From assembly GCA_018712365.1 (NCBI GenBank), contig DVHD01000113.1, positions 1 to 62,085 of the forward strand: 62,085 nt of DNA. Direction: 5' to 3'. Positions 1 to 62,085 of this stretch are shown here, one piece after another. Source of the stretch: Candidatus Limisoma gallistercoris. Its GTDB lineage: Bacteria > Bacteroidota > Bacteroidia > Bacteroidales > Muribaculaceae. The notes below the pieces were generated by a model, which saw only the letters and a program-made list of their open reading frames with translations, did not search any database and was not told the DNA's origin. The position numbers were made by a program, and so were the translations under genes. How positions within the stretch are numbered: position 1 is the first letter of the stretch; each line of letters opens with the position of its first letter.

Positions 1-71
1 GATCGAACCGGGATGGATTTTACTCCACTGGTGTTTGAGACCAGCGCGTCTACCAATTCCGCCATCTGGGC
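1..71 (-). tRNA. tRNA-Leu(CAA), 3' end cut by window edge
   Basis: Reverse complement reads GCCCAGATGGCGGAATTGGTAGACGCGCTGGTCTCAAACACCAGTGGAGTAAAATCCATCCCGGTTCGATC. It has an acceptor arm, a D arm, anticodon loop CT-CAA-AC, a long variable arm typical of Leu, and a T stem/loop that starts before the window ends. Confidence 0.85.
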
Positions 72-103
72 ATTAGCGTCCACGTAATTGGCTTTTGCGT
101 TTG

Positions 104-111
104 CAAAGGTA
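104..111 (-). promoter_or_regulatory. Bacteroidetes-type -7 box (TACCTTTG) upstream of tRNA-Leu
   Basis: Reverse complement of caaaggta is TACCTTTG, matching the TAnnTTTG consensus. It lies about 33 nt upstream of the tRNA 5' end. Confidence 0.5.
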
Positions 112-194
112 CGCCGAAAGTTTTTTCCGTGCAAGTTTTTCGGGAAATTTTTGCTAAAAATCTTGTGAGGTTTGGCTATTAGCCCGAAATGAGC

Positions 195-202
195 TAACTT
201 TG
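195..202 (+). promoter_or_regulatory. -7 box TAACTTTG upstream of tRNA-Arg
   Basis: Exact TAnnTTTG match 15 nt before the tRNA 5' end at 217. Confidence 0.5.
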
Positions 203-216
203 CCCCCTGAAAACAG

Positions 217-288
217 GCCTCTGTAGTTCAACGGATAGAATGGAAGTTTCCTAAACTTTAGATCCGAGTTCGATTCTCGGCGGAGGTA
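217..288 (+). tRNA. tRNA-Arg(CCT)
   Basis: A 72-nt cloverleaf folded by hand: acceptor GCCTCTG/CGGAGGT, D stem GTTC/GAAT, anticodon stem GAAGT/ACTTT with loop TT-CCT-AA, T arm CCGAG-TTCGATT-CTCGG, discriminator A. Confidence 0.8.
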
Positions 289-343
289 CAAATCCCTTTT
301 TACCCATAACCTTTAACCTTTTAACCCCCATTAACCTGTTTCA

Positions 344-1507
344 ATGGCTAATTCCAATTTCATCGATTATGTGAAGATTTTTTGCCGTTCAGGCAAAGGC
401 GGCGCGGGCTCGTGCCATTTCCACCGTGCAAAGTACGTACCGAAAGGCGGTCCCGACGGAGGTAACGGCGGAAGGGGAGGGCATATCATCCTGCGCGGCA
501 ACCGTAACCTGTGGACGCTTCTCCATCTGAAGTACCAGCGTCATGTGTTTGCCGGCGACGGTCAGGCCGGGTCGGAAGGTCGCAGTTCGGGCAAGGACGG
601 CGAGGACAGGGTGATTGAGGTGCCGTGCGGCACGGCTGTCTACGATGCCGATTCCGGAAAATTCCTTTGCGAGGTGACCGACGACGGACAGGAGGTGAAG
701 CTCCTGCGCGGCGGCCGCGGCGGGTTGGGCAACTGGAACTTCAAGTCGCCCACGAACCGTACGCCGCGCTATGCGCAGCCCGGCGAGCCGGCGATAGAGA
801 AGTCGGTGGTGCTTGAGCTGAAGCTGCTTGCCGATGTGGGTCTTGTGGGATTCCCGAACGCCGGGAAGTCGACTCTGCTGTCGTCGATTTCGGCGGCGAA
901 GCCTAAGATTGCCGATTATCCTTTCACTACGCTCGAGCCTAATCTCGGCATCGTGAGCTACCGCGGCGACCGCTCGTTTGTTATGGCCGACATTCCCGGC
1001 ATCATCGAGGGGGCGAGCGAGGGCAAGGGACTCGGGTTGCGTTTCCTGCGGCATATAGAGCGCAACGCGGTGCTTCTGTTCATGATTCCTGCCGACGCGG
1101 GCGACATCCGCCGGGAATATTCGATATTGCTCGGCGAGCTGGAGCGTTTCAACCCCGACCTTGTGAACAAGGGCCGTGTGCTGGCCATTACCAAATGCGA
1201 CATGCTCGACGACGAGCTTATCGACGAGATGCGCCATAGCGAGCTGCCCGACGGTGTGGAGACGGTTTTCATATCTTCTGTGACGGGCATGGGGCTTACG
1301 GAGCTGAAAGACGTGTTGTGGCGGACAATCAACGACGAGGACAACCGCATCCCGGCGCGTATCACCCACCGCGATCTTGACGTGAACCACCGTGTCGACG
1401 AGGAGGATGCTTTTGTGATAGAGCAGGAATCCGGCGATGAGGAGGAAGCGTGGGATGTGGAATGGCCTGAGGAATATTGGGCTGACGATTTCAAGGATGA
1501 AGATTGA
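344..1507 (+). CDS. obg: GTPase Obg/CgtA
   Basis: N-terminal glycine-rich Obg fold ([32 protein letters not shown]), G1 motif [10 protein letters not shown]3 motif DIPGIIEGA, and an acidic C-terminal tail. Confidence 0.95.
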
Positions 1508-2267
1508 ACGCCTGTCTTTCCGTGACAACGGCTCCGCTTTCGCTTTTACCGCGGGGCGCGGCGGCGTTGATGCCAATGGCCCTTACTCCGGTTTCAACTG
1601 TTGCGGCTACGTTGGCGACGATTCACGGCATGTAGCCTCTTGCCGGGCGGAATTGTGCCGCGGGATAGGGCTGCCGGCGGGGCGGCTGATTACCGCGCGG
1701 CAGGTGCATGGCACGGATGTGGTTGTTGTCGGTTCTCCGGATTGTGTGCCCGGCGAGGCGGATGCTTTGGTGACGAGGTTGGAGGATGTCGCTGTCGGCG
1801 TTTTTACGGCCGACTGTGTCCCGATGCTTTTCTACGACAAGAAGGCTGGCGTTGTCGGTGCTGCCCATGCCGGCTGGAAGGGGACGATGAACGGCATAGC
1901 CAAGAATGTGGTGGCGGCGATGTCGGGGCTTGGCGCTTCTGCCGGCGGGATTCAGGTGGTTTTCGGGCCCTCGATATGCCAAGGATGCTTCGAGGTGGGC
2001 GACGAGGTGGTGGAGCAGTTCGGCGAGCGGGGATTGCCGCTTAGCGATATTGTTGTCAGGAATAAAGCCACGGGCAAGGCGCACATCGACCTTGTGGCTG
2101 CCAACGTATATTGGCTGCGTGAGTGCGGAGTGATGGAAGGGAATATGGTGCGTTCAGGCTTGTGTACACGGTGCAATCCCTCGCGGTTTTTCTCGGCGCG
2201 TGTGCTTGGCACGGCTTCAGGGCGGAATCTTACTGCCGTATTGCTGAAGCCGGAAGGGGGAATTTAA
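1497..2267 (+). CDS. pgeF: Peptidoglycan editing factor PgeF / YfiH (laccase-domain, DUF152) protein
   Basis: Motifs [29 protein letters not shown] and AHAGWKGT. Start moved to the ATG at 1497 (MKIERL), which overlaps the obg stop by 11 nt; the earlier ORF start lies inside obg. Confidence 0.85.
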
Positions 2268-2599
2268 CGTCAGTTCGATAAGGAAATTTAAAGGCTTGCT
2301 CTGTCAAAGCATCATTATACAGTCTTATAAACCTCGCATATAGCGCAAACGTCACGGTGCGCAGCCTTGATAAGGCTGGTGTGCCTACCGCTCCACTCCG
2401 ACGGCTGAAGCCACCAGTTAACTGTGCGAAGCCTCTTTGAGGCTTTTGTCTGTCAAGCAAATACTTATATCTTATCCTTTGGCTTGTGAAAAAATATTCT
2501 TTATATCGAACTGTTGGTATCCGCTGAAAAGTCAGGGAGTAGTTGCATTGTGTTCATTCAAAGAGGCTTAATATGCCTCTGTGTGGAGACGGTTTGTCT

Positions 2600-2815
2600 T
2601 TGGGATAAGAGAAACTCGTGGAGGTCGCACTTTAAAGTTCAGAGTTGAAAGTTTAGAGTTGAGAGAGGTGCATACTCTCAACATTCAACACTCTACTCTC
2701 AACTCTTACAGACCTCCACGAGGCCGATTTCTTTGTCAGCCACCTGACCACCGCCAAGGCGGCGGGTTACTCGGCAACAGCCCCCACGGGGCTGGCTTCA
2801 TCGGCGGTGGCGCAT
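2600..2815. repeat. X-family intergenic repeat, copy with an expanded apical loop
   Basis: Shares GGGATAAGAGA..CTCGTGGAGGTC..GACCTCCACGAGGCCGATTTCTTTG..GGGTTACTCGGCAACAGCCCCCACGGGGCTGGCTTCATCG with 60754-60912. Partial copies are at 29270-29378 and 52180-52275. Confidence 0.7.
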
Positions 2816-2861
2816 TACACTCCATAAACCGAATCCCTTGATTTTTTAGCGGACAGCAATA

Positions 2862-2899
2862 ATAAAAAATACAGGCTGTGGCATCGTGCCACAGCCTGT
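2862..2899 (-). terminator. Rho-independent terminator of rplU-rpmA
   Basis: A 13-bp perfect hairpin ACAGGCTGTGGCA-tcg-TGCCACAGCCTGT, followed on the minus strand by ATTTTTTATT. It lies 26 nt after the rpmA stop. Confidence 0.75.
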
Positions 2900-2924
2900 A
2901 TTAAACGTTTTGCGCGGAACTTCC

Positions 2925-3200
2925 TTAGTTCTGCTCTTCTGCCGGTACTTCAACAGGGTTGATGTTGATGTACTTGCGGCCTTTCCTTTCGGAGAAAGCC
3001 ACTGTACCGTCGATGAGCGCGTACAATGTGTGGTCACGGCCCATTCCTACGTTAACGCCCGGATGGTGCACTGTGCCGCGCTGGCGCTTGATGATATTGC
3101 CGGCTTTTGCATATTGACCACCGAACAATTTGATGCCCAATCGTTTGCTTTCTGACTCACGACCGTTCTTCGAACTACCTACACCTTTTTTATGTGCCAT
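2925..3200 (-). CDS. rpmA: 50S ribosomal protein L27
   Basis: [29 protein letters not shown] is the canonical L27 N-terminus. Confidence 0.97.
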
Positions 3201-3219
3201 TTCTTTCCGTTTTTAGTGG

Positions 3220-3540
3220 TTATGCAACTACGTCTTTAATCACAATCTGGGTGAAATACTGGCGGTGACCGTTCCAACGGCGATAGCCTTTGCGGCGTTT
3301 CTTCTTGAAGACGATTACCTTGTCACCTTTCACGAGGGGACGTTTAACCTCGCAAACTACTTTTGCCCCTTCCACGGTAGGAGCGCCGATTTTTACGGCA
3401 CCGTCGGCATCTACAAGGAGAACTTTGTCGAAATCAACTTTGTCGCCTTCTTTCACGTTCTCGCCGAGATAGTGGACATACAGGAATTTTCCGGCTTCTG
3501 CCTTGAACTGCTGTCCCTGAATTTCTACAATTGCGTACAT
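3220..3540 (-). CDS. rplU: 50S ribosomal protein L21
   Basis: [18 protein letters not shown] is typical of L21, and the gene sits immediately upstream of rpmA in the usual operon order. Confidence 0.97.
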
Positions 3541-3628
3541 TGTTTTTAGATAGAAATTTACAAATTAACCCGTGAGGCGGACGCGCCGCTTCGCGCGTCT
3601 CTTTTCGAGCCTATTCGGAATAAGCGCA

Positions 3629-3636
3629 CAAAAGTA
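3629..3636 (-). promoter_or_regulatory. -7 box TACTTTTG for rplU-rpmA
   Basis: Reverse complement of caaaagta matches TAnnTTTG. It lies about 90 nt upstream of the rplU ATG, and the leader contains a GC hairpin GACGCGCGAAGCGGCGCGTC. Confidence 0.5.
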
Positions 3637-3727
3637 CGGAATATTTTCCATCTGTGCAACATCCCGCGCTGGTTTGTGCTGAAAAAATTTTGTATTGAAA
3701 ATTCAGGAAGGCTTTAATGGGAAATGC

Positions 3728-6700
3728 TTATGCCGGAAAATTCAGATTATCGGTGTATGTTTTATTGAGGACTGGTTGTGTTGAGAGTGACAGATCAGCC
3801 AAGAGTACCGCCGTTTCTTCTGTGTCTTTCGGCGCGTCTTTCGGCTTCCACGCAACGATGAACCTTACGGAGGCAGAGGCTACTTCATATCCTTTTTCTT
3901 TCCATTCCGTAAGTTCGGCTTGCATCTTTTGCGACAGTTTTGCGACCGGTTTACCCTCTATATTGTATAATGTAAAGCCATGGTACTTGAGCCTGTCCCC
4001 GCTTCTTAGCGACAATACGTCTCTCTTTATGTTTTTAAAAGCTCCTAAATTGACATCCTTGTGGGATAGTTGCAGGACAATTTCTTCCGGCATATTGTAT
4101 TGTGTCCTGTCAACGTTATGCCTGTCCGCTTTCAAGTTGTCAAAACAACCGCTGTTTGTATGGATTGATAACTGCTTTTTTGCGCGTGTAATTCCCACAT
4201 AGTATCGCCGCATCAGGTTCGCGTCTTTAGAGAAATTGCCGGAAAGCAGCATGTATACATTGTCGAATTCCCTGCCTTTCGCTTTGTGGATGGTCGATAC
4301 TGTCATGCCGGAGCCGTCAGTGTCGCAGAAGTCCTCTACAGATGATTCGAATACATATTCTTTGAAGTCGCTTATGTACTTTGCCCTGTTGGTTTGCTCG
4401 AAAAGTTGCATGCAGCGTTTCACGTATGCAAGGCTTACGCTTCTGCCGTAGTAGGTGAGTGTCGCTTGTTTTGCCTCGTTCCACAACACTTCGGGTATGC
4501 GCGGTGTTTTTATCCGCTTGCCGATATATCTTATGAAATATTTTATTTCAGCCATATTAAAAAAGCGGAATCCGTCCATCGACTGGATAAGGTTGCTGTT
4601 TATGCCATTTTTACGCAAAAGGGCATTGACGGTTACCGCTTCTTCGTTTGTCTGGGTGAGTATGCACGACGTTCCGGGAAGGCTGTCCTCTAAAATCTCG
4701 TTTACAAGCGGCTGGTACATGTAGTTTGAATAATGGCGTGTTATTGTCACCTGTCCATTTTCTTTTTGCATTGATATGATTGGTGTGCGTTTCATCCTTT
4801 GTCCGATTTTGCCCACGAATCCGTTGGCAAAATCAACCAAATGCCGGCTGCTGCGGTAATTTTCGGTCATTTCGACAATTTTGCTGCCGGGCATTTTTGA
4901 CAGTTGGTACATATATTTGGAGTCTGAACCCCGGAAATCAAAAATGTTTTGATCGTCGTCGCCTACGGCTATTACACGCATTTCCTCGTTGTGTGCCATA
5001 AGAGCTTCCACAAGTGCGTATTCTGAGGCACCCATGTCTTGTGCCTCGTCAATTACCAATACTGTTTTCCCTATTCTGTTGGGCTCCACTTCCCCTTGTC
5101 CGATCATTCCGGCAGCTTTTGCAACCACGTCCTTGGCATCTTCAAGATTGCCTATCCGTCCTAAAAGGTCGAAGCAATATGAATGGAAAGTCTTTATTTC
5201 GACAAAATGTGCAGCATTGCCGATAAGTTCCATAAGGCGCTGCTTGAACTCTGTCGCTGCCGCTCTTGAGAATGTAAGCATAAGGAGCTGCTCGTGTTTC
5301 ACGTCTTCGAGTAGCAGCAGGGAAGCAAGTTTATGCACAAGCACGCGTGTCTTTCCGCTGCCCGGTCCGGCTGCCACGACGATGCAGCGTGAATCCTTGT
5401 CGGAGATTATTTCCATTTGGCGTTTTGACAGCTGGTTGAACAATTGCTTGTATTTTTGCGGGGTGAGGTTTAGCTGTATCTCGTTGATTCTCTCTCCTTT
5501 GAAATATTTTGTGATGAATTTCTTGTAGTCCATATGGAAATAGTCATGTACGTATTCCAAAGCCGCGTCATAGTCCTTTACCATCAGATTGGCATATTCG
5601 CCTACGATATGTATTTGTTGGATTTTCTGCCGGTAGAATTCGTTAAGCATCCGGTAGTCCTCCTGTTTGTATCTCGTCTTGCTGTCTTTTGTCCGTCTTA
5701 TGTCCATTGCATTGTAGAGGACAAGAAATCCCCCTTCGAGTTTCAGCACACCGATTTTCGACAGGTACAGCAGGGCTTCTTCCACATCTTCTATCTGGAT
5801 GTCGTCGTGCCGGTTGAAAAGCGATTGTCCTTCTGCTTTAAATTTGTTTAATAGCTCCACTACGGAGAATTTGACAGCTATTTCTTGTTGTCCGTTTTTC
5901 TCGGCATCATCAGCTGTTCTGTATAACCATTCTATTGCAAAACGGCTTATTTCCAGCCTTTTTTCAAACCGTTTGGAGATTGATTCCAAATCTGTCTGGC
6001 GGCTTATCTCCATATTGTGTGCCGTATCCTCTTTTTTGCGGGTGTAGCCCTTTATGGAAAGGAAATACAGCAGTGTCAGTATGTCCTTTTCTTTTGAGGA
6101 GGTAATGCCGTCTTTCACGGCATTGTCGTTGAGTTGTTTGCAGGATATGTGCAATGCCCCGTCGGGTATGCAGCTTACTATGTATTGCTCTAACTTCGCA
6201 AAATGTTCAAGCAGCGACAATGATTTACGTTCCGGCTTCCCAAAATTCGGCAAATATGCGGAAATGTCCTTGCTGTCGGCTAAGATGCCGTCCTGTCGCA
6301 TCCGTTCTACAGCCGAAACGACTTCCTTTTTTGTCAGTCCCAGTATGTCGGCCAGATAGTCGATGCGTGATTCCGCCTCTGAGTTTTGGGCTTTTGATAT
6401 GTATTTCTGTGAAATGAGCGACTTGATTATCCTGACAGCTTGTTCTATCTCGTTTTTGTCAAAAAGGAGGGATTTTGATAGGCGTGTTCTCGCCTCGTCC
6501 ATATTCTTGACGGTTATGCCTGTCGCATAGACGTGTGGCACATTGTTGCCTCTTGTCAGATAGCCGTTTTGCTCAAGTGTCGCCAAGGCAGTGCGTACAC
6601 GAGTCTCAATGTCATGCACCGAGTCGTCCCATCCTGCCTGACGTGCGATTTCCAATGCGGAGCAGCATACTCTCGGGCGTTGTTTCGTCATATCTTTCAC

Positions 6701-8647
6701 GGCTTTCCATATTTGCTGTATTTCGCTGATGCTCAGCTTGGTCTGATTGAGCAGTATGAAATGCTTGTCAAGGTCGTTGTCGTTGTAAAGTACGTAGCAT
6801 CGTGCGCTTAGACTTGGGTCACGTCCCGCTCTTCCGGCTTCCTGCACATAATTTTCCAAAGAGTCGGAAATGTCGTAGTGCACCACAAGTCCCACATCCT
6901 GTTTATCAACTCCCATCCCGAATGCGGATGTGGCCACTATGATGTCCACTTGGCCCTTCATAAACTTGTCTTGGTTGGAAATTTTTTCGTCAGATTCCAT
7001 TTTGCCGTTGAAGGGCAATGCTTTGTATCCGTCTCGGGTCAGTTTTGCGGCCAATTCTTTTGTGCGTTTTGTGCGTGAGACATAAATTATTGTCGGGCAA
7101 TTGGCTTCGGCGACAAGGCTTCTGAGTTTTAAGTACTTTTCATTGTCGGTTTCCGTATGTATAACGGAATACCGCAGATTTGTCCGTGAGGCGGTCGAGG
7201 CAAACAGTTTCAGGTCTAAATCCAATGTCTGCCTGAAATAGTCGCAGATGTCCTGCACTACTTTCTGCTTTGCGGTGGCCGTAAAGCATGACACAGGTAT
7301 CGGATTGTGGCATTTTTTCTTCTGCTGGTATTCCTTGATGAATTTTCCTATGTAAAGGTAGTCTACTCTGAAGTCCTGTCCCCATGAAGAGAAGCAGTGT
7401 GCCTCGTCAATCACGAACCTTACAATGTGGCGCGCCATCAAAATCCGTTCGATGGTTTTTGAACGGAGCATTTCTGGTGATATGTATAATAAGGAGGCTT
7501 CCCCATCCCTCACTCTGTTGATTGACAATGCCCTGTTTATCGGGTCTAACAGCCCATTTATCGTGACGGCATCCGTGATGCCGCGTTCTGCAAGGTTGTC
7601 GACTTGGTCTTTCATCAGCGACTGCAGCGGTGAGATGACGACCGTAAGCCCATGTACGGTGCGTCCCTCGATTAATGCCGGCAATTGGAAAGTGAGCGAT
7701 TTCCCTCCTCCTGTCGGAAATATTGCGAGTAGGGATTTGCCATCAACGGCCGCTTGCACGGCTTGCTCCTGAAGCGTCTCTCCTGCAAATGTGCGGAATT
7801 GTCCATATCCGAAAAAGGATTTTAAATTTGAGTGTATGTCCAGTTGTGTGCCGCAATAGTTGCAGTCTCTGCCGCAGGCGGTGTGTCTTAGCAGTCTTAT
7901 GACAAATTCCACGTCGGGATAATTATTTAGCACCCATCCGGGGGTGATTGAACGGTAATCGGAAGTATCGACAAGAGCTAATGCGTATGCCAATTCGCAC
8001 GGATATTTTGTGATTATCATATCAAAGTCTGCATGTTGGCATATTCTCCCTTTGTAAGTGTTGATTATCAGCTCTGGCAGATTGCCGCTTGTGCCTCCGG
8101 CTTCTACCATCTGGAGAAATCCTGAGAACTCTTCTTTACCGTCGAGCAAGGATGCGAATATTTGTTGCTTTTCTTTCGGGAGATGGTTCCAGCGTTCTAT
8201 TTCGTCCATAAGCAAATCTTTCGCTTTTTCGCAATCGTTTACCGGATTGTTGATTTGCTCGCTGATTATTTTGTCGTCTTTTAATAGCCTGTGGTAGGGG
8301 CGTTCAGGGAACAACAGTGGCGACATATAAAGCGTGTCTACGAGGAGATATGCCGGTATGTATTCGTTGAACAGGTATTTTGCGTCGTGATGTATGATAT
8401 TGTGTCCACAAACATAATCAACTCCGTTCAAAAAATCAAGCAGTCTTTCTTTTGATGCTTTATGGAATATAGCACCGTCGTACCTGATAGCTCCTATGTC
8501 GTGGATTTTGCGGTCGGTAATGCCTACTTCGGCATCTATTACGGCATATTTGGAAGCATCGTATTTTTTAGGCACGGTATTGTTTCCGCTGACATTTGCT
8601 GTGCCATCAGAATTTTTAATTCCCCATAGTTTGTTCCATATAGACAT
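3728..8647 (-). CDS. 1639-aa fusion of a DEDD-type 3'-5' exonuclease, a RecQ-family SF2 helicase core and a UvrD/PcrA-type SF1 helicase
   Basis: Residues ~33-150 carry VIDAEV and GHNIIHHD (exonuclease motifs). Residues ~280-630 carry PTGGGKS, VIDEAHCFSSWGQDFR, FTATA, SAFGMGVD and QEAGRAGRD (RecQ). Residues ~1075-1500 carry AAGPGSGKT, VLVIDEAQDM, VGDDDQNIF, TIHKAKGREFD and YVGITRAKK (UvrD-like). Confidence 0.9.
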   Translation of the reverse strand: MSIWNKLWGIKNSDGTANVSGNNTVPKKYDASKYAVIDAEVGITDRKIHDIGAIRYDGAIFHKASKERLLDFLNGVDYVCGHNIIHHDAKYLFNEYIPAYLLVDTLYMSPLLFPERPYHRLLKDDKIISEQINNPVNDCEKAKDLLMDEIERWNHLPKEKQQIFASLLDGKEEFSGFLQMVEAGGTSGNLPELIINTYKGRICQHADFDMIITKYPCELAYALALVDTSDYRSITPGWVLNNYPDVEFVIRLLRHTACGRDCNYCGTQLDIHSNLKSFFGYGQFRTFAGETLQEQAVQAAVDGKSLLAIFPTGGGKSLTFQLPALIEGRTVHGLTVVISPLQSLMKDQVDNLAERGITDAVTINGLLDPINRALSINRVRDGEASLLYISPEMLRSKTIERILMARHIVRFVIDEAHCFSSWGQDFRVDYLYIGKFIKEYQQKKKCHNPIPVSCFTATAKQKVVQDICDYFRQTLDLDLKLFASTASRTNLRYSVIHTETDNEKYLKLRSLVAEANCPTIIYVSRTKRTKELAAKLTRDGYKALPFNGKMESDEKISNQDKFMKGQVDIIVATSAFGMGVDKQDVGLVVHYDISDSLENYVQEAGRAGRDPSLSARCYVLYNDNDLDKHFILLNQTKLSISEIQQIWKAVKDMTKQRPRVCCSALEIARQAGWDDSVHDIETRVRTALATLEQNGYLTRGNNVPHVYATGITVKNMDEARTRLSKSLLFDKNEIEQAVRIIKSLISQKYISKAQNSEAESRIDYLADILGLTKKEVVSAVERMRQDGILADSKDISAYLPNFGKPERKSLSLLEHFAKLEQYIVSCIPDGALHISCKQLNDNAVKDGITSSKEKDILTLLYFLSIKGYTRKKEDTAHNMEISRQTDLESISKRFEKRLEISRFAIEWLYRTADDAEKNGQQEIAVKFSVVELLNKFKAEGQSLFNRHDDIQIEDVEEALLYLSKIGVLKLEGGFLVLYNAMDIRRTKDSKTRYKQEDYRMLNEFYRQKIQQIHIVGEYANLMVKDYDAALEYVHDYFHMDYKKFITKYFKGERINEIQLNLTPQKYKQLFNQLSKRQMEIISDKDSRCIVVAAGPGSGKTRVLVHKLASLLLLEDVKHEQLLMLTFSRAAATEFKQRLMELIGNAAHFVEIKTFHSYCFDLLGRIGNLEDAKDVVAKAAGMIGQGEVEPNRIGKTVLVIDEAQDMGASEYALVEALMAHNEEMRVIAVGDDDQNIFDFRGSDSKYMYQLSKMPGSKIVEMTENYRSSRHLVDFANGFVGKIGQRMKRTPIISMQKENGQVTITRHYSNYMYQPLVNEILEDSLPGTSCILTQTNEEAVTVNALLRKNGINSNLIQSMDGFRFFNMAEIKYFIRYIGKRIKTPRIPEVLWNEAKQATLTYYGRSVSLAYVKRCMQLFEQTNRAKYISDFKEYVFESSVEDFCDTDGSGMTVSTIHKAKGREFDNVYMLLSGNFSKDANLMRRYYVGITRAKKQLSIHTNSGCFDNLKADRHNVDRTQYNMPEEIVLQLSHKDVNLGAFKNIKRDVLSLRSGDRLKYHGFTLYNIEGKPVAKLSQKMQAELTEWKEKGYEVASASVRFIVAWKPKDAPKDTEETAVLLADLSLSTQPVLNKTYTDNLNFPA

Positions 8648-8677
8648 TATTCAATAATGGTAAGTTGGTTTATGTTA

Positions 8678-8685
8678 CAAATTTA
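8678..8685 (-). promoter_or_regulatory. -7 box TAAATTTG for the helicase fusion gene
   Basis: Reverse complement of caaattta matches TAnnTTTG, about 31 nt upstream of the ATG at 8647. Confidence 0.45.
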
Positions 8686-8821
8686 AGCAAAAAGGATGTT
8701 GTTCATTGTATTGATGGTAAAATATTTGTCATTTAATGCCATGATGTTTCAGACTTATGAATTCTGATTTTTTCGGGCACGGTTTTTGTTGTGATTGGAC
8801 GGAAGATAGCAAATTATTGGC

Positions 8822-8829
8822 TACCTTTG
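8822..8829 (+). promoter_or_regulatory. -7 box TACCTTTG for gpmI
   Basis: Exact TAnnTTTG match 49 nt upstream of the ATG at 8878. Confidence 0.55.
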
Positions 8830-8877
8830 CACCCGGAATGATTGAATACGGAAAAACGAACTAAAAAACAGAATAAT

Positions 8878-10389
8878 ATGGGTAAAAAAGCATTGTTGAT
8901 GATTCTCGACGGCTGGGGAATCGGAAACCACACGAAAAGCGACGTGATTTACAGCACTCCTACTCCTTACTGGGATTCTTTGTTGGCGAAATATCCGCAT
9001 TCGCAGCTTCAGGCGAGCGGCGAGAATGTGGGTCTGCCCGACGGACAGATGGGCAACTCCGAGGTGGGCCACCTGAATATCGGCGCGGGGCGTGTCCTCT
9101 ATCAGGACCTTGTGAAAATCAACAAGTCGATTGCCGACAAGTCGATTCTAAAGAACAAGGAAATCGTTTCGGCCTTCACATACGCAAAGGAGAGCGGAAA
9201 GGCAATCCACTTCATGGGACTGACTTCCGACGGAGGCGTACACAGCTCGCTGGAGCATCTGTTCGCTTTGTGCGACATCGCTAAGGAATACGGTTTGGAG
9301 AAGGTTTATCTCCACTGCTTTATGGACGGCCGCGACACCGACCCGAAGAGCGGCAAAGGATTCATCGAGCAGGTAGAGGCTCATTGCAAGCAGTCGGCCG
9401 GCGTGATTGCCTCCATCGTGGGACGTTTCTACGCCATGGACCGCGACAAGCGTTGGAACCGCGTGAAGGAGGCTTACGATTTGCTCGTGGAGGGCAAGGG
9501 CAAGCAGGCAGACGATATGGTTAAGGCCATGCAGGAATCCTACGACGAGGATGTGACCGACGAGTTCATCAAGCCGATCAACAATTCCACGGTAGACGGT
9601 ACAATCAAGGATGGCGACGCCGTAATCTTCTTCAACTACCGCAACGACCGCGCGAAGGAGCTTACCATCGCTCTGACGCAGAAGGACATGCCGGAAGAGG
9701 GGATGAAGACAATCCCGGGATTGCAGTACTACTGCATGACTCCTTACGACGCTTCGTTCAAGGGCGTGCATATCCTTTTCGACAAGGAAAACGTGCAGGA
9801 CACTCTTGGCGAATACCTTTCGCGCAACGGCAAGAAGCAGCTCCACATAGCGGAGACCGAGAAATATGCCCACGTTACGTTCTTCTTCAACGGCGGGCGC
9901 GAGGCTCCGTTCGAGGGCGAGGACCGCATACTTGTGCCGTCGCCGAAGGTTGCCACCTACGACCTGAAGCCGGAGATGAGCGCATACGAGGTGAAGGACA
10001 AGCTCGTGGAGGCCATCGGTACGGAGAAATACGATTTCATCGTAGTCAACTACGCCAACGGCGACATGGTGGGACACACCGGCGTGTACGAGGCTATCGA
10101 GAAGGCTGTGGTCACAATCGACAATTGCGTGAGGGATACCGTGGAGGCTGCCAAGGCTCATGGCTACGAGGTGATAATCATAGCCGACCACGGAAACGCC
10201 GACAACGCCATCAATGCCGACGGCACGCCCAATACGGCGCATTCGCTCAACCCGGTGCCGTGTGTCTACGTGACGGAAAAGACCGGCGTGGAAATCCACA
10301 ATGGTATCCTTGCCGACGTTGCTCCGACAATTCTTAAGATTATGGGCATGGAGCAGCCTTCCGACATGACAGGCAAGGCATTGTTCTAA
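8878..10389 (+). CDS. gpmI: 2,3-bisphosphoglycerate-independent phosphoglycerate mutase
   Basis: [27 protein letters not shown] and ADHGNAD motifs. Start set at the internal ATG 8878, downstream of the promoter box. Confidence 0.95.
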
Positions 10390-10416
10390 GCGCCGGGGGC
10401 TTGAAAAGTCTGTGAT

Positions 10417-10460
10417 AAAAAAAGATTGGCGGAAAGCAAAACTCCCGCCAATCTTTTTTT
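10417..10460. terminator. Bidirectional rho-independent terminator between convergent gpmI and korB
   Basis: Hairpin GATTGGCGG-12 nt-CCGCCAATC, flanked by an A-run on the left and a T-run on the right. Confidence 0.8.
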
Positions 10461-10476
10461 ATTAATCTCCGGTGAC

Positions 10477-11490
10477 CTATTTCACTTCCCACGTCTCTCC
10501 GGCGAGAATCATCTCGCGGAGGGTGTGGTAAGGCTTTTTGCCTTCAACTTCGTGGGTCTGGCGGTCGACTTCCTCGTCGTAGACGGGAGCGTCGACATCA
10601 CGTATCACCCCGATGGCCAACGGCATAGTGTGTCCGTCCATCATCGCAAGCTGCTGGTGGAGGAGGTTGCTTTGGCAATGAGCGTCGTGGGTGAGCACGT
10701 CGTCAATCGTGTAGCCGTCCTGTCCTACCACGACCGCTTTCAGTCCGAAGCCGTCCTGCACGATGCCTTTCTCCTTTTCTTTTCCGAAAAGCATTTTCTC
10801 GCCATGTACAAGGTGGATTGTGTGGTCGGCACGAAGCTCTCTGTCGGAAACGAAGCTGTAGATTCCCTGATTGAAAATCACGCAGTTCTGAAGCATCTCG
10901 ACGACCGATGTGCCTTTATGGCGTGCAGCCGCAACCATCACTTCCTGCGAAGTCTTGAGCTCAACGTCGAGGCTGCGCGCGAAGAACGTCCCACGCGCGC
11001 CGAACACCAGCTCGGCCGGAATGAACGGGTCCTCGGTAGTGCCGTAAGGCGACGACTTGGAGACGAAACCACGCTCGGAAGTAGGGGAGTACTGTCCCTT
11101 TGTCAACCCATAAATGCGGTTGTTGAGCAGCACCATATTGATGTTGACGTTACGCCGCACGGCGTGGATGAAGTGGTTGCCTCCGATGGCCAAACCGTCG
11201 CCGTCGCCCGAAATCTGCCATACGGTCATTTCCGGGTTGGCCACCTTGAATCCGGTAGCCACGGCCGCCGCGCGTCCGTGGATGGTGTGGAATCCGTAGG
11301 TGTTCATATAATACGGCAGACGCGAGCTGCAGCCGATGCCTGAAATCACGGCAGTCTTCTCGGGCGGCACGCCTATTTCGGCCATGGCCTTGTGAAGCAC
11401 GTTAAGGATAGCGTGGTCGCCGCAGCCGGGACACCAACGCACGTATTGGTCGCTCTTATAGTCGGATGCTTGATATTTCTGTTCTTCCAT
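10477..11490 (-). CDS. korB: 2-oxoglutarate/2-oxoacid:ferredoxin oxidoreductase, beta (TPP-binding) subunit
   Basis: WCPGCGDHAIL and GDGDGLAIGGNHFIHA are the TPP-binding signature of OFOR beta subunits. Confidence 0.9.
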   Translation of the reverse strand: MEEQKYQASDYKSDQYVRWCPGCGDHAILNVLHKAMAEIGVPPEKTAVISGIGCSSRLPYYMNTYGFHTIHGRAAAVATGFKVANPEMTVWQISGDGDGLAIGGNHFIHAVRRNVNINMVLLNNRIYGLTKGQYSPTSERGFVSKSSPYGTTEDPFIPAELVFGARGTFFARSLDVELKTSQEVMVAAARHKGTSVVEMLQNCVIFNQGIYSFVSDRELRADHTIHLVHGEKMLFGKEKEKGIVQDGFGLKAVVVGQDGYTIDDVLTHDAHCQSNLLHQQLAMMDGHTMPLAIGVIRDVDAPVYDEEVDRQTHEVEGKKPYHTLREMILAGETWEVK

Positions 11491-11494
11491 AGCT

Positions 11495-13336
11495 TTAACC
11501 CTCCATTACTTTTTTGACACCATCGATTATTTCCTGAACGAGGAACGGCTGTCCCTGCACCTTGTTGATACGGCTGATCTTGACATCCGGGAATTTGGCC
11601 TGAAGGTAGTCGGCAAATTGTCCGGAGTTCAGTTCGGCAACAATGACATTCTTGTAGCGTGCGAGAGTCTCGCCGGTGTTCTTAGGCAGCGGGTTGATAT
11701 AGCGGAAATGCGCCATAGCCACTTTCTTACCTTCTGCGCGCAAAGCGTCGACAGCCTCGTGGATGTGTCCGAAAGTTCCGCCCCATCCTACTACGAGTGT
11801 GTCGGCATCCTCGTCGCCGTAAGGGTCCTTGCCGGGAATCTCGTTGGCTATATAGTCGATTTTTGCCTGACGGCAGCGTACCATCTTCTCGTGGTTTACG
11901 GGGTCGGTGGAAATGGCACCAGTGACGGAGTCCTTTTCCAATCCGCCGATGCGGTGCATCAGTCCCGGAGTGCCCGGTATTGCCCAGTAGCGCGCGAAAG
12001 TCTCGTCGCGGTCGTAAGGATGCCATCCTTCGCGGCGGTCTTCCGGCACGAAGCGCGGCTTGATTTCCGGGTATTCATCGTCGTCGGGCAGGCGGAATGC
12101 CGAAGAGCCGTTGGCGATGAAAGCGTCGGTGAGCAGGATGACAGGGGTCATGTGCTCGATGGCGATACGCGCGGCCTCGAAAGCCATCTGGAAGCAGTCG
12201 GTAGGCGATGCCGCGGCGAGGACTACAAGCGGGCATTCGCCGTTGCGCCCGTAGAGAGCCTGACGCAAGTCGGTCTGCTCGGTCTTCGTCGGAAGCCCGG
12301 TAGACGGTCCTCCGCGCTGCACGTCGATAACCACTAAAGGCAGCTCGGCCATGACGGCCAGTCCCAGTCCCTCGCTCTTCAGAGCCAGTCCCGGGCCGGA
12401 AGTGGTGGTCACGGCAAGGTCGCCGGCAAACGAAGCGCCGATAGCCGAACAGATGCCGGCAATCTCGTCTTCCATCTGGCAAGCCTTCACACCCAAGTCC
12501 TTGCGTTTGGCAAGCTCGTGGAGAATGTCGGTAGCCGGAGTAATCGGGTAGCTTCCGAGGAACAGCGGCCGCCCCGACTTTTCGGATGCGTAGATAAGTC
12601 CCCACGCCGTGGCTGTGTTGCCGTTGACGTCGGTATAAACGCCCGGCTTCGCCTCGCTCGGCTCGATGCGGTAGGTGGAGACTGAGGCGTGTATGTTGTG
12701 GCCGTAGTCGTAGCCCGCGCAAATCACCTTTGCGTTGGCCTCGTAGATGGCAGGCTTCTTGGCAAACTTATTCTTAAGCAGGTGCAAGGCCGGTTTCAAC
12801 GGACGGTCGAACAGCCAGCACACCAGACCGAGCGCGAACATGTTCTTGCAGCGGAGCATCGATTTCATGTCCAGCCCTGAATCGGCAAGCGCCGATTTCA
12901 CCATCGTGGAGATGGGCACTTCCACAACCTGAGCGTCCAGCCCGATTTCCTTGTAAGGGTCGTTGGTCGTGTAAAGCGCTTTTTTCAAGTCCTGCTCGCG
13001 GAAAGAGTCGATGTCGACAATCGCCACACCGCCTTTCTTGAGGAAGCAGGCATGGCGTTTCAAAGCCGCGGGGTTCATGGCCACAAGCACGTCGGCCTCG
13101 TCGCCCGGCGTATGCACGCCTTTACCTATGTGGACTTGAAACCCGGAGACACCGCTGAGAGTGCCTTGCGGGGCGCGGATTTCCGCCGGATAGTCGGGGA
13201 AAGTGGAAATCTGGTCGCCCACCCCGGCAGAGACGTTCGAGAAAATGTTGCCCGCAAGCTGCATTCCGTCCCCGGAGTCGCCGGAGAAACGCACTACAAC
13301 ATTTTCAAGAGTTTTTACATTGGTTTTTTCTAACAT
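11495..13336 (-). CDS. korA: 2-oxoglutarate/2-oxoacid:ferredoxin oxidoreductase, fused gamma-alpha subunit
   Basis: A 613-aa protein with an N-terminal gamma-like domain (FSGDSGDGMQLAGNIF) and an alpha domain (GSYPITPATDILH). It sits 4 nt upstream of korB. Confidence 0.9.
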   Translation of the reverse strand: MLEKTNVKTLENVVVRFSGDSGDGMQLAGNIFSNVSAGVGDQISTFPDYPAEIRAPQGTLSGVSGFQVHIGKGVHTPGDEADVLVAMNPAALKRHACFLKKGGVAIVDIDSFREQDLKKALYTTNDPYKEIGLDAQVVEVPISTMVKSALADSGLDMKSMLRCKNMFALGLVCWLFDRPLKPALHLLKNKFAKKPAIYEANAKVICAGYDYGHNIHASVSTYRIEPSEAKPGVYTDVNGNTATAWGLIYASEKSGRPLFLGSYPITPATDILHELAKRKDLGVKACQMEDEIAGICSAIGASFAGDLAVTTTSGPGLALKSEGLGLAVMAELPLVVIDVQRGGPSTGLPTKTEQTDLRQALYGRNGECPLVVLAAASPTDCFQMAFEAARIAIEHMTPVILLTDAFIANGSSAFRLPDDDEYPEIKPRFVPEDRREGWHPYDRDETFARYWAIPGTPGLMHRIGGLEKDSVTGAISTDPVNHEKMVRCRQAKIDYIANEIPGKDPYGDEDADTLVVGWGGTFGHIHEAVDALRAEGKKVAMAHFRYINPLPKNTGETLARYKNVIVAELNSGQFADYLQAKFPDVKISRINKVQGQPFLVQEIIDGVKKVMEG

Positions 13337-13380
13337 AAATCTTTAATTTAAGACTGTTTTATGCCTGTTTGTACTGTCGT

Positions 13381-13388
13381 GCAAAGTT
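13381..13388 (-). promoter_or_regulatory. -7 box TAACTTTG for korAB
   Basis: Reverse complement of caaagtta matches TAnnTTTG, 45 nt upstream of the korA ATG. Confidence 0.5.
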
Positions 13389-13464
13389 AGGCTTTTTCCG
13401 ACAAAACAAACAATCTATTCAGAAAATTTGTTACCGATTCCAAATTTTTCACACGCCGCTTCCT

Positions 13465-13580
13465 TCCGCCGCAAAAACATTCAGCAGATTGCCACAAAAA
13501 CACGCAACAAATTACCGCAGAAACACTCAACGGATTGCCACAAAAACATGCAACAGATTTTGCAAATCGGTGAAAAACAA
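13465..13580. repeat. About five degenerate tandem copies of a 23-nt unit (GATTGCCACAAAAACAYGCAACA)
   Basis: Read directly: ..ccgcaaaaacattcagca / gattgccacaaaaacacgcaaca / aattaccgcagaaacactcaacg / gattgccacaaaaacatgcaaca / gattttgcaaatcggtgaaaaaca. The array lies in the divergent korA / lplA intergenic region. Confidence 0.7.
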
Positions 13581-13874
13581 GTGATTGAAAAAACACTTGT
13601 CTGCTAAAAAAGATGAGGAATTAAGGACTTAATTTTATGAGAGTTAGGGATAAGTAGGCGGGAAATATTACGGAGTTGAAGGCATGGATAAGTCCCTGCT
13701 TGCTGCTGCACTCCGCTTGCTGCAGTCTCCATGAAGTTCTTCCGCTCTGCGGTTAACTGTCCCGCAATTTGCGGCACAAGTGCAAACTTCTGACTCCCCG
13801 CTTCTGGCTTTGTGCCATGGGAAAATATGTTGTGAAACATAGGGGTGGGCTTTTGCGGTTATGCGGAAAAGCCG

Positions 13875-13882
13875 TAATTTTG
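13875..13882 (+). promoter_or_regulatory. -7 box TAATTTTG for the lplA-gcv cluster
   Basis: Exact TAnnTTTG match 22 nt upstream of the ATG at 13904. Confidence 0.5.
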
Positions 13883-13903
13883 AAAATTAAATCCGATCGA
13901 ATC

Positions 13904-14887
13904 ATGAAATTGGTGAAATTATCCGGCAACTACCTCCCGAGACGGCTTACATTCTACCTCGCGATGGAGGAGTATGTGGCCCGCGAAATGCCAGCGGGAC
14001 ACGACTATTTCTTCACGTGGCAGTCGGAGCCTACGGTGATAGCCGGGCGCAACCAATTGATTGAGGCTGAAGCCGACACGGAATATTGCCGCCGTAACGG
14101 CATCGCCGTGGTGCGCCGTAAAAGCGGAGGAGGCTGCGTTTATTCCGACATGGGCAACTTGATGCTGTCGTGTGTCACCGACGGCGGGCAGGTGGGGTTT
14201 GTTTTCGACCGCTATCTGCGCCGCATAGCCCTTGCCTTGTCGAAGAAAGGCATTGCCGCGCAAGTGTCGGGAAGGAACGACATCACGGTGGAAGGGCGGA
14301 AAGTGTCGGGAAACGCGTTCCTGCAATTGCCGGGCGGGCGGTGCATAATCCACGGCACACTGCTGTGCGAGACTGACCTCGGCCGGATGGAGCGCGCCCT
14401 CACGCCCGCGGCCGGCAAGCTGGAAAGCAAGGGGGTGGCATCTGTGCGCAGCCGTGTGGTCAATCTGAAAGATATTGCCGGGACGAGGACGGAGGAAATG
14501 CGCCTGTGGATGGAGCGCGAGATGTGCGACGGCGAGACGCTTCTCGGCGATGATGCCGTAGGGCGCATAAAGGAAATCGAGAAAACCTACCTCGACCCGC
14601 TTTTCGTAGGCGGGAAGAATCCGCCGTTCACGGTAACTCGCCGTGTAAGGACGGCCGGCGGGGAAGTCTGCCTTAAAGCCGATGTCAGGAACGGCATAAT
14701 AAAATCCGTGTCGCTCACCGGCGACTTCCTGTCATGCGGCGACCCTTCCGTAGCGGTAGGCAAAGCCCTTGCCGGACGCCGTTTTTCGGAAGAGGAAGCC
14801 AGAAAATCGCTGGAGGGCATAGATATGCGGCAATATATCTCCGGGCTTACGACGGAGAAATTCATAGAGACATTATTCAAACCTTGA
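13904..14887 (+). CDS. lplA: Lipoate-protein ligase A
   Basis: VRRKSGGGCVYSDMGN and GRKVSGNAF motifs. Start set at MKLVKL (13904), downstream of the promoter box. Confidence 0.9.
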   Translation: MKLVKLSGNYLPRRLTFYLAMEEYVAREMPAGHDYFFTWQSEPTVIAGRNQLIEAEADTEYCRRNGIAVVRRKSGGGCVYSDMGNLMLSCVTDGGQVGFVFDRYLRRIALALSKKGIAAQVSGRNDITVEGRKVSGNAFLQLPGGRCIIHGTLLCETDLGRMERALTPAAGKLESKGVASVRSRVVNLKDIAGTRTEEMRLWMEREMCDGETLLGDDAVGRIKEIEKTYLDPLFVGGKNPPFTVTRRVRTAGGEVCLKADVRNGIIKSVSLTGDFLSCGDPSVAVGKALAGRRFSEEEARKSLEGIDMRQYISGLTTEKFIETLFKP

Positions 14888-14902
14888 AATAAGAATCAAA
14901 AT

Positions 14903-15994
14903 ATGGAAAACTTGCAAAAGACCTGCCTTTACGACCGCCACGTGGCGGCAAACGCCAAGATGAGCCCCTTCGGCGGGTTCATGATGCCTATCGAATATAC
15001 CGGCATAATAGCCGAGCACAATGCCGTCAGGCATGCAGCCGGGATGTTCGACGTTTCGCACATGGGCGAAATTTTCGTCACCGGGGCTGATGCGGAGAAA
15101 TTCGTGAACCACATATTCACGAACGACGCTTCCGCCCTGACCCCGGGGAAGATACAGTACGGCATGATGCTGTATCCCGACGGCGGCACGGTCGACGACC
15201 TGCTGGTCTACCGTATGGATGGCGGGCGGTGGCTGCTCGTGGTGAACGCCGCCAACATAGCGAAAGACTATGGGTGGATTGTGGAAAACGCCAAAGGCTA
15301 CGACGTGGCGCTCGACAACGCTTCGGAACGCTGGGCGCAGATAGCGTTGCAGGGCCCTGATTCCGAACGCATTGCCGGAGAAACTCTCGGTCTCGACTTG
15401 TCAGATCTTGCATTCTACACTTTTAAGGAGACAACGTGGGATGGCATGCCGTTGATAGTTAGCCGCACGGGATATACCGGAGAGGACGGCTTCGAGTTCT
15501 ATGCAGCCCCCGAATCGATAATCAAGATGTGGGACAAGCTGGCCGCCGCAGGAGTTACGCTCTGCGGATTAGGATGCCGCGACACGCTGCGCTTCGAAGT
15601 AGGCCTTCCGCTCTACGGCCACGAGCTGAGCGCGGAAATATCGCCGGTGGAGGGCGGCTTGGGAATGTTTGTCAAGACCGACAAAGCGGAATTCATCGGC
15701 AAGGAAGCTATCGTAAGGCAAAAGACGGAGGGAATCACAAAGAAAGTGGTAGGCATAGAACTTGCAGACAAGGCCATACCCCGCGCCGGCTACGACGTTG
15801 AGGCCGACGGAAAGGCGATTGGCAAGGTCACTACCGGCTACCAGTCGATTTCCACCGGAAAGAGCGTGTGCATGGCGTTGATTGACAAGCAATACGCCAC
15901 AATCGGCCAACCGGTAGAAATCAGAATCCGGAAAAAAGCGTTCAAAGGGACGGTATGCAAAAAACGTTTCTACGACAAGAATTACAAGAAATAA
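14903..15994 (+). CDS. gcvT: Glycine cleavage system T protein (aminomethyltransferase)
   Basis: LYDRHVAANAKMSPFGGFMMPIEY, GMFDVSHMGEI and SRTGYTGEDGFE. Confidence 0.95.
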   Translation: MENLQKTCLYDRHVAANAKMSPFGGFMMPIEYTGIIAEHNAVRHAAGMFDVSHMGEIFVTGADAEKFVNHIFTNDASALTPGKIQYGMMLYPDGGTVDDLLVYRMDGGRWLLVVNAANIAKDYGWIVENAKGYDVALDNASERWAQIALQGPDSERIAGETLGLDLSDLAFYTFKETTWDGMPLIVSRTGYTGEDGFEFYAAPESIIKMWDKLAAAGVTLCGLGCRDTLRFEVGLPLYGHELSAEISPVEGGLGMFVKTDKAEFIGKEAIVRQKTEGITKKVVGIELADKAIPRAGYDVEADGKAIGKVTTGYQSISTGKSVCMALIDKQYATIGQPVEIRIRKKAFKGTVCKKRFYDKNYKK

Positions 15995-16028
15995 TTACAA
16001 ATTACAAACCTCATAAAATTAAACAATC

Positions 16029-16418
16029 ATGGCAAAGACAATCGAAGGATTATACTACAGCGAATCTCACGAGTGGGTGAAGATTGAAGGCGAATACGGA
16101 TATGTGGGCATCACCGACTACGCGCAGCAGGCGATGGGCAACATCGTGTATGTCGACATGCCGGAAGAAGGCGACGAGTTCGGCGCGGGCGAGGAGTTCG
16201 GCGCGGTGGAGAGCGTGAAAGCCGCCAGCGACCTTATTTCGCCGGTTTCGGGCGTTGTGGAGGAAATCAACGAGGCCTTGGAGGACCAGCCGGAGCTAAT
16301 CAACAAGGACGCATACGGGGCGTGGATAATGAAAGTGAAACTCAGCGACCCGGCAGAGACAGAATCGCTTATGGACGCAGCGGCATACGCCGGTTTTTGT
16401 GAAAAAGAAGAACACTGA
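16029..16418 (+). CDS. gcvH: Glycine cleavage system H protein
   Basis: YSESHEWVK, GITDYAQ and the lipoyl-lysine motif VESVKAASD. Confidence 0.95.
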   Translation: MAKTIEGLYYSESHEWVKIEGEYGYVGITDYAQQAMGNIVYVDMPEEGDEFGAGEEFGAVESVKAASDLISPVSGVVEEINEALEDQPELINKDAYGAWIMKVKLSDPAETESLMDAAAYAGFCEKEEH

Positions 16419-16422
16419 CGAC

Positions 16423-17754
16423 ATGAGCTACCCATACTTTCCGCATACCGGCGACGACATCGCCGGCATGCTCGGACGGATAGGCGCGAAGTCGCTTGAC
16501 GACCTTTATGCCGATGTCCCTTCCGAAGTGCTTTACAACGGCGATTACGACCTTCCCGACGCTATGCCGGAAATGGAGGTGCGCCGTTATTTCGACAGTC
16601 TTGACAGGAAGAACCGCCGCTTGACAGTGTTCGGCGGCTGCGGAGCCTACGACCACTACAGCCCGGCCGTGATACCGGCGTTGATAAGCCGCGCGGAATT
16701 CCTTACGGCATATACGCCTTATCAGGCCGAAATATCGCAAGGCACGCTGCGCTACATCTTCGAGTTCCAGACAATGATGGCCGAGCTTACCGGAATGGAC
16801 TGCGCCAACGCCTCGATGTACGACGGCGCTACCTCGGCCGCCGAGGCCATGCTTATGGCAAAGGCCGCCACAAGGAAGAAGAACCGTGTGCTCGTGTCGG
16901 GGGCGATGCCCGGCAACGTTATTGAAGTGGTGGCTACCTATATGAAGTACCACGGAGTGGAAATGACAGTCACCCCATTGGACAACGGAGCCACCGACAT
17001 TGCGGCAATCGTGAAAGAGTTGCAGGTCGGCGACGTGGCCGGAGCGCTTGTGCCGGGCGTGAACAGATACGGAATCATAGAGGACCTGACGGGGCTTGCC
17101 GATGCCGTACACGGCACGAAAGCCCTGCTGGCAGTATACAGCGACCCTTCGGCGCTCGCGGTGCTTAAAACTCCGGGCGAATGGGGAGCCGACATAGCGT
17201 GCGGCGACGCGCAGACACTCGGCATACCGCTCAATTTCGGCGGTCCATACGTGGGTTTCCTCGCTTGCAGGAAAGAATTGGTGCGCAAGCTGCCGGGACG
17301 CATTGTGGGAGCCACTACCGACATCGACGGCCGGCGCGCGTTCGTGCTTACGCTGCAAGCCCGCGAGCAGCACATCCGCCGGGAGAAAGCCACAAGCAAC
17401 ATCTGCTCTAACCAGTCGCTTATGGCATTGTATGTGACGGTATATCTTTCGCTTATGGGCAAAGAAGGGATGAAGAGGGTGAACGGCCTGTCGTATGGCG
17501 GAGCCCATTACCTTCATAAACAACTGCTCGCTACCGGGAAATTCAGCGAGGCTTTCGGCGGACGGCCGTTCCTGAAAGAATTCACCTTGCGAACTCCGCT
17601 ACCGGCCGGGAAACTGCACGCCGCGCTTGCCGACGGCGGCTATCTGGCGGCAATGCCGATGGGCGGCGATTTGGTTTCGTTCTGCGTCACTGAGAAACGC
17701 ACCCGCGAGGAAATCGACAGTATGGTTGAACTGATTAAGAAAATCGAGCTATGA
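16423..17754 (+). CDS. gcvPA: Glycine dehydrogenase (decarboxylating) subunit 1
   Basis: [23 protein letters not shown] motif. Start set at MSYPYFPHT (16423), just after the gcvH stop. Confidence 0.93.
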
Positions 17755-19202
17755 AATATTACGACAAACTGATATTCGAGCTGTCGCAACCGGGGCGTTG
17801 CGGCTATTCGCTGCCCGAAAACCGGTGGGAGGAGACTTGCGAAGGGCTGCCAGCCGCATTGCGGCGCGGTGGAGAGGCACGTCTGCCGGAAGTGAGCGAG
17901 CCCGACGTGGTGCGCCACTACACCAACCTCTCGAACATGAATTTCGGGGTTGACACCGGATTCTACCCGTTAGGAAGCTGCACGATGAAATATAACCCGA
18001 AAATCAACGAGGAAATAGCGTCGATGCCGGGATTCGCGTGCCTGCATCCACTACAACCGGAGCAGACGGCGCAGGGGGCGTTGCAACTCTACCACGACCT
18101 CGGCAAGGCGCTCTCGGCAATCACCGGGATGGCGGAGTTCACCCTCAATCCGTTCGCCGGGGCGCACGGCGAGCTTACCGGGCTGATGATAATGCGCCAG
18201 TACCACCTGCAACGCGGCGATCTGAAGCGCACCCGCGTGATTGTCCCCGACAGCGCGCACGGCACCAACCCGGCGAGCGCGGCGGTATGCGGTCTGGAGG
18301 TCGTAGTGGTGAAGTCGAAGGCTGACGGTACAATCGACACCGACGAGCTTGCCGCATTGCTCGACGACACCATAGCCGGAATAATGATGACCAACCCTAA
18401 CACGCTCGGACTGTTCGAGAAAGAGATATTGAAGATAGCGGAGATGGTACACGGTTGCGGAGGCCTGCTCTACTACGACGGCGCTAATTTCAACCCGCTG
18501 CTCGGCAAGGTGCGCCCCGGCGACATGGGCTTCGACATACTGCACCTGAACCTTCACAAGACGTTCTCCACGCCTCACGGAGGCGGAGGGCCGGGTTCCG
18601 GCCCGGTGGGAGTGGCCGCGCGGCTTGCGGAACTGTTGCCTTATCCGCGCGTGACGTTCGACGGCAGCCGCTACCACGTCGTCGGCGACAACGGCAAGTC
18701 GGCGGGGCGCGTCTCTGGATTTGCGGGTAATTTCACCGTATTGCTGAAAGCCTGCGCCTACATCCTGTCGCTCGGCAAACAGAACATCAAGCTGGCCGGA
18801 GCGTTGGCCACACTCAACGCCAATTACATAAAGGAAAGCCTGAAAGACTGCTACAAGCTGCCGATAGACACGCTTTGCAAACACGAATTCGTGTTCGACG
18901 GCCTTGCCGACAAGTCGACCGGCATCACGACGCTCGACGTGGCGAAACGGTTGCTCGATTACGGATTCCATGCGCCGACGGTGTATTTCCCGCTGCTATT
19001 CCACCAGTCGATAATGATAGAGCCGACGGAAACGGAATCGAAAGAGACGCTCGACGCTTTCATCGCCGTGATGAGGAAGATAGCGGAAGAAGCGGCATCC
19101 GAGCCCGACACTTTGCGCGAAGCCCCGCACAGCACGCCGGTTCGCCGTCTGGACGAGACAACGGCCGCAAAGAATCCGGTATTGACTTACTTTGAAATGT
19201 GA
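17751..19202 (+). CDS. gcvPB: Glycine dehydrogenase (decarboxylating) subunit 2
   Basis: [10 protein letters not shown] and the PLP-lysine region [22 protein letters not shown] overlap with gcvPA. Confidence 0.95.
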
Positions 19203-19207
19203 TTGAA

Positions 19208-20548
19208 ATGCATACACCACTATTGATAATAGGAGCAGGGCCGGGCGGCTACGAGACCGCCCTCCTTGCCGCCCGGCGCGGTATGGAAACAACCGTCATC
19301 GAGGCCGCTGAAGTGGGCGGCACTTGCCTGAACGCGGGCTGCATCCCCACAAAAGCCCTTTGCCGCAGCGCGGAAATCGCGGAAGAATTCTCGAAAGCCG
19401 GACAATTCGGGTTTACCGCCGAAGGCTGGAAGATGGACTTTCAGGCAGTGATGCGGCGCAAAAACGAGGTTGTCTGCCAGTTGCGCGGCGGGGTGGAGAC
19501 TTTGCTGGACAACCCGAAAACACGTCTCGTAAGGGGCAAGGCACGGTTTACGGACGCGCATACGGTAGAAGCCGGCGGGGAGACTTTTACGGCCGACAAC
19601 ATAATAATAGCTACCGGTTCCGTACCGGCGGCGCTCCCCATCTCAGGCAACGGCTTGCCGGGGGTGCTGACATCCACCGGGCTGCTCGACATCGAGGAGG
19701 TGCCACGTCGGCTGTGCGTGATAGGGGCCGGGGTGATAGGCTTGGAACTGGCGTCGGTGTTCTCGGCGTTCGGCAGTGAGGTTACGGTGCTGGAATATGC
19801 CAAGGAAGTGCTACCGAGGTTTGACACCGACATCGCCAAACGTCTGCGCCAAGCCCTTGGCAAGCGCGGCATAGAAATAGCGACACAGGCGGAAGTGACC
19901 GGTATAACCGCCGGCAACGGGACATTGGCCGTGGCGTATACCCGGAAAGGGAAGGAATGCTCCGCGGAAGCCGACAAGGTGCTGATGGCCGTAGGGCGCA
20001 GGCCTAATCTCGGCTCTTTAAATCTTGACGAAATCGGCATAGCCTACACAAAGAAAGGCATCACGGTGGACGGAGAAATGCGTACCAGCATACCGCATAT
20101 CTACGCGATAGGCGACATCAACGGCATCAATATGCTTGCCCACGTGGCTACGGCACAAGGAGTGAGGGCGTTGAACGCCATTTGCGGCGAAATCGACCGG
20201 ATGCGGCTTGACGTAGTCCCTTCAGCCGTGTTCACGATGCCGGAAGCCGCCACCGTAGGGCTGACCGAGGACGACTGCAAGGAGCGCGGCATCGGCTTCA
20301 ACGTGACGAAATCATTCTTCCGGGCAAACGGAAAGGCTGTGTGCATGGGAGAGACGGAAGGGTTATGCAAACTTGTCAGCGACTCGGATGGCAAGCTGAT
20401 AGGCTGCCACATTCTAGGGGCGCATTCGGCCGACCTCGTACAGGAAGCCGCGGCACTGATTACAGCCGGAGCGGCCATCGACGACCTGAAGCGCACAATC
20501 CACGCCCATCCCACACTTTCGGAAGTGGTACACGCCGCCGCGGAATGA
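19208..20548 (+). CDS. lpdA: Dihydrolipoyl dehydrogenase (L protein)
   Basis: IIGAGPGGY and the redox disulfide GGTCLNAGCIPTKAL. The ATG at 19208 is preferred, but the in-frame GTG at 19199 that overlaps the gcvPB stop is possible. Confidence 0.9.
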   Translation: MHTPLLIIGAGPGGYETALLAARRGMETTVIEAAEVGGTCLNAGCIPTKALCRSAEIAEEFSKAGQFGFTAEGWKMDFQAVMRRKNEVVCQLRGGVETLLDNPKTRLVRGKARFTDAHTVEAGGETFTADNIIIATGSVPAALPISGNGLPGVLTSTGLLDIEEVPRRLCVIGAGVIGLELASVFSAFGSEVTVLEYAKEVLPRFDTDIAKRLRQALGKRGIEIATQAEVTGITAGNGTLAVAYTRKGKECSAEADKVLMAVGRRPNLGSLNLDEIGIAYTKKGITVDGEMRTSIPHIYAIGDINGINMLAHVATAQGVRALNAICGEIDRMRLDVVPSAVFTMPEAATVGLTEDDCKERGIGFNVTKSFFRANGKAVCMGETEGLCKLVSDSDGKLIGCHILGAHSADLVQEAAALITAGAAIDDLKRTIHAHPTLSEVVHAAAE

Positions 20549-20675
20549 CATCAGTCTCTTAAACAGGACAATGGAACGACTTTCTTCAATCCAATCTGTA
20601 GAAAGTTATGCATCAATAGTCCCATACTGGCATAATCGGTGAAGTTGCCAAGCAGCACTAAATCACGTAATTACA

Positions 20676-20721
20676 AAATCATTTCCTGTTTTTGAGGTAA
20701 ATCACTTCCTGTTTTTGAGGT
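20676..20721. repeat. Two tandem copies of a 23-nt unit AAATCAYTTCCTGTTTTTGAGGT
   Basis: aaatcatttcctgtttttgaggt is followed directly by aaatcacttcctgtttttgaggt. A partial AAATCAC lies just upstream at about 20661. Confidence 0.8.
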
Positions 20722-20769
20722 GGATTGGTCTGTGTCGTGGCATCAGCGAGGCTGGAGATATTCCGTATT

Positions 20770-20948
20770 GCGGCTGAAGTCGCCGGTTAAGGGTTATTGG
20801 TTATGGAGTGCGACCGCTATGCGGCCGGAGTGCTGGGTGATGTTGTTCCCCAAGCTGCGCTCCGCTCGCATGGGGTCTTCTGAAGTGTTGCAGCTACGCT
20901 GCAAGTTAAGGTATGGGCTATGAGTTATGTGGTGCGGCCGCTGTGCGG
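20770..20948. repeat. Composite intergenic repeat (short hairpin + GGTTAT run + Y module + hairpin)
   Basis: Contains GGGTTATTGGTTATGG, GTGCGACCGCTATGCGGCC, the hairpin CCCCAAGCTGCGCTCCGCTCGCATGGGG (20848-20875) and TTGCAGCTACGCTGCAA (20888-20904). All of these recur elsewhere in the window. Confidence 0.7.
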
Positions 20949-21038
20949 TTTTTGTATGACAGTTTCCCGTCCGCCATCGTACTTCTTGATGGAGGGATTA
21001 AAAAATCTGAAAACGTCGCGGATACGGAAAAAATTGCG

Positions 21039-21046
21039 TAACTTTG
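21039..21046 (+). promoter_or_regulatory. -7 box TAACTTTG for the endonuclease I gene
   Basis: Exact TAnnTTTG match 25 nt upstream of the ATG at 21071. Confidence 0.5.
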
Positions 21047-21070
21047 CAAATTATAGTCAATTAACAGGAT

Positions 21071-22756
21071 ATGTCGAGAGTTTACAGATTGTTCGTGGCA
21101 GTTGCGGTATGCGCTGCCGCTGGGTTTGCAGCCGTAGCGGAAATTCCCGCCGGGTATTACGACGGAATAGAGGGCTTGACTACTTCGGCTCTTAAGACCA
21201 AATTGCACGAGATAATACGCAACCACAGCACCAACAGCTATAACGGGTTGTTTTCAAAGTCGTTCATTTATACTGATGTGCGTGAAGACGGTACGTGGTG
21301 GGACATGTATTCCGACATAGACAGGTATGTGCGCGTCAACGGTCGAGTGGACTGGGACGGCATGAACCGTGAGCACAGTTTCCCGAAAAGCTGGTGGGGA
21401 GGGGCTACAAATGTCCCGGAATACACTGATTTGAACCATCTCTATCCGGCCGACGGCGACGCGAATATGAAAAAAAGCAATTACCCCCTCGGGGAGGTTG
21501 ACCCGTCGGGAGTGACTTTCGACAATGGAGTGAGTACGGTAGGGCGGCCTGTGAGCGGGCAAGGCGGCGGTGCGACGCGCGTCTTCGAGCCGGCCGACGA
21601 GTATAAAGGCGATTTCGCCCGGACATATTTCTATATGGTGACGTGCTATCAGGACGACACTTGGAAATACCAGTATATGGCTGCGCAAGGGACATATCCC
21701 ACGCTGCAAGGCTGGGCGATTGACCTGCTGCTGGAATGGCACCGCGAAGACCCGGTGTCGCAGAAGGAGATAGACCGCAACGACGCGGTGTTCGGCCTTC
21801 AAAGCAACCGCAACCCGTTCATCGACTTTCCGGAGATAGCGGAATACATCTGGGGCGACATGAAAGGCCAGCCGTTCGTGTCGGGCGAACTGCCGCCGAT
21901 AGGCGAGGGAGTGCTGGTCACTCCGCAGAACAATTCTACGGTGGATTTCGGCAGCGTAGTGAAAGGGAAAACCAGTACGGTTACATTGCCGATAAAAGGC
22001 ACTGTCACGGCCGACTTGTCGCTCACGGTGACAGGAACCAGCGATTTTTCGATACCTGTCAAGAGCGTCGACTGGAGGGAAATCAACAGCAACGAAGGCT
22101 ACAATCTTGAAATAAAGTACACTCCGAAATCCATCGGCGCCAGCGAGGCGATGCTGCTGCTTTTCGACGGTGGGCTTCAAGGCGTGACAAGCTACAGCAT
22201 AACGCTCCGCGGCAACGCAGTGGAAATGCCGGTGTTCGACCGTCCGGTAGCCACTGAAGCTACCAATCTGTCGCCGGCAGGATTCAGGGCAAACTGGATT
22301 ACGCCGTCGAATCCTGAAGTAATCGACTATTACATTGTGAATTTCTCGGAATACGTCAACGGCTCGCGCCGCGACTTCTCGCTTTCGACCGATGACGATA
22401 CCCCATATCTTGATTTCAACGAGGCCGTGAGCGGGGCCAACTACAGCTACACCGTGCAGTCGGTGCGCTATGGCGAAAAGTCGCAGGAATCGAACGTTGT
22501 CAACGTGTCGCTCTCCGCTGGAATCTCGGAGCTGAATGGCGGTGGAAAAGGGTTCTCGGCATTCTCCACCGGGGGAGGCGTCAAGATAGAATGCAATGCG
22601 CGGCATACAGGGATAAAAGTGTGCAACCTGCAAGGAGTCAACGTTATAACCATTCCGGAACTCGACGGCGCAACGACAGTGGCTCTGCAACCGGGGGCAT
22701 ATCTTATCTACAGTGACCAATGCCGTCGTCCGGTGAAAGTGATGGCAGGTTTTTGA
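21071..22756 (+). CDS. Secreted endonuclease I family nuclease with Ig/FN3-like middle domains and a T9SS C-terminal sorting domain
   Basis: Signal peptide MSRVYRLFVAVAVCAAAGFAAVA. Endonuclease_1 motifs NREHSFPKSWWGG and DLNHLYPADGDANMKKSN. The C-terminal ~80 aa (GVKIECNARHTGIKVCNLQGVNV...YLIYSDQCRRPVKVMAGF) resembles a Por/T9SS C-terminal domain. Confidence 0.85.
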   Translation: MSRVYRLFVAVAVCAAAGFAAVAEIPAGYYDGIEGLTTSALKTKLHEIIRNHSTNSYNGLFSKSFIYTDVREDGTWWDMYSDIDRYVRVNGRVDWDGMNREHSFPKSWWGGATNVPEYTDLNHLYPADGDANMKKSNYPLGEVDPSGVTFDNGVSTVGRPVSGQGGGATRVFEPADEYKGDFARTYFYMVTCYQDDTWKYQYMAAQGTYPTLQGWAIDLLLEWHREDPVSQKEIDRNDAVFGLQSNRNPFIDFPEIAEYIWGDMKGQPFVSGELPPIGEGVLVTPQNNSTVDFGSVVKGKTSTVTLPIKGTVTADLSLTVTGTSDFSIPVKSVDWREINSNEGYNLEIKYTPKSIGASEAMLLLFDGGLQGVTSYSITLRGNAVEMPVFDRPVATEATNLSPAGFRANWITPSNPEVIDYYIVNFSEYVNGSRRDFSLSTDDDTPYLDFNEAVSGANYSYTVQSVRYGEKSQESNVVNVSLSAGISELNGGGKGFSAFSTGGGVKIECNARHTGIKVCNLQGVNVITIPELDGATTVALQPGAYLIYSDQCRRPVKVMAGF

Positions 22757-22789
22757 CCGCGTTTTTTTGAGAAGAAACAAAAAAAGTAG

Positions 22790-22797
22790 TATCTTTG
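22790..22797 (+). promoter_or_regulatory. -7 box TATCTTTG for gyrB
   Basis: Exact TAnnTTTG match 75 nt upstream of the gyrB ATG. Confidence 0.5.
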
Positions 22798-22871
22798 TAT
22801 GCTTTATTGCGATGCGCCGCGGCCACATCACGGCCGCGGCATTCTACCGCAAAAAAGATAAATAACAGATT

Positions 22872-24815
22872 ATGGCAGAACAAGAAAATTATAGTGCGAG
22901 CAACATTCAGGTGCTCGAAGGTTTGGAAGCTGTGCGCAAACGCCCGGCAATGTATATAGGGGACACCGGTCCCAAAGGTTTGCACCATCTGGTTTATGAA
23001 GTAGTAGACAATTCAATCGACGAGGCTCTCGCCGGATATGCCACACACATAGAAGTGACAATCGGGGAAGACAATTCAATCACGGTTGTCGACAACGGCC
23101 GCGGTATTCCGGTGGACAAGCACGAGAAACTTCACAAATCGGCGTTGGAGGTTGTAATGACAGTGCTGCATGCAGGCGGTAAGTTCGACAAAGGCTCATA
23201 TAAAGTGTCGGGAGGATTGCACGGCGTGGGCGTGTCGTGCGTGAACGCGCTTTCTTCGTACCTGCGCGCCGAAGTGCGCCGCGACGGGCATGTCTATATG
23301 CAGGAATATGCCTACGGGCATCCGAAAGGCCCTGTCGAGAAAATAGGCGACACCGACGAGACCGGCACAAAGGTGATGTTCAAGCCCGACCCTACCATCT
23401 TCACGGAAACCACAGTCTATAATTACGACACTCTTGCCAAACGGTTGCGCTACCTTGCGTTCCTTAACGCCGGGATACACCTGACACTCACCGATATGCG
23501 CGAGAAAGACGCGGAAGGTAACCCTAAGAGGGAAGTGTTCCACTCGGAAGAGGGATTGAAGGAATTCGTGCGCTACATCGACGCCAATAAAGAGCATCTG
23601 ATAGACGACATCATATACATCAGCACCGAGCGTCAGGGAATACCTGTGGAGGTGGCGCTGACTTATAACACTTCGTTCAACGAAAATGTATTCTCGTTTG
23701 TCAACAACATTGATACGGTAGAGGGCGGTACGCATGTCACAGGCTTCCGCCGCGGATTGACCTCCACTCTGAAAAAATATGCGGAGGACGCAAAAATGCT
23801 CGAAAAACTGAAAATCGACATTTCGAGCGACGATTTCCGCCAAGGTCTTACTGCCGTGATTTCCGTGAAAGTGATGGAGCCGCAGTTCGAGGGCCAGACA
23901 AAGACGAAATTAGGCAACAACGAAGTAATCGGAGCTGTGCAGACAGCCGTAAGCGAGACTCTGAAGAACTACTTGGAGGAGCATCCCCGCCAAGCCAAGA
24001 CCATCGTCGACAAGGTGGTGCTCGCCGCTACAGCCCGCCATGCGGCCGAGAAAGCCCGCCAGCAGGTGCAGCGCAAGTCGCCGCTTTCGGGCGGAGGTCT
24101 TCCGGGCAAGCTGACCGACTGTTCGTCGCGTGTGGCCGAGGATTGCGAGCTGTTCCTCGTCGAGGGTGACTCGGCAGGCGGTTCGGCAAAACAGGGCCGC
24201 GACCCGAAATACCAGGCCATCCTTCCGTTGCGCGGTAAAATACTCAACGTGGAGAAGGCGATGGAGCACAAAGTGTTCGACAGTCAAGAGATTACCAACA
24301 TATTCAAGGCATTAGGCGTTACAATCGGCACGCCGGAAGACAGCACAGCGCCCAACATCAGCAAGCTGCGCTACCACAAAATCATCATCATGACCGATGC
24401 CGATGTCGACGGAGCGCACATATCGACGCTGCTGATGACATTGTTCTTCCGCCGTATGCGCCCGATAATCGAAAACGGCTACCTCTACCTTGCCACTCCG
24501 CCGCTTTACAAATGCAGCCGCGGCGACAAGGAACGTTATTGCTGGGACGACAAGCAACTGAACGACGCGATAATGGAACTTGGCAAAGGCGACGAGAAAA
24601 ACGTGAAAGTGCAACGCTATAAAGGTCTTGGAGAGATGAACGCCGAGCAGCTTTGGGAAACTACCATGGATCCGGAAAACCGCATCCTGAAACAGGTTAC
24701 TATGTCGGATGTGGCCGACTGCGACCGCATATTCTCGATGCTGATGGGCGAGGACGTGGCACCGCGCCGCGAGTTCATCGAGACCAACGCACTGCGTGCA
24801 GCCATCGACGCTTAG
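22872..24815 (+). CDS. gyrB: DNA gyrase subunit B
   Basis: YSASNIQVLEGLEAVRKRPAMYIGDT, the GHKL ATPase region, Toprim motif ELFLVEGDSAGGSAKQGRD and IMTDADVDGAHI. Confidence 0.98.
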   Translation: MAEQENYSASNIQVLEGLEAVRKRPAMYIGDTGPKGLHHLVYEVVDNSIDEALAGYATHIEVTIGEDNSITVVDNGRGIPVDKHEKLHKSALEVVMTVLHAGGKFDKGSYKVSGGLHGVGVSCVNALSSYLRAEVRRDGHVYMQEYAYGHPKGPVEKIGDTDETGTKVMFKPDPTIFTETTVYNYDTLAKRLRYLAFLNAGIHLTLTDMREKDAEGNPKREVFHSEEGLKEFVRYIDANKEHLIDDIIYISTERQGIPVEVALTYNTSFNENVFSFVNNIDTVEGGTHVTGFRRGLTSTLKKYAEDAKMLEKLKIDISSDDFRQGLTAVISVKVMEPQFEGQTKTKLGNNEVIGAVQTAVSETLKNYLEEHPRQAKTIVDKVVLAATARHAAEKARQQVQRKSPLSGGGLPGKLTDCSSRVAEDCELFLVEGDSAGGSAKQGRDPKYQAILPLRGKILNVEKAMEHKVFDSQEITNIFKALGVTIGTPEDSTAPNISKLRYHKIIIMTDADVDGAHISTLLMTLFFRRMRPIIENGYLYLATPPLYKCSRGDKERYCWDDKQLNDAIMELGKGDEKNVKVQRYKGLGEMNAEQLWETTMDPENRILKQVTMSDVADCDRIFSMLMGEDVAPRREFIETNALRAAIDA

Positions 24816-24865
24816 CTGTGGAGCGGACGTGCCGTCCGCAGGTTCAGGTTATTGGTTAAAGGTTA

Positions 24866-24907
24866 AAAGGTCAGGGGTTACTGTCGTGTAGCCCCTGACC
24901 TTTTTTT
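24866..24907 (+). terminator. Rho-independent terminator after gyrB
   Basis: Hairpin GGTCAGGGG-14 nt-CCCCTGACC followed by TTTTTTT. Confidence 0.8.
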
Positions 24908-24934
24908 CACCGGCTATTTTACGGATGCCGTTTT

Positions 24935-25531
24935 TTACGCTTCAATTCTGTATAACTCTAATGTCAAATACATTCTTCTTGTCGGCAAAGCGATATCGGT
25001 GTCCGTCTGGTACAAAAAGCCATATCTCGAATAAAATTTATTAGCACGTTTATCTTCACTATTTAAGGAGTCCACGGTTATGAACTGACATCCTGTTATG
25101 TCGTAGGAAATAAAAGTATTTGTGACGAAATCTAAAATTTGTTCTCCTACTCCCTTTGACTGCATATCTTTCCTTACACCGAGATGACCTATATTAATGG
25201 CGGGAAATGATGTTTGGCTGCGGAATATCGGTATATACTCATCATTAAATCTCGAAGAAGATTGTTGGATGAATTCTTCTTTATCGTCAGAATTGTCAAT
25301 AATCATAGCATCGTTTGACAAGGTAAATATCGCAATGATTTCCCCGGTATCAACTTTTCTTGCACAATAAGATGAAAAATAATGATATTTTGAACAAAGA
25401 AAGATGTCGTTATGAAAGAAGTCATCCAATTTATCAACACCACAAGAAAAAGAGGACAACTCTTCGCGGTCCTCTTCATTAAGTCTTGTTATGGATATCT
25501 CAATATCCGAGAATCGGGTTTTTGCCGCCAT
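24935..25531 (-). CDS. GNAT acetyltransferase resembling TacT/AtaT/KacT-type toxins
   Basis: N-terminal FSCGVDKLDDFF motif (the F-x-C-G...L..F pattern of DUF1778-associated GNAT toxins). Acetyl-CoA motif A is HLGVRKDMQSKGVGEQIL, with NKFYSRYGF near the C-terminus. Very AT-rich. The start could be 25531 or 25552. Confidence 0.75.
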   Translation of the reverse strand: MAAKTRFSDIEISITRLNEEDREELSSFSCGVDKLDDFFHNDIFLCSKYHYFSSYCARKVDTGEIIAIFTLSNDAMIIDNSDDKEEFIQQSSSRFNDEYIPIFRSQTSFPAINIGHLGVRKDMQSKGVGEQILDFVTNTFISYDITGCQFITVDSLNSEDKRANKFYSRYGFLYQTDTDIALPTRRMYLTLELYRIEA

Positions 25532-25697
25532 TATTGCGCAGGATTCTTTCATAAACGTTCTTCATCCTATTCTGTCTTCTTTTAATTTCAGACAGTTGAA
25601 ATGGCGTCATATCTTTAGATACACACCTCTCAAAATTCTTTCTGAATAGCTTGACATCATTTGCTGTCATTTTCGGATTAGAAACTGTATGTATCAT
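25500..25697 (-). CDS. Small 65-aa ORF upstream of and overlapping the GNAT gene; candidate antitoxin
   Basis: Same strand as the GNAT gene, overlapping its start by 32-53 nt. It is preceded by a promoter box and has no recognisable family by eye. Confidence 0.45.
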   Translation of the reverse strand: MIHTVSNPKMTANDVKLFRKNFERCVSKDMTPFQLSEIKRRQNRMKNVYERILRNNGGKNPILGY

Positions 25698-25730
25698 CTT
25701 AATTTGCTTATTGATTAGTTTTTACTAAGA

Positions 25731-25738
25731 CAAAATTA
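25731..25738 (-). promoter_or_regulatory. -7 box TAATTTTG for the small-ORF/GNAT pair
   Basis: Reverse complement of caaaatta matches TAnnTTTG, 34 nt upstream of the ATG at 25697. Confidence 0.45.
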
Positions 25739-25830
25739 CACAACTCTTTTGAATAAGAAATACATCGTAGTTGTTAACTTTTTTAATTTTATGGTTTTTA
25801 ACTATTTTTGCAGGTGACGGCATAATTGAG

Positions 25831-25838
25831 TATTTTTG
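25831..25838 (+). promoter_or_regulatory. -7 box TATTTTTG for vsr
   Basis: Exact TAnnTTTG match 25 nt upstream of the ATG at 25863. A second identical box is at 25803-25810. Confidence 0.45.
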
Positions 25839-25862
25839 CTATCGTAGAAAACCGAAGAAGGC

Positions 25863-26378
25863 ATGGGCGACGTGATGACACCGGAGCAGCGGCATAAGTG
25901 CATGGCAAGAATCCGCAGCAAGAACACCAAACCGGAAATAATGGTGCGGAAATACCTGTTTGCCCGCGGTTTCCGCTACCGCAAGAACGTGCGGCGGCTG
26001 CCGGGAACGCCTGACATTGTGCTCAGGAAATACCGCACGGTGATATTCGTGAACGGTTGTTTCTGGCACGGACACGAGGGATGCCGCTACAGCCATCTGC
26101 CGAAATCGAACGTGGAGTTCTGGCGCAACAAGATAGAGCGTAACAAGAAGCGCGACCTGAGGGAACGTGTCGAATTGCGCCGTATGGGGTGGCACGTCAT
26201 TCAAGTGTGGGAATGCCAATTGAAGCCGAAAGAGAGGGAAATGACACTGCGGAGCATCGAACAGGCATTGTATGAAATCTACCTGCAGGACCGTGCGCCG
26301 CGCAAACCTTATGCCTATCCTGCAGCCGACGCGCCGGCATGCGCTGCCGAGCCTGAAACGGAATACGGCCGCAAATAA
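25863..26378 (+). CDS. vsr: Very short patch repair endonuclease
   Basis: RSKNTKPEIMVRKYLFARGFRYRKNVRRLPGTPDIVLRKYRTVIFVNGCFWHGH is the canonical Vsr core. Confidence 0.9.
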   Translation: MGDVMTPEQRHKCMARIRSKNTKPEIMVRKYLFARGFRYRKNVRRLPGTPDIVLRKYRTVIFVNGCFWHGHEGCRYSHLPKSNVEFWRNKIERNKKRDLRERVELRRMGWHVIQVWECQLKPKEREMTLRSIEQALYEIYLQDRAPRKPYAYPAADAPACAAEPETEYGRK

Positions 26379-26416
26379 TACGCCTGTTACACTCAATATA
26401 CATCGAATAGGAGATA

Positions 26417-26508
26417 GGTGGTGCAGAGCTGCATCACCCCAAGCTGCGCTCCGATTGCATGGGGTTAAAGCTGTGCCGCCGCTTTGCGGCTTTTGCGGTG
26501 CGGTGATG
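26417..26508. repeat. Y-module intergenic repeat
   Basis: Contains the hairpin CCCCAAGCTGCGCTCCGATTGCATGGGG (26437-26464) and GTGCCGCCGCTTTGCGGC, as in the copies at 20.8 kb and 33.4 kb. Confidence 0.6.
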
Positions 26509-26568
26509 TTTTTTGATTTGGACGGTTCTTTTTAGTGTAAATTGATTGGGAAATAGTATTATTTATTA

Positions 26569-26576
26569 TAACTTTG
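26569..26576 (+). promoter_or_regulatory. -7 box TAACTTTG for the LRR lipoprotein gene
   Basis: Exact TAnnTTTG match 39 nt upstream of the ATG at 26615. Confidence 0.5.
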
Positions 26577-26614
26577 TAAAGTTGCCGGAATAAACCGTAA
26601 AAATCTCGTATCAT

Positions 26615-28138
26615 ATGAAAAAGAAATTATTTTTTGTAACGTTACCGCTAATCGCTTCGTTTCTGCTGTCGGGATGTTGGAATTTGAATTTCGATTTTGA
26701 CAGAGAGGAGGAAGAGATAGCCGGTTTCAACAAAAAGTTTGCCGAGGAGCTTGAAGAACACGGATATATCAGATCCGCCGAAAAAATAAGCCCCGCAGAG
26801 GTCGCGGGGATTGAAGAGCTCGATTTGAGTGGTGGTGACTTTTTTGGAGGATGGCTGAAGTCTTTGAAGGGAATTGAATTTTTTACTAACCTGAGGGTAC
26901 TGCGTTGTGACTCGCAGAAGCTTGAAAAATTGGATTTGAGCAAGAATACTGCTTTGGAAGAGGTGTCGATTGCCAACAATAACTTGACAGAGCTGAAAAT
27001 AAATAACTGTCAGTCGCTGCGGGTGCTTGTTTGCAGGAACAATGGGCTTGTGGCCAGTGAAGAGAATCCCTTGGGATTGGATTTGAGCGGTAATCCGGAA
27101 CTTGTGACGCTTGATTGCAGTTCTAATAAGTTGGAAGATCTGGATGTAGGGAATTGCGGAAAGTTGGACACTCTGTATTGCGAAGAAAACAACTTGCATT
27201 CTTTAGACCTCAAAAAGAATGGGCGGTTGAGGTTGTTGTCGTGTGGATACGGAAACAGTATCAAAGAATTGGATTTGAGCGGGAATACTGAATTGGTGGC
27301 GGTTGACTGTTCCAATAGCGGCTTGAAGGAATTGAATGTCGGGACGTGCAGTAAATTAGAGGAATTGAATTGTGAATCGACGGAGTTGGAAGTGCTTGAT
27401 CTTAGCAACAATGTCGCCTTGAAAGAATTGCGATGCTCTGAATGCAATCTGAAAAGTCTTGTTCTCGGTAAAAATATGCAATTATTGGAGCTTTATTGCA
27501 GCGATAACAATCTGACCGAATTGGACATCAGCGGAAATCTTATATTAGAAAGAATCGACTGCGAGGAAAACCAGTTGACATCTTTGGATATAAGTAAAAA
27601 TGCAGAATTACTGAGTATAAGCTGCGGGAAAAATCGGCTGACTTCTTTAGACATAAGTAAAAATGCGGAATTGTATATGCTGACGTGTGAGGATAACGAT
27701 ATCGGGGATATTGTGTCGGGGGAAAACTCCAAGTTGTACATACTTTTTTGTTCTGGCAACGAAATTCGCAGTTTTACTGGTATGCCGTCGATAGTGTGGC
27801 TTGAATGTGCGGACAACGGAATGGAAAGCCTTGACATTAGCGGCTGTAATGACCTTGGAGCTTTAAATTGTTCGGGAAACAGGCTTGCACTGCTGGACAC
27901 AGGCAACTGCCCGGAGTTATACACTCTTTTGTGCAAAGATAATCTTTTTGCAAGTCTCGATATTAGCGGGAATACAAAGCTGTCGAACTTTAATTGCGAG
28001 TCGAATCCCGGAGAAAACAATGTGATGAGAATCAAGGCGTGGTTTGACAGTGTGAATATTCCATGGGGCTTTGAGGGTACGACCGGACAGTATTATTACA
28101 ATGGTGCTGCCGTGCGGGTGGAATATTGGTGTGAATAA
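26615..28138 (+). CDS. Leucine-rich-repeat lipoprotein (about 17 LRR units of 21-22 aa)
   Basis: Lipobox LLSGC at residues 17-21. Repeating L-x-x-LD-(L/I)S-x-N-x-x-L-x-x-L-x-C-x-x-N-x-L units fill most of the protein. Confidence 0.85.
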   Translation: MKKKLFFVTLPLIASFLLSGCWNLNFDFDREEEEIAGFNKKFAEELEEHGYIRSAEKISPAEVAGIEELDLSGGDFFGGWLKSLKGIEFFTNLRVLRCDSQKLEKLDLSKNTALEEVSIANNNLTELKINNCQSLRVLVCRNNGLVASEENPLGLDLSGNPELVTLDCSSNKLEDLDVGNCGKLDTLYCEENNLHSLDLKKNGRLRLLSCGYGNSIKELDLSGNTELVAVDCSNSGLKELNVGTCSKLEELNCESTELEVLDLSNNVALKELRCSECNLKSLVLGKNMQLLELYCSDNNLTELDISGNLILERIDCEENQLTSLDISKNAELLSISCGKNRLTSLDISKNAELYMLTCEDNDIGDIVSGENSKLYILFCSGNEIRSFTGMPSIVWLECADNGMESLDISGCNDLGALNCSGNRLALLDTGNCPELYTLLCKDNLFASLDISGNTKLSNFNCESNPGENNVMRIKAWFDSVNIPWGFEGTTGQYYYNGAAVRVEYWCE

Positions 28139-28223
28139 AGGGTATCATTGTTGATTCTATGGGAGTGAGGGGGATTTAAGGTTATTTTTCAAACTAATAG
28201 CTGAATAATTGGAATATTCTGCC

Positions 28224-28231
28224 TATTTTTG
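28224..28231 (+). promoter_or_regulatory. -7 box TATTTTTG for the AraC-family gene
   Basis: Exact match that lies inside the annotated ORF start, which argues for the downstream ATG at 28254. Confidence 0.5.
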
Positions 28232-28253
28232 TGGGGTACGAAAAACGAGATTT

Positions 28254-29192
28254 ATGATTCCTGCTGTTAAAGAGATACCAAGAATATCAGTAAATAAGCT
28301 AATATCAATATTCCAGAAGGAGAAAAGCGACGCTTTCATACCGGGCTGCATGATAATATCGCGGACTGCTGACCGCGGCGCAGAATCGGAAAAGATACAC
28401 CAGTTGTCGCATCCGTTCAGCCTTGACGCATTCGTGTTCATGCTTTGCGAGTCGGGCGAGTTTGTAGTCACGACCAATTCCAACGACATACATCTGAAGC
28501 GTCACGATTTGTTCATCAATTTTCCGGGTCAGGTGATACATGTGGATGTCCCGGAAAGTTGCAAGGAGCCGGTGACGGTGCATATAGCGGTGATGGATCT
28601 CGCGTTTATCCATGAGATGAACCTTGACATAAAGCCGGTGGCACAGAAGTTGCTGGAGCTGAGGTCGTCGCAGATGATGGAGCTTACGGAAAAGGGCTTT
28701 TCGGAGCTTAATAACCTGATAAAGTCGATAACTGAAGAAATAAACAACAATGAGCCGGACAATGCCACGAACGACATTCTCCGCAGCCTGATAACGGCAA
28801 TATTTTTCAAGATAGGGCGTGTGGTTGACCAGAAGGCGACCGACAATCAGGGTGACAAGGAGGTGTTCGACAAAAACATACGCTATTTCAAGGAATTTAT
28901 GGTGCTTCTCGGGCAGCATTTCCGTAAGGAACGCTCGGTGGGGTTCTATGCTGACAAGATGCATCTCTCGGCGAAGTATTTCACTACTCTTATCAAGCGG
29001 GCGAGCGGGCAGACGGCTGCCGACTGGATTAATAATTATGTGATACTTGAGGCGAAGAATCTGCTGAAGTATTCTACGATGAACATACAGGAGATTTCGT
29101 ATAGCCTGAATTTCCCGAACCAGTCGTTTTTCGGGAAGTATTTCAAGCATCATACCGGGATGACTCCGAGCGAATACAAGAAAAGGAAGTAG
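28254..29192 (+). CDS. AraC/XylS-family transcriptional regulator
   Basis: C-terminal HTH_18 signature: SVGFYADKMHLSAKYFTTLIKRASGQTAADWINNYVILEAKNLLKYS..IQEISYSLNFPNQSFFGKYFKHHTGMTPSEYK. Confidence 0.85.
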   Translation: MIPAVKEIPRISVNKLISIFQKEKSDAFIPGCMIISRTADRGAESEKIHQLSHPFSLDAFVFMLCESGEFVVTTNSNDIHLKRHDLFINFPGQVIHVDVPESCKEPVTVHIAVMDLAFIHEMNLDIKPVAQKLLELRSSQMMELTEKGFSELNNLIKSITEEINNNEPDNATNDILRSLITAIFFKIGRVVDQKATDNQGDKEVFDKNIRYFKEFMVLLGQHFRKERSVGFYADKMHLSAKYFTTLIKRASGQTAADWINNYVILEAKNLLKYSTMNIQEISYSLNFPNQSFFGKYFKHHTGMTPSEYKKRK

Positions 29193-29196
29193 ATTA

Positions 29197-29424
29197 TTGC
29201 AGCTTTGCTGCAAGGTTATGGGTTATAGGTTAGGGGGTGCGACCGCTATGCTGCCGCACCCGTTGCACAGTCGTTTCAAGCACGACTTCTACGAGACCGA
29301 TGTCTTTGCCCTTTGCCTACCTACGGTCAAGGCCGTAGGTTACACGGCGACAGCCCCTCACGGGGCTGGCATCGTCGCTTCACTGATTAACCTCATAATC
29401 TTATGACCTTATAACCTCATAACC
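29197..29424. repeat. Composite repeat: hairpin + GGTTAT run + Y fragment + X core, closed by an inverted ATAACC run
   Basis: Left end is TTGCAGCTTTGCTGCAAGGTTATGGGTTATAGGTTAGGG. The centre matches the X core (GACTTCTACGAGACCGATGTCTTTG..CAGCCCCTCACGGGGCTGG). Right end is ATTAACCTCATAATCTTATGACCTTATAACCTCATAACC. Confidence 0.7.
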
Positions 29425-29434
29425 TTGTATGTGG

Positions 29435-30712
29435 TTATTTGAGGTCGAAGCCGATGTCGCGGCGGAAGTATTTGCCTTCGAAGTCGATTTTGGATATTGC
29501 GTCGAACGATTTTTCCAATGCTTCTTCTTTTGTATCTCCGTAGGAGCTTGCGGCTATGACTCGTCCGCCCGATGTGACGATTCCTTCCGGTGTGCGCTTT
29601 GTCCCGGCGTGGAAGAGTATCGAGCCGTCGACTTTTTCCAGTCCGGTTATTAGTTTTCCTTTTTCGTAGCTGCCGGGGTAGCCTTTCGACACCATCATTA
29701 CCGTGACGGCGTATCCCGGGGCGATTTCGAGCTTGCGCTCGGCCAGATTTCCGGAAGCCACGCCTTCGAGGAGGTCGACAAGGTCGCCGTCGGTACGGAG
29801 CATCACCACTTCTGTCTCCGGGTCGCCCATGCGCACGTTGTACTCTATGACCATCGGTTCGCCTTTGACGTTGATTAGCCCGAGGAAGATGAATCCCTTG
29901 TAGGTGAGGCGCTCTTCTTTCAATCCTTCGAGAGTCGGCAGGATTATTCGTTTGGTGACTTTTTGCATGAACTCGCCGTCGGCAAAGCTTACCGGCGACA
30001 CTGCTCCCATTCCGCCCGTGTTGAGTCCGGTGTCGCCTTCACCAATGCGCTTGTAGTCCTTGGCTACTGGCAGGATTTTGTAGGAATTGCCGTCGGTGAG
30101 GACGAATACGGAGCATTCTATTCCCGAGAGGAATTCCTCGATTACCACCGTGGCCGACGATTTGCCGAACATCCCGCCGAGCATTTCTTTCAGCTTTTCC
30201 TCGGCTTCTTCCAGCGTGGGAAGAATCAGCACTCCTTTCCCGGCCGCCAGACCGTCGGCTTTTAGCACGTAGGGGGCTTCGAGCGAGCGTAGGAACGCCA
30301 CTCCTTCAGCGTAGTTGCCGGCATCGACACTCATATAGCGTGCCGTTGGTATGCCGTGCCGCATCATGAATCCTTTGGCGAAGTCCTTGCTGCCTTCGAG
30401 CTGCGCGGCCGCTTTCGACGGGCCGATTACCGGCACCGCGTTCAGTTCTGGGTCGTTGGCAAAGAAGTCGTAGATTCCGGCCACGAGCGGGTCCTCGTTG
30501 CCTGCCACTACCATAGTCACGCCGTTGGCTTTGACGAAATCCTTGATTGCCGGAAAATCCATCGGCGACAGCGCTACGTTCTCGCCGTACTGGCTTGTCC
30601 CGCCGTTGCCGGGCGCTATGAAGAGTTTCTCCAACTTTTTGCTTTGTCTCATTTTCCAAGCGAGGGCCGATTCCCGGCCGCCCGAACCGAGCAGCAATAT
30701 TCTTTGACTCAT
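29435..30712 (-). CDS. purD: Phosphoribosylamine-glycine ligase
   Basis: [16 protein letters not shown], the ATP-grasp region, and a full-length 425-aa PurD-like sequence. Confidence 0.97.
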
Positions 30713-30740
30713 GATGGGTAAAATATTTTTTATGATATGA

Positions 30741-32339
30741 TTAATCTGTTATTTCTTCGTCTTCTTTTTTATGGCGGTGGCGCATAGTCACCTCCCCTTG
30801 CGGGATTTCCGACTCGTCGAAGAGCCGCGGCTTGCGGAACCGCACGGCGCGGTTGACCTTGGCATCGTCGAATACAGGCTCCGGCCGCCGGGCGGGTTTC
30901 TCGCTGCGCATCCGTTCGGAGTAGGGCTTGTGGTATTTTTCCTCCAGCGCGTTCTTTGGCTTTTCGCGGCGCACACCACGCCGGTCGCGCTCGTACCGGT
31001 CGTCTTTCGCTTTAAACCGGCGCGGGAACCTGTCGTCCTGATTTTTCCATTCAGGCTTGCGCTCGTAATCCCTTTCCCTGCGCGGACGGCGTTCGCCGAA
31101 TGACGATTTTTCGCGCGGGCGGCGTGCCTCTTTGTCGGCCAGTTTGCGTTTGGCGTCGTCCTCCGGCTTGCTTTTCAGCCGGTTGCCCTCCTTGACAAAG
31201 TCGTCGTATCGTCCGCCGAAAATTACATATTCACGGAACTCGCATTCGATAGCCCCGTTGAGGACAGGTATCTTTTGCGACGCTTTCAGTCCTATCTTGT
31301 CGAAATATTCGTTTTTTTCGCCGATGACCCAAGCGTGATAGCCTTTGAACACGTTTTTCAGCCGGTTGCCCAACGCTTCGTAGAGGGCTTCCAAGTTTTC
31401 GTCGTTCAGCCGCTCTCCGTAGGGCGGGTTTGTGATGAGCATACCGTTTTCGGGGGCTTCCTCATAGTCTTGGACGGGCATCACTTTGAGGTCGATGTAC
31501 CGTCCTACCCGCGCGCTTCTTATGTTCTTGGCGGAGATGGCTATTGCCTTGGCCGATATGTCGGAGCCGTAAATCTTGTATTCGAAGTCGCGCTCCTGCG
31601 AATCGTCGTTATAGATTTCGTCGAGTATCTCGGGCTCGTAGTCTTTCCATTTCTCGAAAGCAAACGACTGGCGGTAGATTCCCGGGTTGATGTTCGCGGC
31701 TATGAGGGCGGCCTCGATGAGGAAAGTCCCGGAGCCGCACATAGGGTCGATGAGGTTGCATTGTCCGTGCCATCCGGCTTTCATAATCAGTCCTGCGGCA
31801 AGCACCTCGTTGATAGGCGCGTCGGTCTGCGCCACGCGGTATCCGCGCTTGTAGAGCGGCTCTCCGGAGCTGTCGAGTGAGATTATGACGTCGTTTCCGG
31901 CGATATGTACGTTGAGCAGCAAGTCGGCGTTGACGAGCCTGATGGACGGCCGGCGGTTGTATTTCCCCGTGAAATAGTCGGCGATTGCGTCCTTGACACG
32001 GTATGTCACGAATTTGGAATGCCGGAAAGTGTCGCTATAGACAGTGGAGTCGATGGAAAAGGTCTGGTCGGGGGTAATCAGTTTGTCCCATTCGAATTGC
32101 TTTGCCGCTTCGTATAGCTGGTCGGTGTCGTCGGCCTTGAAAGTGAGGAATGGTTTCAGTATCCGGAGAGCGGTACGGCAGCAGAAATTCGCCTTGTACA
32201 TTATTGTCTTGTCGCCTCTGAACGCCACCATCCTGCGCCCGGGCTCCACATCTTCCGCTCCAATGTTAACCAATTCACCGGCAAGCACGTCCTCAAGTCC
32301 CTGAAACGTTTTTGCCACTAAATCCATCTTTTCTTTCAT
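30741..32339 (-). CDS. THUMP-domain class I SAM-dependent RNA methyltransferase (RlmL/UPF0020-like) with a ~150-aa R/K/E-rich C-terminal tail
   Basis: THUMP-like N-terminus, SAM motif [14 protein letters not shown], catalytic NPPYGERL, then a low-complexity basic tail ([26 protein letters not shown]...). Confidence 0.85.
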
Positions 32340-33268
32340 GCCTTGTCTTCTTGCTTAAATCTTAAAATATTATTGGCTTTAGCCTGAACTAACTTCTCGT
32401 TTTCCGCCACATCCTCCGTGACCCAGATGTTACCGCCGATTACCGCGTTGTTGCCGATTGTTATGCGCCCGAGAACCGAAGTGTTGGAATAGATTACCAC
32501 GTTGTCGCCGATAATCGGGTGGCGCGGTATCCCTTTGACGGGGTTGTTGTTCTCGTCGTAGGTGAAGCTTTTCGCGCCGAGCGTCACACCTTGGTAGAGC
32601 TTAACGTTGTTGCCGATGATTGCGGTAGCTCCGATAACCACTCCAGTGCCGTGGTCGATGGCGAAATATTCACCAATGGTAGCTCCCGGATGAATGTCGA
32701 TTCCCGTCTCCGAGTGGGCCATCTCGCTTATCATGCGCGGGATGACCGGCACGCCGAGGGTGAGCAGCGCGTGGGCTATGCGGTAATTGCTTATCGCCTT
32801 TATTGCCGGATAGCAGTAGATTACTTCCTCACGGCTTTCCGCCGCCGGGTCGCCGCGGTAGACGGCGCATACGTCGGTATGCAGCACTCTCCTGATTTCC
32901 GGAAGCCGGGAGATGAAGTCCATGGCGATGTCGTCGGCATTTTTAGCGATTGCGTTGTGGTCGATTCCCTTGCAGTTGCATTCCTTCAAGGCCAATCCTG
33001 CCGCAATCTGGTTGCACAGGAGCGAGTAGAGCCTTTCGCAGCGCAGCCCGGTGATGTATTCGAGGTTGTAGGAATTGACATCGTCGTTGCCGAAGAATCC
33101 CGGGAAGAGTATTTCGCGGCACAGCCCGATGATTTCCTTGATGGCCGGTTGCGACGGCAACGGCTCACCGTTCCAGCGCATGTGGCACAGGTCGTAGAAC
33201 GACCGGCTGCCTGACAGTTCTGCCACTGTCGCTTTCAGCTTGTCTTCGTGTCGGTAGGTCTTGTTCAT
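32336..33268 (-). CDS. cysE: Serine O-acetyltransferase
   Basis: Left-handed beta-helix hexapeptide region GIDIHPGATIGEYFAIDHGTGVVIGATAIIGNNVKLYQGVTLGA. Start moved to MNKTYR (33268) because the ORF's first ATG lies inside the promoter box. Confidence 0.85.
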   Translation of the reverse strand: MNKTYRHEDKLKATVAELSGSRSFYDLCHMRWNGEPLPSQPAIKEIIGLCREILFPGFFGNDDVNSYNLEYITGLRCERLYSLLCNQIAAGLALKECNCKGIDHNAIAKNADDIAMDFISRLPEIRRVLHTDVCAVYRGDPAAESREEVIYCYPAIKAISNYRIAHALLTLGVPVIPRMISEMAHSETGIDIHPGATIGEYFAIDHGTGVVIGATAIIGNNVKLYQGVTLGAKSFTYDENNNPVKGIPRHPIIGDNVVIYSNTSVLGRITIGNNAVIGGNIWVTEDVAENEKLVQAKANNILRFKQEDKA

Positions 33269-33289
33269 CGGAATGCTGCTTTGATGCTG

Positions 33290-33297
33290 CAAAGGTA
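33290..33297 (-). promoter_or_regulatory. -7 box TACCTTTG for cysE
   Basis: Reverse complement of caaaggta matches TAnnTTTG, 22 nt upstream of the ATG at 33268. Confidence 0.5.
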
Positions 33298-33338
33298 CGA
33301 CTATATGAGGGTATTTAAAAGAGCTTAGGCAGTTTTTT

Positions 33339-33568
33339 TGCGGCTGTCGCCGCAGGTTATTGCAGCTGAAGCTGCGGGTTATTGCGGCTGTCGCCGCAGG
33401 TTATGGGTTATGGGTTATGGGGTGCGACCGCTATGCGGCCGTCGGGTGGTGGGGTGGTGTGACCCCAAGCTGCGCTCCGCTTACTTGGGGTTCTCTGGAG
33501 TGCCGCCGCTTTGCGGCTTTATTGCGGCTGAAGCCGCAGGTTATAGGTTATGAGGTTATGGGTTAGGG
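33339..33568. repeat. Array of hairpin-GGTTAT units (three tandem 22-nt units + Y module + one further unit)
   Basis: TGCGGCTGTCGCCGCAGGTTAT / TGCAGCTGAAGCTGCGGGTTAT / TGCGGCTGTCGCCGCAGGTTATGGGTTATGGGTTATGGGG. Then GTGCGACCGCTATGCGGCC, the hairpin 33463-33490, and TGCGGCTGAAGCCGCAGGTTATAGGTTATGAGGTTATGGGTTAGGG. Confidence 0.8.
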
Positions 33569-35986
33569 GGTGCGGCTTGCGCCGCGGGCCAGGGTGAGGC
33601 AGGCGGATTTGCCGAATATGGTGCCGGGCTTGACGGTGCCTTTGATTTCCAGTCTTATGGTGCGCGAATAGGGCGCTATGACGCGGTGGACGAGCGGCGC
33701 GCCTACGGTGCCTGCGGCTTTGAGCGTCGAGATGAGGCTGCCGCAGCAGGAGCGTCCGTTTTCGCTGTATGCCGAAAGGCTGATTTCCATATTGTCGCCC
33801 ACGACGTTCCATAGCACTCCGCCCAGCCTCCGTCCGCCCCCGGTTTCTATCGCCCTTGTGCGCAGCACTACGGCGATGTTGTCGCCGGATTCGTTTTCCA
33901 ATGAGCGGAATGAGCTGCCGGCCAACAGGGCGGTGTCCTGCAGCCTTACGAGCTTTCCGTTTCCCGGATTGCGGCGGTAGAAGGTGCCTCCGCTTTCGAC
34001 CGTGATGATTTCGCCTCCGCATTCTGCCCAGATTTCGTCGTAGCGGCAGGAATATCCTAACGTGCAATCGCCGCCGGCGCAAAAGATTCCTGTCGGTTTT
34101 ACTTTTGTTGTCCTTAGCCTGCAAATTTCGCCGGTGGAGTCGGCGAACGCTATTCCGTCGGCTATGGGGACTACGGCTTCCTGCCTTAGGGCGGAGCGTC
34201 GTGAGAGCAGGTTGGCACCGGTACACTTGCCTTTCGTGTCGAACGAGAGCAGGTAGATGCCTTCGGCGGCGAAAAGGCAGAGCGAGTGCCTTCCCAATTG
34301 CCAAGAAGAGCCGAGTCCGAGAGACGGCGCGAGCGCGACGATGCCCCTGTTGCCCGCCTTTTCGCAGCGCTCCCAAACCAGCGGGTTGCCGGGCGCGGCG
34401 GCAAGCAAATCGCAGGGACGGTAGTCCTCGAATTGTTCGCCGGGATAGCCGGATTCTCCGGTTGAAGGCTGCAATTCCAACCCTTCGGGGCAGACGGCAT
34501 AAGCCATGTCGCCACCGGCGTTTCTCTGCATAGGGACTGTTACGGAATATTTTTTGCCACCGGCGACAATTGCCATGCTGGCCTGCACGGCGCGGCTGTC
34601 GGGGTAGGTAACCAGTCCGTTGAGCCGCAGCGACCATACGTCGGACAGGGTGGTGCGCGATATGGTGCGGATGCCGGATTGGGTGGCGATTTTTACGGCT
34701 ACGGTGACGCTTGCGGGACTTTTGACGATGCTTCCGGGCGAGAGCATTGCCTGATAGCGCGGCGGTTCCGGCGGTTTTACGCTGATTTGTCCTGCAAAGC
34801 AGCGGTCGGCTACCGTAGCCGTCACTTTGGCAGAGAAAGGAGGCATCGTAGGGGTGTAGGCCGCCTCCTGTTTACCGGGGTTGAAGTCGATGGCATAAGT
34901 GTCGGCCGACATGTCGCCGCCGGAGCCGTCGGAGGCGGGCGTGACGCCTTGCGCGGCGACTGTCCCTCCGATTAACTCCTCGATGCCTGAGATTGTAGCG
35001 ATGAGGCGGAAACCCCTTGTCTCCGCCAGTTGGCGGCATGCCGCTTCCTGATTTTGCCCTGCCGTACTTATTCTGAGAAAATACTGCGGCTCGCCTTGCT
35101 GTGACTGTTCGCAGCGGAATGTTGCCTGCCCGGCGGTATCGTCCTGCCAGACGGCGGCATAAATCTCGACGGCTTTCACCAAGTTGCGCCAAGCGCCTAT
35201 CCCCGGAGAGAGGAGAGTGAGCGACAGTTTCCAAGCGTTCTGGCGCATGACGGTTCTTTCCACTCTGAATTCCCCGGAGTTCTCCATCGTTACATCGGCG
35301 ACTGTTTCCGGATGTGAGACTGTGCCTACGACGGTGGCATCGGGCGACCAAATCATCGTGCCGTCCCAAAGCCTCAAAGCCGTGCGTATGGCGGCCGGGC
35401 TTGTCAGCATGAAGCCCTGCCGGGCTTGCAGTTGAAGGTTTTCCATCGCTTTCACGGCTTGTTTCTTCATCGCGGCGAGGTCGGCCGATTGCAGCGAGCC
35501 GCTCCATCCGGAGTAAGTGCCGCTGAGCCGCCGTCCGGCGATTTCTGCCGACAATTCCACTTTTTCCGCAGTGCCGAACGCCATCACCGGGAATTGCGGC
35601 GCACCTCCGAGAAAAGAATATGTTCCGTCGGAATAGTGCAGGTAGGACAAGCCTTCGGTTGTGGAGATTACGACGAAGTCGCCGGTCGAGGCGAAGGCTG
35701 TGACCGGGCTGCCGAGGGTGGCTATGGTTTCGCCGGTGGCGGTGAATGTCCCGTCGGCGGCGTAGCCAAGGAGAATGAGCGCGCCGTCGCGCTCCGAGAA
35801 ATAGTAGGTTCTTCCTTGCCGCCGGTCGTAGCCTACGAGGCGGTCGCCGCCGGGCAGCACGGCAATGGGCAGGGGGTTGCCTACGGCGGCTACGGAGTCT
35901 TTGCCGTAGGCGCGGAGGTTGACGGCTTCGGCTTCCGCGGCGTCGCCTTGCCGCAGTGTCTGTAATGGTATTTGTATTTCTTTCAT
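33563..35986 (-). CDS. Hypothetical 807-aa protein of unknown function, no signal peptide
   Basis: The longest ORF in the region with a balanced amino-acid composition; competing frames are extremely Arg-rich. Start set at MKEIQIPLQ (35986), 13 nt downstream of a TAAATTTG box. No family motif recognised. Confidence 0.7.
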   Translation of the reverse strand: MKEIQIPLQTLRQGDAAEAEAVNLRAYGKDSVAAVGNPLPIAVLPGGDRLVGYDRRQGRTYYFSERDGALILLGYAADGTFTATGETIATLGSPVTAFASTGDFVVISTTEGLSYLHYSDGTYSFLGGAPQFPVMAFGTAEKVELSAEIAGRRLSGTYSGWSGSLQSADLAAMKKQAVKAMENLQLQARQGFMLTSPAAIRTALRLWDGTMIWSPDATVVGTVSHPETVADVTMENSGEFRVERTVMRQNAWKLSLTLLSPGIGAWRNLVKAVEIYAAVWQDDTAGQATFRCEQSQQGEPQYFLRISTAGQNQEAACRQLAETRGFRLIATISGIEELIGGTVAAQGVTPASDGSGGDMSADTYAIDFNPGKQEAAYTPTMPPFSAKVTATVADRCFAGQISVKPPEPPRYQAMLSPGSIVKSPASVTVAVKIATQSGIRTISRTTLSDVWSLRLNGLVTYPDSRAVQASMAIVAGGKKYSVTVPMQRNAGGDMAYAVCPEGLELQPSTGESGYPGEQFEDYRPCDLLAAAPGNPLVWERCEKAGNRGIVALAPSLGLGSSWQLGRHSLCLFAAEGIYLLSFDTKGKCTGANLLSRRSALRQEAVVPIADGIAFADSTGEICRLRTTKVKPTGIFCAGGDCTLGYSCRYDEIWAECGGEIITVESGGTFYRRNPGNGKLVRLQDTALLAGSSFRSLENESGDNIAVVLRTRAIETGGGRRLGGVLWNVVGDNMEISLSAYSENGRSCCGSLISTLKAAGTVGAPLVHRVIAPYSRTIRLEIKGTVKPGTIFGKSACLTLARGASRTP

Positions 35987-35998
35987 GGCTTTTTTCCG

Positions 35999-36006
35999 CA
36001 AATTTA
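35999..36006 (-). promoter_or_regulatory. -7 box TAAATTTG for the 807-aa gene
   Basis: Reverse complement of caaattta matches TAnnTTTG. It implies a very short leader. Confidence 0.4.
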
Positions 36007-36044
36007 GCCGGGCAGAGTGGCGGGGCAGGGAGGAAAAGAGGCAT

Positions 36045-36105
36045 TGCAGCTTTGCTGCAGGTTACAGGTTATGAGGTTATGAGGTTATTGGGTTATGAGG
36101 TTATC
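36045..36105. repeat. Hairpin-GGTTAT unit with an extended GGTTAT run
   Basis: TGCAGCTTTGCTGCAGGTTACAGGTTATGAGGTTATGAGGTTATTGGGTTATGAGGTTATC. Confidence 0.75.
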
Positions 36106-36263
36106 TGTAAGAGCCGCAAGCAGAGGGAGACACTTGTGTTAGAGTCTGCGCCTTTTTCTTTTTTAGCGACAAACATAGTGTCTTTTGATAAGACAAAATA
36201 CATATAGGTATGGGAAATGAAAACATTATATCCGATATGTTACCGAATTAGATAGAATTTTCC

Positions 36264-36271
36264 TATCTTTG
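36264..36271 (+). promoter_or_regulatory. -7 box TATCTTTG about 300 nt upstream of the OMP gene
   Basis: Exact TAnnTTTG match. It would give an unusually long leader or a separate small transcript. Confidence 0.4.
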
Positions 36272-36355
36272 TAGCGTTGAACGTAATTTATATTGCCTAT
36301 GGTAGCATAACAGACATAAAAGACATAAGATAAAAAAGCGTTAGCTTGTATTTCG

Positions 36356-36471
36356 GTTATCCAAAATCGCCAAATTTTGAAAATGCAACCTGAAGTAGAA
36401 GTTAATGCCTGCGCATATACGCGCGGGCTATACTTGTTTGGTTGCAGCGTGTTTGGCGATACGTGGATAAC
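36356..36471 (+). other. 116-nt imperfect long hairpin made of three stacked stems; candidate structured RNA or leader element
   Basis: GTTATCCA..TCGCCAAA (36356-36374) pairs with TTTGGCGA..TGGATAAC (36452-36471). TGCAACC (36384-90) pairs with GGTTGCA (36440-46). CCTGCGC (36408-14) pairs with GCGCGGG (36421-27). Confidence 0.35.
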
Positions 36472-36566
36472 AAATAAAGTGTTAGTCCGCGTTTTTTTAT
36501 TGTCTTAACTTTCGGATTACGGACTAAAAAGGAACAACAGAAGTTAAACAATAAAATTCAAAAACA

Positions 36567-37238
36567 ATGAATAAAAAAATCGTTATTTTAAGCGCAATAT
36601 TAGTCTTCATTTCGGCTTATACCCATGCACAGAATACATTAGACAATGCAAAATCTTTTCTGAAACAGTTTGATTATACGGTGTCAGTCAGCTTGGTTTC
36701 TCGGAGTGCTTCTAATCCTTTTGATGATGCAAAATTGGGATTCGATATAGGGGTTGACGCAAAGAAAAATATTAAATCCTATCTCGAAAATAAGGTTGAT
36801 GTTTATGGGTTAGTCGGTCTGCACTATGTTAAAAAAGGAGGTAAGCAAAGCTCTGATTTTATGGATTTAATGTCGGCAGGCAATGATTTTGGCATTTCCC
36901 AATTCTCTATTCCTATCCACGCAGGAGGTACATATAATTTCAAGAAGTGCCAATTATATTTAGACCTTGGCCCTTATCTTGCATTTGGATTTGGTGGTAC
37001 AGATATAGAAGGATTAAGCACTAAATGTGTTGACTTCGGTATCGGTTTTAATATCGGATGCAAGTTTAAGAAAAAATTCGGTATCGGTGTCGGTGTAGAC
37101 AAAGGTTTTACAAAAATTGCTGAATATGAGGTTACTACCGAAAACAATCCGACTGGTAACCTTACTATCGGTGACAAATATTCCCTTAAATCAATGACGG
37201 GATATATTCGTTTTCAATGGACTTTTAGTGCAAAATGA
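36567..37238 (+). CDS. Outer-membrane beta-barrel protein (OmpW/PorT-like porin family)
   Basis: Signal peptide ending AYTHAQ, alternating hydrophobic beta-strand pattern, and a C-terminal aromatic region (GYIRFQWTFSAK). Confidence 0.75.
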   Translation: MNKKIVILSAILVFISAYTHAQNTLDNAKSFLKQFDYTVSVSLVSRSASNPFDDAKLGFDIGVDAKKNIKSYLENKVDVYGLVGLHYVKKGGKQSSDFMDLMSAGNDFGISQFSIPIHAGGTYNFKKCQLYLDLGPYLAFGFGGTDIEGLSTKCVDFGIGFNIGCKFKKKFGIGVGVDKGFTKIAEYEVTTENNPTGNLTIGDKYSLKSMTGYIRFQWTFSAK

Positions 37239-37255
37239 TATAAATTAGAAGGAAT

Positions 37256-37798
37256 ATGAAAAGATACATTAATCGCTTATTTGTCATACTAATTGCTGTT
37301 AGTACATCCTTATTTATGGCAAGTTGCAGCAATGATGATGATAATGAAATTGAAAATGGAGGTTCTACTGTTAGTAATGTAACACTTAATGGAATCACTT
37401 ATAGTACGACTCCACAATCACATTATTATATCGACCCCGAAGAGGATGCACTTGGCTTTGGCTGCGTGTTTAAATCCGATGAAGTCGAAGAACCAATAAT
37501 GTTTATTCTATATTATCCTAATTGGAATTTGGAAGAACGAAAAATAAGAGACGGCAAAGAGTTAAGCGGGGTAAATATAGCTCTGAGAAAGGGTGCTGGT
37601 ACTATTGCTGGATATGAGGTAATGTCAAGCGATACAGAAATTCTAAGTGGAAACATTATTGCAGTTCCTTATGATGGAGGACACGGATTAGAGTTCAATA
37701 ATTTGAAATTTACAACATCGTATAATTCTGGTCAAACATTTGAACTTGACGGTACTATATATTATAAATATGAAATACTCAACAGCCCTATAGAATAA
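37256..37798 (+). CDS. Lipoprotein of unknown function
   Basis: Lipobox LFMASC, AT-rich, and 17 nt downstream of the OMP gene. Confidence 0.7.
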   Translation: MKRYINRLFVILIAVSTSLFMASCSNDDDNEIENGGSTVSNVTLNGITYSTTPQSHYYIDPEEDALGFGCVFKSDEVEEPIMFILYYPNWNLEERKIRDGKELSGVNIALRKGAGTIAGYEVMSSDTEILSGNIIAVPYDGGHGLEFNNLKFTTSYNSGQTFELDGTIYYKYEILNSPIE

Positions 37799-37818
37799 AA
37801 ATTGTACACCTATATTAA

Positions 37819-37852
37819 AGAGCATCGGCAACAACAATACCGATGCTTTTTT
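37819..37852 (+). terminator. Rho-independent terminator of the OMP-lipoprotein pair
   Basis: Hairpin AGCATCGG-11 nt-CCGATGCT followed by TTTTTT. Confidence 0.85.
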
Positions 37853-38129
37853 GTTACAATGAACTACCCTCAAATATACAAATAAGATTCAGATTACTTA
37901 TAATTACCAAAGAATACTCTAATCTATTCATAGTAAATGATTAAAGGGTAATTAGGATACATAGGAGATAGTAGAAAAGTTCTTAAGTAGGTATCCTGTT
38001 ACTCAATTAATGAGTACAACTTAAACCTATCTACTGAATACACACGGTTCGCTTTAGATTTTTTTCTAATAAAATTTTCCCATATATTCAACTTACTTAC
38101 TATTTATAGTAAATGATATTAATAATACA

Positions 38130-38300
38130 ATGAATGAGTTGACAAGGCGAAAAATCAGCCTCAAAATGAGGGGTAGGAAAAAGAGTGCCACACATAGGGA
38201 ACACATAAGGCAAGCACTTAAAGGAAAGAAGAAAAGCAAGGAACACAAAGAACATATAAGCGAAGCAATGAAGAATGCAAATAAGAATCCCTACTATCGT
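38130..38300 (+). pseudogene. NUMOD3-motif fragment, probably a homing-endonuclease remnant; 3' limit uncertain
   Basis: Two NUMOD3-like motifs: SATHREHIRQALKGKKK and SKEHKEHISEAMKN. No nuclease domain follows. The rest of the ORF (to 38564) runs antisense to the BspA-like gene and looks non-coding. Confidence 0.4.
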
Positions 38301-39173
38301 TTATATGTAATGGTCAAGACCGCTGGTGCCGGACAATTCCCTGCCATAATACGCTTCCCCCTTGACAAGTGGGTGCTCCAAACTACTGTTTTCATCCGTC
38401 CACCGGGAGGTGCTGAAAGGCTTCCCTTCGAGAACCAACGGCTTTTCGCCTTTCTCGAATGTCACCACGTGCTCCATCTGAGAATAAGAATAGAAACCCA
38501 AAATGCGGATTTCGCCGAATGCGCTTTCTCCTATCTCCTCCACCGTACCCGGAATTTCAATTGAACTCGCGCCAATGCAATAGAAAGCATAAGGCTTTAT
38601 CACCTTCACGTCGTCAGAAATGCGGAACGTATAGAACCTGTTATTAAAATTGTCAACTGTCTCTTCGAATATATGATTCCCTGCAAATGTGATATTTTCA
38701 TACATATTTTTCATAGTGATTTTGGTAACATCCTTATAGGCCAATTGCAACGGATTGGCATCGCCGTTGGCAAAATCGATGTCGCATCAGTCGGCCATAC
38801 TTCCCCCGTATGCAATCTTGCACCCGCTTTGATATTGTGCCCAAGAGCCGGCAAAAGCGTCTTTACCGATAGTCTTGACAGTGGCAGGGATGCTAATCTC
38901 TCTCAGCCCTGTTCCCTGAAAGGCGTTTTCAACAATCGACACTACCGTATAGGTGTCGTCACCGTGTGTCAACGTACTGGGGATTATTATACTGTCCTCG
39001 CCGCCGTGAACCTCGAAACCGACCACTTCCACCTCGCCCTCGTTTTCCGATGTGGAAATGATACGGAAAACCAAGTCGTTGTACTCAATTCTTTCGCCCA
39101 CTTCCAAATTGGTTGCCCACCCGGAGGCAGAGGCGAGCGTAGCCGCCAATAGCGGTAAAAATTTTTTCTTCAT
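38301..39173 (-). pseudogene. BspA-type LRR surface protein interrupted by an in-frame TGA at 38787-38789
   Basis: ORFs 38787-39173 (signal peptide MKKKFLPLLAATLASASG, repeat IIIPSTLTH..IVENAFQG) and 38301-38750 (IEIPGTVEEIGESAF) are in the same frame. They are separated by a single TGA and 12 sense codons. Confidence 0.65.
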
Positions 39174-39209
39174 TTGATTTTTGTTATTTAGGTTTTTAGT
39201 TTGCGCGGA

Positions 39210-39217
39210 CAAAAATA
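39210..39217 (-). promoter_or_regulatory. -7 box TATTTTTG for the BspA-like gene
   Basis: Reverse complement of caaaaata matches TAnnTTTG, 37 nt upstream of the ATG at 39173. Confidence 0.45.
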
Positions 39218-39402
39218 GCAATATCGGATTTTTTGACTCAGGGAAGCGGGCGAGTTGTTCTCTCATTTTGTCATTTGCTTCTCTTGTTTTGTCATTTCTA
39301 CGTCAGTCAGGGAATAAAATAGGACAACTTTCAATGCGCAGCCTCTACCAAGGGTGTTTCATTTTGATGAAATTTATGGTAACTTTACGGCTGCAAAATT
39401 CA

Positions 39403-40536
39403 ATGGCGATGAAGAAACTGTTTTTATTATCTTTTGTGTTGTTTGCTGTGGCGTTGAATGTGAATGCCGCCGACATATTGCCCGACTCCGTGTTGAGGCG
39501 GATGGCTGCGAAGATGCTGATGGTGGGGTTCAAAGGCGACAGTGTGACCGACGGCAGCGATGCCGCGCGCTATGTGCGCGACCTGAAGGTAGGCGGCATA
39601 ATACTGTTCGACGTAGACCTTACCGGAACTGCCAAAATAGGTTCGAGAAACATAACGTCGAAAGAGCGGCTGACGAAGATGACAGCCGACCTGCGCCGCT
39701 ATGCCGGCGGCGATTTGCTTATCGCCGTCGACCAAGAGGGCGGGATGGTGCGCCGTCTGCGCCCGGAATACGGCTACAGCCCGACTGTCAGCCAAGAATA
39801 TCTCGGAACAGTCAACTGCTGCGACACCACTATGAAATATGCCGGGAGAATGGCGCGGGAGATGCGGGAATCGGGGGTGAACGTGAACCTCGCTCCGCTC
39901 ATCGACGTGAACGTGAATCCGGAATGCCCGGTGATAGGGGCGTTGCACAGGAGCTACTCCGCGGATACGGCCGTGGTGGCGGACAACGCCGGCTGGAGCA
40001 TCGAAGCGCACCACCGCAACGGCGTGCTTTGCGCGGTGAAGCATTTCCCCGGGCACGGCAGCTCGGCATCAGACTCGCATTACGGATTGACCGACGTGAC
40101 CGACACGTGGCAGAGCTACGAGCTTGCGCCGTTCCGCGGCCTGATAGCCGCCGGGAAGGCGGATATGGTGATGACCGCGCATATTTTCCAACGCCGTCTT
40201 GACCCTGACTATCCCGCAACGCTGTCGAAAAAGATAATCGACGGAGTGCTGCGGGGGCAATTAGGATTCGACGGCGTGGTGCTTACCGACGACATGTATA
40301 TGCAGGGCATAATCGACAATTACGACGTGGAGGATGCCATAGTGCTTGCCATCAATGCCGGGGCTGATATCCTTGTAATGGGCAACAACATATCAACCGG
40401 CTACGAGCCGGAGCGTCCTTTCCGCATAGTCGACATGATTGTGCGCGCCGTGAAGGACGGACGCATCGACCAGCAACGGCTCGTTGAGTCGAACCGCCGG
40501 ATAGACCGGCTGATGGAGAAGTTGGAGAGCCGCTGA
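39403..40536 (+). CDS. Glycoside hydrolase family 3 (NagZ-like beta-N-acetylhexosaminidase), secreted
   Basis: Signal peptide MAMKKLFLLSFVLFAVALNVNA, with KHFPGHGSSASDSH and VLTDDMYM motifs. Confidence 0.88.
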   Translation: MAMKKLFLLSFVLFAVALNVNAADILPDSVLRRMAAKMLMVGFKGDSVTDGSDAARYVRDLKVGGIILFDVDLTGTAKIGSRNITSKERLTKMTADLRRYAGGDLLIAVDQEGGMVRRLRPEYGYSPTVSQEYLGTVNCCDTTMKYAGRMAREMRESGVNVNLAPLIDVNVNPECPVIGALHRSYSADTAVVADNAGWSIEAHHRNGVLCAVKHFPGHGSSASDSHYGLTDVTDTWQSYELAPFRGLIAAGKADMVMTAHIFQRRLDPDYPATLSKKIIDGVLRGQLGFDGVVLTDDMYMQGIIDNYDVEDAIVLAINAGADILVMGNNISTGYEPERPFRIVDMIVRAVKDGRIDQQRLVESNRRIDRLMEKLESR

Positions 40537-40543
40537 ATCAATT

Positions 40544-41908
40544 TCATAGTACTTCTGGAGGGGTCTCGGGCGTGGACGCGCTGCGTATGCGCCATTCCTT
40601 GGGATAGCAGTTGTTGGCGCGGTTGCCGAGGTTCTTTATCCAGCCGAGCGGATAGCCGCGGTATGTGACAAGGCAGTAGCCGCGCGGGGCATCGGCATCC
40701 GGAGTGATGGCTTCTCCGCGGAGGTAGGCTATGGCTGTATTGTAATCGGTCTCGATTTCAGGAAATTCTTTGCGGTTAAAGATTGTACTTATGGCCAGAG
40801 CGTGCTGCGGAATCAGGTCCTTGCCTTTGATTGAGGCTACCGGGATGCCGCACAGCAGGGTGACGGCGTTCTGCCTGACGGCCTCCATTTTCTGCGCCAT
40901 GGCTACGGGACGCGCCGTTACTTCCGTACCGTCAACAGTAAGCACTGTCCCGGAATCCTCCCTGACGAAGCTGCGGCATTGCTTAGGCACGGGCTGTATC
41001 TTCCCTTTCTTCGCCTTGACGGCGCAGCCCTGATATTGCCCCGGCTTGCGCAGCACGGCGATGAACAGCCCCTCGCCGCGTGTGCGGTGCTGCATGAAGC
41101 GGTAGCAATGCGCTGTGGTGCCGATTCCCGGCGAGATGTTCCAGTCCGGGTTTACGGCTATATCTACTGTCCCGGCTCCGTATTCTTCGATTATGTGGTT
41201 GATTATCTCCTCGTTTTCCTGACGGTTGAAGGTGCAGGTGCTGTAAATGAGGTAGCCGCCGGGCCGCAGCGCGTCCCAGATGTCGGCTATGATTTCCCGC
41301 TGGCGGGCGGCGCATTGCGCCACGAGCGACGGCGACCATTGCCGTACGGCTTCCTCGTCCTTGCGGAACATCCCTTCGCCGGAGCAGGGCATATCGGTGG
41401 CCACGATGTCGAAGAATCCGCGCAACCGGCCGAGGCGGCGTGGGGTGTCGTTGGTGACCACGCAGTTGGCCCGTCCCCATTTCACGGCGTTCTCGCGCAG
41501 TATTTGCGCCCGCTGGCTGTCGATTTCGTTGCTTACTATCAATGAGTCGTCTGTCAGCGCGTCGAGCGCGGCGGTTGTCTTTCCTCCGGGGGCGGCGCAC
41601 AGGTCGAGGCAGGTCACGTCTTTGTCACCGGCTATTTGTTTCAGCACGTGGGTGATGAACATCGACGATGCGTCCTGCACGTAGTACGCCCCGGCGTGGA
41701 GTATGGGGTCGAAAGTGAATTGCGGACGCTTGTCGAGATAGAAGCCGTTGCCGCACCACGGCACGCTGCCGCCCGTCGGTTGAAGCCGGCATTTCGCGTT
41801 GTTGACACGTATGGAAACGGCCGGGGCATCGCCCAGCGACTCAATCAGTTTCTGCGCTTCGCAGCTGCCAAGCATGCCGGTTAGCTGTCCGATAAAAGCT
41901 TTGTCCAT
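40544..41908 (-). CDS. NOL1/NOP2/Sun-family rRNA cytosine-C5 methyltransferase (RsmF-like)
   Basis: DLCAAPGGKT and DMPCSGEGMFRK, plus an N-terminal FIGQLTGMLG...VSIRVN segment that aligns by eye with the RsmF N-terminus. Confidence 0.88.
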   Translation of the reverse strand: MDKAFIGQLTGMLGSCEAQKLIESLGDAPAVSIRVNNAKCRLQPTGGSVPWCGNGFYLDKRPQFTFDPILHAGAYYVQDASSMFITHVLKQIAGDKDVTCLDLCAAPGGKTTAALDALTDDSLIVSNEIDSQRAQILRENAVKWGRANCVVTNDTPRRLGRLRGFFDIVATDMPCSGEGMFRKDEEAVRQWSPSLVAQCAARQREIIADIWDALRPGGYLIYSTCTFNRQENEEIINHIIEEYGAGTVDIAVNPDWNISPGIGTTAHCYRFMQHRTRGEGLFIAVLRKPGQYQGCAVKAKKGKIQPVPKQCRSFVREDSGTVLTVDGTEVTARPVAMAQKMEAVRQNAVTLLCGIPVASIKGKDLIPQHALAISTIFNRKEFPEIETDYNTAIAYLRGEAITPDADAPRGYCLVTYRGYPLGWIKNLGNRANNCYPKEWRIRSASTPETPPEVL

Positions 41909-41912
41909 ACCG

Positions 41913-41920
41913 CAAAGGTA
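41913..41920 (-). promoter_or_regulatory. -7 box TACCTTTG only 5 nt upstream of the RsmF-like ATG (possible leaderless transcript)
   Basis: Reverse complement of caaaggta matches TAnnTTTG. The spacing places the expected transcription start at or next to the ATG. Confidence 0.35.
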
Positions 41921-41923
41921 CGT

Positions 41924-42655
41924 TTATTTCGCGAACATATTCACCTGCTGGAACAGTGAAAAGGTGAAAAATGCGCCGATTATCACGCAGAGTATCACTA
42001 AAAGCGCGTTCAGCACTTTTGCCGACGGCTTGGAGCCGCGCAGCATCTTGCTCTGTATGTATTCGCGGAAGAATATGTAGAGTGCGGGCACTACGCTGCA
42101 CGCCAAGATGTAGTCCTCCGGGATTCCGAAGAAATATATTTTGGAGAAACTTATCAGCGCCCAGTGGCATAGGAACATCGAGAGCACGATGTTGACCCTC
42201 TCGGAAAACGCGAGCATCAGCCCGATTGTGAACACGGCGACTGAGCAGGGCATCACCGGCGATGTCATCATCGGGAAGCCTCGGCCGAGAAGCAGGGATG
42301 CCACGGGATAGACAAACGGCATGGCGAAAAGCACTATCGCGAATTTGTTGTGCTTGCCGGTGCATTCGAGCGAGGCGTGCTTGATGAGCAGGTCGTAGAT
42401 CCATATTCCGCCCATTATGGCCCAGAACAGCGCGTACATCTCGTTGTAGTCGCGTCCGGCGCAGTATATCAGATAATACACTCCGGCAATCCAGAAGTTC
42501 AACGCCGCCATGAACAGCTTCATCGCCACTTTCACCCTGTGCGAGGGACGGCGGTACAGCATCACTGTCAGTAATATTGCCACCGCGACAATCAAAATCT
42601 GCAAATGCCACGTGGAGGAATTGTATGAGGCTATTGTTTCCCAGAATATTTTCAT
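41924..42655 (-). CDS. Multi-pass inner-membrane protein of unknown function
   Basis: A 243-aa protein with about seven hydrophobic segments and no recognised catalytic motif. Confidence 0.7.
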   Translation of the reverse strand: MKIFWETIASYNSSTWHLQILIVAVAILLTVMLYRRPSHRVKVAMKLFMAALNFWIAGVYYLIYCAGRDYNEMYALFWAIMGGIWIYDLLIKHASLECTGKHNKFAIVLFAMPFVYPVASLLLGRGFPMMTSPVMPCSVAVFTIGLMLAFSERVNIVLSMFLCHWALISFSKIYFFGIPEDYILACSVVPALYIFFREYIQSKMLRGSKPSAKVLNALLVILCVIIGAFFTFSLFQQVNMFAK

Positions 42656-42667
42656 AGAAGTATGAGT

Positions 42668-43168
42668 TTAAGATTGTTTGATGTTCCGGCGTGTCATCGA
42701 GAACGCGCGTTTCTTGAAGATGAATATCGGCAACGTGGCACCCGCGGCAAGGAATACTATCACGCTCGTGGCCACCGTAGCGTTGAGGAAGAATGCCTGC
42801 ATGTACTGCAACCCTCCGTCGGGGTCGCCGAGCGACTGCATGAACATGATCAGCGAGAATACAGTCTTGTAGGCATACGTTCCCGGTACCATCGGCAACA
42901 ATGCAGGGATGTAGAGGCAGGTCATCGGCACGTGCGCCCCTTTTCCGAGCCACAGGCTGCCCATTCCTATCGTGAACGAGGCCGCCAACGAGGCCGTGGC
43001 TATATCAAATCCGGCGAAGTGCATCAGGCAGTAGCGCAGGGCGTGTCCTATGGCGGCGAGCAGTGCTATCCGCGGAAAAGCGCGCATAGGCGGGTCGGAA
43101 ATCGCGCCGAACCCCATAGCCGCTACAGCGGCAAACAAACCATCGGAAATTATGTCGAGAGCAATCAT
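42668..43168 (-). CDS. Threonine/serine exporter family protein (ThrE C-terminal-type subunit)
   Basis: A small four-to-five-TM protein, coupled by a 4-nt overlap to the DUF1212-type partner upstream. Confidence 0.8.
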   Translation of the reverse strand: MIALDIISDGLFAAVAAMGFGAISDPPMRAFPRIALLAAIGHALRYCLMHFAGFDIATASLAASFTIGMGSLWLGKGAHVPMTCLYIPALLPMVPGTYAYKTVFSLIMFMQSLGDPDGGLQYMQAFFLNATVATSVIVFLAAGATLPIFIFKKRAFSMTRRNIKQS

Positions 43169-43932
43169 AACAAATTATCTTTTACCATTATCAATGTCAT
43201 CGACAATCCCACAGCTATACATATAATAAGCGACATCGCATTGACCAAACGGCTGAAGCCGATAAGCACATGGCCGTCGAGAATGTCGATTATCCCGTTG
43301 ATTAATGGCACACCCGGCACCAAGAACAACGGACTCGTAGCCAAACAGATTTCCGCCGTACAGTCGAAGCTGAGCGCGGCCGAGGCGCAAAGCGACGCTA
43401 TGAATGCCGACAATATGAATATGACAAAGTGGTTTACCTTATGAGCCTGCATCCGCTGCTTGGCGGCAAATCCCACCAAAGTGGAGGTAAACACGATGCT
43501 CGCCGCCGTCCAGTCGCCACCGAAGAGCTTGCAGAAAGAGGCATTAGCAAGTCCTACCATCAGCAACACAAAAATAGGATCTATGGCAGGCTTCGAGATA
43601 AGCCTGTCATAACGCTCCTTTATCTCATCGAGTGTCAACCGCTCGTCGACAGCCTCCCAGCTCAACGCGCTCAAATCAGAGTTACGCTCGAAACTTATCG
43701 GCAAAGCCGGTATGCCGACAACTCTTGTGATGTTTTCTCCGCTGTCATCGTCGTGGGCGGTCATCACTATGCTTTTCTGAAAAGCCGACATCTGTATGTC
43801 GATTCCCTGCGACTTTCCTATACGCTGGGAATTGCGTATGACGCGCGAAGTATGCACGCCCGACCCTAAGAGATAGGTGGCATAATCGGCGACAAAATCG
43901 GCAATTTTAGTTAATTCTTTGTTTGTTTTCAT
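43165..43932 (-). CDS. Threonine/serine exporter family protein (ThrE/DUF1212 N-terminal-type subunit)
   Basis: IADFVADYATYLLGSGVHTSRVIRN is the typical ThrE N-terminal helix, followed by TM segments. Confidence 0.8.
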   Translation of the reverse strand: MKTNKELTKIADFVADYATYLLGSGVHTSRVIRNSQRIGKSQGIDIQMSAFQKSIVMTAHDDDSGENITRVVGIPALPISFERNSDLSALSWEAVDERLTLDEIKERYDRLISKPAIDPIFVLLMVGLANASFCKLFGGDWTAASIVFTSTLVGFAAKQRMQAHKVNHFVIFILSAFIASLCASAALSFDCTAEICLATSPLFLVPGVPLINGIIDILDGHVLIGFSRLVNAMSLIICIAVGLSMTLIMVKDNLL

Positions 43933-43942
43933 TTTCAGGGTG

Positions 43943-43950
43943 CAAAGGTA
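43943..43950 (-). promoter_or_regulatory. -7 box TACCTTTG for the ThrE pair
   Basis: Reverse complement of caaaggta matches TAnnTTTG, 11 nt upstream of the ATG at 43932. Confidence 0.45.
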
Positions 43951-43989
43951 CTAATTATTTCAATACGCACCGATGCACCCTGAGTGTTT

Positions 43990-44772
43990 TTAATAATACA
44001 GTACTGTGCGGGTGACGAAGCGGTAGGCCTTTCCGTCGCGGTAAACCACCATTTCCGTCCAGTTGCCCTGCGGGTCGGCCTTGACGTATTTGTAGTCGTA
44101 TGTTCCCACGCCGTCAACCGCGAGTTTCGTGAGGCGGCCTTCGTTGTCGTAGGTGTATGTGCGCACGTCGGTATAGCCGTCCATCTCGTTTTCAACAGAT
44201 GTTTTCAGCACTTTTCCGGCCGCGTCGCGGATAGTGTAGTCCGCGCCGTTCTCGCCGTATTCCGTGACAGTGCCGTCGGCGTTCTTTTTCACGTTTTTAG
44301 CCGTTGCCGGATATTCGGCCGTGTAGGGGTCGCTTCCCTCGTAGTAGGTAGTGGTCTTTGTGTTCGCGAGATTGCCGGCCGCGTCGTAGGTGAACACGCT
44401 TTCCGAGAACAGTTTTCCGCTGTCGTAGCGTTTTTCGGTCGTTACCTTGCCGCCGGAATGTGTGTAAACGAATTTCGACTTTATTCCGTCGACTGTCGAT
44501 TCCACAGAAGCCAGCGAGCCGTCGGCTGCATATTGGCGTGTCTCGGCGTTCGGGATGATGCCGAAATCGTCGTACGACAGGTCGGTTGACAGACCCTTGA
44601 TTATCTCGCCGCTTCTCCACATTGTGGTGTATGTCGACACGGCTGTTTTCTTCACGTTGCCTTTCAGCCCGTCGGTAGCCGCGGTCTGCACGCCGGAAAG
44701 CTGTGCCTGCGCCGCTGCGGAGCAGCACAGTGCAAGGGCTATTGCTATTGTCTTGAAAATGCTTTTTTTCAT
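43990..44772 (-). CDS. Secreted protein with YD/Rhs-like short repeats
   Basis: Signal peptide MKKSIFKTIAIALALCCSAAAQA. Repeats FTYDAAGNL and YTYDNEGRLTK. Start set at the internal ATG 44772. Confidence 0.7.
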   Translation of the reverse strand: MKKSIFKTIAIALALCCSAAAQAQLSGVQTAATDGLKGNVKKTAVSTYTTMWRSGEIIKGLSTDLSYDDFGIIPNAETRQYAADGSLASVESTVDGIKSKFVYTHSGGKVTTEKRYDSGKLFSESVFTYDAAGNLANTKTTTYYEGSDPYTAEYPATAKNVKKNADGTVTEYGENGADYTIRDAAGKVLKTSVENEMDGYTDVRTYTYDNEGRLTKLAVDGVGTYDYKYVKADPQGNWTEMVVYRDGKAYRFVTRTVLYY

Positions 44773-44884
44773 CGTAATTGAGTTTGTAAATCGTGTTGTA
44801 AATTCAAAGTCATGATGCGCAGCCACTACGGAGCTACACCGTCGTTGTCGTTTGTGCCGCATTGTGTGCTGACTTGCTCCATGA

Positions 44885-45236
44885 AGCTTTAATTGTCTCC
44901 CTCTGTTTGCGAAGCCTGCGGAGCAAATAGGGGGAGTGGCACGGAGTGCCGAGGGGGTTTTAGCCTGCGGCTCAGGTTATGGGTTATTGGTTAGCCTGTG
45001 ACCCTTAATCTATAACCTGCCACGACTCTGGCACAGAACCCCTCCGTCCAGTTGGGACACCTCCCCTATTAACTGCGCTCCGCTCCGTGAACAGGGGAGG
45101 ACACTTTGTAGAGCGGCTTTTGTCGGATGACGCGGCTTTTGTCGGATGACGCGGCTTTTGTCGGATGACCCATAACCCTTGACCTATGACCTGTGGCGAA
45201 GCCACAATGACCTGTAGCGGCAGCTACAATAATCTG
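44885..45236. repeat. Z-family composite repeat, copy A
   Basis: About 220 nt (44893-45112) align with 46030-46250 with roughly a dozen differences by manual alignment. The copy ends in hairpins TGTGGCGAAGCCACA and TGTAGCGGCAGCTACA. Confidence 0.8.
45113..45169. repeat. Three perfect tandem copies of a 19-nt unit GCGGCTTTTGTCGGATGAC
   Basis: Read directly. Present only in Z copy A. Confidence 0.95.
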
Positions 45237-45950
45237 TCACTTGCCGCTGTAGAATTCGTTGCGCATATTGTCGTATTCCTCTTGGCTGAGGAATTTCAGC
45301 TCTGCAAATTTGCTGAAATCGTTGTTGTAGATGTCGAAAGTGATTATCCCGCCTTTTTCGCTGCACAATTCCCCGGCTTTCACGGTCTGCCCCGGCTGGT
45401 AGTCTGCTTCAAGTTTGCCGCTGTCGTTAGTGCGGAACGGATTCAGATGTCCGAAAATGATAGGTGTGTCGTCAGAAGTCAGTGCCACATAGTGCAGGGG
45501 AGCGTCAGTGAGGGCTTCTTCTCCGGCGGCGCACTCACTCTTGTTTTGTCTTACCACAAAGTCCTTTTTAGCCTCTACCTTGACACGTATGTTGTAATAT
45601 CCGGCATTGAAGAGCTTTACATATTCATCCACTTTCGCTTCTTTCACCTTGAATGCCTCATACGGGTCGCCTGAGAAATCCACATCGTTGCCAACGGCTT
45701 TCGGGCCTTCTTCGGCGGCGCGCTCGAAGCATTCTTTTTCGTAATCCTTGAACTCTTGCATTTTGCTTCTGATGCCGTCGTAGTCGCGTGAGTTGCGGGT
45801 CTCTTCCACGAGTTTTTTCCTGTCGGCGTTGAGCTTCGACAGAATGACAGGAGCTTCACCCAATGTGCTGTTGCTGCCTGAGCCGCAACCCGATACTACT
45901 ACCGACACTGCAAATGCCAATGCCGTGATTTTCAATAAGTTTCTTTTCAT
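45237..45950 (-). CDS. Lipoprotein of unknown function
   Basis: Lipobox VVSGC after MKRNLLKITALAFAVSV. No recognised domain. Confidence 0.75.
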   Translation of the reverse strand: MKRNLLKITALAFAVSVVVSGCGSGSNSTLGEAPVILSKLNADRKKLVEETRNSRDYDGIRSKMQEFKDYEKECFERAAEEGPKAVGNDVDFSGDPYEAFKVKEAKVDEYVKLFNAGYYNIRVKVEAKKDFVVRQNKSECAAGEEALTDAPLHYVALTSDDTPIIFGHLNPFRTNDSGKLEADYQPGQTVKAGELCSEKGGIITFDIYNNDFSKFAELKFLSQEEYDNMRNEFYSGK

Positions 45951-46014
45951 TGTTATTAGTTTATTAGTTAGTAATAAGTTTTTTGTGTTGTTTTAAATCC
46001 AATGCCCTCCAATA

Positions 46015-46305
46015 GGCTGGCATCCTTGATTGTCTCCCTCTGTTTGCGGAGCCTGCCGGAGCAAATAGGGGGAGCGGCACGGAGTGCCGAGGGGGTTGGA
46101 GCCTTCGGCTCTGGTTATAGGTTATTGGTTAGCCTGTGACCCTTAATCTATAACCTGCCACGACACTGGCACAGAACCCCTCCGTCCCGTTGGGACACCT
46201 CCCCTATTAACTGCGCTCCGCTCCGTGAACAGGGGAGGACACTTTGTAGCTCTGCTTTTTTGTGGCTGTCGCCGCGGGTTATTTCCGCTGTGGCGCAGCC
46301 ACACG
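46015..46305. repeat. Z-family composite repeat, copy B
   Basis: Near-identical to copy A over the core. Ends in TGTGGCTGTCGCCGCGGGTTAT and GTGGCGCAGCCAC hairpins that abut the stop codon of the giant gene. Confidence 0.8.
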
Positions 46306-49300
46306 CTATAGCGCGAATTTCACTGCCTTGGCTTCGCCTCCGGCTATGGCTTTCACCACATATACGCCGCCCGGGTAGCCCGCGCAGTCGATTTCGGCCT
46401 GCGGGTCGGAGGTGCGGACTATTTCCATCACCTGTCCCTGCATCGACACTATGTAGAGCGTGGCCTCGTCGCCGTCGTTCCAGCCCGACAGTCTCAGGTT
46501 GCCGCGGTTGTTGGCCACGCGCAACTGCCATTCTCCGTCGTTGTAGTCGCGCAACTCGGTTACGCCTCCTGCTCCCTCCTCGCAAACGATAGTAGCCTCT
46601 GCCGTCAGTCCGGAGCCGTCGAGAGCCGTGGCGCGTACCACCACGTTGCCCGAACCCTCGCCTGTGGCTGTCAGCAAGCCGTTGGCGTCGATGGTAGCCA
46701 ATCCGTCGCCTTCAACAATTTCCCACGCCACGCGGTTGAACGTTGCCGACAGCGGTTGCATCTCCGTGAACAGGTGCAATGCGCCTTGCCCGTAGGTCAG
46801 TCTCATTTCCGGCTCTACGGAAAGTATCTGCATGCTTGTAGCGTAGGTAGCGGCTATGGCCTCGCTTGTCGATACCACATTGGAGCTTACCGCCACGCCT
46901 GTCCTGCCCGCAGCTTTGGCGCGCTGCATATCGGCGGCAGTCGGGGTGAACGTAACGGCGTAGAACATTTCGCCCTGCGGCGCGTTCATATCCGTATAGT
47001 TCTGCTGGCTTCCCGCTATCTGTGTCAGCTCCGTCAGATTGTCGGCCGACGGCCCGCGCATGATGGTGTAGTAGTCCACCTCCATACCCTCGTAGCTGTT
47101 CCACATCAGGTTGTAGCCTCCTGCGGCAGCCAAGTTAATCATCACGTGGAGCGGCTTGTGCGGGTCGCTCGCGTAGCTCTTCTGTCCGTTATCGGCCGCA
47201 AGGTTGATTATGTAGCGTTCCGACTTCACTGCCGGGTCGGATTCCGGGTCGGTGAACGCTCCTTCCGACAGGTCGGCTTCTCCGATTACCGAGTATTTGT
47301 CCACGCGGTTGGTTTCCTTGCTTATCACAACCTTGCCCACCTGCTGCGGCATTCCTGTGGTGTTCCAGCTTACGGTGTAGTGTCCGGCAGCGTCGGCTGT
47401 GACGCCCGCTATCTCCGCCAACGGCATCGCTTCAGCCACTACGGCCTCGCGGCGGCAGGTGTTGCCCTGAATATCGTCCTCGACATACGACTCTATAGTG
47501 TATGTCCCTGTTTCCGCAAAGGTGATTACCGCAATCTCATCGCCGCGCTTCCACTCTATCGTCACGCGCTCGTCGTCGCAGCGGAATCCGCATTCGCGTG
47601 AGTTGTTGAGCATCGCTTCCGGCACTTCCACCTCAATGGGCGCGCCGGCAAGCGGATTCTCCGGCAATGTGAAGTCAACGTCCAGCAAATCCACAACGGT
47701 TATCGCCGAATTGATTGTGATTCCGCCGACGGTGAGGGTGATGTCCTTCACACCCGGCTCGTCCCACTTCGCCGTTATCTCGCCGTTGCCCTTGTCGGCA
47801 ACAACCGTTCCGCCGTCAAGCTCATAGCTGAACGATGAGGCTTGCGTTCCAACGTATTTCAGCGTTGTTTCCGCTCCCTTGGCCACCTTGTCGGCAGCGT
47901 CGACGTATCCGGCCGCGCTGATTGTGATTTCCACCGGCTCGGTCATCGGCGAATGCTCGTTGAAGGCGTCGATAGCCTGTATCTGCACCTCGTAGGTCTG
48001 TCCGGCCTCCAAGAATTCCGAAGGCACGGTCATCCGTGTGGATTTCTTGTACATATAGCTCGGCACTACGGCAGCCTCGTCGGAAAGGGCGTTCATCGGC
48101 GAGATTACGAAGCTGTTCTCCCCGGTCGCGCCTTTCTTCTTCACGCTCACGTTGTACTGCATCTGCACAGCCGGGGTGTGGTCGTCCTTAGCGTCGCTCC
48201 ACGTTATCAGCATGCCGTCGGCTGTCTGCTTAGCCATCACGCCCGACGGACGCTCCGGGGCTTGGTTGCCGCTCTTGCCCAAAGTCTTGTTGTAACCGCC
48301 GATTTGCGGATATGCGCCGTCGCTAAGGGCGATGAATGGCGATGCGTCGTTGCTAACGCCGTTGGTACGGCAAAGCTCCGCCTTGAAATCCGGCTGCATC
48401 AGCAAGATTGCGTATGAGGGCATAGCGTCGGTGCCTGCCGGGTCTTCCGCCTTTATCGGGATGTCGGGATAACCGTTGTTGTCGAAGTCGTAAAGCCTGA
48501 AATAGTCGTCTTTACTGCTAAGCAGAGAGAAATTATAGTCGCCGACAAGCGGTATCCGCACCTCTTCCTTGCACGGCCATTCGCTTTCCGGCTTTCCGGG
48601 AATCACGCGGATAAAGTTCTCGCCCGATTTGCGGTAGAACAAATCCAAATAGCCGTCGCTGTTGAGGTCGCCGAACAGTGCCGGGAAATTATACGAATCA
48701 AAACTTACCTCGAACATCGGCTTCTCGTCCTCGAACGAAAAATCACCTGTCGGGTCTTTCAGCAAAGCGTACATCGTCCATATGTCGTTGTCACTGTCGC
48801 GTTTCGACGCTATCGCGTCGATAAAGCCGTCGCGGTTTATGTCGTGATAATATTCAGCGTCCAGCCGAACTGTCTTTTCCGGATTTTCCTTGTCGGGAAT
48901 CTCGAAAGATTCCACTTGCGTGAACGTGATGTTGTCGCCTCCGTTCAGATAGCTTGGGTTGGCCGTGTGACTTGTGTCATAGAACCATTCCGGATAGCCG
49001 TCGTTGTTCATGTCGCCGAGCAGCAATCCTCGCGGTATATTTCTGTCTGCGTTTATCATCATAAGCTCTTTTGTGCTGTTCTCGAAGCTGAAATCGTCGA
49101 AGCCGCTGTTGATAAACACGTTGCCTTTCTCCTCGTCGGACATGAAATCCAAATAGCCGTCCTTGTTGAAGTCGAGGATGCCGTATGGAGTCGTGCTCAA
49201 ATCCGTATTGAACAATTTGCCGACTTTTGTGAATGTCCCGTCGCCATCGTTCGACCACATCCCTTTATGTGCTGATGCAGCAAATGAAGAAACAATGGCA

Positions 49301-52101
49301 TCCACATATCCGTCGCCATTGAAGTCGGCGAAACCTGCGTGATCCCAATCATAATAAATATCCTCAGGCACAAAATCATAGCTGCTGCCTATGCTGAACA
49401 TCAGCACATCGACGGTCTTCGTGTCGGCGGTCAGCGTGCTGCCGTCGGCGAGGGTAATGGTCAGTCCTATCTCGCGCTCGCCGTAGCTGCCGAACGTCAC
49501 ATCGATGCGGTTGCCTTCACCGCCGATTACAGTGCCGTCGGCAATGTCCCATTTGTAGGTCGCGCCGTCGATTTTGCGTGCCGCAAGCTGCAAGGTGTCG
49601 GCGGTGGTCATCTCCGAATGGCTGATGGAGAAGTCGGCCGCGGCTTTTTTGTGCTGATAGACAGCATCGTCCGACCATGCTCCTCCTAATCCTCCGGCAT
49701 CGACGGCCTGCACGGCTATGTAGTATGTGCCTTCAGCCATTGCCGACGGGTTGAACAGGTTGTAGAGGTTGCGCCCCATATTGCCTTCTTCCAGCGTGCG
49801 GCGGCGTCCGTCGGCAAGCGAGTTGGTGGCAAGAATGTCGGCTTTTCCGGGAGCCGTGCCTATGCGCAGCTCGTAGGTGAGGTCGCAGGTCGAAGTCTCG
49901 GCATCGCTTCCCTCCTCCCACGTTATGCGCAGCTTGCCGGAAGCATCGTCGTAGTAGGCCACCGGAGCCGCCATCTTCTCCGGCGCGGTGTTCTTGCGGT
50001 CGCCGAAATTCAGGATTTTACCTATTTCGTTTCCACGGGAATAAAAATATTCCACAAAACCGTCGTTGTCCATATCCCCGGCAACGTATCCATCGGCATT
50101 GCTGCCTGAACCTGGATAGAGATACGAATCGTGCAGCACTTCCGCCACCGTCACTTTGAGGCTGCCATCGCAGCCCAGCAACACGGTCTGTCTATTGCCT
50201 CCGTCGGTAGCGATGAATTCATACAAGCCATCGGCATTTACGTCACGGCAGCCGACAAATTCATATTCTTCAGTAAACGAATTTTCTCTCATTGTAAATT
50301 TGCCGTTTCCATCGTTGCGGAAAAATGCGATGAAACTGTAAGTGTTGTTGCCGCCCTCGTTATCCACGGTAAGTGCAACGTCAATGTCGCCGTCGTGGTC
50401 GAAATCCTTGCACCACACATTGCTTACGCTGCTGTTCTCGATAAGCAACTGCTGCGAATACGAACCATCCGACTGGTAAATCATCAGGTAAACCTTGCTC
50501 TCGTCGTCGTCAAACAGCACATAGTCGAGTACACCGTCGTCGTTGAGGTCGCACTGGTGGATTTCGCCTTTCTCGGGGCTTGTGTAGTAGTCGTTGCCAC
50601 CTATGTTATACAATATGCCGCCCACGTTGTTGTCGACAAGGTCGGGTATGCCGTCCTTGTTCAAGTCGGCGGCAAGGGTTATATTGATGTATGAATCCGG
50701 TATTGAACTGCCGTTAATCATCCAACCGTCGCTGAGCGAGGGGATATTGTCGCCCCAGTTGCCCGACAGTTCGTAGGTGGCGTTGTAGACATCCTCACGG
50801 TTGGTTGTAAACCGCAGCTTAGTTTTCAGATAGTCGCCGTCGGTCTGACGGTAATTGATGAAAAGGTCTGCATCTTCTGCCGTAAGAATGTCGGTCAGGC
50901 CGTTGTTGTCGGCATCGAGCAGCAGATAGCCTTCCGGGAGTTCCGCCTTATTGAATCCGTCGGTTTCAGGGTCGTATTTAAATGCCGATTTAGTATTTAT
51001 GAACACTGTCGGCACTCCGGAATTGTCGGAATCCAAAGCCCGGTAAATGCCTTTGATTCTATAATTATCATCGACGGGTTCAGCCATGCCGAGCGGCTGA
51101 AGCTCGTTGTTGTAATATCCTCCGCCGCTCGTTACGAACGACAGGCTGCCGTCGCCGTCGAAATCATACCACGTGGTGTTGGCCAACGATATTCTCGTGG
51201 GATATGTTACCGTTCTCAAAGCCGCGCCCTCAATCTTGCCCGGGCGTGTTGTTCCGACAAGATTGTATGTCTCAACGTCATCCCCGACAAAAAGAGTGCC
51301 TATTGATGCCATGTTCAGCTCATAAGCAATATTCTCTGAGATGTCAAGCCGCCCTATTTTTGCATTCTGAAGTACATGCGCAGAGGTTGTACTGTTAACT
51401 TTGAACCGTTCCAAAGCGCAATTCGCGAAGGCATAGTCGGCCACGCCGTCAAACTCTTCGTTTGCCACTTCTATCTCATCGGCGATGTCGAACCGTCCGC
51501 CTACGTTGGTCACCTTGTCAGTCAGCGTGGCTTTTTTTACAGAATAATATTCCCAATACGTGTCATCAGAAAACCGTGTCAATATAGCTTTCTGACAGTC
51601 GAACACCAAATTGTCGACAGATGTCGGGCCTTGGTCTTCTTCTCTTGAATTGATGCCCAAATTCAGCGTGCAGCCATATCCTTTGATAGTCAACGTGCCG
51701 AGTTCTATATTCTGTATTCTGATGGCAGTTTCGGCAGATGATGTTTCCACTTCTTCAATCAATGGTGACTGCGAGCTTAAATAAGCAAATGTCACAGAAG
51801 ATGGGAGCACGAGCTTCTTTACGGCCGGAGCAACAAAACCCGGTATAGGATAATCTGCAAGTCCAGATATGCGGGAACCTCCGGCTGAACCGACAATTGT
51901 CACGGTATATGTATTTCCGTTGCGGACAAATTGCTCCGGTATTTGCACTTCTTCGCTGCTGCCTGTATATTCCAAGGCTGTGGCTGTACTTCTGCTTAAG
52001 GAATATATGATCCCGTCTATCTCAACGTTTGCCGCTGCCGGCAAAGCGGAGCCTAATATGAAAATCAGGCTTACGAACCATTTTAATTTTAAGTTTTTCA
52101 T
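46306..52101 (-). CDS. Giant (~1930-aa) T9SS-secreted surface protein with BspA-like LRR N-terminus, many FG-GAP/VCBS-type calcium-binding repeats and FN3/Ig-like domains
   Basis: Signal peptide MKNLKLKWFVSLIFILGSALPAAA (start set at 52101). Repeated D-x-(D/N)-x-D-G-x-x-D motifs include DLNKDGIPDL, DFDHDGDIDV, DFDNNGYPDI and DLNSDGYLDL. The C-terminal ~80 aa (LYIVSMQGQVMEIV..VYVVKAIAGGEAKAVKFAL) resembles a T9SS sorting domain. Confidence 0.9.
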   Translation of the reverse strand: MKNLKLKWFVSLIFILGSALPAAANVEIDGIIYSLSRSTATALEYTGSSEEVQIPEQFVRNGNTYTVTIVGSAGGSRISGLADYPIPGFVAPAVKKLVLPSSVTFAYLSSQSPLIEEVETSSAETAIRIQNIELGTLTIKGYGCTLNLGINSREEDQGPTSVDNLVFDCQKAILTRFSDDTYWEYYSVKKATLTDKVTNVGGRFDIADEIEVANEEFDGVADYAFANCALERFKVNSTTSAHVLQNAKIGRLDISENIAYELNMASIGTLFVGDDVETYNLVGTTRPGKIEGAALRTVTYPTRISLANTTWYDFDGDGSLSFVTSGGGYYNNELQPLGMAEPVDDNYRIKGIYRALDSDNSGVPTVFINTKSAFKYDPETDGFNKAELPEGYLLLDADNNGLTDILTAEDADLFINYRQTDGDYLKTKLRFTTNREDVYNATYELSGNWGDNIPSLSDGWMINGSSIPDSYINITLAADLNKDGIPDLVDNNVGGILYNIGGNDYYTSPEKGEIHQCDLNDDGVLDYVLFDDDESKVYLMIYQSDGSYSQQLLIENSSVSNVWCKDFDHDGDIDVALTVDNEGGNNTYSFIAFFRNDGNGKFTMRENSFTEEYEFVGCRDVNADGLYEFIATDGGNRQTVLLGCDGSLKVTVAEVLHDSYLYPGSGSNADGYVAGDMDNDGFVEYFYSRGNEIGKILNFGDRKNTAPEKMAAPVAYYDDASGKLRITWEEGSDAETSTCDLTYELRIGTAPGKADILATNSLADGRRRTLEEGNMGRNLYNLFNPSAMAEGTYYIAVQAVDAGGLGGAWSDDAVYQHKKAAADFSISHSEMTTADTLQLAARKIDGATYKWDIADGTVIGGEGNRIDVTFGSYGEREIGLTITLADGSTLTADTKTVDVLMFSIGSSYDFVPEDIYYDWDHAGFADFNGDGYVDAIVSSFAASAHKGMWSNDGDGTFTKVGKLFNTDLSTTPYGILDFNKDGYLDFMSDEEKGNVFINSGFDDFSFENSTKELMMINADRNIPRGLLLGDMNNDGYPEWFYDTSHTANPSYLNGGDNITFTQVESFEIPDKENPEKTVRLDAEYYHDINRDGFIDAIASKRDSDNDIWTMYALLKDPTGDFSFEDEKPMFEVSFDSYNFPALFGDLNSDGYLDLFYRKSGENFIRVIPGKPESEWPCKEEVRIPLVGDYNFSLLSSKDDYFRLYDFDNNGYPDIPIKAEDPAGTDAMPSYAILLMQPDFKAELCRTNGVSNDASPFIALSDGAYPQIGGYNKTLGKSGNQAPERPSGVMAKQTADGMLITWSDAKDDHTPAVQMQYNVSVKKKGATGENSFVISPMNALSDEAAVVPSYMYKKSTRMTVPSEFLEAGQTYEVQIQAIDAFNEHSPMTEPVEITISAAGYVDAADKVAKGAETTLKYVGTQASSFSYELDGGTVVADKGNGEITAKWDEPGVKDITLTVGGITINSAITVVDLLDVDFTLPENPLAGAPIEVEVPEAMLNNSRECGFRCDDERVTIEWKRGDEIAVITFAETGTYTIESYVEDDIQGNTCRREAVVAEAMPLAEIAGVTADAAGHYTVSWNTTGMPQQVGKVVISKETNRVDKYSVIGEADLSEGAFTDPESDPAVKSERYIINLAADNGQKSYASDPHKPLHVMINLAAAGGYNLMWNSYEGMEVDYYTIMRGPSADNLTELTQIAGSQQNYTDMNAPQGEMFYAVTFTPTAADMQRAKAAGRTGVAVSSNVVSTSEAIAATYATSMQILSVEPEMRLTYGQGALHLFTEMQPLSATFNRVAWEIVEGDGLATIDANGLLTATGEGSGNVVVRATALDGSGLTAEATIVCEEGAGGVTELRDYNDGEWQLRVANNRGNLRLSGWNDGDEATLYIVSMQGQVMEIVRTSDPQAEIDCAGYPGGVYVVKAIAGGEAKAVKFAL

Positions 52102-52159
52102 ACCTATATGTTTTATTATTGATAATTCATTCTTCGACAGAACAACTGCTCTGTAGTTG

Positions 52160-52575
52160 CCGTGCCTGTGGCTTGGTTGCTTCAAGCGCGACCTCTACGA
52201 GGCCGGTGCTTTGCCGCTCTATGACCCACGGCTGAAGCCGTGGGTTACGCATCAACAGCCTCTACGAGGCTGTACTGCACTGCTGTCTGCTCTCCTGCGC
52301 CGTCGCCCGCCTCCTATGAGGCCTGCATCCTTGATTGTCTCCCTCTGTTTGCGGAGCAAATAGGGGGAGTGGCACGGAGTGCCGAGGGGGTTGATACCTG
52401 CGGCCTCTGCCGCTATAACCTATAACCCTTAACCTCTAACCTGCAGCGCAAGCTGCAATAACCTGTAACCTGTGGCGGAGCCACAATAAAGAACCCCTCC
52501 GGGTCTTCGACCCACTTCCCCTATTAACTCCGCTCCGCTTCGTGAACAGGGGAGGACACTTTTCTGCTGCTTCAA
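52160..52575. repeat. Composite repeat: X fragment + Z copy C + hairpin/ATAACC units
   Basis: Contains GCGACCTCTACGAGGCC..CCCACGGCTGAAGCCGTGGGTTACGC (X). It also has TTGTCTCCCTCTGTTTGCGGAGCAAATAGGGGGAGTGGCACGGAGTGCCGAGGGGGTT and CTTCCCCTATTAACTCCGCTCCGCTTCGTGAACAGGGGAGG (Z), plus TGCAGCGCAAGCTGCA and TGTGGCGGAGCCACA hairpins. Confidence 0.75.
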
Positions 52576-52932
52576 ATTTAGAAATAAAAGATTGTGTGTA
52601 ACAAGTTTTAAACCTTAAAAAATCTTTTTGCGCTAAAAAACTACGGTTTTCCGTAGGATGTCAGTGGCCGCAGCATCGCTTTAACCATAGTTAAATCTGC
52701 GGAGGGAGTGAAATTTTTCCGCATAAATTAAAACTTTTCCAAAAATTAGTTGCATATTTGCACCGCAGACTATTGTTGTTGTTGTTATCATACCTTATGA
52801 TTCCTGCCCCTCGGTCGTAGAGAGGGTGACACGTGTTCATATATATGATTGATAATACCAATAAATCTGAAAAAACTTGAGTGAGAAAAAATTAGTGAGT
52901 ATTAATACCAAGTAAAACTAAAATCAATTTTA

Positions 52933-55900
52933 ATGAAGAGTTTTTGCTTAAAACCGAATCGCAGGGCGCTTCTTACGCTGCTTATGGCATGCTGTCTCGT
53001 GCTTCCTGCATTCGCGCAGACGTTGACCGTACAAGGTACTGTGGTCGACGACAAGACTGGCGAGCCTATCATAGGCGCCAATGTGATTGCCAAAGGTACT
53101 GTTGCCGGAGCGGCGACAGACTTTGACGGAAATTTCCAGTTGTCAGTATCGAAAGATGCCGTGCTTACCGTTTCCTACATCGGCTACGAGTCGCAGGAAG
53201 TGGCTGTCAACGGACAGACCAAGCTGACTGTCCGCCTCAAGGAGAACAGCGTGATGCTCGAAGAGGTGGTGGCCATCGGTTACGGTACGGTGAAGAAAGA
53301 GGATGCTACTGGTTCGGTGGCTATGGTGAAGCCTGACGAAATCGAAGCCGGGCTTGCTACATCGGCACAGGACCTGCTGGTCGGCAAATCGCCGGGTGTG
53401 GTTGTCACATCGGGCGGCGGTGACCCGCAGGCGGGTGCTACAATCCGTATCCGCGGCGGCTCGTCGCTGAACGCCTCGAACGACCCGCTTATCGTCATCG
53501 ACGGTGTGCCCATCGACAATACCGGAGTGCAAGGTATGTCGAACCCGCTGGCAATGGTCAGCCCGGACAACATCGAGAACATGTCAATCCTGAAAGATGC
53601 CTCGGCGACCGCCATCTACGGTTCGCGTGCGTCGAACGGTGTCATCATCATCACCACCAAGAAGGGACAGGCCGGCAAGCCGCAGGTCAACTTCTCGGCC
53701 AACATGTATATCAACAAGGCGCGCAACACTTGGGACGTGCTCGACGCTGCAACCTACCGCACGATGCTTACCAACTACTGGGGAGCGGAGTCGGCTGCTG
53801 TAGCGGCTATGAGCAACGCCAACACCAACTGGCAGGATGAAGTGCTCCGCACTACAATCTCCCATGACTACAACCTGAGCGTAGGCGGTACCGTAGGTTT
53901 CCTGCCCTACCGCGTTTCGGCAAGCTTCACGCAGAACAACGGTATCGTGAAAGGCTCGCGGATGAACCGTGTGACCGCCGGCATCAACCTCACGCCGAAG
54001 TTCTTCGACGACCATCTGAGCGTGCAGTTGAACGCAAAGGGTTACTATTTCCATAACAACTTCACCGACGGCGGTGGCGCTGTAGGAGCGGCTGTGGCTT
54101 TTGACCCGACACATCCGGTGTATGCCGACTACAAAGTTGCCGACGGTTCTGTCGGTAAGCCTTTCGGCGGCTATTTCGTATGGACTGGCACTAACGATGC
54201 CGGAGAAACAATCTATAACATCAACTCTACGCAGAACCCGGTTTCAATCGTCAACGACCGCGACAACTATGCCGACGTGCAGCGTTCTAACGGCAACTTG
54301 CAGTTGGACTATGCCGTTCACGGTTTGGAAGACCTCCATTTCAACCTCAATTTGGGTTACGACTGGTCACGTTCGCGCGAGCATAACAACATCGCGGGCA
54401 ACACCCCGACGGCTTGGAACAGCTACGACCGCTATGGTGCTCCGATGTCGCTGTTCACTTATCAGTTGAAGCAAAACACGTTGCTCGACTTCTATGCAAA
54501 CTATAAGAAGGACATCGACGCTATCGATTCGAATATCGACGTTACTGTCGGTTACTCTTGGCAGCACTTCAAGAACCGCGGCTGGAACGACAACGGTATC
54601 TACGCAGGTCTCGCCTACAACGGCTTGACGATTAATCAGGATGGGCAGTATGTAGTAACTCCGAACACGGCAAGCGAAGGCAATATCGGCAAGACTTACC
54701 AGAATATGGCAATCGTGCCTTGGATAAACGAGTTGCAGCTCATTTCGTTCTTCGGACGTTTGAACTACTCGTTGAAAGACACCTATTTGCTTACTTTCAC
54801 TCTCCGCGACGACGCTTCATCGCGTTTCAGCAAGGACAACCGCTGGGGATTGTTCCCGTCGGTGGCTTTGGCATGGAAAATCAACAATATGAGCTTCTTC
54901 GAGGGAGCGCGCGACGTGATGAACGAGTTCAAGCTGCGTATGGGCTGGGGTGTCACCGGCCAGCAGGACTTGGGTGACCTCTACTTCCCCTACCTTGCAA
55001 TCTACAACTTGGCTACGCAGCCTTCCTACTATCCTTGGGTGAACGAGAACGGCGAGCTTGAATACCGTCCGACCCTCTATCCGGGAGCGTACAACGAAGA
55101 CCTGAAGTGGGAGGAGACCACGACTTGGAACGTCGGCGTGGACATGGCGTTCCTCAACAACCGGATCACTGCATCTTTGGACTGGTATCTGCGTGACACC
55201 GAGGACTTGCTTTCTACAGTGACTATTCCGCCGGGCTCGGCTACTTCAAACGAGATGAGCCGCAACATCGGCTCGATGCGCAACATCGGTGTTGAATTCG
55301 CAATCGAGGCACGCCCGGTAGTGACCAAAGACTTTACTTGGACAATCGGCTACAATGTGGCATGGAACAAGAACGAGATAACCGAGCTCAACAACTCCGA
55401 CGACCCGAACGCGGTAGTAGAGGTTGGAGGCATCTCCGGTGGTACGGGCAACCGCGTACAGGTACACAAGGTGGGCTATCCGGCTTATTCATACTATATG
55501 TACGAGCAGGTATATGATGCCAACGGACTGCCAATCGAGGGCGAGTACGTCGATCAGGATGGCGATGGAGTGATTACTCCTAACGACCGCGTGGTCCGTT
55601 ATCAGAAAGACCCGAAGGTGACGATGACGATGAACAACACCTTCAATTGGAAGAACTGGGATTTCGGATTCGTATTGCGCGCGAACTTCGGGGCTAAGGT
55701 TTACAACAACGTGCTTTCCCAGCGCAACGTGCTAAACCGCACCTATCAGAACAACAACCTTTCGAATATGGTTGTGAACGACTTCTATTTCGACGGAAGC
55801 ACGGGAGCCGACCTCTACCACAGCGACTACTACCTGCGCAACGGCAACTTCCTGCGCTGCGACAACATCACCCTCGGCTACACTTGGGACGACCTGCTGA

Positions 55901-56055
55901 AGAACCAGTTGCGCCTGCGACTCTATGCTGCCGTTCAGAATCCGTTCGTAATCACGAAGTACAACGGACTAGACCCGGAAGTGTTCGGCGGTATCGACAA
56001 CAATGTGTATCCGCGTCCTACTACCTATTCAATCGGTTTAGTAGCAACATTCTAA
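52933..56055 (+). CDS. SusC-family TonB-dependent outer-membrane transporter
   Basis: Signal peptide, carboxypeptidase-regulatory-like domain (LTVQGTVVDDKTGEPIIGANV), TonB box/plug (EEVVAIGYGTVKKED), and C-terminal YSIGLVATF. Confidence 0.93.
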   Translation: MKSFCLKPNRRALLTLLMACCLVLPAFAQTLTVQGTVVDDKTGEPIIGANVIAKGTVAGAATDFDGNFQLSVSKDAVLTVSYIGYESQEVAVNGQTKLTVRLKENSVMLEEVVAIGYGTVKKEDATGSVAMVKPDEIEAGLATSAQDLLVGKSPGVVVTSGGGDPQAGATIRIRGGSSLNASNDPLIVIDGVPIDNTGVQGMSNPLAMVSPDNIENMSILKDASATAIYGSRASNGVIIITTKKGQAGKPQVNFSANMYINKARNTWDVLDAATYRTMLTNYWGAESAAVAAMSNANTNWQDEVLRTTISHDYNLSVGGTVGFLPYRVSASFTQNNGIVKGSRMNRVTAGINLTPKFFDDHLSVQLNAKGYYFHNNFTDGGGAVGAAVAFDPTHPVYADYKVADGSVGKPFGGYFVWTGTNDAGETIYNINSTQNPVSIVNDRDNYADVQRSNGNLQLDYAVHGLEDLHFNLNLGYDWSRSREHNNIAGNTPTAWNSYDRYGAPMSLFTYQLKQNTLLDFYANYKKDIDAIDSNIDVTVGYSWQHFKNRGWNDNGIYAGLAYNGLTINQDGQYVVTPNTASEGNIGKTYQNMAIVPWINELQLISFFGRLNYSLKDTYLLTFTLRDDASSRFSKDNRWGLFPSVALAWKINNMSFFEGARDVMNEFKLRMGWGVTGQQDLGDLYFPYLAIYNLATQPSYYPWVNENGELEYRPTLYPGAYNEDLKWEETTTWNVGVDMAFLNNRITASLDWYLRDTEDLLSTVTIPPGSATSNEMSRNIGSMRNIGVEFAIEARPVVTKDFTWTIGYNVAWNKNEITELNNSDDPNAVVEVGGISGGTGNRVQVHKVGYPAYSYYMYEQVYDANGLPIEGEYVDQDGDGVITPNDRVVRYQKDPKVTMTMNNTFNWKNWDFGFVLRANFGAKVYNNVLSQRNVLNRTYQNNNLSNMVVNDFYFDGSTGADLYHSDYYLRNGNFLRCDNITLGYTWDDLLKNQLRLRLYAAVQNPFVITKYNGLDPEVFGGIDNNVYPRPTTYSIGLVATF

Positions 56056-56081
56056 CCTAACAAATTTAATATTCGGAAATT

Positions 56082-57833
56082 ATGAAAAGTATAAATAAGA
56101 TATTTGTAGCGGGAGCGGTGGCACTCAGCCTCGGATTGGGGGCTACGTCGTGCGTCGACGATTTGAATGTCACCCCGGAATACCCTACGGCAAAGACTTG
56201 GGAAGACGTGATGAACGACCCTGACCAGTATCTTCCGCAAGCGTTCTCTAAATGTTATTCCTGCCTTGCCGTTTCCGGCCAGTCGGGCGAGGGTTCTACC
56301 GACCTTAGCGGTGTGGATGCCGGTAAGAGTAATTATCTGCGCGCCATGTTCCAATTGAACGAGAAGACTACTGACGAGTGCGCATGGATATGGACAGAGG
56401 ATGGTATCGAGAATATGGTGCGCGGCACTTGGAACAGCGGTAACTCGTATATCTACGGCGCATACTCGCGCATCTACGTGAATATTGCAATCTGCAACGA
56501 CTTCCTCCGCCAGTTGGCACAGACCGGCGTTGACATGCAGGCACAGAAAACAGCTTACAACTGCGCCGCGCAGTATGCACTTGAAGTGCGCGCCATCCGT
56601 GCTTTGCTTTATTGGAACGTGCTCGACAACTTCGGCAACGGAGGATGGGTTGACGAGACGGTGGACTATGGTACTCCGGCCGAACCGATACTTCGCGCCG
56701 ACCTTTATGAGAAGTTGGTGGCAGAGTTGCAGGACATTATCGCCAAATGGCCGGCTGAGAACGCCGACCACGTGGCTTACGGCCGTGTGGGCTTGGACGG
56801 CGTGAAGATGCTTCTTGCCAAGGTTTATCTTAATGCCGAGGTTTACACCAAAGGGGCAAAGACCGCTTACAACGAATGTGCCGCACTATGCAATGAAATC
56901 GTGGCCAACCATCAGGGCGGCGGTTTCCAAGGCTCCGGTTTGGCAAACCACTATCTTGCATTGTTTGCCGGTAATAACGACCGTTACGCTCCGGGCGGAA
57001 GCGCGGCAGCGGAAAACGAGATTCTGTGGAACGTTCCGTTCGACGGGATTTACGTACAGTCGTACGGCGGCTCGCGCTATCTGATTGCCGCGGCTGTAAT
57101 CAATGCCAATATGGCTGATAACGGCTATACGATGAGTTGCAACGATTATGGGTTGAACGACCAGTGGGGATGTATGCACGCCCGCCAGCAGTTCTCCGAG
57201 AAATTCGACAATGCAGGCAATGATGTGCGTGACGATTTCTGGAGCAAGGATGCAGAAGGGTTTAAAAAGGAAAATACCGAGTATTCTGCTTTCAACAACG
57301 GTTATGCGGCTATCAAGTTCACTAACCTTAACACAAAGGAAGACGGTACATTCTACTTGAAGGATGCTACGAAAGGCACTGTGATTTCTAACATAGCCGA
57401 TGAGTCGAAGCCCTATAACGCAAGCGGGCAATTCGAGGTTCACCCGAATACCGATGTTCCTATCTTCCGTTTGGCCGACACTTATCTGATGCTTGCGGAA
57501 TGCTATTTGAGAGGAGCGAACAACGTTACGGCGGCAGATGCCTTGAAATATGTGAACTATGTGCGCGAGCGTGCCGGTGCAGCTGCTTGGCCGTCGTCGA
57601 TGCTCACTTATGACAATCTGCTCGACGAGCGCGCACGTGAGCTTTACTGGGAGCTTCACCGCCGCAGCGACCTTATCCGCTACGGCAAGTTCGTGAGCGG
57701 TTACAATTGGGCTTGGAAAGGCTATGTGCTCGAAGGCACTGACTTGAATCCTAACTTTACGGTATTCCCGATTCCTGCCAACGTGATTGCGGCTCAGCCG
57801 GAATTCGCGGCGATACAGAACCCGGGTTATTAA
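56082..57833 (+). CDS. SusD/RagB-family nutrient-binding lipoprotein
   Basis: Lipobox GATSC, the position immediately after the SusC-family gene, and SusD-like motifs (RALLYWNVLDNFGN, ERARELYWELHRRSDLIRYG). Confidence 0.93.
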   Translation: MKSINKIFVAGAVALSLGLGATSCVDDLNVTPEYPTAKTWEDVMNDPDQYLPQAFSKCYSCLAVSGQSGEGSTDLSGVDAGKSNYLRAMFQLNEKTTDECAWIWTEDGIENMVRGTWNSGNSYIYGAYSRIYVNIAICNDFLRQLAQTGVDMQAQKTAYNCAAQYALEVRAIRALLYWNVLDNFGNGGWVDETVDYGTPAEPILRADLYEKLVAELQDIIAKWPAENADHVAYGRVGLDGVKMLLAKVYLNAEVYTKGAKTAYNECAALCNEIVANHQGGGFQGSGLANHYLALFAGNNDRYAPGGSAAAENEILWNVPFDGIYVQSYGGSRYLIAAAVINANMADNGYTMSCNDYGLNDQWGCMHARQQFSEKFDNAGNDVRDDFWSKDAEGFKKENTEYSAFNNGYAAIKFTNLNTKEDGTFYLKDATKGTVISNIADESKPYNASGQFEVHPNTDVPIFRLADTYLMLAECYLRGANNVTAADALKYVNYVRERAGAAAWPSSMLTYDNLLDERARELYWELHRRSDLIRYGKFVSGYNWAWKGYVLEGTDLNPNFTVFPIPANVIAAQPEFAAIQNPGY

Positions 57834-57859
57834 TCGAACGACTTAAAATTTAGAAATCT

Positions 57860-59074
57860 ATGAAACTGAAATATTTATTGATGGCGGTTGCCGGTCTGGG
57901 TCTGTTCTCGTCGTGCGAGTCCGACGAGCCGTCGGTTGCCATTGCCGAGTACAAGAAGCCGACAGAATTTGTGCTCAACACTCCGCAATTCGCCAACGGA
58001 GTCTATGATTTGGTAAATGCGGAGACCGTAAACCTGACATTCTCGCAGCCCGACTACGGCTATGCGGCGGCTTGCGACTATACAATCGAGGTGGCTAAGA
58101 GCGAAGCCTTCGCAGAAGGTGAGGTGGGTACAGTGTCGACTGTTTTCCATGTGTGTGACGTTCAGATAGATGCCAACGAGTTTGCCGTTGCCGTATGTAC
58201 CGCATACGGCTGGGAAACCCAAGAAGAAATCGATGCTGCCCTTGCCACAACAGGCGGGACGGTGCCGGTGTATGTGCGTGTGAAATCAAAATTGACAAAC
58301 ACTGTGGTTGCCGACAGCGAAATCACGTCGAACACGATAGTAATCACGGCGATTCCTTATTTTGCTCTTCTTCCGGTGGTAATGCCTGAGAATGTATTTA
58401 TGATTGGCAGCTTCTGCGGAGGTGACTGGGCTAAGGCGGCTAAGATGGCCAAAGTGTTCAATACCGATAATATGTTCTGGTGTATACGCTATGTCGACAC
58501 GGCAGCTAACGGAGGCTGGTTCAAGTTCAACACCAACAACAGTTGGGACGGCAACCAAGTAGGGTTCGACGATGCAGTCCATACTTACAACTCTCGTGTT
58601 GACGGATTGACTGTATCGGGAGCTGACGACGGCAGTGGTGGCATGAACATCGTTGTCGACAAGGCGGGATGGTATATATTCGGTGTCACTCTCGCAATCG
58701 ACGGACGCGACTATGTCTACACTGTAGATGTCATGCCGGCTGAAATCTATATCTATGGCGACTGCGCAGGCGGCGTATGGGCCAACGACCCGGCTTGGAT
58801 GTTCACCGTTCCGGAAACAGCCGACGGCGTGTTCACATCACCGGCTCTTGCAGGCTCGGGAGAAGTGCGTATGTGCATCAACCCGAATCCGCAATGGGGC
58901 GGCGACTGGTGGGCACACGAGTTCACCCTGAAAGGCGGCACGGAGATATACTACCGTGACAAGGATATGCCTAATAATTGGGCAGAGACTTACGGTGACG
59001 AATATTCTCTGAAAGGAGCTCCGGGCAATGTGATTACCCTTGATTTCAACAACGGTACTGGCGAAATAAAATAG
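57860..59074 (+). CDS. SusE/SusF-like outer-membrane lipoprotein
   Basis: Lipobox LFSSC. SusE-type N-terminal segment (FVLNTPQFANGVYDLVNAETVNLTFSQPDYGYAAACDYTIEV). The C-terminal region is paralogous to the next gene. Confidence 0.75.
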   Translation: MKLKYLLMAVAGLGLFSSCESDEPSVAIAEYKKPTEFVLNTPQFANGVYDLVNAETVNLTFSQPDYGYAAACDYTIEVAKSEAFAEGEVGTVSTVFHVCDVQIDANEFAVAVCTAYGWETQEEIDAALATTGGTVPVYVRVKSKLTNTVVADSEITSNTIVITAIPYFALLPVVMPENVFMIGSFCGGDWAKAAKMAKVFNTDNMFWCIRYVDTAANGGWFKFNTNNSWDGNQVGFDDAVHTYNSRVDGLTVSGADDGSGGMNIVVDKAGWYIFGVTLAIDGRDYVYTVDVMPAEIYIYGDCAGGVWANDPAWMFTVPETADGVFTSPALAGSGEVRMCINPNPQWGGDWWAHEFTLKGGTEIYYRDKDMPNNWAETYGDEYSLKGAPGNVITLDFNNGTGEIK

Positions 59075-59148
59075 AACCTTAAAACGGCCGATGGCGGGCG
59101 GCTACGGAAGCCGCCCTGCCGGAAGCTAAAAAAACGAATACTAACGAT

Positions 59149-60660
59149 ATGAAAAAATTAGGAATATTTTTGATGTCGGCCGCGGCTCTCGGTTTCACCG
59201 CCTGCGACGACTACGAGGAAGTTGCCCCGCAAAGCAACCCGCAGCAGACCATCATGTCGGTCGACGGACTGGAGGTTGCTTTGACTGACGCAATGAAGTC
59301 GGCAATCGACCTCGGCACAATGGAGGGCGACTCCATAGAGATGATTACAACGACGGCCACCCCGGAACTCAACGAGGGCGTTTATTTCAACTACAACGTG
59401 GAGATAGCGGCCGACGAGGCTTTCACCCAAGTGCAGAATTTTGCCCTTTCCGACGAGGGCAAGCTCTACAAGGGCGACCTTGACAACGCTTTCCGCACAA
59501 TGTTCGGCAAGACCCCGAACGCCCGCACGATGTACTTCCGCTTCGTGCCTTATATGACCGACGGCACGTCGAGGGTGCTCTTCAAGAAAGACACTTACCT
59601 CGCGGCCACTTCGCAGCAGGTCACTCCGGTGAGCCTCGGCATCGTGGTTGAGGACGCTTATTATATTGTCACCGACTCTTGGTTCGGCGCGGGATGGGAG
59701 AATACTCTCATTCAGATGGAGCACAGTGATGCCGACGTGTACGATGATGCCCAATTCACGGCAACGATTGATGTTCCGGCCGACGGCTTCTACATCATGG
59801 CGGCTTCCGACGTGCAGAAAGCACTTGCCGACCCGGGCAACGAGTTCACATACACTTTCAACCCGTTTGTCGACGAAAAGGGCAGTATGTGGTACGAAGG
59901 CGACTTGCAGTATGGCACGGGCACTCCGTTCTCCATCACTACGGAAAACAATTTCCGCATCACGATAAACATGCTGGACCGTACATACGAATTGACCGAG
60001 TTGATTCCGACGCTGTATATCATCGGCGACTTCTGCGGATGGGACTGGAACAATGCCACAGAGATGGTGCCGGGCTACGACAATGTGGGCGATACCGGCA
60101 AGTTCTGGAGCGTGGTTTATATCGGTTCGGAATCGGGCAAGGGCGTTAAGTTCAACGGCGCACGCGAATGGGACGGCAACGAGTTCGGCTACGGCGGCGC
60201 TACCCTTGTGTCGAACGTTGACGGCGTTTCCTTCGTTGACGACGGCGGCAACATCGGTGTAAGCAAGTCGGGATGGTACATAATCGGCGTGGAGAAGGTG
60301 GCCAACGGCGCGTCCTACGATTATACCGTAAACTTGTTCCCGGCCAATGTATATGTATATGGCGACTGTACCGGCGGGTTGTGGGAAGACCGTGCTGAAT
60401 GGCTGTTCACTGTTCCTGCTACTGCCGACGGCGAGTTTGTATCGCCGGCGCTTGCGGCCGACGGCGCGCTCCGTCTGTGCGTTCACCCGATGAATGCTGA
60501 CGGCACTGCATGGATAGGCGACTGGTGGAAGTCGGAGTTCATATTCTATGATGGAAAGATTGCCTATCGCGGCAAGGGCGGCGATCAGGCTGCCGTACAG
60601 GCACAGGCAGGACAGCAGGTTTACCTGAACTTCACTACCGGCGATGCCCGCGCGGAATAA
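59149..60660 (+). CDS. SusE/SusF-like outer-membrane lipoprotein (paralog)
   Basis: Lipobox GFTAC. The C-terminal region FPANVYVYGDCTGGLWEDRAEWLFTVPATADGEFVSPALA parallels MPAEIYIYGDCAGGVWANDPAWMFTVPETADGVFTSPALA in the preceding gene. Confidence 0.7.
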   Translation: MKKLGIFLMSAAALGFTACDDYEEVAPQSNPQQTIMSVDGLEVALTDAMKSAIDLGTMEGDSIEMITTTATPELNEGVYFNYNVEIAADEAFTQVQNFALSDEGKLYKGDLDNAFRTMFGKTPNARTMYFRFVPYMTDGTSRVLFKKDTYLAATSQQVTPVSLGIVVEDAYYIVTDSWFGAGWENTLIQMEHSDADVYDDAQFTATIDVPADGFYIMAASDVQKALADPGNEFTYTFNPFVDEKGSMWYEGDLQYGTGTPFSITTENNFRITINMLDRTYELTELIPTLYIIGDFCGWDWNNATEMVPGYDNVGDTGKFWSVVYIGSESGKGVKFNGAREWDGNEFGYGGATLVSNVDGVSFVDDGGNIGVSKSGWYIIGVEKVANGASYDYTVNLFPANVYVYGDCTGGLWEDRAEWLFTVPATADGEFVSPALAADGALRLCVHPMNADGTAWIGDWWKSEFIFYDGKIAYRGKGGDQAAVQAQAGQQVYLNFTTGDARAE

Positions 60661-60683
60661 TAGGAATTGTTTAGCATTACGAT

Positions 60684-60721
60684 AAAGAGACGTGTCCCGT
60701 CGAGGGGCGCGTCTCTTTTTT
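60684..60721 (+). terminator. Rho-independent terminator of the PUL
   Basis: A 9-bp stem AAAGAGACG / CGTCTCTTT with a 17-nt loop, running into a T-run. Confidence 0.75.
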
Positions 60722-60753
60722 AATATGCCTTTCCGTGAAGCGGGCTTGCCTTT

Positions 60754-60912
60754 GGGGATAAGAGAGCCTCGTGGAGGTCGCGCTTGAAGCAATTATGCTA
60801 TGGGTGCGACCTCCACGAGGCCGATTCCTTTGTCCGCTACCTACCCACGGCCAAGGCCGCGGGTTACTCGGCAACAGCCCCCACGGGGCTGGCTTCATCG
60901 TCGGCTGCGCAC
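60754..60912. repeat. X-family intergenic repeat, compact copy
   Basis: A 15-bp perfect inverted repeat CCTCGTGGAGGTCGC (60767-81) / GCGACCTCCACGAGG (60806-20). Then the hairpins CCCACGGCC-AA-GGCCGCGGG and AGCCCC-CAC-GGGGCT. Confidence 0.7.
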
Positions 60913-60992
60913 CGATGCCTTGATACCGTGCGCTACCCAATAGGGTCGATGGCTCTCCACCGCTTTCATCTTTCAACGCTTGTCCTTTGCTC

Positions 60993-61790
60993 TCAAATGG
61001 TCTGCGAGGTCTCCTCTGCACCGAGTACGGACAGGTAGCTTTTTAAAGATGATATTTCGTTCTCTATGACAAGCCGCTGGAACGGCGCAGGGTCGGTGTG
61101 CGAGGCTTCCAAAGCGTCGTAGTATGCGCGTCGTGCCTCGTCATTCCCTTTCAGGTTTACAATCGTGTAGCCGTGGCGCAGCAGGTACAAGTTCATCAGC
61201 AGGCGTGATGTGCGTCCGTTTCCGTCGATAAAAGGGTGTATGCGCACTAATGCTTCGTGCAGGTATGCGGCAATTAATACAGGATGTGCGTTGGCGGTTT
61301 CCATTTCGCGGAAATGAGCCATGAACGCTTCCATTTGCTCCGCAAGCTGGTAGGGCTGTGGCGGCGTGTGGCTGCTTCCGCTTATCCTTACAGGCACGGA
61401 GCGGTAACGTCCGGCATTCTCGCGGTTGATGCCGTGCAGCACGAGCGCATGTATTTCCTTGATAGTGGTTTCTGCTATTTCAACGTCGCTTTTTGCAAAG
61501 TCCCGTATGTAGTCTATGGCTTCGGCGTGGTTGATGGCTTCCAAGTGTTCGCGCATGGATTTTCCGGCGATTGTCACGCCCTCGTTCACTACAAGCTCCG
61601 TTTCCTGTAGGGTGAGCGTATTGCCCTCAATGCGGTTGCTTTCGTAGGTGTATTCGATATTGTAGGCTTCCTCTATCTTTTTAAGAGCCTCGGCAGGCAG
61701 GGGGCGCAGGTTTGCGAGCCGTGTTTTCAGGGAGTCGCATTCTTGCAGGAGCGCAATTGTATCAGCCTTTACGTTCATTGTTGAATCCAT
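60993..61790 (-). CDS. Fic-family protein (AMPylase type) with an N-terminal auto-inhibitory motif
   Basis: Fic motif HPFIDGNGRTSRLLMN. Inhibitory helix motif S-x-x-x-E-G in YESNRIEGNTLT. Start is probably 61790 or 61778, downstream of the promoter box. Confidence 0.85.
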   Translation of the reverse strand: MDSTMNVKADTIALLQECDSLKTRLANLRPLPAEALKKIEEAYNIEYTYESNRIEGNTLTLQETELVVNEGVTIAGKSMREHLEAINHAEAIDYIRDFAKSDVEIAETTIKEIHALVLHGINRENAGRYRSVPVRISGSSHTPPQPYQLAEQMEAFMAHFREMETANAHPVLIAAYLHEALVRIHPFIDGNGRTSRLLMNLYLLRHGYTIVNLKGNDEARRAYYDALEASHTDPAPFQRLVIENEISSLKSYLSVLGAEETSQTI

Positions 61791-61815
61791 ACGGGTAATT
61801 GTTCGCATCTTAGTG

Positions 61816-61823
61816 CAAAGATA
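61816..61823 (-). promoter_or_regulatory. -7 box TATCTTTG for fic
   Basis: Reverse complement of caaagata matches TAnnTTTG. A second, similar box with similar flanks lies at 61892-61899. Confidence 0.45.
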
Positions 61824-61982
61824 GCGAAAGTCGAGGGTAAAACAACCAAACTTGATTGGAATTGTTTTACCGAGACGCATCCTGTCTTATCCAAAGATAA
61901 CGAAAGGCGGGAGAAAAACAAAAATAAAAGCGGCTGGAAATCATTTGATTCCCAACGGTAGAGTCCAACAGCAAAAGCAAAA

Positions 61983-62085
61983 TTAGTCGAAGTTTCTGAA
62001 GAAACAACATTTAGGCGAGTCAAAGTTGAGTTTTTCCCTTGGCCTTCTGTTGATTTTATGCTGCACCTTTTTGATGTATGCATCG
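61983..62085 (-). mobile_element. 3' end of an IS30-family transposase gene (partial, runs off the window)
   Basis: Minus-strand frame from 62084 reads DAYIKKVQHKINRRPREKLNFDSPKCCFFRNFD-stop. The INxRPRxxLxFxSP segment is the conserved C-terminal signature of IS30 transposases. Confidence 0.6.

Follow-up and report, generated by a model that had tools for sequence, protein, structure and literature searches.

Gene content and composition of the locus

In the window, that is, the whole stretch of 62,085 nucleotides analysed here, the ORF at 3728-8647 on the reverse strand is intact according to the ORF listing and its translation. It encodes a protein of 1639 aa, which bears the RefSeq name RecQ family helicase. 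Every motif quoted in the original prediction is present in the translation, and the fused architecture described there is real. As had been claimed, it is flanked downstream by rpmA and rplU, which share its strand, and upstream by the divergent gpmI.

The gene had been described by eye as richer in AT than its neighbours. The computed values agree with this: its GC content is 0.456 against 0.526 for the rest of the window, and its GC3 is 0.524 against 0.67-0.74 for the neighbouring non-ribosomal genes. Low as these values are, at least one other patch of the window is lower still.

The islet formed by this gene (Table 1) has 39 bp and 122 bp outside the CDS and holds one gene only. A Bacteroidetes -7-like promoter box, TAAATTTG, is present within the islet 31-38 nt upstream of the ATG of the fusion gene. 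Seven copies of it occur in the window where 2.55 would be expected; by itself the box is therefore weak evidence and can be regarded as suggestive. The description of the locus as a compositionally deviant single-gene islet with its own promoter-like box is nonetheless upheld, and the fusion gene is a stand-alone unit with no conserved partner gene.

Table 1. Features of the islet and of the fusion protein, with window coordinates.
Feature	Coordinates	Strand	Basis
Islet, 5081 bp, absent from conspecific strains	3689..8769		blastn of L035, L033 and L038 against the window
CDS of the exonuclease-RecQ-WH-UvrD fusion, 1639 aa	3728..8647	-	ORF, Pfam, NCBIfam
TAAATTTG, Bacteroidetes -7-like promoter box (TAnnTTTG), within the islet	8678..8685	-	suggestive
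Residues 1-33, variable N-terminal extension, probably disordered	8549..8647	-	pLDDT <50, unconserved
Residues 34-160, predicted RNase-H-like / DEDD-type 3'-5' exonuclease fold	8168..8548	-	AF2, Foldseek, invariant columns
Residues 161-270, helical module	7838..8167	-	AF2 model, invariant columns
Residues 271-625, RecQ-family SF2 motor	6773..7837	-	Pfam, NCBIfam, PDB match, motif conservation
Residues 626-1065, about four predicted winged-helix domains in array	5453..6772	-	AF2, Foldseek
Residues 1066-1497, UvrD/PcrA-like SF1A motor	4157..5452	-	Pfam, NCBIfam, PDB match, motifs
Residues 1498-1639, C-terminal domain	3731..4156	-	conservation only
Gene 5' end, remnant in interior-replaced strains (allele E: L025, L039, L040)	8397..8647	-	sequence comparison
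Gene 3' end, remnant in allele E (L025)	3728..3974	-	sequence comparison

Domain organization of the fusion protein

Both predicted motors, RecQ-type SF2 and UvrD-like SF1, score in Pfam, and their motifs are invariant across diverse homologs. For the first motor, Pfam places DEAD at residues 292-466 (1e-28) and Helicase_C at 504-609 (1e-21). The NCBIfam model recQ_fam (TIGR00614) gives 270.3 bits against a cutoff of 219.8 over residues 275-638, which assigns the protein to the RecQ family, and E. coli RecQ (1oyw) matches the SF2 core at 2e-54. Motifs 0, I (PTGGGKS, K316), Ia, II (DEAH, 414-417), III, V, and VI are invariant or nearly so. The bacterial RecQ equivalogs stay below their cutoffs (312.7 against 640.2 bits for TIGR01389, 244 against 1015 for PRK11057), and Pfam detected no RecQ_Zn_bind, RQC, or HRDC domain, whether in the whole protein (E<=0.01) or in a separate search of the middle region (E<=10).

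The second motor belongs to the UvrD-like SF1A superfamily, with 111.5 bits for PF00580 and 65.5 bits for PF13361. Its UvrD-helicase match begins at residue 1076 (8e-32), UvrD_C/UvrD_C_2 reaches residue 1497, and PcrA (1pjr) matches the SF1A core at 3e-26. Conserved here are motifs I (GPGSGKT, K1099), Ia, II (DEAQD), III (GDDDQ), IV, V, and VI. The equivalog cutoffs were missed by PcrA (137 bits against 911), UvrD (122 against 1144), Rep (108 against 951), and helicase IV (100 against 543). Characterised RecQ and UvrD are both 3'->5' translocases.

The original prediction also placed a DnaQ-like exonuclease at the N-terminus. A predicted RNase-H-like fold and four invariant acidic residues support this, but the profile search named as a check on this domain failed: the N-terminus of the window protein matched no Pfam family at E<=10, a weak DNA_pol_B_exo1 match (E=0.03) appeared in just two of 29 family members, and the family N-terminal profile gave nothing significant against PDB sequences. 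The AlphaFold (AF2) model of the N-terminal part has a pLDDT of 82.6 and a pTM of 0.80, with pLDDT above 90 across residues 34-160; the extension formed by residues 1-33 is missing from distant homologs. The best Foldseek match of this model in PDB is S. aureus DinG (8zef_A, E=1.9e-4, probability 1.0), and further matches include the exonuclease domains of PolB, Pol II, and phi29 as well as EXD2, RNase AS, and Rrp6. Foldseek against BFVD matched RNase H-like, YprB-like, DnaQ, and polymerase exonuclease entries, with five matches at E<=1e-3.

D38, E40, D88, and D138 are invariant in all 29 family sequences, which are 38-64% identical over the N-terminal region. Assigned by sequence pattern only, D38 and E40 would represent Exo I and H82-N83..H87-D88 would represent Exo II, while the motif N133-N134-P135-V-N-D138, invariant at N133-N134-P135..D138, resembles Exo III; D104-T105-L106 is invariant too. 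The general base, His (DEDDh) or Tyr (DEDDy), is absent from its place 4-5 residues before the last Asp, where N133 stands instead. The invariant histidines H62, H82, H87, and H119 might stand in for it. The fold prediction, the Foldseek matches, and the invariant acidic residues point to a DEDD exonuclease at the level of fold only; with N133 replacing the general base and no match to a sequence profile, the nuclease activity is putative and unproven. In the helical module that follows, four cysteines (C203, C258, C262, and C265) are invariant and form a possible zinc site.

The middle region, previously unassigned, was subjected to structure prediction. Its AF2 model (pLDDT 72, pTM 0.49) shows repeated H-E-H-H-E-E units that suggest a tandem array of about four winged helices. 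Its best Foldseek matches were RPC62, which has four extended winged helices (E ~2e-3), and the winged helices of PadR, MecI, and MarR, none of them significant. Pfam at E<=10 gave weak HTH hints only, and the family profile of this region matched nothing among PDB sequences. The C-terminal domain is the least conserved region, with five invariant columns; it had no Pfam match at E<=10, also in 28 family members, and no match of its family profile among PDB sequences.

As judged from the alignments, the ATPase/helicase motifs and the four acidic residues of the putative exonuclease are intact and invariant across the family, and the catalytic motifs remain so among homologs merely 47-77% identical to the window protein.

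Alleles of the locus among conspecific strains

In blastn comparisons of three conspecific contigs with the window, homology ends at 3688 and restarts at 8770. The empty allele (L035) has 45 bp in place of the 5081-bp islet. At least five alleles, including the empty site, were detected at the junction between rplU and gpmI among conspecific strains. Of the 23 contigs whose GpmI protein is identical, 12 have the helicase, four an empty site, and five a 268-aa + TM2 cassette. In the other two, an OMP cassette substitutes the helicase interior, as it likewise does in L025. A YhcG/DUF1016 nuclease cassette adjoins the helicase in one conspecific strain.

A check of the junction in close relatives had been proposed, and it is empty even in conspecific strains whose GpmI protein is identical. 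About half of the conspecific strains have no fusion gene, their sites being cleanly empty or replaced. The gene is dispensable and strain-variable in Candidatus Limisoma gallistercoris; variable presence in close strains combined with an empty site is one of the generic criteria for anti-phage defence genes. Where the gene is present, it is under purifying selection: all six conspecific copies have an intact ORF with no stop codons, and they differ at 17-25 synonymous versus 10-14 non-synonymous codons.

We found no bounding direct or inverted repeats, target duplication, integrase, or transposase at the islet. The sole tRNA in the window (217-289) is located about 3.4 kb away, and the junction sequences indicate replacement, not duplication. 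An integrative mobile element or transposon was rejected on these grounds, there being no integrase, transposase, repeats, target duplication, or tRNA att site.

Distribution of the family and horizontal exchange

Clustering at 90% identity leaves at least 8000 clusters of full-length relatives; at 50% identity, a profile of the N-terminal domain matches 1635 representatives. Members of about 1600 aa occur in Flavobacteriales, Marinilabiliales, Clostridia, and Neisseriaceae (Conchiformibius) and on proteobacterial and cyanobacterial plasmids. The suggestion of a repair helicase specific to Bacteroidales was wrong in this respect. Plasmid-borne full-length copies were detected in Paracoccus, Rhizobium, Croceicoccus, Allochromatium, Thiothrix, Sulfitobacter, and Scytonema; phage records contained ordinary RecQ-core matches only and no full-length relative. 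A literature search found no paper on the exonuclease-RecQ-WH-UvrD architecture or its family.

One identical protein, recorded as MULTISPECIES [Bacteroidales], is present on 672 contigs. Copies from B. fragilis, Muribaculum, Xylanibacter, Coprobacter, and Parabacteroides are 84-94% identical. Between B. fragilis and Coprobacter the helicase is 86% and DnaK 79% identical; between Coprobacter and UMGS27 the figures are 83% and 91.5%. Across gut Bacteroidales the identities thus stay level at 83-94% whatever the similarity of DnaK, which indicates that the fusion gene has been exchanged horizontally in this group. The GC content of the gene follows that of the host in most genomes.

The contig scan used exact peptides of the window protein and gave 20 loci, a count which is not a prevalence estimate. 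In B. finegoldii JCM 13345 (L012) the gene is broken into fragments; a pseudogene was considered and rejected, because adjacent genes in that assembly are fragmented likewise, which indicates indel errors. Plasmid carriage was also discounted for the B. finegoldii 'plasmid 6' record, whose left flank is a segment that is chromosomal in JCM 13345.

Gene neighbourhoods

All-against-all BLAST of the neighbours in 19 loci revealed neither a conserved partner gene nor a conserved mobility gene. Most copies are chromosomal and have housekeeping genes on at least one flank. Defence or mobile-element neighbours include a type III RM system plus MksE/DUF3584, and HATPase_c_3 + Z1 + DUF4420 or, in Clostridia, a serine recombinase. 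Others are type I RM, Cas6 and WYL, VapBC and IS66, and a ParE toxin-antitoxin, as well as SLFN_AlbA_2, PDDEXK_4, and IS elements. PADLOC run on 137 neighbour proteins identified type IIG, I, and III RM, DRT UG5-nitrilase, NsnAB, and PDC candidates. The defence-gene cases are a qualitative listing, and many neighbours are housekeeping genes. The RM, CRISPR, DRT, TA, and recombinase neighbours in many loci are suggestive of an immunity role.

In Bacteroides, Coprobacter, and UMGS27 the gene stays close to dnaK in conserved synteny, separated from it by variable cargo, and in Bacteroides nfo lies a few genes upstream. With such a conserved position, the defence genes may be drawn to a hotspot and not to the helicase; the position would also suit a resident maintenance gene beside an integration hotspot. 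In Aliarcobacter pACIB the fusion gene directly adjoins parAB and rep, and ParA/ParG/SSB genes are located downstream of it in one B. finegoldii record.

Comparison with known helicase-nuclease systems

It had been stated that the domain order fits no named defence system, and PADLOC gave the same answer: it has no dedicated model for the fusion protein and returned DpdF, PsyrT, and GajB helicase matches without partner genes. Because these are generic helicase matches only, no named system applies. The best two, DpdF (319 bits) and PsyrT (258 bits), cover residues 270-657 and score on a par with ordinary RecQ (TIGR01389, 313 bits). DpdF belongs to the Dpd 7-deazaguanine system, and PsyrT/RqlH to the PsyrTA toxin-antitoxin. 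The Dpd system was rejected, as the DpdF equivalog NF041063 reaches 216.6 against a cutoff of 550 and the neighbours are rplU/rpmA and gpmI instead of a dpd cluster. PsyrTA/RqlHI was rejected likewise: there is no PsyrA/RqlI partner, and the DNA outside the CDS leaves no room for an ORF.

With Gabija the fusion shares the pairing of helicase and nuclease, and its C-terminal motor matches GajB models with E down to 4.5e-48. However, neither the islet nor any of the 19 loci contains a GajA/OLD partner, and the GajB matches reflect generic UvrD similarity; Gabija is excluded for a single-gene islet with no conserved neighbour. The Nhi, Hna, and DdmD-type genes are stand-alone or nearly stand-alone helicase-nuclease fusions in variable regions, with a single motor and nucleases of PD-(D/E)xK or other types. 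To our knowledge, none of them has the exonuclease-RecQ-WH-UvrD order, and no model of these types was among the best 25 PADLOC matches.

The N-terminal half resembles the human Werner syndrome protein WRN, in which a DEDD 3'-5' exonuclease is combined with a RecQ helicase, RQC, and HRDC. WRN has a DEDD-fold exonuclease, a RecQ-family motor, and winged-helix DNA-binding modules in that order, and the fusion probably has the same; in the fusion the order from exonuclease to RecQ core is present, and the winged helices are predicted with moderate confidence. The WRN helicase core matches residues 275-651 with E ~1e-36. In contrast to WRN, the fusion has no RQC, HRDC, or RecQ Zn-binding sequence detectable, about four predicted winged helices rather than one, and Asn at the DEDDy/h general-base position, and it continues with a whole UvrD-type motor and one more domain.

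S. aureus DinG (PDB 8zef, 9ii8) consists of a DnaQ-like N-terminal exonuclease fused to a helicase-like domain. It likewise has its exonuclease N-terminal to an SF2 ATPase, but the sequence identity is 15%, the DinG motor is XPD-like and not RecQ, and a second motor is absent. Like the fusion, RecBCD, AddAB, and AdnAB join a nuclease (putative in the fusion) to a pair of DNA motors driven by ATP, one or both of which are UvrD-like SF1A; RecBCD also destroys foreign linear DNA. These machines, however, are multi-subunit with PD-(D/E)xK nucleases and pair SF1A with SF1B or an inactive motor, whereas the fusion is a single chain with a DEDD fold and pairs SF2 RecQ with SF1A. The RecB equivalog reached 71.8 bits against a cutoff of 696.

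Possible role of the fusion protein

The way in which the gene is distributed and located makes a barrier against invading DNA seem likelier than core repair. We give a little under an even chance to the view that the fusion works on its own, as a dual-motor helicase-exonuclease, against invading DNA. The protein would load on free DNA ends, on gaps, or on branched intermediates of replication or recombination; its winged-helix array would grip the duplex, the two motors, whose relatives RecQ and UvrD move 3'->5', would unwind or reel in DNA, and the 3' strand would be passed to the N-terminal exonuclease. It would then correspond, in one chain, to helicase-nuclease machines made of two parts, examples being RecBCD/AddAB, Gabija GajAB, and WRN, and its targets as a stand-alone barrier would be phage, plasmid, or ICE replication intermediates. 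A more tentative extension sees here a new class of single-polypeptide, twin-motor innate immune effectors that would recognise and degrade phage or plasmid replication intermediates with no partner, encoded by a one-gene cassette which spreads horizontally in gut Bacteroidales and is more diverged across phyla.

We counted for a barrier against invading DNA the architecture with its intact motifs, strain variability, deviant composition, purifying selection, the lack of a conserved neighbour in the 19 loci, horizontal exchange, and defence or mobile neighbours. Counted against it were the conservation of the protein, very high for a defence gene, the GC content that tracks the host in most genomes, the many housekeeping neighbours, the dnaK synteny, and the lack of a dedicated PADLOC model and of a paper on the family. 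The putative nuclease, with no Exo III His/Tyr and no sequence profile match, was counted on the same side, as were two motors of the same polarity, for which RecBCD is no straightforward model. The original prediction had left the choice between an immunity gene and a Bacteroidales-specific repair helicase; the wide distribution refutes the restriction to Bacteroidales, and for immunity the neighbourhoods are suggestive only. The immunity role is plausible but unproven.

Accessory genome maintenance is a serious alternative, to which we assign roughly a one-third share of belief. Here the protein would be a bacterial WRN-like exonuclease-RecQ helicase plus a UvrD motor that, e.g., following oxidative or nitroimidazole damage, acts on stalled forks, D-loops, gaps, or breaks of the host chromosome; the patchy occurrence would reflect dispensability and not immunity. 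All identifiable domains come from repair and recombination families (RecQ, UvrD/PcrA, DnaQ/PolB-type exonuclease, winged helices), the sequence conservation is very high, and the RefSeq label, the host-like GC in most genomes, the dnaK-adjacent synteny in several Bacteroidales families, and the nearby nfo in Bacteroides agree with such a role. The recQ genes of B. fragilis have been tied to metronidazole survival (Paul et al. 2011, FEMS Microbiol Lett 319:125, cited as ref. 35 in PMC6344619); one of the three recQ genes of strain 638R may be this fusion, at roughly 1620 aa. Maintenance accords less well with the clean absence or replacement of the gene in about half of conspecific strains, the gene tree incongruent with DnaK, near-identical copies across families, plasmid carriage, the repeated RM, CRISPR, TA, and recombinase neighbours, and the missed equivalog cutoffs of RecQ, UvrD, PcrA, and Rep.

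It is unlikely that the gene serves mobile elements or plasmids, aiding their replication, transfer, or establishment (for which it might process transferred DNA, resolve intermediates, or counter host nucleases), with chromosomal copies as element remnants. The parAB and rep genes of pACIB, full-length copies on plasmids from Paracoccus to Scytonema, ParA/ParG/SSB in B. finegoldii, and the clostridial serine recombinase would fit this. However, the window islet has no integrase, terminal repeats, or target duplication and lies about 3.4 kb from the only tRNA, no mobility gene is conserved in the 19 loci, most copies are chromosomal with a housekeeping flank, and none occur in phage records. 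A functionless, decaying passenger gene, to which loss or replacement in many conspecific strains might point, is already disfavoured and very improbable given the six intact ORFs, the excess of synonymous changes, and the invariant catalytic motifs of diverged homologs.

The fusion belongs to a large uncharacterised family, often located beside anti-phage genes, and is plausibly a new immunity or repair enzyme, though neither is proven. If it is a defence gene, the dominant order of the human gut has a further immune system, very common yet unlisted, which would make it easier to understand why strains differ in their susceptibility to phages and plasmids. The enzyme is unusual in either role: it has two motors of different superfamilies and a proofreading-type exonuclease fold, and it offers a natural single-chain test case for the motor-nuclease coupling known from WRN, RecBCD, and Gabija. 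The locus itself is a natural experiment: depending on the conspecific strain, the gene is present, disrupted, or missing from an empty site.

Domain Architecture of the Fusion Protein

The window holds a single open ORF of 1639 codons (3728..8647, minus strand), predicted earlier to join an exonuclease to RecQ and UvrD motors. On the fusion of the two motors, the ORF, its Pfam domains and the NCBIfam score agree: residues 275-638 belong to the RecQ family subfamily TIGR00614 (270 bits, above the cutoff of 219.8), and the NCBIfam equivalog models RecQ, PcrA, UvrD, Rep, helicase IV, RecB, and DpdF each scored far below cutoff. The first motor was matched by E. coli RecQ and by human RECQ5, BLM, RECQ1, and WRN, the second by PcrA, UvrD, and Rep. 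When 29 family members with pairwise identity below 77.5% were aligned, every classical motif of the two motors proved invariant or almost so.

The DnaQ-like exonuclease was the only part of the original prediction to fail the proposed profile search; at the level of fold it held. No Pfam model matched residues 1-281 even at E<=10, the N-termini of the 29 members gave no significant Pfam match (DNA_pol_B_exo1 appeared at E=0.03 in two), and the family profile of this region found nothing significant among PDB sequences. The AlphaFold2 model from the 29-sequence alignment had pLDDT 82.6 and pTM 0.80, with most of residues 31-100 and 141-220 above pLDDT 90. Its top Foldseek match in the PDB was S. 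aureus DinG (8zef_A, E=1.9e-4, probability 1.0), followed by family B polymerases with an exonuclease (P. calidifontis PolB, E. coli Pol II, phi29) and then by EXD2, Rv2179c-like proteins, RNase AS, and Rrp6. Among predicted viral structures there were five matches at E<=1e-3, the named ones being RNase H-like, YprB-like, and DnaQ proteins and polymerase exonuclease domains. Invariant in the family alignment are D38 and E40 (Exo I, DxE), H82-N83...H87-D88 (Exo II-like), D104-T105-L106, and N133-N134-P135..D138. All four acidic residues of an exonuclease are thus present (D38, E40, D88, D138); the usual His/Tyr position is an invariant Asn, which leaves catalytic activity plausible rather than proven. 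The helical stretch of residues 161-270 includes invariant cysteines at four positions (C203, C258, C262, C265) that may form a zinc site.

The 450-residue middle region was modeled with moderate confidence (pLDDT 72, pTM 0.49) as repeated helix-strand-helix-helix-strand-strand units. Neither its top structural match, RPC62 with four extended winged helices (E about 2e-3), nor the others, many of them single winged-helix regulators (PadR, MecI/BlaI, MarR), were significant. On the model, this region may be read as about four winged-helix domains in a row, probably DNA-binding or scaffolding rather than catalytic. The final ~140 residues, the least conserved part of the protein, gave no sequence match (Pfam at E<=10, 28 family members, family profile against the PDB). 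We conclude with high confidence that a DEDD-fold exonuclease, a RecQ motor, a winged-helix array, a UvrD motor, and a further C-terminal domain lie in a single chain, and that its gene is a cassette without partner genes.

The Gene and Its Surroundings

As was originally stated, rplU and rpmA lie on one side of the gene (downstream, same strand) and gpmI on the other (upstream, divergent). Its visible AT-richness is borne out by computation: GC is 0.456 and GC3 0.524, against GC3 of 0.67-0.74 in neighbouring non-ribosomal genes, and some other patches of the window are even lower in GC. A TAAATTTG box lies 31-38 nt 5′ of the start codon. A tRNA-Arg (CCT) gene at 217-289, upstream of obg, is ~3.4 kb from the islet and at neither of its borders. 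A second low-GC patch (24000-28200, GC 0.42-0.46) includes a gene for Vsr, whose usual companion is a Dcm-type methyltransferase or an RM system.

Coordinates of domains, genes, and compared intervals
Feature	Position	Remark
DEAD	residues 292-466	Pfam, E=1e-28
Helicase_C	residues 504-609	Pfam, E=1e-21
UvrD-helicase	from residue 1076	Pfam, E=8e-32
AAA_19		Pfam match in fusion protein
UvrD_C and UvrD_C_2	up to residue 1497	Pfam
GNAT acetyltransferase	window 24935-25552	second low-GC patch
Vsr very-short-patch-repair endonuclease	window 25863-26378	second low-GC patch
Leucine-rich-repeat protein	window 26615-28138	second low-GC patch
ORFs of 35% GC segment	window 36567-37238 and 37256-37798	plus strand
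~50-bp direct repeat copies	L036 7500-7555 and 8860-8915	counterpart at window about 8765-8825
TM2-domain gene in place of helicase	L033 8464-8775; L038 4939-5250	conspecific alleles, rplU|gpmI
Helicase-dnaK region	L045 8001-20761	B. fragilis
Helicase-dnaK region	L051 8001-20384	Coprobacter
Helicase-dnaK region	L010 10001-18051	
Helicase-dnaK region	L012 10001-16894	B. finegoldii

Alleles at the rplU|gpmI Junction

GpmI proteins 97-100% identical to that of the window are present on many contigs, which made a within-species comparison possible. Alleles were counted on 23 contigs encoding one identical GpmI (P0146). The helicase is present in 12, in one of which an additional gene for a YhcG/DUF1016 PD-(D/E)xK nuclease separates it from gpmI; a 268-aa gene with a TM2-domain gene occupies the site in five, an outer-membrane beta-barrel cassette in two, and in four the junction is empty, as the check proposed with the original prediction had asked of relatives. 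Since homology of conspecific alleles to the window ends at 3688 and restarts at 8770, the islet measures 5081 bp: the helicase CDS with 39 bp downstream and 122 bp upstream, replaced in the empty allele by 45 bp. No integrase, bounding repeat or target duplication was found at the islet.

What the beta-barrel allele retains of the helicase gene is its first 251 nt (L025, L039, L040) and, in L025, the sole such contig spanning that side, also its last 247 nt; the helicase is therefore older than this replacement. The 2.1-kb replacing segment (L025 5342-7458) is 96.4% identical to window 36195-38305, a stretch of 35% GC whose two ORFs code for a 223-aa OMP beta-barrel protein and a protein of 180 aa. 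This stretch shows no obvious transposase and, because a near-identical copy replaced the helicase interior in other strains, behaves as a movable or duplicating cassette.

All six conspecific helicase copies are intact. Each shows 28-40 nt differences from the window copy (17-25 synonymous and 10-14 non-synonymous codon changes), which indicates purifying selection, and their divergence is about that of the flanks. It follows that strains can do without this gene, which segregates among them as a functional accessory gene at a hotspot and did not arrive in a single recent insertion.

A direct repeat of ~50 bp (TTTTCGGGCACGGTTTTTG.TTTGAT...GATAGCAAATTATT) brackets the YhcG/DUF1016 nuclease cassette in conspecific L036. 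It is the gpmI-proximal border sequence and, as the other alleles also end in it, recombination at the hotspot may use this site repeatedly. Small TM2-domain genes (~100 aa) recur: one takes the place of the helicase at rplU|gpmI in this species, and another lies directly upstream of the helicase in Clostridia (L041-L044); this may be coincidence or a link. Candidatus Limisoma, in the Bacteroidales, is the closest relative of the host that bears a name. In a Candidatus Limisoma-like sister lineage (L027-L032, gpmI 98% identical), rplU does not adjoin gpmI, and the region upstream of gpmI carries a 2276-2300-aa FG-GAP/Big_2 protein, a Peptidase_C25 cluster, or, a few kb off, a DpnII-type RM system. 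This variability extends the hotspot beyond the species.

Distribution and Exchange of the Family

Relatives of the fusion protein form at least 8000 clusters at 90% identity. Among the matches listed, all are about 1600-1650 aa long, and the named ones are annotated as 'RecQ family ATP-dependent DNA helicase'. Those of Bacteroides, Phocaeicola, Parabacteroides, Coprobacter, Barnesiella, Muribaculum, and Xylanibacter are 75-77% identical to the window protein, and those of Candidatus Goldiibacteriota, Clostridia/Christensenella, and Conchiformibius 47-50%; Marinilabiliales and Flavobacteriales are further sources. Clustered at 50%, the matches of the N-terminal profile number 1635 representatives; those that are complete measure ~1600 aa, which ties the domain to this architecture. 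Full-length relatives (~30% identity) occur on plasmids of Aliarcobacter, Paracoccus, Rhizobium, Croceicoccus, Allochromatium, Thiothrix, Sulfitobacter, and Scytonema; none was found in phage records.

Is the gene inherited vertically or exchanged between hosts? Its GC tracks the host in most genomes. Identity is 90-94% among the copies labelled B. fragilis, Muribaculum, and Xylanibacter and 83-88% throughout among those of five families, and one exact protein (MULTISPECIES [Bacteroidales]) lies on 672 contigs. B. fragilis and Coprobacter share 86% in the helicase and 79% in DnaK, whereas Coprobacter and UMGS27 share 91.5% in DnaK and only 83% in the helicase. Because helicase identities do not follow the hosts, these comparisons indicate that horizontal or allelic exchange has occurred repeatedly among gut Bacteroidales. 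At 75-77% identity to all of these copies, the compositionally foreign window copy branches off more distantly and occupies another site.

In B. fragilis, B. finegoldii, Coprobacter, and UMGS27, no more than a few kb separate the helicase from dnaK. The stretch between the two genes varies from 0 kb (adjacent) to about 6 kb in several gut Bacteroidales, and its variable cargo (SLFN_AlbA_2, PDDEXK_4, IS elements, WYL-RtcB-RlaP) suggests an integration hotspot between two conserved anchors. In L012 (B. finegoldii JCM 13345, AP027244.1; 3400-16900) the split helicase was considered as a pseudogene and rejected: several neighbours are fragmented along with it, and in the related records L006 and L049 all of these are single ORFs, so the fragments look like indel errors of the complete-genome assembly.

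Genomic Neighbourhoods

No neighbouring gene is conserved across 19 loci. Beside family members we found a type III RM system with MksE/DUF3584 genes, SLFN_AlbA_2/HATPase_c_4 with PDDEXK_4 and IS elements, WYL-RtcB-RlaP, a ParE toxin-antitoxin pair, a type I RM system, IS66 and VapBC, WYL and Cas6, parAB and rep on a megaplasmid, and, on the variable side of a Clostridia locus, HATPase_c_3, Z1, and DUF4420 or a serine recombinase. PADLOC, run on 137 neighbour proteins from 18 loci, gave strong matches to type III, IIG, and I RM components and also to UG5-nitrilase DRT, NsnAB, and several PDC candidates; the commonest Pfam families of these neighbours include ABC transporters, IspD, and sugar-nucleotide enzymes. 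Typically, the gene stands at a border, where housekeeping genes give way to DNA that is variable and either rich in defence genes or mobile.

Possible Function

From the properties of its relatives, we suppose that the winged helices would hold DNA, the two motors would unwind it or reel it in, and a 3′ end would be offered to the exonuclease. Strain variability, horizontal exchange, plasmid carriage, absence of partners, and the neighbourhoods lead us to favour, tentatively and at somewhat less than an even chance, a barrier against invading DNA. An accessory WRN-like genome-maintenance enzyme ranks close behind as a real possibility, suggested by the purely repair-type domain set, very high conservation, and syntenic place near dnaK. 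A role in maintaining mobile elements is possible but much less likely.

The nearest analogues are WRN by exonuclease and RecQ, S. aureus DinG by its N-terminal DnaQ-like exonuclease and helicase-like ATPase, RecBCD/AddAB/AdnAB by two motors plus nuclease, and also Gabija and single-protein helicase-nuclease defence genes; the protein belongs to none of them. RefSeq already names the family 'RecQ family ATP-dependent DNA helicase'. We found no functional study of it in the literature and no dedicated model in defence databases, in line with the original remark that this domain order could be matched to no named defence system. We rate the protein as a mechanistically unusual variant of helicase-nuclease DNA-processing or defence enzymes, whose family is extremely common in the human gut.

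Follow-up and report, generated by a model that had tools for sequence, protein, structure and literature searches.

What are the short hairpins, each followed by GGTTAT words, that crowd one intergenic region of a Candidatus Limisoma gallistercoris contig, and how did they come to lie there? The window, which is the whole 62,085-nucleotide stretch of DNA that was analysed, comes from the 2.41-Mb draft genome of an uncultured Bacteroidales bacterium of the gut, which was assembled from a metagenome and is 84% complete. An earlier note on this DNA had proposed that the hairpins resemble the REP and BIME repeats of enterobacteria, a reading that our analysis largely supports, with corrections. 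We consider it probable that the GGTTAY hairpins are lineage-restricted, REP/BIME-like extragenic palindromes which were seeded by Y1 enzymes and which change in copy number by slippage or recombination.

Hairpins, words and three additional palindromic modules make up a single block at the flagged site, laid out as follows.

33339..33398, plus strand: three tandem 22-nt units, each then followed by GGTTAT (Tandem Repeats Finder, covariance model), with the hairpins TGCGGC-TGTC-GCCGCA, TGCAGC-TGAA-GCTGCG and TGCGGC-TGTC-GCCGCA
33399..33421, plus strand: array of GGTTATG heptamer words, 3.3 copies
33422..33441, plus strand: module X1, GTGCGA-CCGC-TAT-GCGG-CCG, a second palindrome whose stem covaries between conserved flanks
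33461..33492, plus strand: module X2, hairpin CCCCAAG...CTTGGGG with the loop core CTGCGCTCCGCT
33502..33522, plus strand: hairpin GCCGC-TTT-GCGGC then TTTATT, terminator-like in the GGTTA sense
33523..33565, plus strand: unit TGCGGC-TGAA-GCCGCA with four GGTTA words
33566..33590, plus strand: X1-like remnant GGGGTGCGGCTTGCGCCGCGGG, which encodes the final codons of the 807-aa gene

Tandem Repeats Finder returns the three tandem units of the earlier note as 33338-33404, with a period of 22 and 3.0 copies, and the terminator-like hairpin at 33502..33522 ends a composite block of roughly 140 nt. The stop of the minus-strand 807-aa gene (33563-33565) is, as had been claimed, a TTA inside GGGTTAGGG, in the last of the four GGTTA words. 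The flagged array is antisense to its upstream gene, and in the predicted fold of the minus-strand RNA of 33325-33575 (z = -5.6) every hairpin is formed.

Each unit consists of a GC-rich hairpin of 15–17 nt with a TG...CA closing pair, its stem free in sequence but complementary, and a GGTTAY word directly 3' of the hairpin, the conserved unit end being GGTTA(T/C). At least 90% of units have T as the first loop base, which fits the expectation for protein recognition. Units stand head to tail with a period of 22 nt, and words within arrays are spaced 7–8 nt apart; G-quadruplex and telomere-like readings of the words were weighed too, and as the G tracts are mostly GG, at most two tetrads could form. 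Within the window, GGTTATRRGTTAT occurs seven times against 0.01 expected. All 13 positions listed previously carry a unit, three of them shifting when counted from the hairpin start (20888, 29197 and 33519 to 20889, 29198 and 33523), whilst the total of at least 14 did not hold, as we counted 11 clean and two degenerate units. The weak units are those at 46261, with an imperfect stem, and 20889, followed by the degenerate words AGTTAAGG; the covariance model gave 12 window matches at E<=1. The four stem variants reported before (TGCAGC/GCTGCA, TGCGGC/GCCGCA, TGTGGC/GCCACA and TGTAGC/GCTACA) are all present and paired in the window. Beyond the flagged block, the window holds the following repeat loci.

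20785..20903, plus strand: word array, X1, X2 and the degenerate unit TGCAGC-TAC-GCTGCA, in that order
29198..29232, plus strand: unit TGCAGC-TTT-GCTGCA, then three words, then X1, 5 nt past the stop of an AraC-like gene
29322..29342, plus strand: Y-type hairpin TACGGTCAAGGCCGTA with GGTTAC, sharing its design with the Y1-flanking hairpins
29388..29432, minus strand: GGTTA-type word array in the purD sense, from 8 nt past the purD stop
36045..36103, plus strand: unit TGCAGC-TTT-GCTGCA with six words, lying upstream of where the 807-aa gene starts
45165..45228, minus strand: units TGTAGC-TGCC-GCTACA and TGTGGC-TTC-GCCACA, then GGTCA/GGTTA words, beginning 8 nt past the stop of a 237-aa gene
46261..46303, no strand assigned to the locus: imperfect unit TGTGGC-TGTC-GCCGCG with GGTTAT (plus strand), adjoining the hairpin TGTGGC-GCA-GCCACA
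52413..52485, minus strand: units TGTGGC-TCC-GCCACA and TGCAGC-TTGC-GCTGCA, then four words

In an Rfam 15 covariance search of the window only a tRNA reached the gathering score, and 28900-36400 gave nothing relevant at E<=1. Neisseria-type uptake sequences were counted and are absent, the frequent 10-mers being of the TATCTTTGCA type, which suggested Bacteroidota.

Genome-wide, the family comprises about 55–65 units (65 covariance-model matches) in about 35 clusters on 19 contigs, and this copy number is a lower bound because contigs end in the repeats. Stem pairing is kept across the genome, and when all genomic copies are considered the covariation survives and widens, from the four stem variants of the earlier note to at least 11, with 39 distinct hairpins among 53 perfect units. 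A perfect 6-bp hairpin adjoins 35 of 73 GGTTA-word arrays, in a comparison that involved no selection for pairing; shuffles gave 0.05, and isolated GGTTA sites had such a hairpin in 1.3% of cases. Sites anchored on their flanks alone show bimodal pairing, all four inner pairs being formed in 53 of 377. In a partly hand-picked subset with 4-nt loops, 80.9% of cells were paired (65.1% in shuffles) and the covariation score was 0.354 (0.113 in shuffles), a value that none of 500 shuffles reached and that also lies above all slid controls. There are 71 perfect hairpins with GGTTA after them, compared with 4–24 for 12 control words, and these 71 sites are made up of TG-type units and of the CACGGC type that flanks Y1 genes. 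The hairpins also stand in a larger arrangement: a word array precedes 12 of about 20 copies of X1 with the CCGCTATGCGG core, and the order hairpin units, words, X1, X2, terminator-like hairpin recurs at 12 sites or more. The hairpins are an extragenic palindromic repeat family, as had been proposed, and one that occurs in mosaics with other modules.

The family is intergenic, with 52 of the 53 perfect units lying between genes, and likewise 73 of the 74 word arrays, in a genome that is 89% coding, and its preferred place is just 3' of a co-oriented stop. The arrays show the suspected orientation bias at gene ends, 50 being co-oriented with the upstream gene vs. 21 antisense to it; less than 100 nt from stops the sense arrays number 27 vs. 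6. Thirteen hairpins begin 0–8 nt past a co-oriented stop and none lies so near an opposite-strand gene. Arrays are enriched in convergent intergenic regions and face each other there, and it is only as such facing arrays between convergent genes that inverted unit copies are found, their tags pointing inward across a spacer. Array orientation tracks genes and not GC skew: by local skew there is no replication-strand bias (G-rich vs. C-rich strand 23 vs. 23). In the window, the contact between stops and repeats that had been described is confirmed at 29435-29437 (TTA in GGTTAT), at 45237-45239 (TCA, 8 nt off the hairpin) and at 46306-46308 (CTA, the stop of the minus-strand 1931-aa gene, 2 nt off the hairpin TGTGGC-GCA-GCCACA). 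The consensus scan found no terminator, meaning a sense-direction hairpin with a T-run, at the gene ends at 33563 and 29435; the ends at 45237 and 46306 were read by eye.

This placement is what would be expected of a lineage-specific, non-mobile signal at transcript 3' ends, putatively a factor-dependent terminator, a processing site or a stabiliser, which selection would keep at each gene end. Selection of this kind would explain why stems are free in sequence with their pairing kept and why the word downstream is conserved, and the diverse paired stems do resemble a terminator population. Such a purely functional signal fits both how strongly the stems vary and the preference for the sense orientation at gene ends. 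Under strict criteria, hairpin plus GGTTA follows 18 genes vs. 46 with hairpin plus T-run, and in other genera words follow stop codons without any hairpin. As intrinsic terminators the units would be incomplete, with a GC-rich sense hairpin after the stop but no U-tract directly past the stem, where GGTTAY follows. Half of the species in the genus have no arrays, and the module therefore cannot be a core signal; 21 arrays, the flagged one included, are antisense to the upstream gene; several arrays come after a canonical hairpin with a T-run and would thus be past the point where the transcript ends. Hairpins of 16 nt also recur unchanged, down to the loop, at unlinked loci, which points to copying, and we regard a non-mobile 3'-end signal as a rather doubtful explanation of the family.

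Blocks, units and words all expand and contract between strains, in line with the array-length differences that the earlier note had wanted compared. Across 33268-33563, strains hold one to four copies of the roughly 140-nt composite block and one to three units, the site at 33339..33398 having either one or three; the neighbouring proteins are identical between strains with one to four block copies, unlike what a constrained 3'-end signal would show. Words are gained and lost between strains, and the 18-nt stretch holding the 29322..29342 hairpin is either present or precisely absent, without duplication. At one orthologous site TGAGCC..GGCTCA in one strain corresponds to AGAGCC..GGCTCT in another, a compensated change, and the 36045 locus is invariant save for one base change. 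The strain comparison at five loci turned up no empty site for a whole array of unit plus words.

Since whole repeat units were gained or lost in every strain difference seen at a single locus, the family could be local micro- or minisatellite DNA, shaped by slippage, unequal recombination, gene conversion and hairpin-templated repair with no dedicated enzyme or function. Homogeneous (GGTTAGA)15 and (GGTTAAT)n arrays in related genomes speak for this, and quasi-palindrome correction, an established route to perfect stems, would keep the stems perfect. Slippage cannot, however, place one design at about 35 unlinked intergenic sites or beside stops; furthermore, the GGTTA core is constant while the 2–3-nt spacers differ inside one array, and the hairpin+GGTTAC design brackets Y1 genes. 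A purely local origin therefore appears quite unlikely to us.

Bacteroidales genomes are already known to contain an element with some of these properties. BrickBuilt, a MITE of Porphyromonas gingivalis, is intergenic, carries a spacer-less internal 23-nt minisatellite between leader and tail segments, and neighbours many genes with a type IX secretion C-terminal domain (PMC4596501). The repeats described here are likewise intergenic, strain-variable and spacer-less, and several array-adjacent genes end in the same domain. A BrickBuilt/PgRS-like MITE moved by a DDE transposase, in which the tandem 22-nt units would be an internal minisatellite, is nonetheless highly improbable. We saw neither IS5-type terminal inverted repeats nor target-site duplications at block ends, the hairpin that is present or absent between strains leaves no duplication, and the 22-nt repeat is palindromic, unlike the 23-nt BrickBuilt repeat, which is not described as a palindrome. 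Identity with BrickBuilt itself was rejected on its 23-nt repeat, its IS5-type, GAGACCTTTGCA-like terminal repeats and its matches, which are restricted to P. gingivalis and P. gulae (PMC4596501).

Candidates for a mobilising enzyme lie, as the earlier note had supposed, outside the window, which contains no Y1 gene; three Y1_Tnp genes are found elsewhere in the genome, each paralogue in single copy. The three proteins, of about 150 aa, have HUH, DH[IV]H and Y---Q--HH motifs and score 74–79 bits on the IS200 model NF033573 (cut-off 55). On the RAYT model NF047646 they reach 23–30 bits, far below the cut-off of 80, so that none qualifies as a RAYT (class 2 TnpA-REP) gene. By motif only, and without a tree, they fit TnpA-Y1 subclass 1.2. 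Two of the genes (on contigs C61 and C10) lie between inverted hairpin+GGTTAC modules, CCCACGGCC..GGCCGTGGG-TTAC, the hairpin also being written CCCACGGCC..GGCCGTGGGTTAC, whilst the third (C120) is flanked by inverted copies of X1, the module that comes after the words in the flagged block. In the sister species G018 the Y1 gene is flanked by CCCCAAGC..GCTCGGGG-TTAC, and in other genera TAACC adjoins the hairpin foot in the flanks of Y1 genes. The inverted flanking modules (hairpin+GGTTAC, X1 and CAGCCCCCACGGGGCTG) are dispersed 15–45 times elsewhere in the genome. As to transposase genes between inverted units, for which the earlier note had wanted a search, all three Y1 genes have inverted related modules at their sides, but the flagged TG...CA units themselves flank none of them, which counts against mobilisation of these units by Y1 enzymes. 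The tags of facing unit pairs between convergent genes have, moreover, the opposite arrangement to that around Y1 genes.

The C61-type gene lacks synteny in G018, and in G015 it has another position and the opposite orientation. Its 705-nt cassette shares 92% identity between two species whose flanking genes share 74%, and is inverted between them, which implies that the cassette has moved. Covariance-model units occur only in G000, G015 and G018, the genomes with a C61-type Y1 gene (3/3 vs. 0/17), an association that is fully confounded because G015 and G018 are also the closest relatives (GyrB identity 96% and 98%; the rest 88% or less). In a comparison of 121 genomes from the family and of 20 from the genus, word arrays and Y1 genes show no strict association. 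Inside the genus they are weakly associated (Fisher p = 0.17), two 99%-complete genomes (G002 and G012) having word arrays and no Y1 match, and Y1 genes without arrays also occurring.

As two of the three Y1 genes and their sister-species relative are bracketed by hairpin+GGTTAC, we infer that hairpin plus GGTTAY would be the recognition and cleavage signal of the IS200/IS605-type Y1 HUH enzymes of this genome. These enzymes may seed unit copies on single-stranded DNA, after which slippage or unequal recombination would alter the copy number. That copies last at gene 3' ends would be due to tolerance at these places or, by analogy with enterobacterial REPs, to a possible use as RNA 3'-end hairpins. 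Seeding by Y1 enzymes would make the strand count of 23 vs. 23 surprising, and the count weighs against it, because lagging-strand-specific Y1 transposition predicts a bias. Ends of the IS200/IS605 type (IS608, ISDra2) likewise have a subterminal hairpin beside a short word; the cleavage or target word of IS608 is TTAC, and GGTTAC and GGTTAT contain TTAC and TTAT. Unlike such ends, the units are gene-less, 22 nt long, arranged in tandem arrays and without replication-strand bias.

Compared with the REP and BIME repeats of Escherichia coli, the units are likewise short extragenic palindromes with a short conserved tag at one end, in mosaic clusters often found 3' of genes and between convergent ones, and both genomes have a Y1 HUH gene flanked by inverted palindromes (RayT, that is TnpA-REP or YafM, in E. 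coli). The comparison made in the earlier note stands for the palindromic, extragenic and mosaic character of the repeats, but not for the REP tag or for the alternating orientation. The tag here is a 3'-side GGTTAY, whereas E. coli REP has GTAG, and neither GTAG nor CGTC is present at the unit end. Stems are far more diverse than in E. coli REP (39 sequences in 53 copies), successive units are direct tandems with a period of 22 where BIME alternates its REPs, and word arrays accompany the units. Dispersal is extragenic but the copy number modest, at least 65 units compared with several hundred REP copies in E. coli. Nor do the units form REPINs, two inverted REPs folding as one long hairpin, as they stand singly or in direct tandem.

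Work on REP-type repeats and their Y1 enzymes has been extensive in Proteobacteria and, to our knowledge, very scarce in gut Bacteroidales; a literature search on Muribaculaceae with extragenic palindromes returned nothing. The same concept underlies the GTAG/CGTC-tagged palindromic repeats, stem-loop families with an end tag that often accompany RAYT genes and of which the CGTC-tagged kind has been reported in Bacteroidetes (Di Nocera et al. 2013, PMC3733652). Beside GTAG and CGTC, the list of end-tags would gain a third in GGTTAY, which reads TAACC on the opposite strand. TnpA-Y1 subclass 1.2 has been described as generally without IS200-type terminal hairpins, and no REP association was listed for it (Quentin et al. 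2018, PMC6006769). The Y1 genes here share with that subclass its motifs, the length of about 150 aa, a low copy number and occurrence in Bacteroidetes, yet each is bracketed by inverted hairpin modules, which would link dispersed hairpin repeats with subclass 1.2. The two main readings could also be combined, hairpin and tandem GGUUAY being a working transcript 3'-end module, a terminator or stabiliser without U-tract that some factor would read and that subclass 1.2 Y1 enzymes would spread and renew, with the same hairpin plus GGTTAY as their DNA substrate. We think this combination unlikely, though if it were true a domesticated single-strand transposase would supply gene-end signals in Muribaculaceae-type Bacteroidales, and if the module acts on transcripts, non-canonical gene-end signals of a major gut lineage would have a model open to testing. 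The family also adds a clear sense bias at gene ends and strain-variable intergenic blocks. Such blocks could be used as strain markers in metagenomes, and the repeats break short-read assemblies, as the contigs that end in them here illustrate.

The family of short hairpins followed by GGTTAT words was confirmed in this Candidatus Limisoma gallistercoris genome and extended. The assembly (G000) is metagenome-derived, 2.41 Mb in 158 contigs, with 48% GC and 84% completeness, the window being its contig C32; the window's genes are present, with identical proteins, in many metagenome assemblies, and it is therefore genuine contiguous sequence from a widespread species. The 22-nt unit, a GC-rich hairpin closed by TG...CA and followed by a GGTTAY word, was present at all 13 positions listed in the earlier note, whose count of at least 14 was slightly generous as two of the 13 are degenerate, and the contacts it described between repeats and stop codons at 29435, 33563, 45237 and 46306 were exact. 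Read from the sequence, the flagged site consists, in order, of:

within 33200-33700, plus strand: three 22-nt units, head-to-tail (6-bp stem, 4-nt loop, GGTTAT)
within 33200-33700, plus strand: three GGTTATG words, 3' of the units
within 33200-33700, plus strand: the X1 palindrome, GTGCGACCGCTATGCGGCCG, after the words
within 33200-33700, plus strand: X2, a longer hairpin CCCCAAG...CTTGGGG, after X1
within 33200-33700, plus strand: a GCCGC-TTT-GCGGC hairpin then TTTATT, after X2
within 33200-33700, plus strand: one further unit and four words, closing the site

Tandem Repeats Finder returned both the 22-nt array, at 3.0 copies, and the word arrays. The last GGTTA word holds the stop codon of the minus-strand 807-aa gene, whose final codons and stop (33563-33600) are repeat-derived, made up of a GGTTA word and an X1-like remnant, with bases that vary among strains (ggccagggtga vs GGTCAgggtga). 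A separate minisatellite of 23-nt period (GCCACAAAAACACGCAACAGATT, four copies) occupies 13468-13559. Genome-wide, the frequent TATCTTTGCA-type 10-mers, together with a count of Neisseria uptake sequences in G000 that found none, point to Bacteroidota.

Stem covariation, claimed from the window, persisted when all genomic copies were considered. Anchoring on the flanks only (T[GA]-N4-loop-N4-[CT]A then (A)GGT[TC]A) gave 377 sites whose pairing was bimodally distributed, 53 being complementary at all four inner positions; these perfect units hold 39 distinct hairpins and at least 11 stem variants. In a pairing-blind test of the 24 nt upstream of the first word in each of 73 word arrays, a perfect 6-bp hairpin abutted the word in 35, against 0.05 in shuffles and 1.3% of isolated GGTTA sites. 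Perfect hairpins followed immediately by GGTTA numbered 71, compared with 4-24 for each of twelve control pentamers. An alignment of units had 80.9% paired cells (65.1% shuffled) and a covariation score of 0.354 (0.113 shuffled), approached by none of 500 shuffles and by no slid register; its rows, units with 4-nt loops and some non-hairpin rows, were partly hand-picked, and the word-array test is for this reason the cleaner of the two. Units have in common GGTTA, the TG...CA pair that closes the hairpin and a loop opening with T (at least 90% of units). Identical 16-mers, loop included, recur on unlinked contigs, which together with the stem diversity implies that units are copied and also diverge under a constraint to stay paired. 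An orthologous site at the NeuB 3' end reads TGAGCC..GGCTCA in some strains and AGAGCC..GGCTCT in others, a compensated change of one pair. Many contigs, among them C5, C135, C145, C120 and C72, start or end inside repeats, thus the repeats break up the assembly and every copy number is a minimum; one 35 kb contig (C8) alone holds 20 units.

Calling genes simply from codon usage gave 1883 genes and 89% coding sequence; 52 of the 53 perfect units and 73 of the 74 word arrays fell in intergenic regions, with a clear orientation relative to gene ends. Arrays lay 3' of a co-oriented gene in 50 cases and of an opposed gene in 21 (p = 8e-4), within 60 nt of the gene end in 32 of the 50 but only 1 of the 21, and within 100 nt past stop codons 27 were sense and 6 antisense (p = 3e-4). 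Thirteen hairpins start 0-8 nt past a co-oriented stop codon, and convergent intergenic regions are enriched for arrays, which there face each other. Orientation showed no bias by local GC skew (23 vs 23), which, within the limits of a fragmented assembly, ties it to genes and not to the replication strand. A rival to the REP/BIME-like reading, and the more interesting of the two, is that the hairpin together with its GGUUAY words may by itself act as an RNA signal at gene ends. The flagged array is an exception to the sense bias, being antisense to both neighbouring genes. Several genes ending beside arrays (contigs C22, C98, C109 and C150) encode a type IX secretion C-terminal sorting domain with ...GIYIVRV...KV-type tails, one matching PF18962 (Por_Secre_tail), a tendency shared with neighbours of the BrickBuilt MITE in Porphyromonas gingivalis.

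The repeats form mosaics that differ between strains. X1 follows the design of the units, with fixed flanks (GTGCGA...CCG) around a covarying 4-bp stem (CCGC/GCGG, CCTC/GAGG, CGGC/GCCG), and 12 of ca. 20 copies with the CCGCTATGCGG core are directly preceded by a word array. Across ten assemblies with an identical 310-aa neighbouring protein, the spacer at 33268-33563 ranged from 242 to 589 nt, array length varying as one to four tandem copies of a ~140 nt composite block (units, words, X1, X2 and terminator-like hairpin), each with one to three units and two to four words, and with different stems at equivalent positions. At 29198-29435 word number varied, and an 18-nt stretch with a hairpin beside TTAC was precisely present or absent (ccTACGGTCAAGGCCGTAGG|TTAC vs cc|TTAC). 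The array at 36045 was constant among the strains seen, bar one base in the first word of one assembly, and a look for an empty site of a whole array, at five loci across strains, found none. A perfect 19-nt tandem repeat at 45113-45169 (GCGGCTTTTGTCGGATGAC, three copies in the window) also varied, from one to three copies.

As the earlier note held, no mobilising enzyme is encoded in the window; three IS200/IS605-type HUH transposase (Y1) genes lie elsewhere in the genome, on contigs C120, C61 and C10. Their ~150-aa products share 60-66% identity and the motifs DHIHI and S-Y-I-S-N-Q-Q-E-H-H, score as IS200/IS605 transposases and well under the cut-off of the RAYT (REP-associated Y1) model, and have IS200/IS605-family transposases as closest solved structures. 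Their Y---Q--HH is the signature of TnpA-Y1 subclass 1.2, a low-copy group of Bacteroidetes and Cyanobacteria in which IS200-type hairpins are generally missing (Quentin et al. 2018, PMC6006769), yet inverted modules bracket each gene here:

C61 and C10 Y1 genes: inverted ~95-nt composite, including CCCACGGCC-AA-GGCCGTGGG then TTAC, a hairpin plus GGTTAC
C120 Y1 gene: inverted X1 copies
orthologue in comparison genome G015: flanks as in G000
orthologue in comparison genome G018: CCCCAAGC...GCTCGGGG then TTAC

A search for Y1 genes flanked by inverted units thus found inverted hairpin-GGTTAC modules or X1, but not the flagged units themselves; the GGTTAY-tagged hairpin is the common denominator of unit and flank design. 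The flanking modules supply some of the commonest 12-mers of the genome, and TAACC at the hairpin foot is again found alongside Y1 genes of other genera. The 705-nt C61 cassette shares 92% identity between G000 and G015 (adjacent genes 74%), is inverted in G015, where it stands at the opposite side of the neighbouring block, and is non-syntenic in G018, which implies that it has moved. We infer that the Y1 enzymes may mobilise the units. The ~95-nt composite is a second repeat system, of three hairpins (CGACCTCYACGAGGCCG, CCCACGGCC..GGCCGTGGGTTAC, CAGCCCCCACGGGGCTG), whose 12-mers outnumber all others in the genome; besides flanking two Y1 genes it occurs as gene-free dispersed copies, REPIN- or MITE-like, with sites at 29237-29370, 52186-52290 and 60804-60900 and on C61 and C10. 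On C120 (5320-5940) the Y1 gene lies beside a divergent gene whose product starts with MKNIRNFCIIAHIDH and looks LepA-like by eye, and whose stop codon overlaps the first X1 bases (TAGTGCGAC).

REP/BIME-like is the best available description of the family, which is extragenic, palindromic, tagged, mosaic and located at gene ends, in a genome whose Y1 genes are flanked by inverted palindromes. The likeness holds for these general features but fails for three sequence-level definitions: the GTAG and CGTC tags are both missing, units in succession run head to tail and not in alternation, and the genome has no class 2 RAYT. A MITE of the BrickBuilt kind was rejected for the units on comparison with its description (PMC4596501), the units matched no Rfam family, and a literature search on such repeats in Muribaculaceae found nothing.

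Among same-genus genomes, with Candidatus Limisoma faecipullorum and uncultured Muribaculaceae in their number, the unit's covariance model matched 65 times in G000, 18 times in G015, 12 times in G018 and 0-2 times in each of the remaining 17 species. Precisely these three genomes carry the C61-type Y1 gene; however, they are the closest relatives by GyrB identity, so that the co-occurrence alone is uninformative. GGTTA-word arrays are wider and patchy (10 of 20 genus species and 33 of 121 family genomes, some with >100 matches); two complete-looking genus genomes have arrays but lack a Y1 match, and four carry Y1 genes without arrays, thus the words may have their own dynamics or function. 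In other genera, plain heptamer arrays (GGTTAAT, GGTTAGT) stand directly past stop codons without hairpins. At one locus in another genus (L021, G148:C21:3000-3900), an AT-rich open-reading frame of ~120 codons lies cassette-like between inverted heptamer arrays, (GGTTAAT)6 and (TAACCAT)9.

Follow-up and report, generated by a model that had tools for sequence, protein, structure and literature searches.

Z, a probable REP-like palindromic repeat with covarying hairpin arms, flanks a lipoprotein gene of Candidatus Limisoma

Among the short repeats described in bacteria are BOX of the pneumococcus, Correia/NEMIS of Neisseria, ERIC/IRU of the enterobacteria and the BrickBuilt MITE of Porphyromonas gingivalis; Correia elements are accompanied by TA target duplications, and BrickBuilt combines 23-bp terminal inverted repeats (TIRs) with a 41-bp minisatellite. 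In Pseudomonas and the Enterobacteria, REP and BIME sequences, together with the REPINs in which REP doublets form hairpins, are handled by RAYT/TnpA_REP (PMC3116915, PMC3337134). A further super-family of REPs, tagged with CGTC or TGTC and built of 8- to 9-bp stems, 4- to 5-nt loops and a CCA tail, was described by Di Nocera et al. in 2013 (PMC3733652). How does a repeat of the chicken-gut Muribaculaceae compare with these systems? The repeat, Z, lies in a 62,085-nt stretch of DNA (the window) from a 2.4-Mb Candidatus Limisoma MAG (G000). We consider it probable that Z is a non-coding, palindromic, dispersed intergenic repeat of the REP/REPIN/BIME kind; on sequence evidence, it appears to be neither a discrete RNA gene nor a gene cassette.

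An earlier note on this DNA had reported two direct repeats around a lipoprotein gene, ~95% identical and differing at about a dozen positions, and our searches agree. The two copies, ZA and ZB, are 94 to 95% identical (BLAST, 94% over 234 nt, or ~13 differences). A repeat search matched 44919-45121 to 46057-46259 (203 nt, 95%) and 44889-44919 to 46026-46056 (31 nt, 94%), the one-base offset between these matches being due to a single indel. ZA (44894..45103) is a full doublet with its left arm at 44894-44959, its center at 44960-45036 and its right arm at 45037-45103, and it is located between the stop of the lipoprotein gene and the start of an RHS-repeat lipoprotein gene. ZB (46031..46241), also a full doublet (left arm 46031-46097, right arm 46175-46241), is located between the stop of a giant surface-protein gene and the start of the lipoprotein gene, ~80 nt upstream of the latter. 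Scored with R1, a covariance model that serves as a sequence-plus-structure profile of the arm, the arms of ZA reach 83.4 and 83.1 bits (nhmmer detects both) and those of ZB 81.3 and 89.7 bits. Alignment revealed a full third copy, ZC (52336..52558), in the gap between the giant gene and its divergent upstream neighbor. ZC is 71% identical to ZA, with R1 arm scores of 73.6 and 85.8 bits; its arms are as in ZA and ZB, with the hairpin-1 loop deleted in the left arm, and its center is different.

The lipoprotein gene enclosed by ZA and ZB (45237..45950, minus strand; an open reading frame of 237 aa with the start MKRNLLKITALAFAVSVVVSGC) gave zero family matches in a Pfam search, and its exact protein is present in at least 23 metagenome contigs. 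To one side is the RHS-repeat lipoprotein gene (43990..44772, minus strand; 260 aa, from Pfam and strain contigs), the true start of which is MKKSIFKT at 44772, with ZA ~120 nt upstream. To the other side is the giant gene (46306..52185, minus strand; 1959 aa, from its open reading frame and Pfam), which encodes a surface protein with FG-GAP, PKD, fn3 and Big_2 domains and whose 3' end abuts ZB. This gene had been said to begin right after ZB; because all three genes are on the minus strand, it instead ends there. Each of ZA, ZB and ZC sits either inside a single same-strand gene cluster or upstream of it.

The similarity between ZA and ZB runs ~30 nt past the element on one side. Beyond the right arm of ZA we located a flank common to both copies (CTTTGTAG..., 45104..45125, from strain-contig alignment), the match of which adjoins ZB at 46242..46262 (repeat search and strain alignment); in contigs of other strains this shared flank shows ~31 nt of similarity. 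ZA is also adjoined by a variable-number tandem repeat of three 19-nt units, GCGGCTTTTGTCGGATGAC (45113..45169); in the strain alignment, the array of other strains is diverged or consists of one or two units. At 45176..45233 we noted ATAACC/GACCT words together with a pair of small hairpins that covary, TGTGGC-GAAG-CCACA and TGTAGC-GGCA-GCTACA. These hairpins are of the same type as the one in the Z center, and similar units lie beside other Z copies. A relic of an arm, its terminal 17 nt (GCAAGCAGAGGGAGACA), was recovered by 16-mer search on the minus strand at 36116..36133, at the end of an array of GGTTAT words.

The local pairings that the earlier note had listed are all present, namely, GTCTCCCTCTGTTTGC/GCAAATAGGGGGAG, GGCAC-GGA-GTGCC, TGCCA-CGAC(T/A)C-TGGCA and CCTCCCCT/AGGGGAGG, as are the long-range pair CCGAGGGGGTT/AACCCCTCCG and the loop variants AGCC-TGC-GGCT versus AGCC-TTC-GGCT. 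A fifth hairpin in the right half, GTCC[A/C]-GTT-GGGAC, had been overlooked; it is the mirror of GGCAC-GGA-GTGCC. Within Z, each half is the inverted repeat of the other, and the 16-mer GTCTCCCTCTGTTTGC occurs four times in the window at three or fewer mismatches compared to 0.33 occurrences expected. Z is a pseudo-symmetric palindrome, a ~200-nt doublet of two arms set head to head around a variable center, that can fold as one long rod or, through its local hairpins, as a cruciform. Each arm has 67 nt and consists of 5'-TGTC, a 14-bp imperfect hairpin with a 10- to 15-nt loop, a 5-bp hairpin and a GGAGGGGTT tail. The ends of the element are sharp (TGTC...GACA). TGTC is the foot found at every arm end; its T1, G2 and T3 are invariant, and C4 pairs with G47 in 64 of 67 arms.

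Covariance support for the fold, which the earlier note had proposed to look for along with a count of genomic copies and a comparison of the lipoprotein gene among strains, proved strong. Across 67 distinct arms, 94.6% of cells in the arm hairpin were paired, versus 40 to 50% when the partners were slid (40 to 60% for the slid controls overall), and compensatory change, with both sides altered, was found in 7 of the 19 pairs. In held-out arms from two genomes that played no part in model building (G005 and G006), 96.4% of cells were paired and 10 of the 19 pairs were compensatory. One G·T (G:U) wobble pair was invariant in 33 of these 34 held-out arms.

Counting the genomic copies revealed a dispersed family of ~50 arms. 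With nhmmer, we found 50 arms in G000, arranged as 16 doublets and ~17 solo arms, many of them at contig ends. The R1 counts were 48 in G000, 46 in G015, 61 in G005, 31 in G018 and 17 in G006; these are the 5 carrier species, with 17 to 61 arms each, among the 20 species of the genus, and the remaining 15 have 0 to 2 arms each. Diverged homologous arms (30 to 56 bits) occur in other Muribaculaceae genera, for example, in 5 of 5 genomes of one genus. A search of 185,579 species genomes for the exact arm pattern gave hits in Ca. Limisoma faecipullorum and in a single uncultured Muribaculaceae MAG, and in no others. The pattern was absent from the viral contigs searched, and carriage of Z by phage was rejected on that basis. 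All of the 48 to 50 arms in G000 lie in intergenic gaps. Genome-wide, they are found mostly in ordinary 3' gaps and also in inverted orientation and in divergent gaps; convergent gaps hold 7 of 21 classified arm sites, versus 15% of all gaps. Both doublets and solo arms occur in either orientation relative to the flanking genes, and the family decays into solo arms and fragments.

Like REP and REPIN sequences (PMC3116915, PMC3337134), Z is made of imperfect palindromic units with compensatory variation, and like REPINs, it forms inverted doublets with a spacer as well as decayed singlets. It further shares with them an extragenic location, tens of copies per genome, the lack of a target duplication, clustering with other hairpin repeats into mosaics and a lineage-restricted persistence. 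In contrast to REP, a single hairpin of ~25 to 35 nt with GTAG, the Z arm has 67 nt, two hairpins and a TGTC end; the conserved unpaired 5' GTAG of REP/REPIN sequences is absent from Z, where the foot is TGTC. Unlike that of REPINs, the spacer of Z is long (60 to 140 nt) and of several unrelated types. The resemblance to the CGTC/TGTC-tagged REPs (PMC3733652) lies in a terminal TGTC-type tag, a predominance of head-to-head dimers with heterodimers preferred, presence in the Bacteroidetes and the absence of any dedicated transposase found. Z differs from them in its 14-bp stem, 10- to 15-nt loop, second 5-bp hairpin and GGAGGGGTT tail, and the final C of its tag is paired, whereas the tag of those REPs is unpaired. 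BOX, Correia/NEMIS, ERIC/IRU and BrickBuilt (PMC4596501) are like Z in length (100 to 300 nt), in having terminal inverted repeats around an interior that is modular or variable, and in being intergenic, often cotranscribed with neighbors and assembly breaking. They have no sequence similarity to Z, however, and the arms of Z are autonomous hairpin units that also occur solo.

A further difference from REP/RAYT systems is that no RAYT gene was found flanked by Z arms. Nine Y1_Tnp genes (three in G000 and six in relatives) were inspected in G000, G015, G018, G121 and G098 with unfiltered R1, and none was flanked by arms (best score, 12 bits; E = 0.08); their flanks carry other hairpin arrays. 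Arms and Y1 genes also do not co-occur: the arm-rich genomes G005, G006, G143, G068 and G065 show no Y1_Tnp gene and the arm-free G017 has one, some of these MAGs being incomplete. A RAYT link was rejected on these two grounds. The loop motif CTGCGCTCCGC alone is common to the Y1_Tnp-flanking hairpins and to a hairpin beside the C120 copy. Three other candidates were also discarded. For an autonomous element, the only inverted arm pair 0.7 to 3 kb apart in G000 (C8:26872/28304) encloses an esterase-like gene and no transposase, and no arm pair in this MAG, which is 84% complete, encloses a transposase. In G121, arm clusters lie on either side of a DUF559 endonuclease-like gene, yet G000 is without DUF559. 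Finally, the TTTGC-type arm (the variant with TATTTG) faces the downstream gene in all three window copies; it was rejected as an outward promoter in view of copies C10 and C46, which are not so oriented, and the lack of a -33 TTTG.

The earlier note had left two options for Z, a structured RNA of ~220 nt or a module that is mobile or recombinogenic. The recombinogenic option is supported by the dispersed family and by the conversion mosaics and hybrid junctions described below; the discrete-RNA option is not, given that both strands fold, solo arms lie in both orientations and Rfam returned no match. Could Z, or its arm, nonetheless act mainly as a structured RNA that has multiplied on account of its usefulness, whether as a small RNA or in cis within polycistronic transcripts (as a stabilizer, attenuator, terminator or processing site)? 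We regard this as unlikely. The invariant G·U wobble is strand specific and would fit an RNA role equally well, but either strand of a doublet is wobble compatible for one arm and mismatched for the other, so that no single transcript has both arms well oriented. Strong hairpin covariation is likewise what such an RNA would display, yet the two strands of ZA fold equally well (z scores of -5.3 and -5.2). The location of all three window copies in or upstream of one same-strand gene cluster, the preference for gaps downstream of genes and the ability of E. coli REP elements to stabilize upstream mRNA would all suit a cis-acting role. Against it, doublets lie in both orientations, arms also occupy divergent and convergent gaps, and no T-run follows the hairpins. 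Rfam 15 at the gathering score found only a tRNA in the window, and around Z, at E values up to 10, the best matches were plant miRNA models (E = 2 to 5), with nothing relevant. The family is missing (0 to 2 arms) from 15 of the 20 species of the genus and is therefore dispensable.

It is quite improbable that Z is a classical MITE, that is, an element derived by deletion from a DDE-transposase insertion sequence and moved in trans, by cut-and-paste, via its TIRs. A ~200-nt, multicopy, intergenic element with 67-nt TIRs around a variable center has the outward form of one, but target-site duplications of more than one base were found in 0 of 15 full elements (14 had none, and one had a single shared base). 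Each arm is a covarying hairpin in itself and can occur singly, and the arms of one doublet are usually different sequence variants, with a mean identity of 70% compared to 76% between elements. Moreover, what the sole inverted arm pair 0.7 to 3 kb apart encloses is the esterase gene, not a transposase.

Comparison among strains supports the view that Z copies recombine with each other. The identity of ZA to ZB is 88.6% in G015, 89.6 to 92.9% in other strains and 95.3% in the window, a range that indicates gene conversion. In addition, ZA and ZB of the window have derived variants in common, and mosaics are found among strains. When an arm had a neighboring element within 8 kb, its best genome-wide match was that neighbor in 8 of 15 cases. 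A ZA/ZB hybrid joined to the lipoprotein leader was present in two independent metagenome contigs, L098 (from ERZ28613918) and L099 (from ERZ24773522). This is probably the junction expected from a tandem duplication (amplification) or an excised circle of the enclosed gene, although, both contigs being short and of low coverage, it could be a path taken through the repeat in assembly. In the hybrid, the crossover falls within a 35-nt stretch of ZA/ZB identity, as would be predicted for homologous rather than site-specific exchange. A half-deleted ZA, with one arm lost, was found in five to six assemblies, including L100, L105, L109, L110 and L114. The lipoprotein gene itself is present in every assembly with context, and no deletion allele was detected in ~15 such assemblies (contigs in which the lipoprotein or the RHS protein was matched exactly). 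The earlier note expected that the direct repeats would allow deletion or amplification of this gene; the junction in two contigs would fit amplification or excision.

In the Z-free relative G016, homologues of the lipoprotein and RHS genes lie 29 nt apart, which suggests that Z entered pre-existing gaps. We compared the flanks of 20 relatives' copies with G000, and those of 11 G000 copies with G015 and G018, and found no filled/empty site pair that differed by exactly one element. The differences in Z presence between species were all larger composite blocks, deletions or rearrangements. Transposition of Z therefore remains putative. Integron attC sites have an R''/R' core (RYYYAAC...GTTRRRY), stand in same-orientation arrays beside intI and delimit cassettes absent from relatives; Z arms, by contrast, are dispersed in both orientations, and the gene they enclose is resident in the Z-free relative. 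That the Z copies are recombination sites of a mobile gene cassette, integron-attC-like or otherwise site specific, with the lipoprotein gene as its cargo, is very improbable: same-orientation copies do separate successive same-strand genes and the junction in two contigs is compatible with a circle, but the two homologues are only 29 nt apart without Z, the gene occurs wherever context is available, arms lie mostly at ordinary 3' gaps and also inverted, the ends are TGTC/GACA rather than the attC core GTTRRRY, and a crossover in a 35-nt identity stretch fits homologous exchange. Judged from these sequences, the lipoprotein gene is not supported as a cassette and appears to be resident.

We favor the reading of Z as a REP-like repeat. 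What is conserved would be the arm hairpin in its single-stranded form, complete with a G·T wobble that does not vary and conserved ends, TGTC and GGAGGGGTT, that stay unpaired, a combination for which a recognition hairpin is the most likely role; by analogy with REP/RAYT, the arm would then most likely be recognized by an enzyme that copies or moves it in the form of single-stranded DNA. The Y1 transposases present are not linked to the arms. Z would have come into pre-existing gaps of the surface-protein gene cluster. ZA and ZB, with their shared flank of ~30 nt and ~89% identity in the sister species, are presumably local paralogs whose identity was probably lifted to 95% by gene conversion in the lineage of the window. 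As direct repeats they could mediate unequal crossing-over, of which the duplication or circle junction in two contigs may be a product. A putative effect of Z on transcript stability or termination is possible. Rather doubtful, in our estimation, is the idea that the 67-nt double-hairpin arm is the recognition element of some non-RAYT enzyme, which would be a second, transposase-orphan route for REP-like repeats to multiply in the Muribaculaceae, or is an RNA-level binding site for a host factor that influences how surface-protein operons are expressed.

For work on these genomes, the Z family breaks MAG assemblies, with many copies at contig ends, and in annotation, its copies can be taken wrongly for small RNAs or for the edges of cassettes. 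For the organism, Z is a means by which the surface-protein loci of an abundant poultry-gut lineage vary, through gene conversion, the loss of half an element, a tandem repeat of variable number and what is probably a gene duplication junction. As a REP-like repeat with strong hairpin covariation and no linked Y1 transposase, Z offers a test case for the spread of transposase-orphan palindromes.

On the basis of the window sequence, the lipoprotein gene is flanked by two near-identical elements in direct orientation, as the earlier note had described. A repeat search matched the copies ZA and ZB over 203 nt at 95% (44919-45121 versus 46057-46259) and over a second segment of 31 nt at 94% (44889-44919 versus 46026-46056), and BLAST aligned them over 234 nt at 94%; every stem that the note had listed was found. 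The giant FG-GAP/PKD protein gene (46306-52185), the lipoprotein gene (45237-45950), and the RHS-repeat lipoprotein gene (true start 44772) are all three on the minus strand. As transcribed, the locus runs from the giant gene through ZB, the lipoprotein gene, a threefold 19-nt repeat with two small hairpins, and ZA to the RHS-repeat lipoprotein gene. Upstream of the giant gene there is a third copy, ZC, at 52336-52558 with 71% identity, and a 17-nt arm relic lies at 36116-36133. The 19-nt unit beside ZA (45113-45169, three perfect tandem copies) is a variable-number tandem repeat, of which strains have one to three units or a diverged form.

What is the unit that is repeated? Alignment of ten full Z copies from the window's own MAG (G000) revealed two conserved ends, the right being the reverse complement of the left, around an unrelated and variable center. 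Each end is a 67-nt arm consisting, in order, of TGTC, a 14-bp hairpin whose stem comes mainly in two variants (CTCCCTCTGTTTGC/GCAAATAGGGGGAG and CCTCCCCTGTTCAC/AGTTAATAGGGGAGG), a 5-bp hairpin whose stem occurs in many sequences, and GGAGGGGTT. The long-range pairing proposed earlier is present and amounts to the two arms meeting at their inner ends. The boundaries of full elements are sharp (TGTC...GACA), and a target duplication of more than one base was seen in 0 of 15 of them. Because arms are less alike within one element (mean identity, 70%) than between different elements (76%), the doublets are usually heterodimers. The ZA/ZB center, with GGTTAT/ATAACC words and a small hairpin, was assigned to a repeat family other than Z; the centers of other copies are quite different from it and are themselves palindromic. 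Separately, 55 occurrences of the loop motif GCGCTCCGC were counted in the whole G000 genome versus 14.5 expected; in the window it is at 20857, 33472, 45075, and 46213. It mostly forms the apex of hairpins on differing stems (ACCCCA.., ACCGCA.., ACCTACGG..); among these are the Z right arm and a hairpin adjoining the Y1 gene on contig C120.

Intra-strand pairing in Z is under constraint, and the element has no preferred strand. Among 67 distinct arms from three genomes, standard pairs filled 94.6% of cells versus 40 to 50% with the partners slid, and 7 of 19 base pairs varied on both sides. In 35 distinct arms from two species of the genus outside model building (G005 and G006), whose alignment was fitted to the arm covariance model R1 and is thus somewhat biased toward the structure, 96.4% were paired, with double-sided changes in 10 of 19 pairs and covariation in all five small-hairpin pairs. 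A single G·T(U) wobble stays constant (66/66 in the first set, 33/34 in the second) and would be an A·C mismatch on the complementary strand; R1 scores of an arm are 74 to 90 bits versus 13 to 18 bits on the reverse strand. The favorable strand of one arm in a doublet is therefore opposite to that of the other. Either strand of whole ZA folds into a rod, with z-scores of -5.3 and -5.2 that we take as equal. Constrained pairing with no strand preference is more in keeping with a palindrome in DNA that is read in the form of single-stranded hairpins than with one transcript.

In G000 (2.41 Mb, 158 contigs, 84% complete, with the window as contig C32), an nhmmer search with the arm profile found 50 arms, with 16 doublets and about 17 arms standing alone; many lie at contig ends. 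Scanning 20 species of the genus, R1 found 48 arms in G000, 46 in the sister species G015, 61 in G005, 31 in G018, 17 in G006, and 0 to 2 in the remaining 15. The exact arm pattern, sought in 185,579 species genomes, was found only in Candidatus Limisoma faecipullorum and one uncultured Muribaculaceae MAG, a result that places the lineage among chicken-gut Muribaculaceae; none was found in viral contigs. Across 120 family genomes, R1 gave weaker multicopy matches outside the genus, in 5/5 genomes of one other genus and with 23 copies in one genome of another; their R1 alignments have the same architecture (GTC, CTCCTCTG...TAGGGGAGG, 5-bp hairpin, GGAGGGGTT). Every arm site falls between genes on a gene map drawn crudely from ORFs. 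The 21 classified sites comprise 12 tandem, 7 convergent, and 2 divergent gaps, compared with 15% convergent and 15% divergent among all G000 gaps, and doublets face either way with respect to the genes beside them.

At G000 C8:26790-29470, three solo arms of 100% identity enclose an SGNH/esterase-like gene and a META/HslJ-like lipoprotein gene, and beside them lie ACCCCAAG-CTGCGCTCCGCTTA-CTTGGGGT hairpins in inverted orientation; this segment may be able to invert or may have been duplicated recently. In another Muribaculaceae genus (L143; G121:C4:112500-121500), a 134-aa DUF559 gene (Vsr-like endonuclease fold; 3313-3717, minus strand) is flanked by two Z-type arm clusters within an Mfa-like fimbrillin cluster. 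No DUF559 gene was found in G000.

Comparisons between species gave no clean pair of filled and empty Z sites; the sites that differ are composite. At the first (L059; G015:C9:22000-26000), a 1-kb gap holds two Z copies and an apparent C-terminal sorting domain remnant, and the flanking genes of the G000 counterpart (C93:27521-27533) are 11 nt apart. At the second, G000 has an extra block of other hairpins and Z compared with G018. The third, on G000 contig C141, has three states: a full Z in G018, a single-hairpin mini-element (TGTCTCCC...GGGGGAGACA) in G015, and one arm in G000, where a 4.7-kb type I restriction-modification insert (C141:13695-18340) abuts the solo arm. Judged by eye from their sequences, the insert proteins are HsdM-like (712 aa) and HsdS-like (733 aa). 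Elsewhere in G000 (C71:1500-1705), two regions that are on separate contigs in both G015 and G018 meet at a Z whose left arm is degenerate; either a rearrangement broke at the repeat or the MAG contig is chimeric.

Is the lipoprotein gene a cassette carried between ZA and ZB? Comparison with relatives indicates that it is not. In G016, which belongs to the genus but is free of the Z family, homologues of this gene (34% identity) and of the RHS-repeat lipoprotein gene (36%) are direct neighbors, 29 nt apart. The arrangement ZC, giant gene, ZB, lipoprotein gene, ZA is kept in G015 (91 to 95% DNA identity), and all of about 15 metagenome contigs with context carry the lipoprotein gene. A discrete RNA made from Z, as the earlier note had alternatively suggested, likewise found no support in the sequences.

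The note's other reading, a recombinogenic module, is supported. ZA and ZB share about 30 nt of flank past one arm, so they are local paralogues and did not arrive independently. ZA-ZB identity is 88.6% in G015, 89.6% in the metagenome strain contig L093, 91.9 to 92.9% in L091, L094, and L095, and 95.3% in the window and L092. Window ZB has ZA-type states at positions differing in the ZB of other strains, and loop GGAGCGGAGCGCAG has a derived G in both window copies, with C in ZA and T..T in ZB in other lineages. This pattern is a gene conversion signature and is general among Z elements: for 8 of the 15 arms having a neighboring element within 8 kb, that element is the best genome-wide match. 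Two contigs from different studies (L098, ERZ28613918; L099, ERZ24773522) run from the lipoprotein 3' end through the 5' part of ZA and a ZB-type 3' part into the lipoprotein leader. The putative hybrid would be exactly the junction of a tandem duplication (unequal exchange) or an excised circle. Both contigs are short and of low coverage, but a trivial assembly path is somewhat disfavored because the crossover lies within only 35 nt of identity and the ZB-type part is not identical to the upstream ZB of the same contigs. L100, L105 (105 kb), L109, L110, and L114 (114 kb) carry a shortened ZA from which the second arm is missing together with about 95 nt of flank, and two to four ATAACCT heptads are at the break; as G015 has the full form, this is most simply a deletion.

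G000 has three Y1_Tnp transposase genes of ∼150 aa each (C61:6845-7177, C10:15018-15359, and C120:5412-5753), all with the motif YI.NQ..HH of subclass 1.2 of Quentin et al. (PMC6006769). Hairpin structures are generally absent from that subclass (PMC6006769), whereas all three G000 genes are bracketed by long inverted arrays of other GC-rich hairpins (e.g., CGACCTCTACGAGGCCG and CCCACGGCCAAGGCCGTGGG). Of nine Y1 genes scanned in five genomes with arms (R1 without filters), none has a Z arm beside it, no Y1 gene was found in the arm-rich genomes G005, G143, and G068, and about half of Muribaculaceae genomes have a Y1 gene whatever their arm content. In the flank scan and this distribution, Z thus does not show the RAYT link that defines REP/REPIN systems. 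The CGTC/TGTC-tagged REPs of Di Nocera et al. (PMC3733652) are, like Z, head-to-head heterodimers without a dedicated transposase, but Z differs from them in hairpin dimensions. Z is outside the RAYT-linked families and the published CGTC families; it works like a REPIN/BIME-type palindromic repeat and is placed in that general kind.
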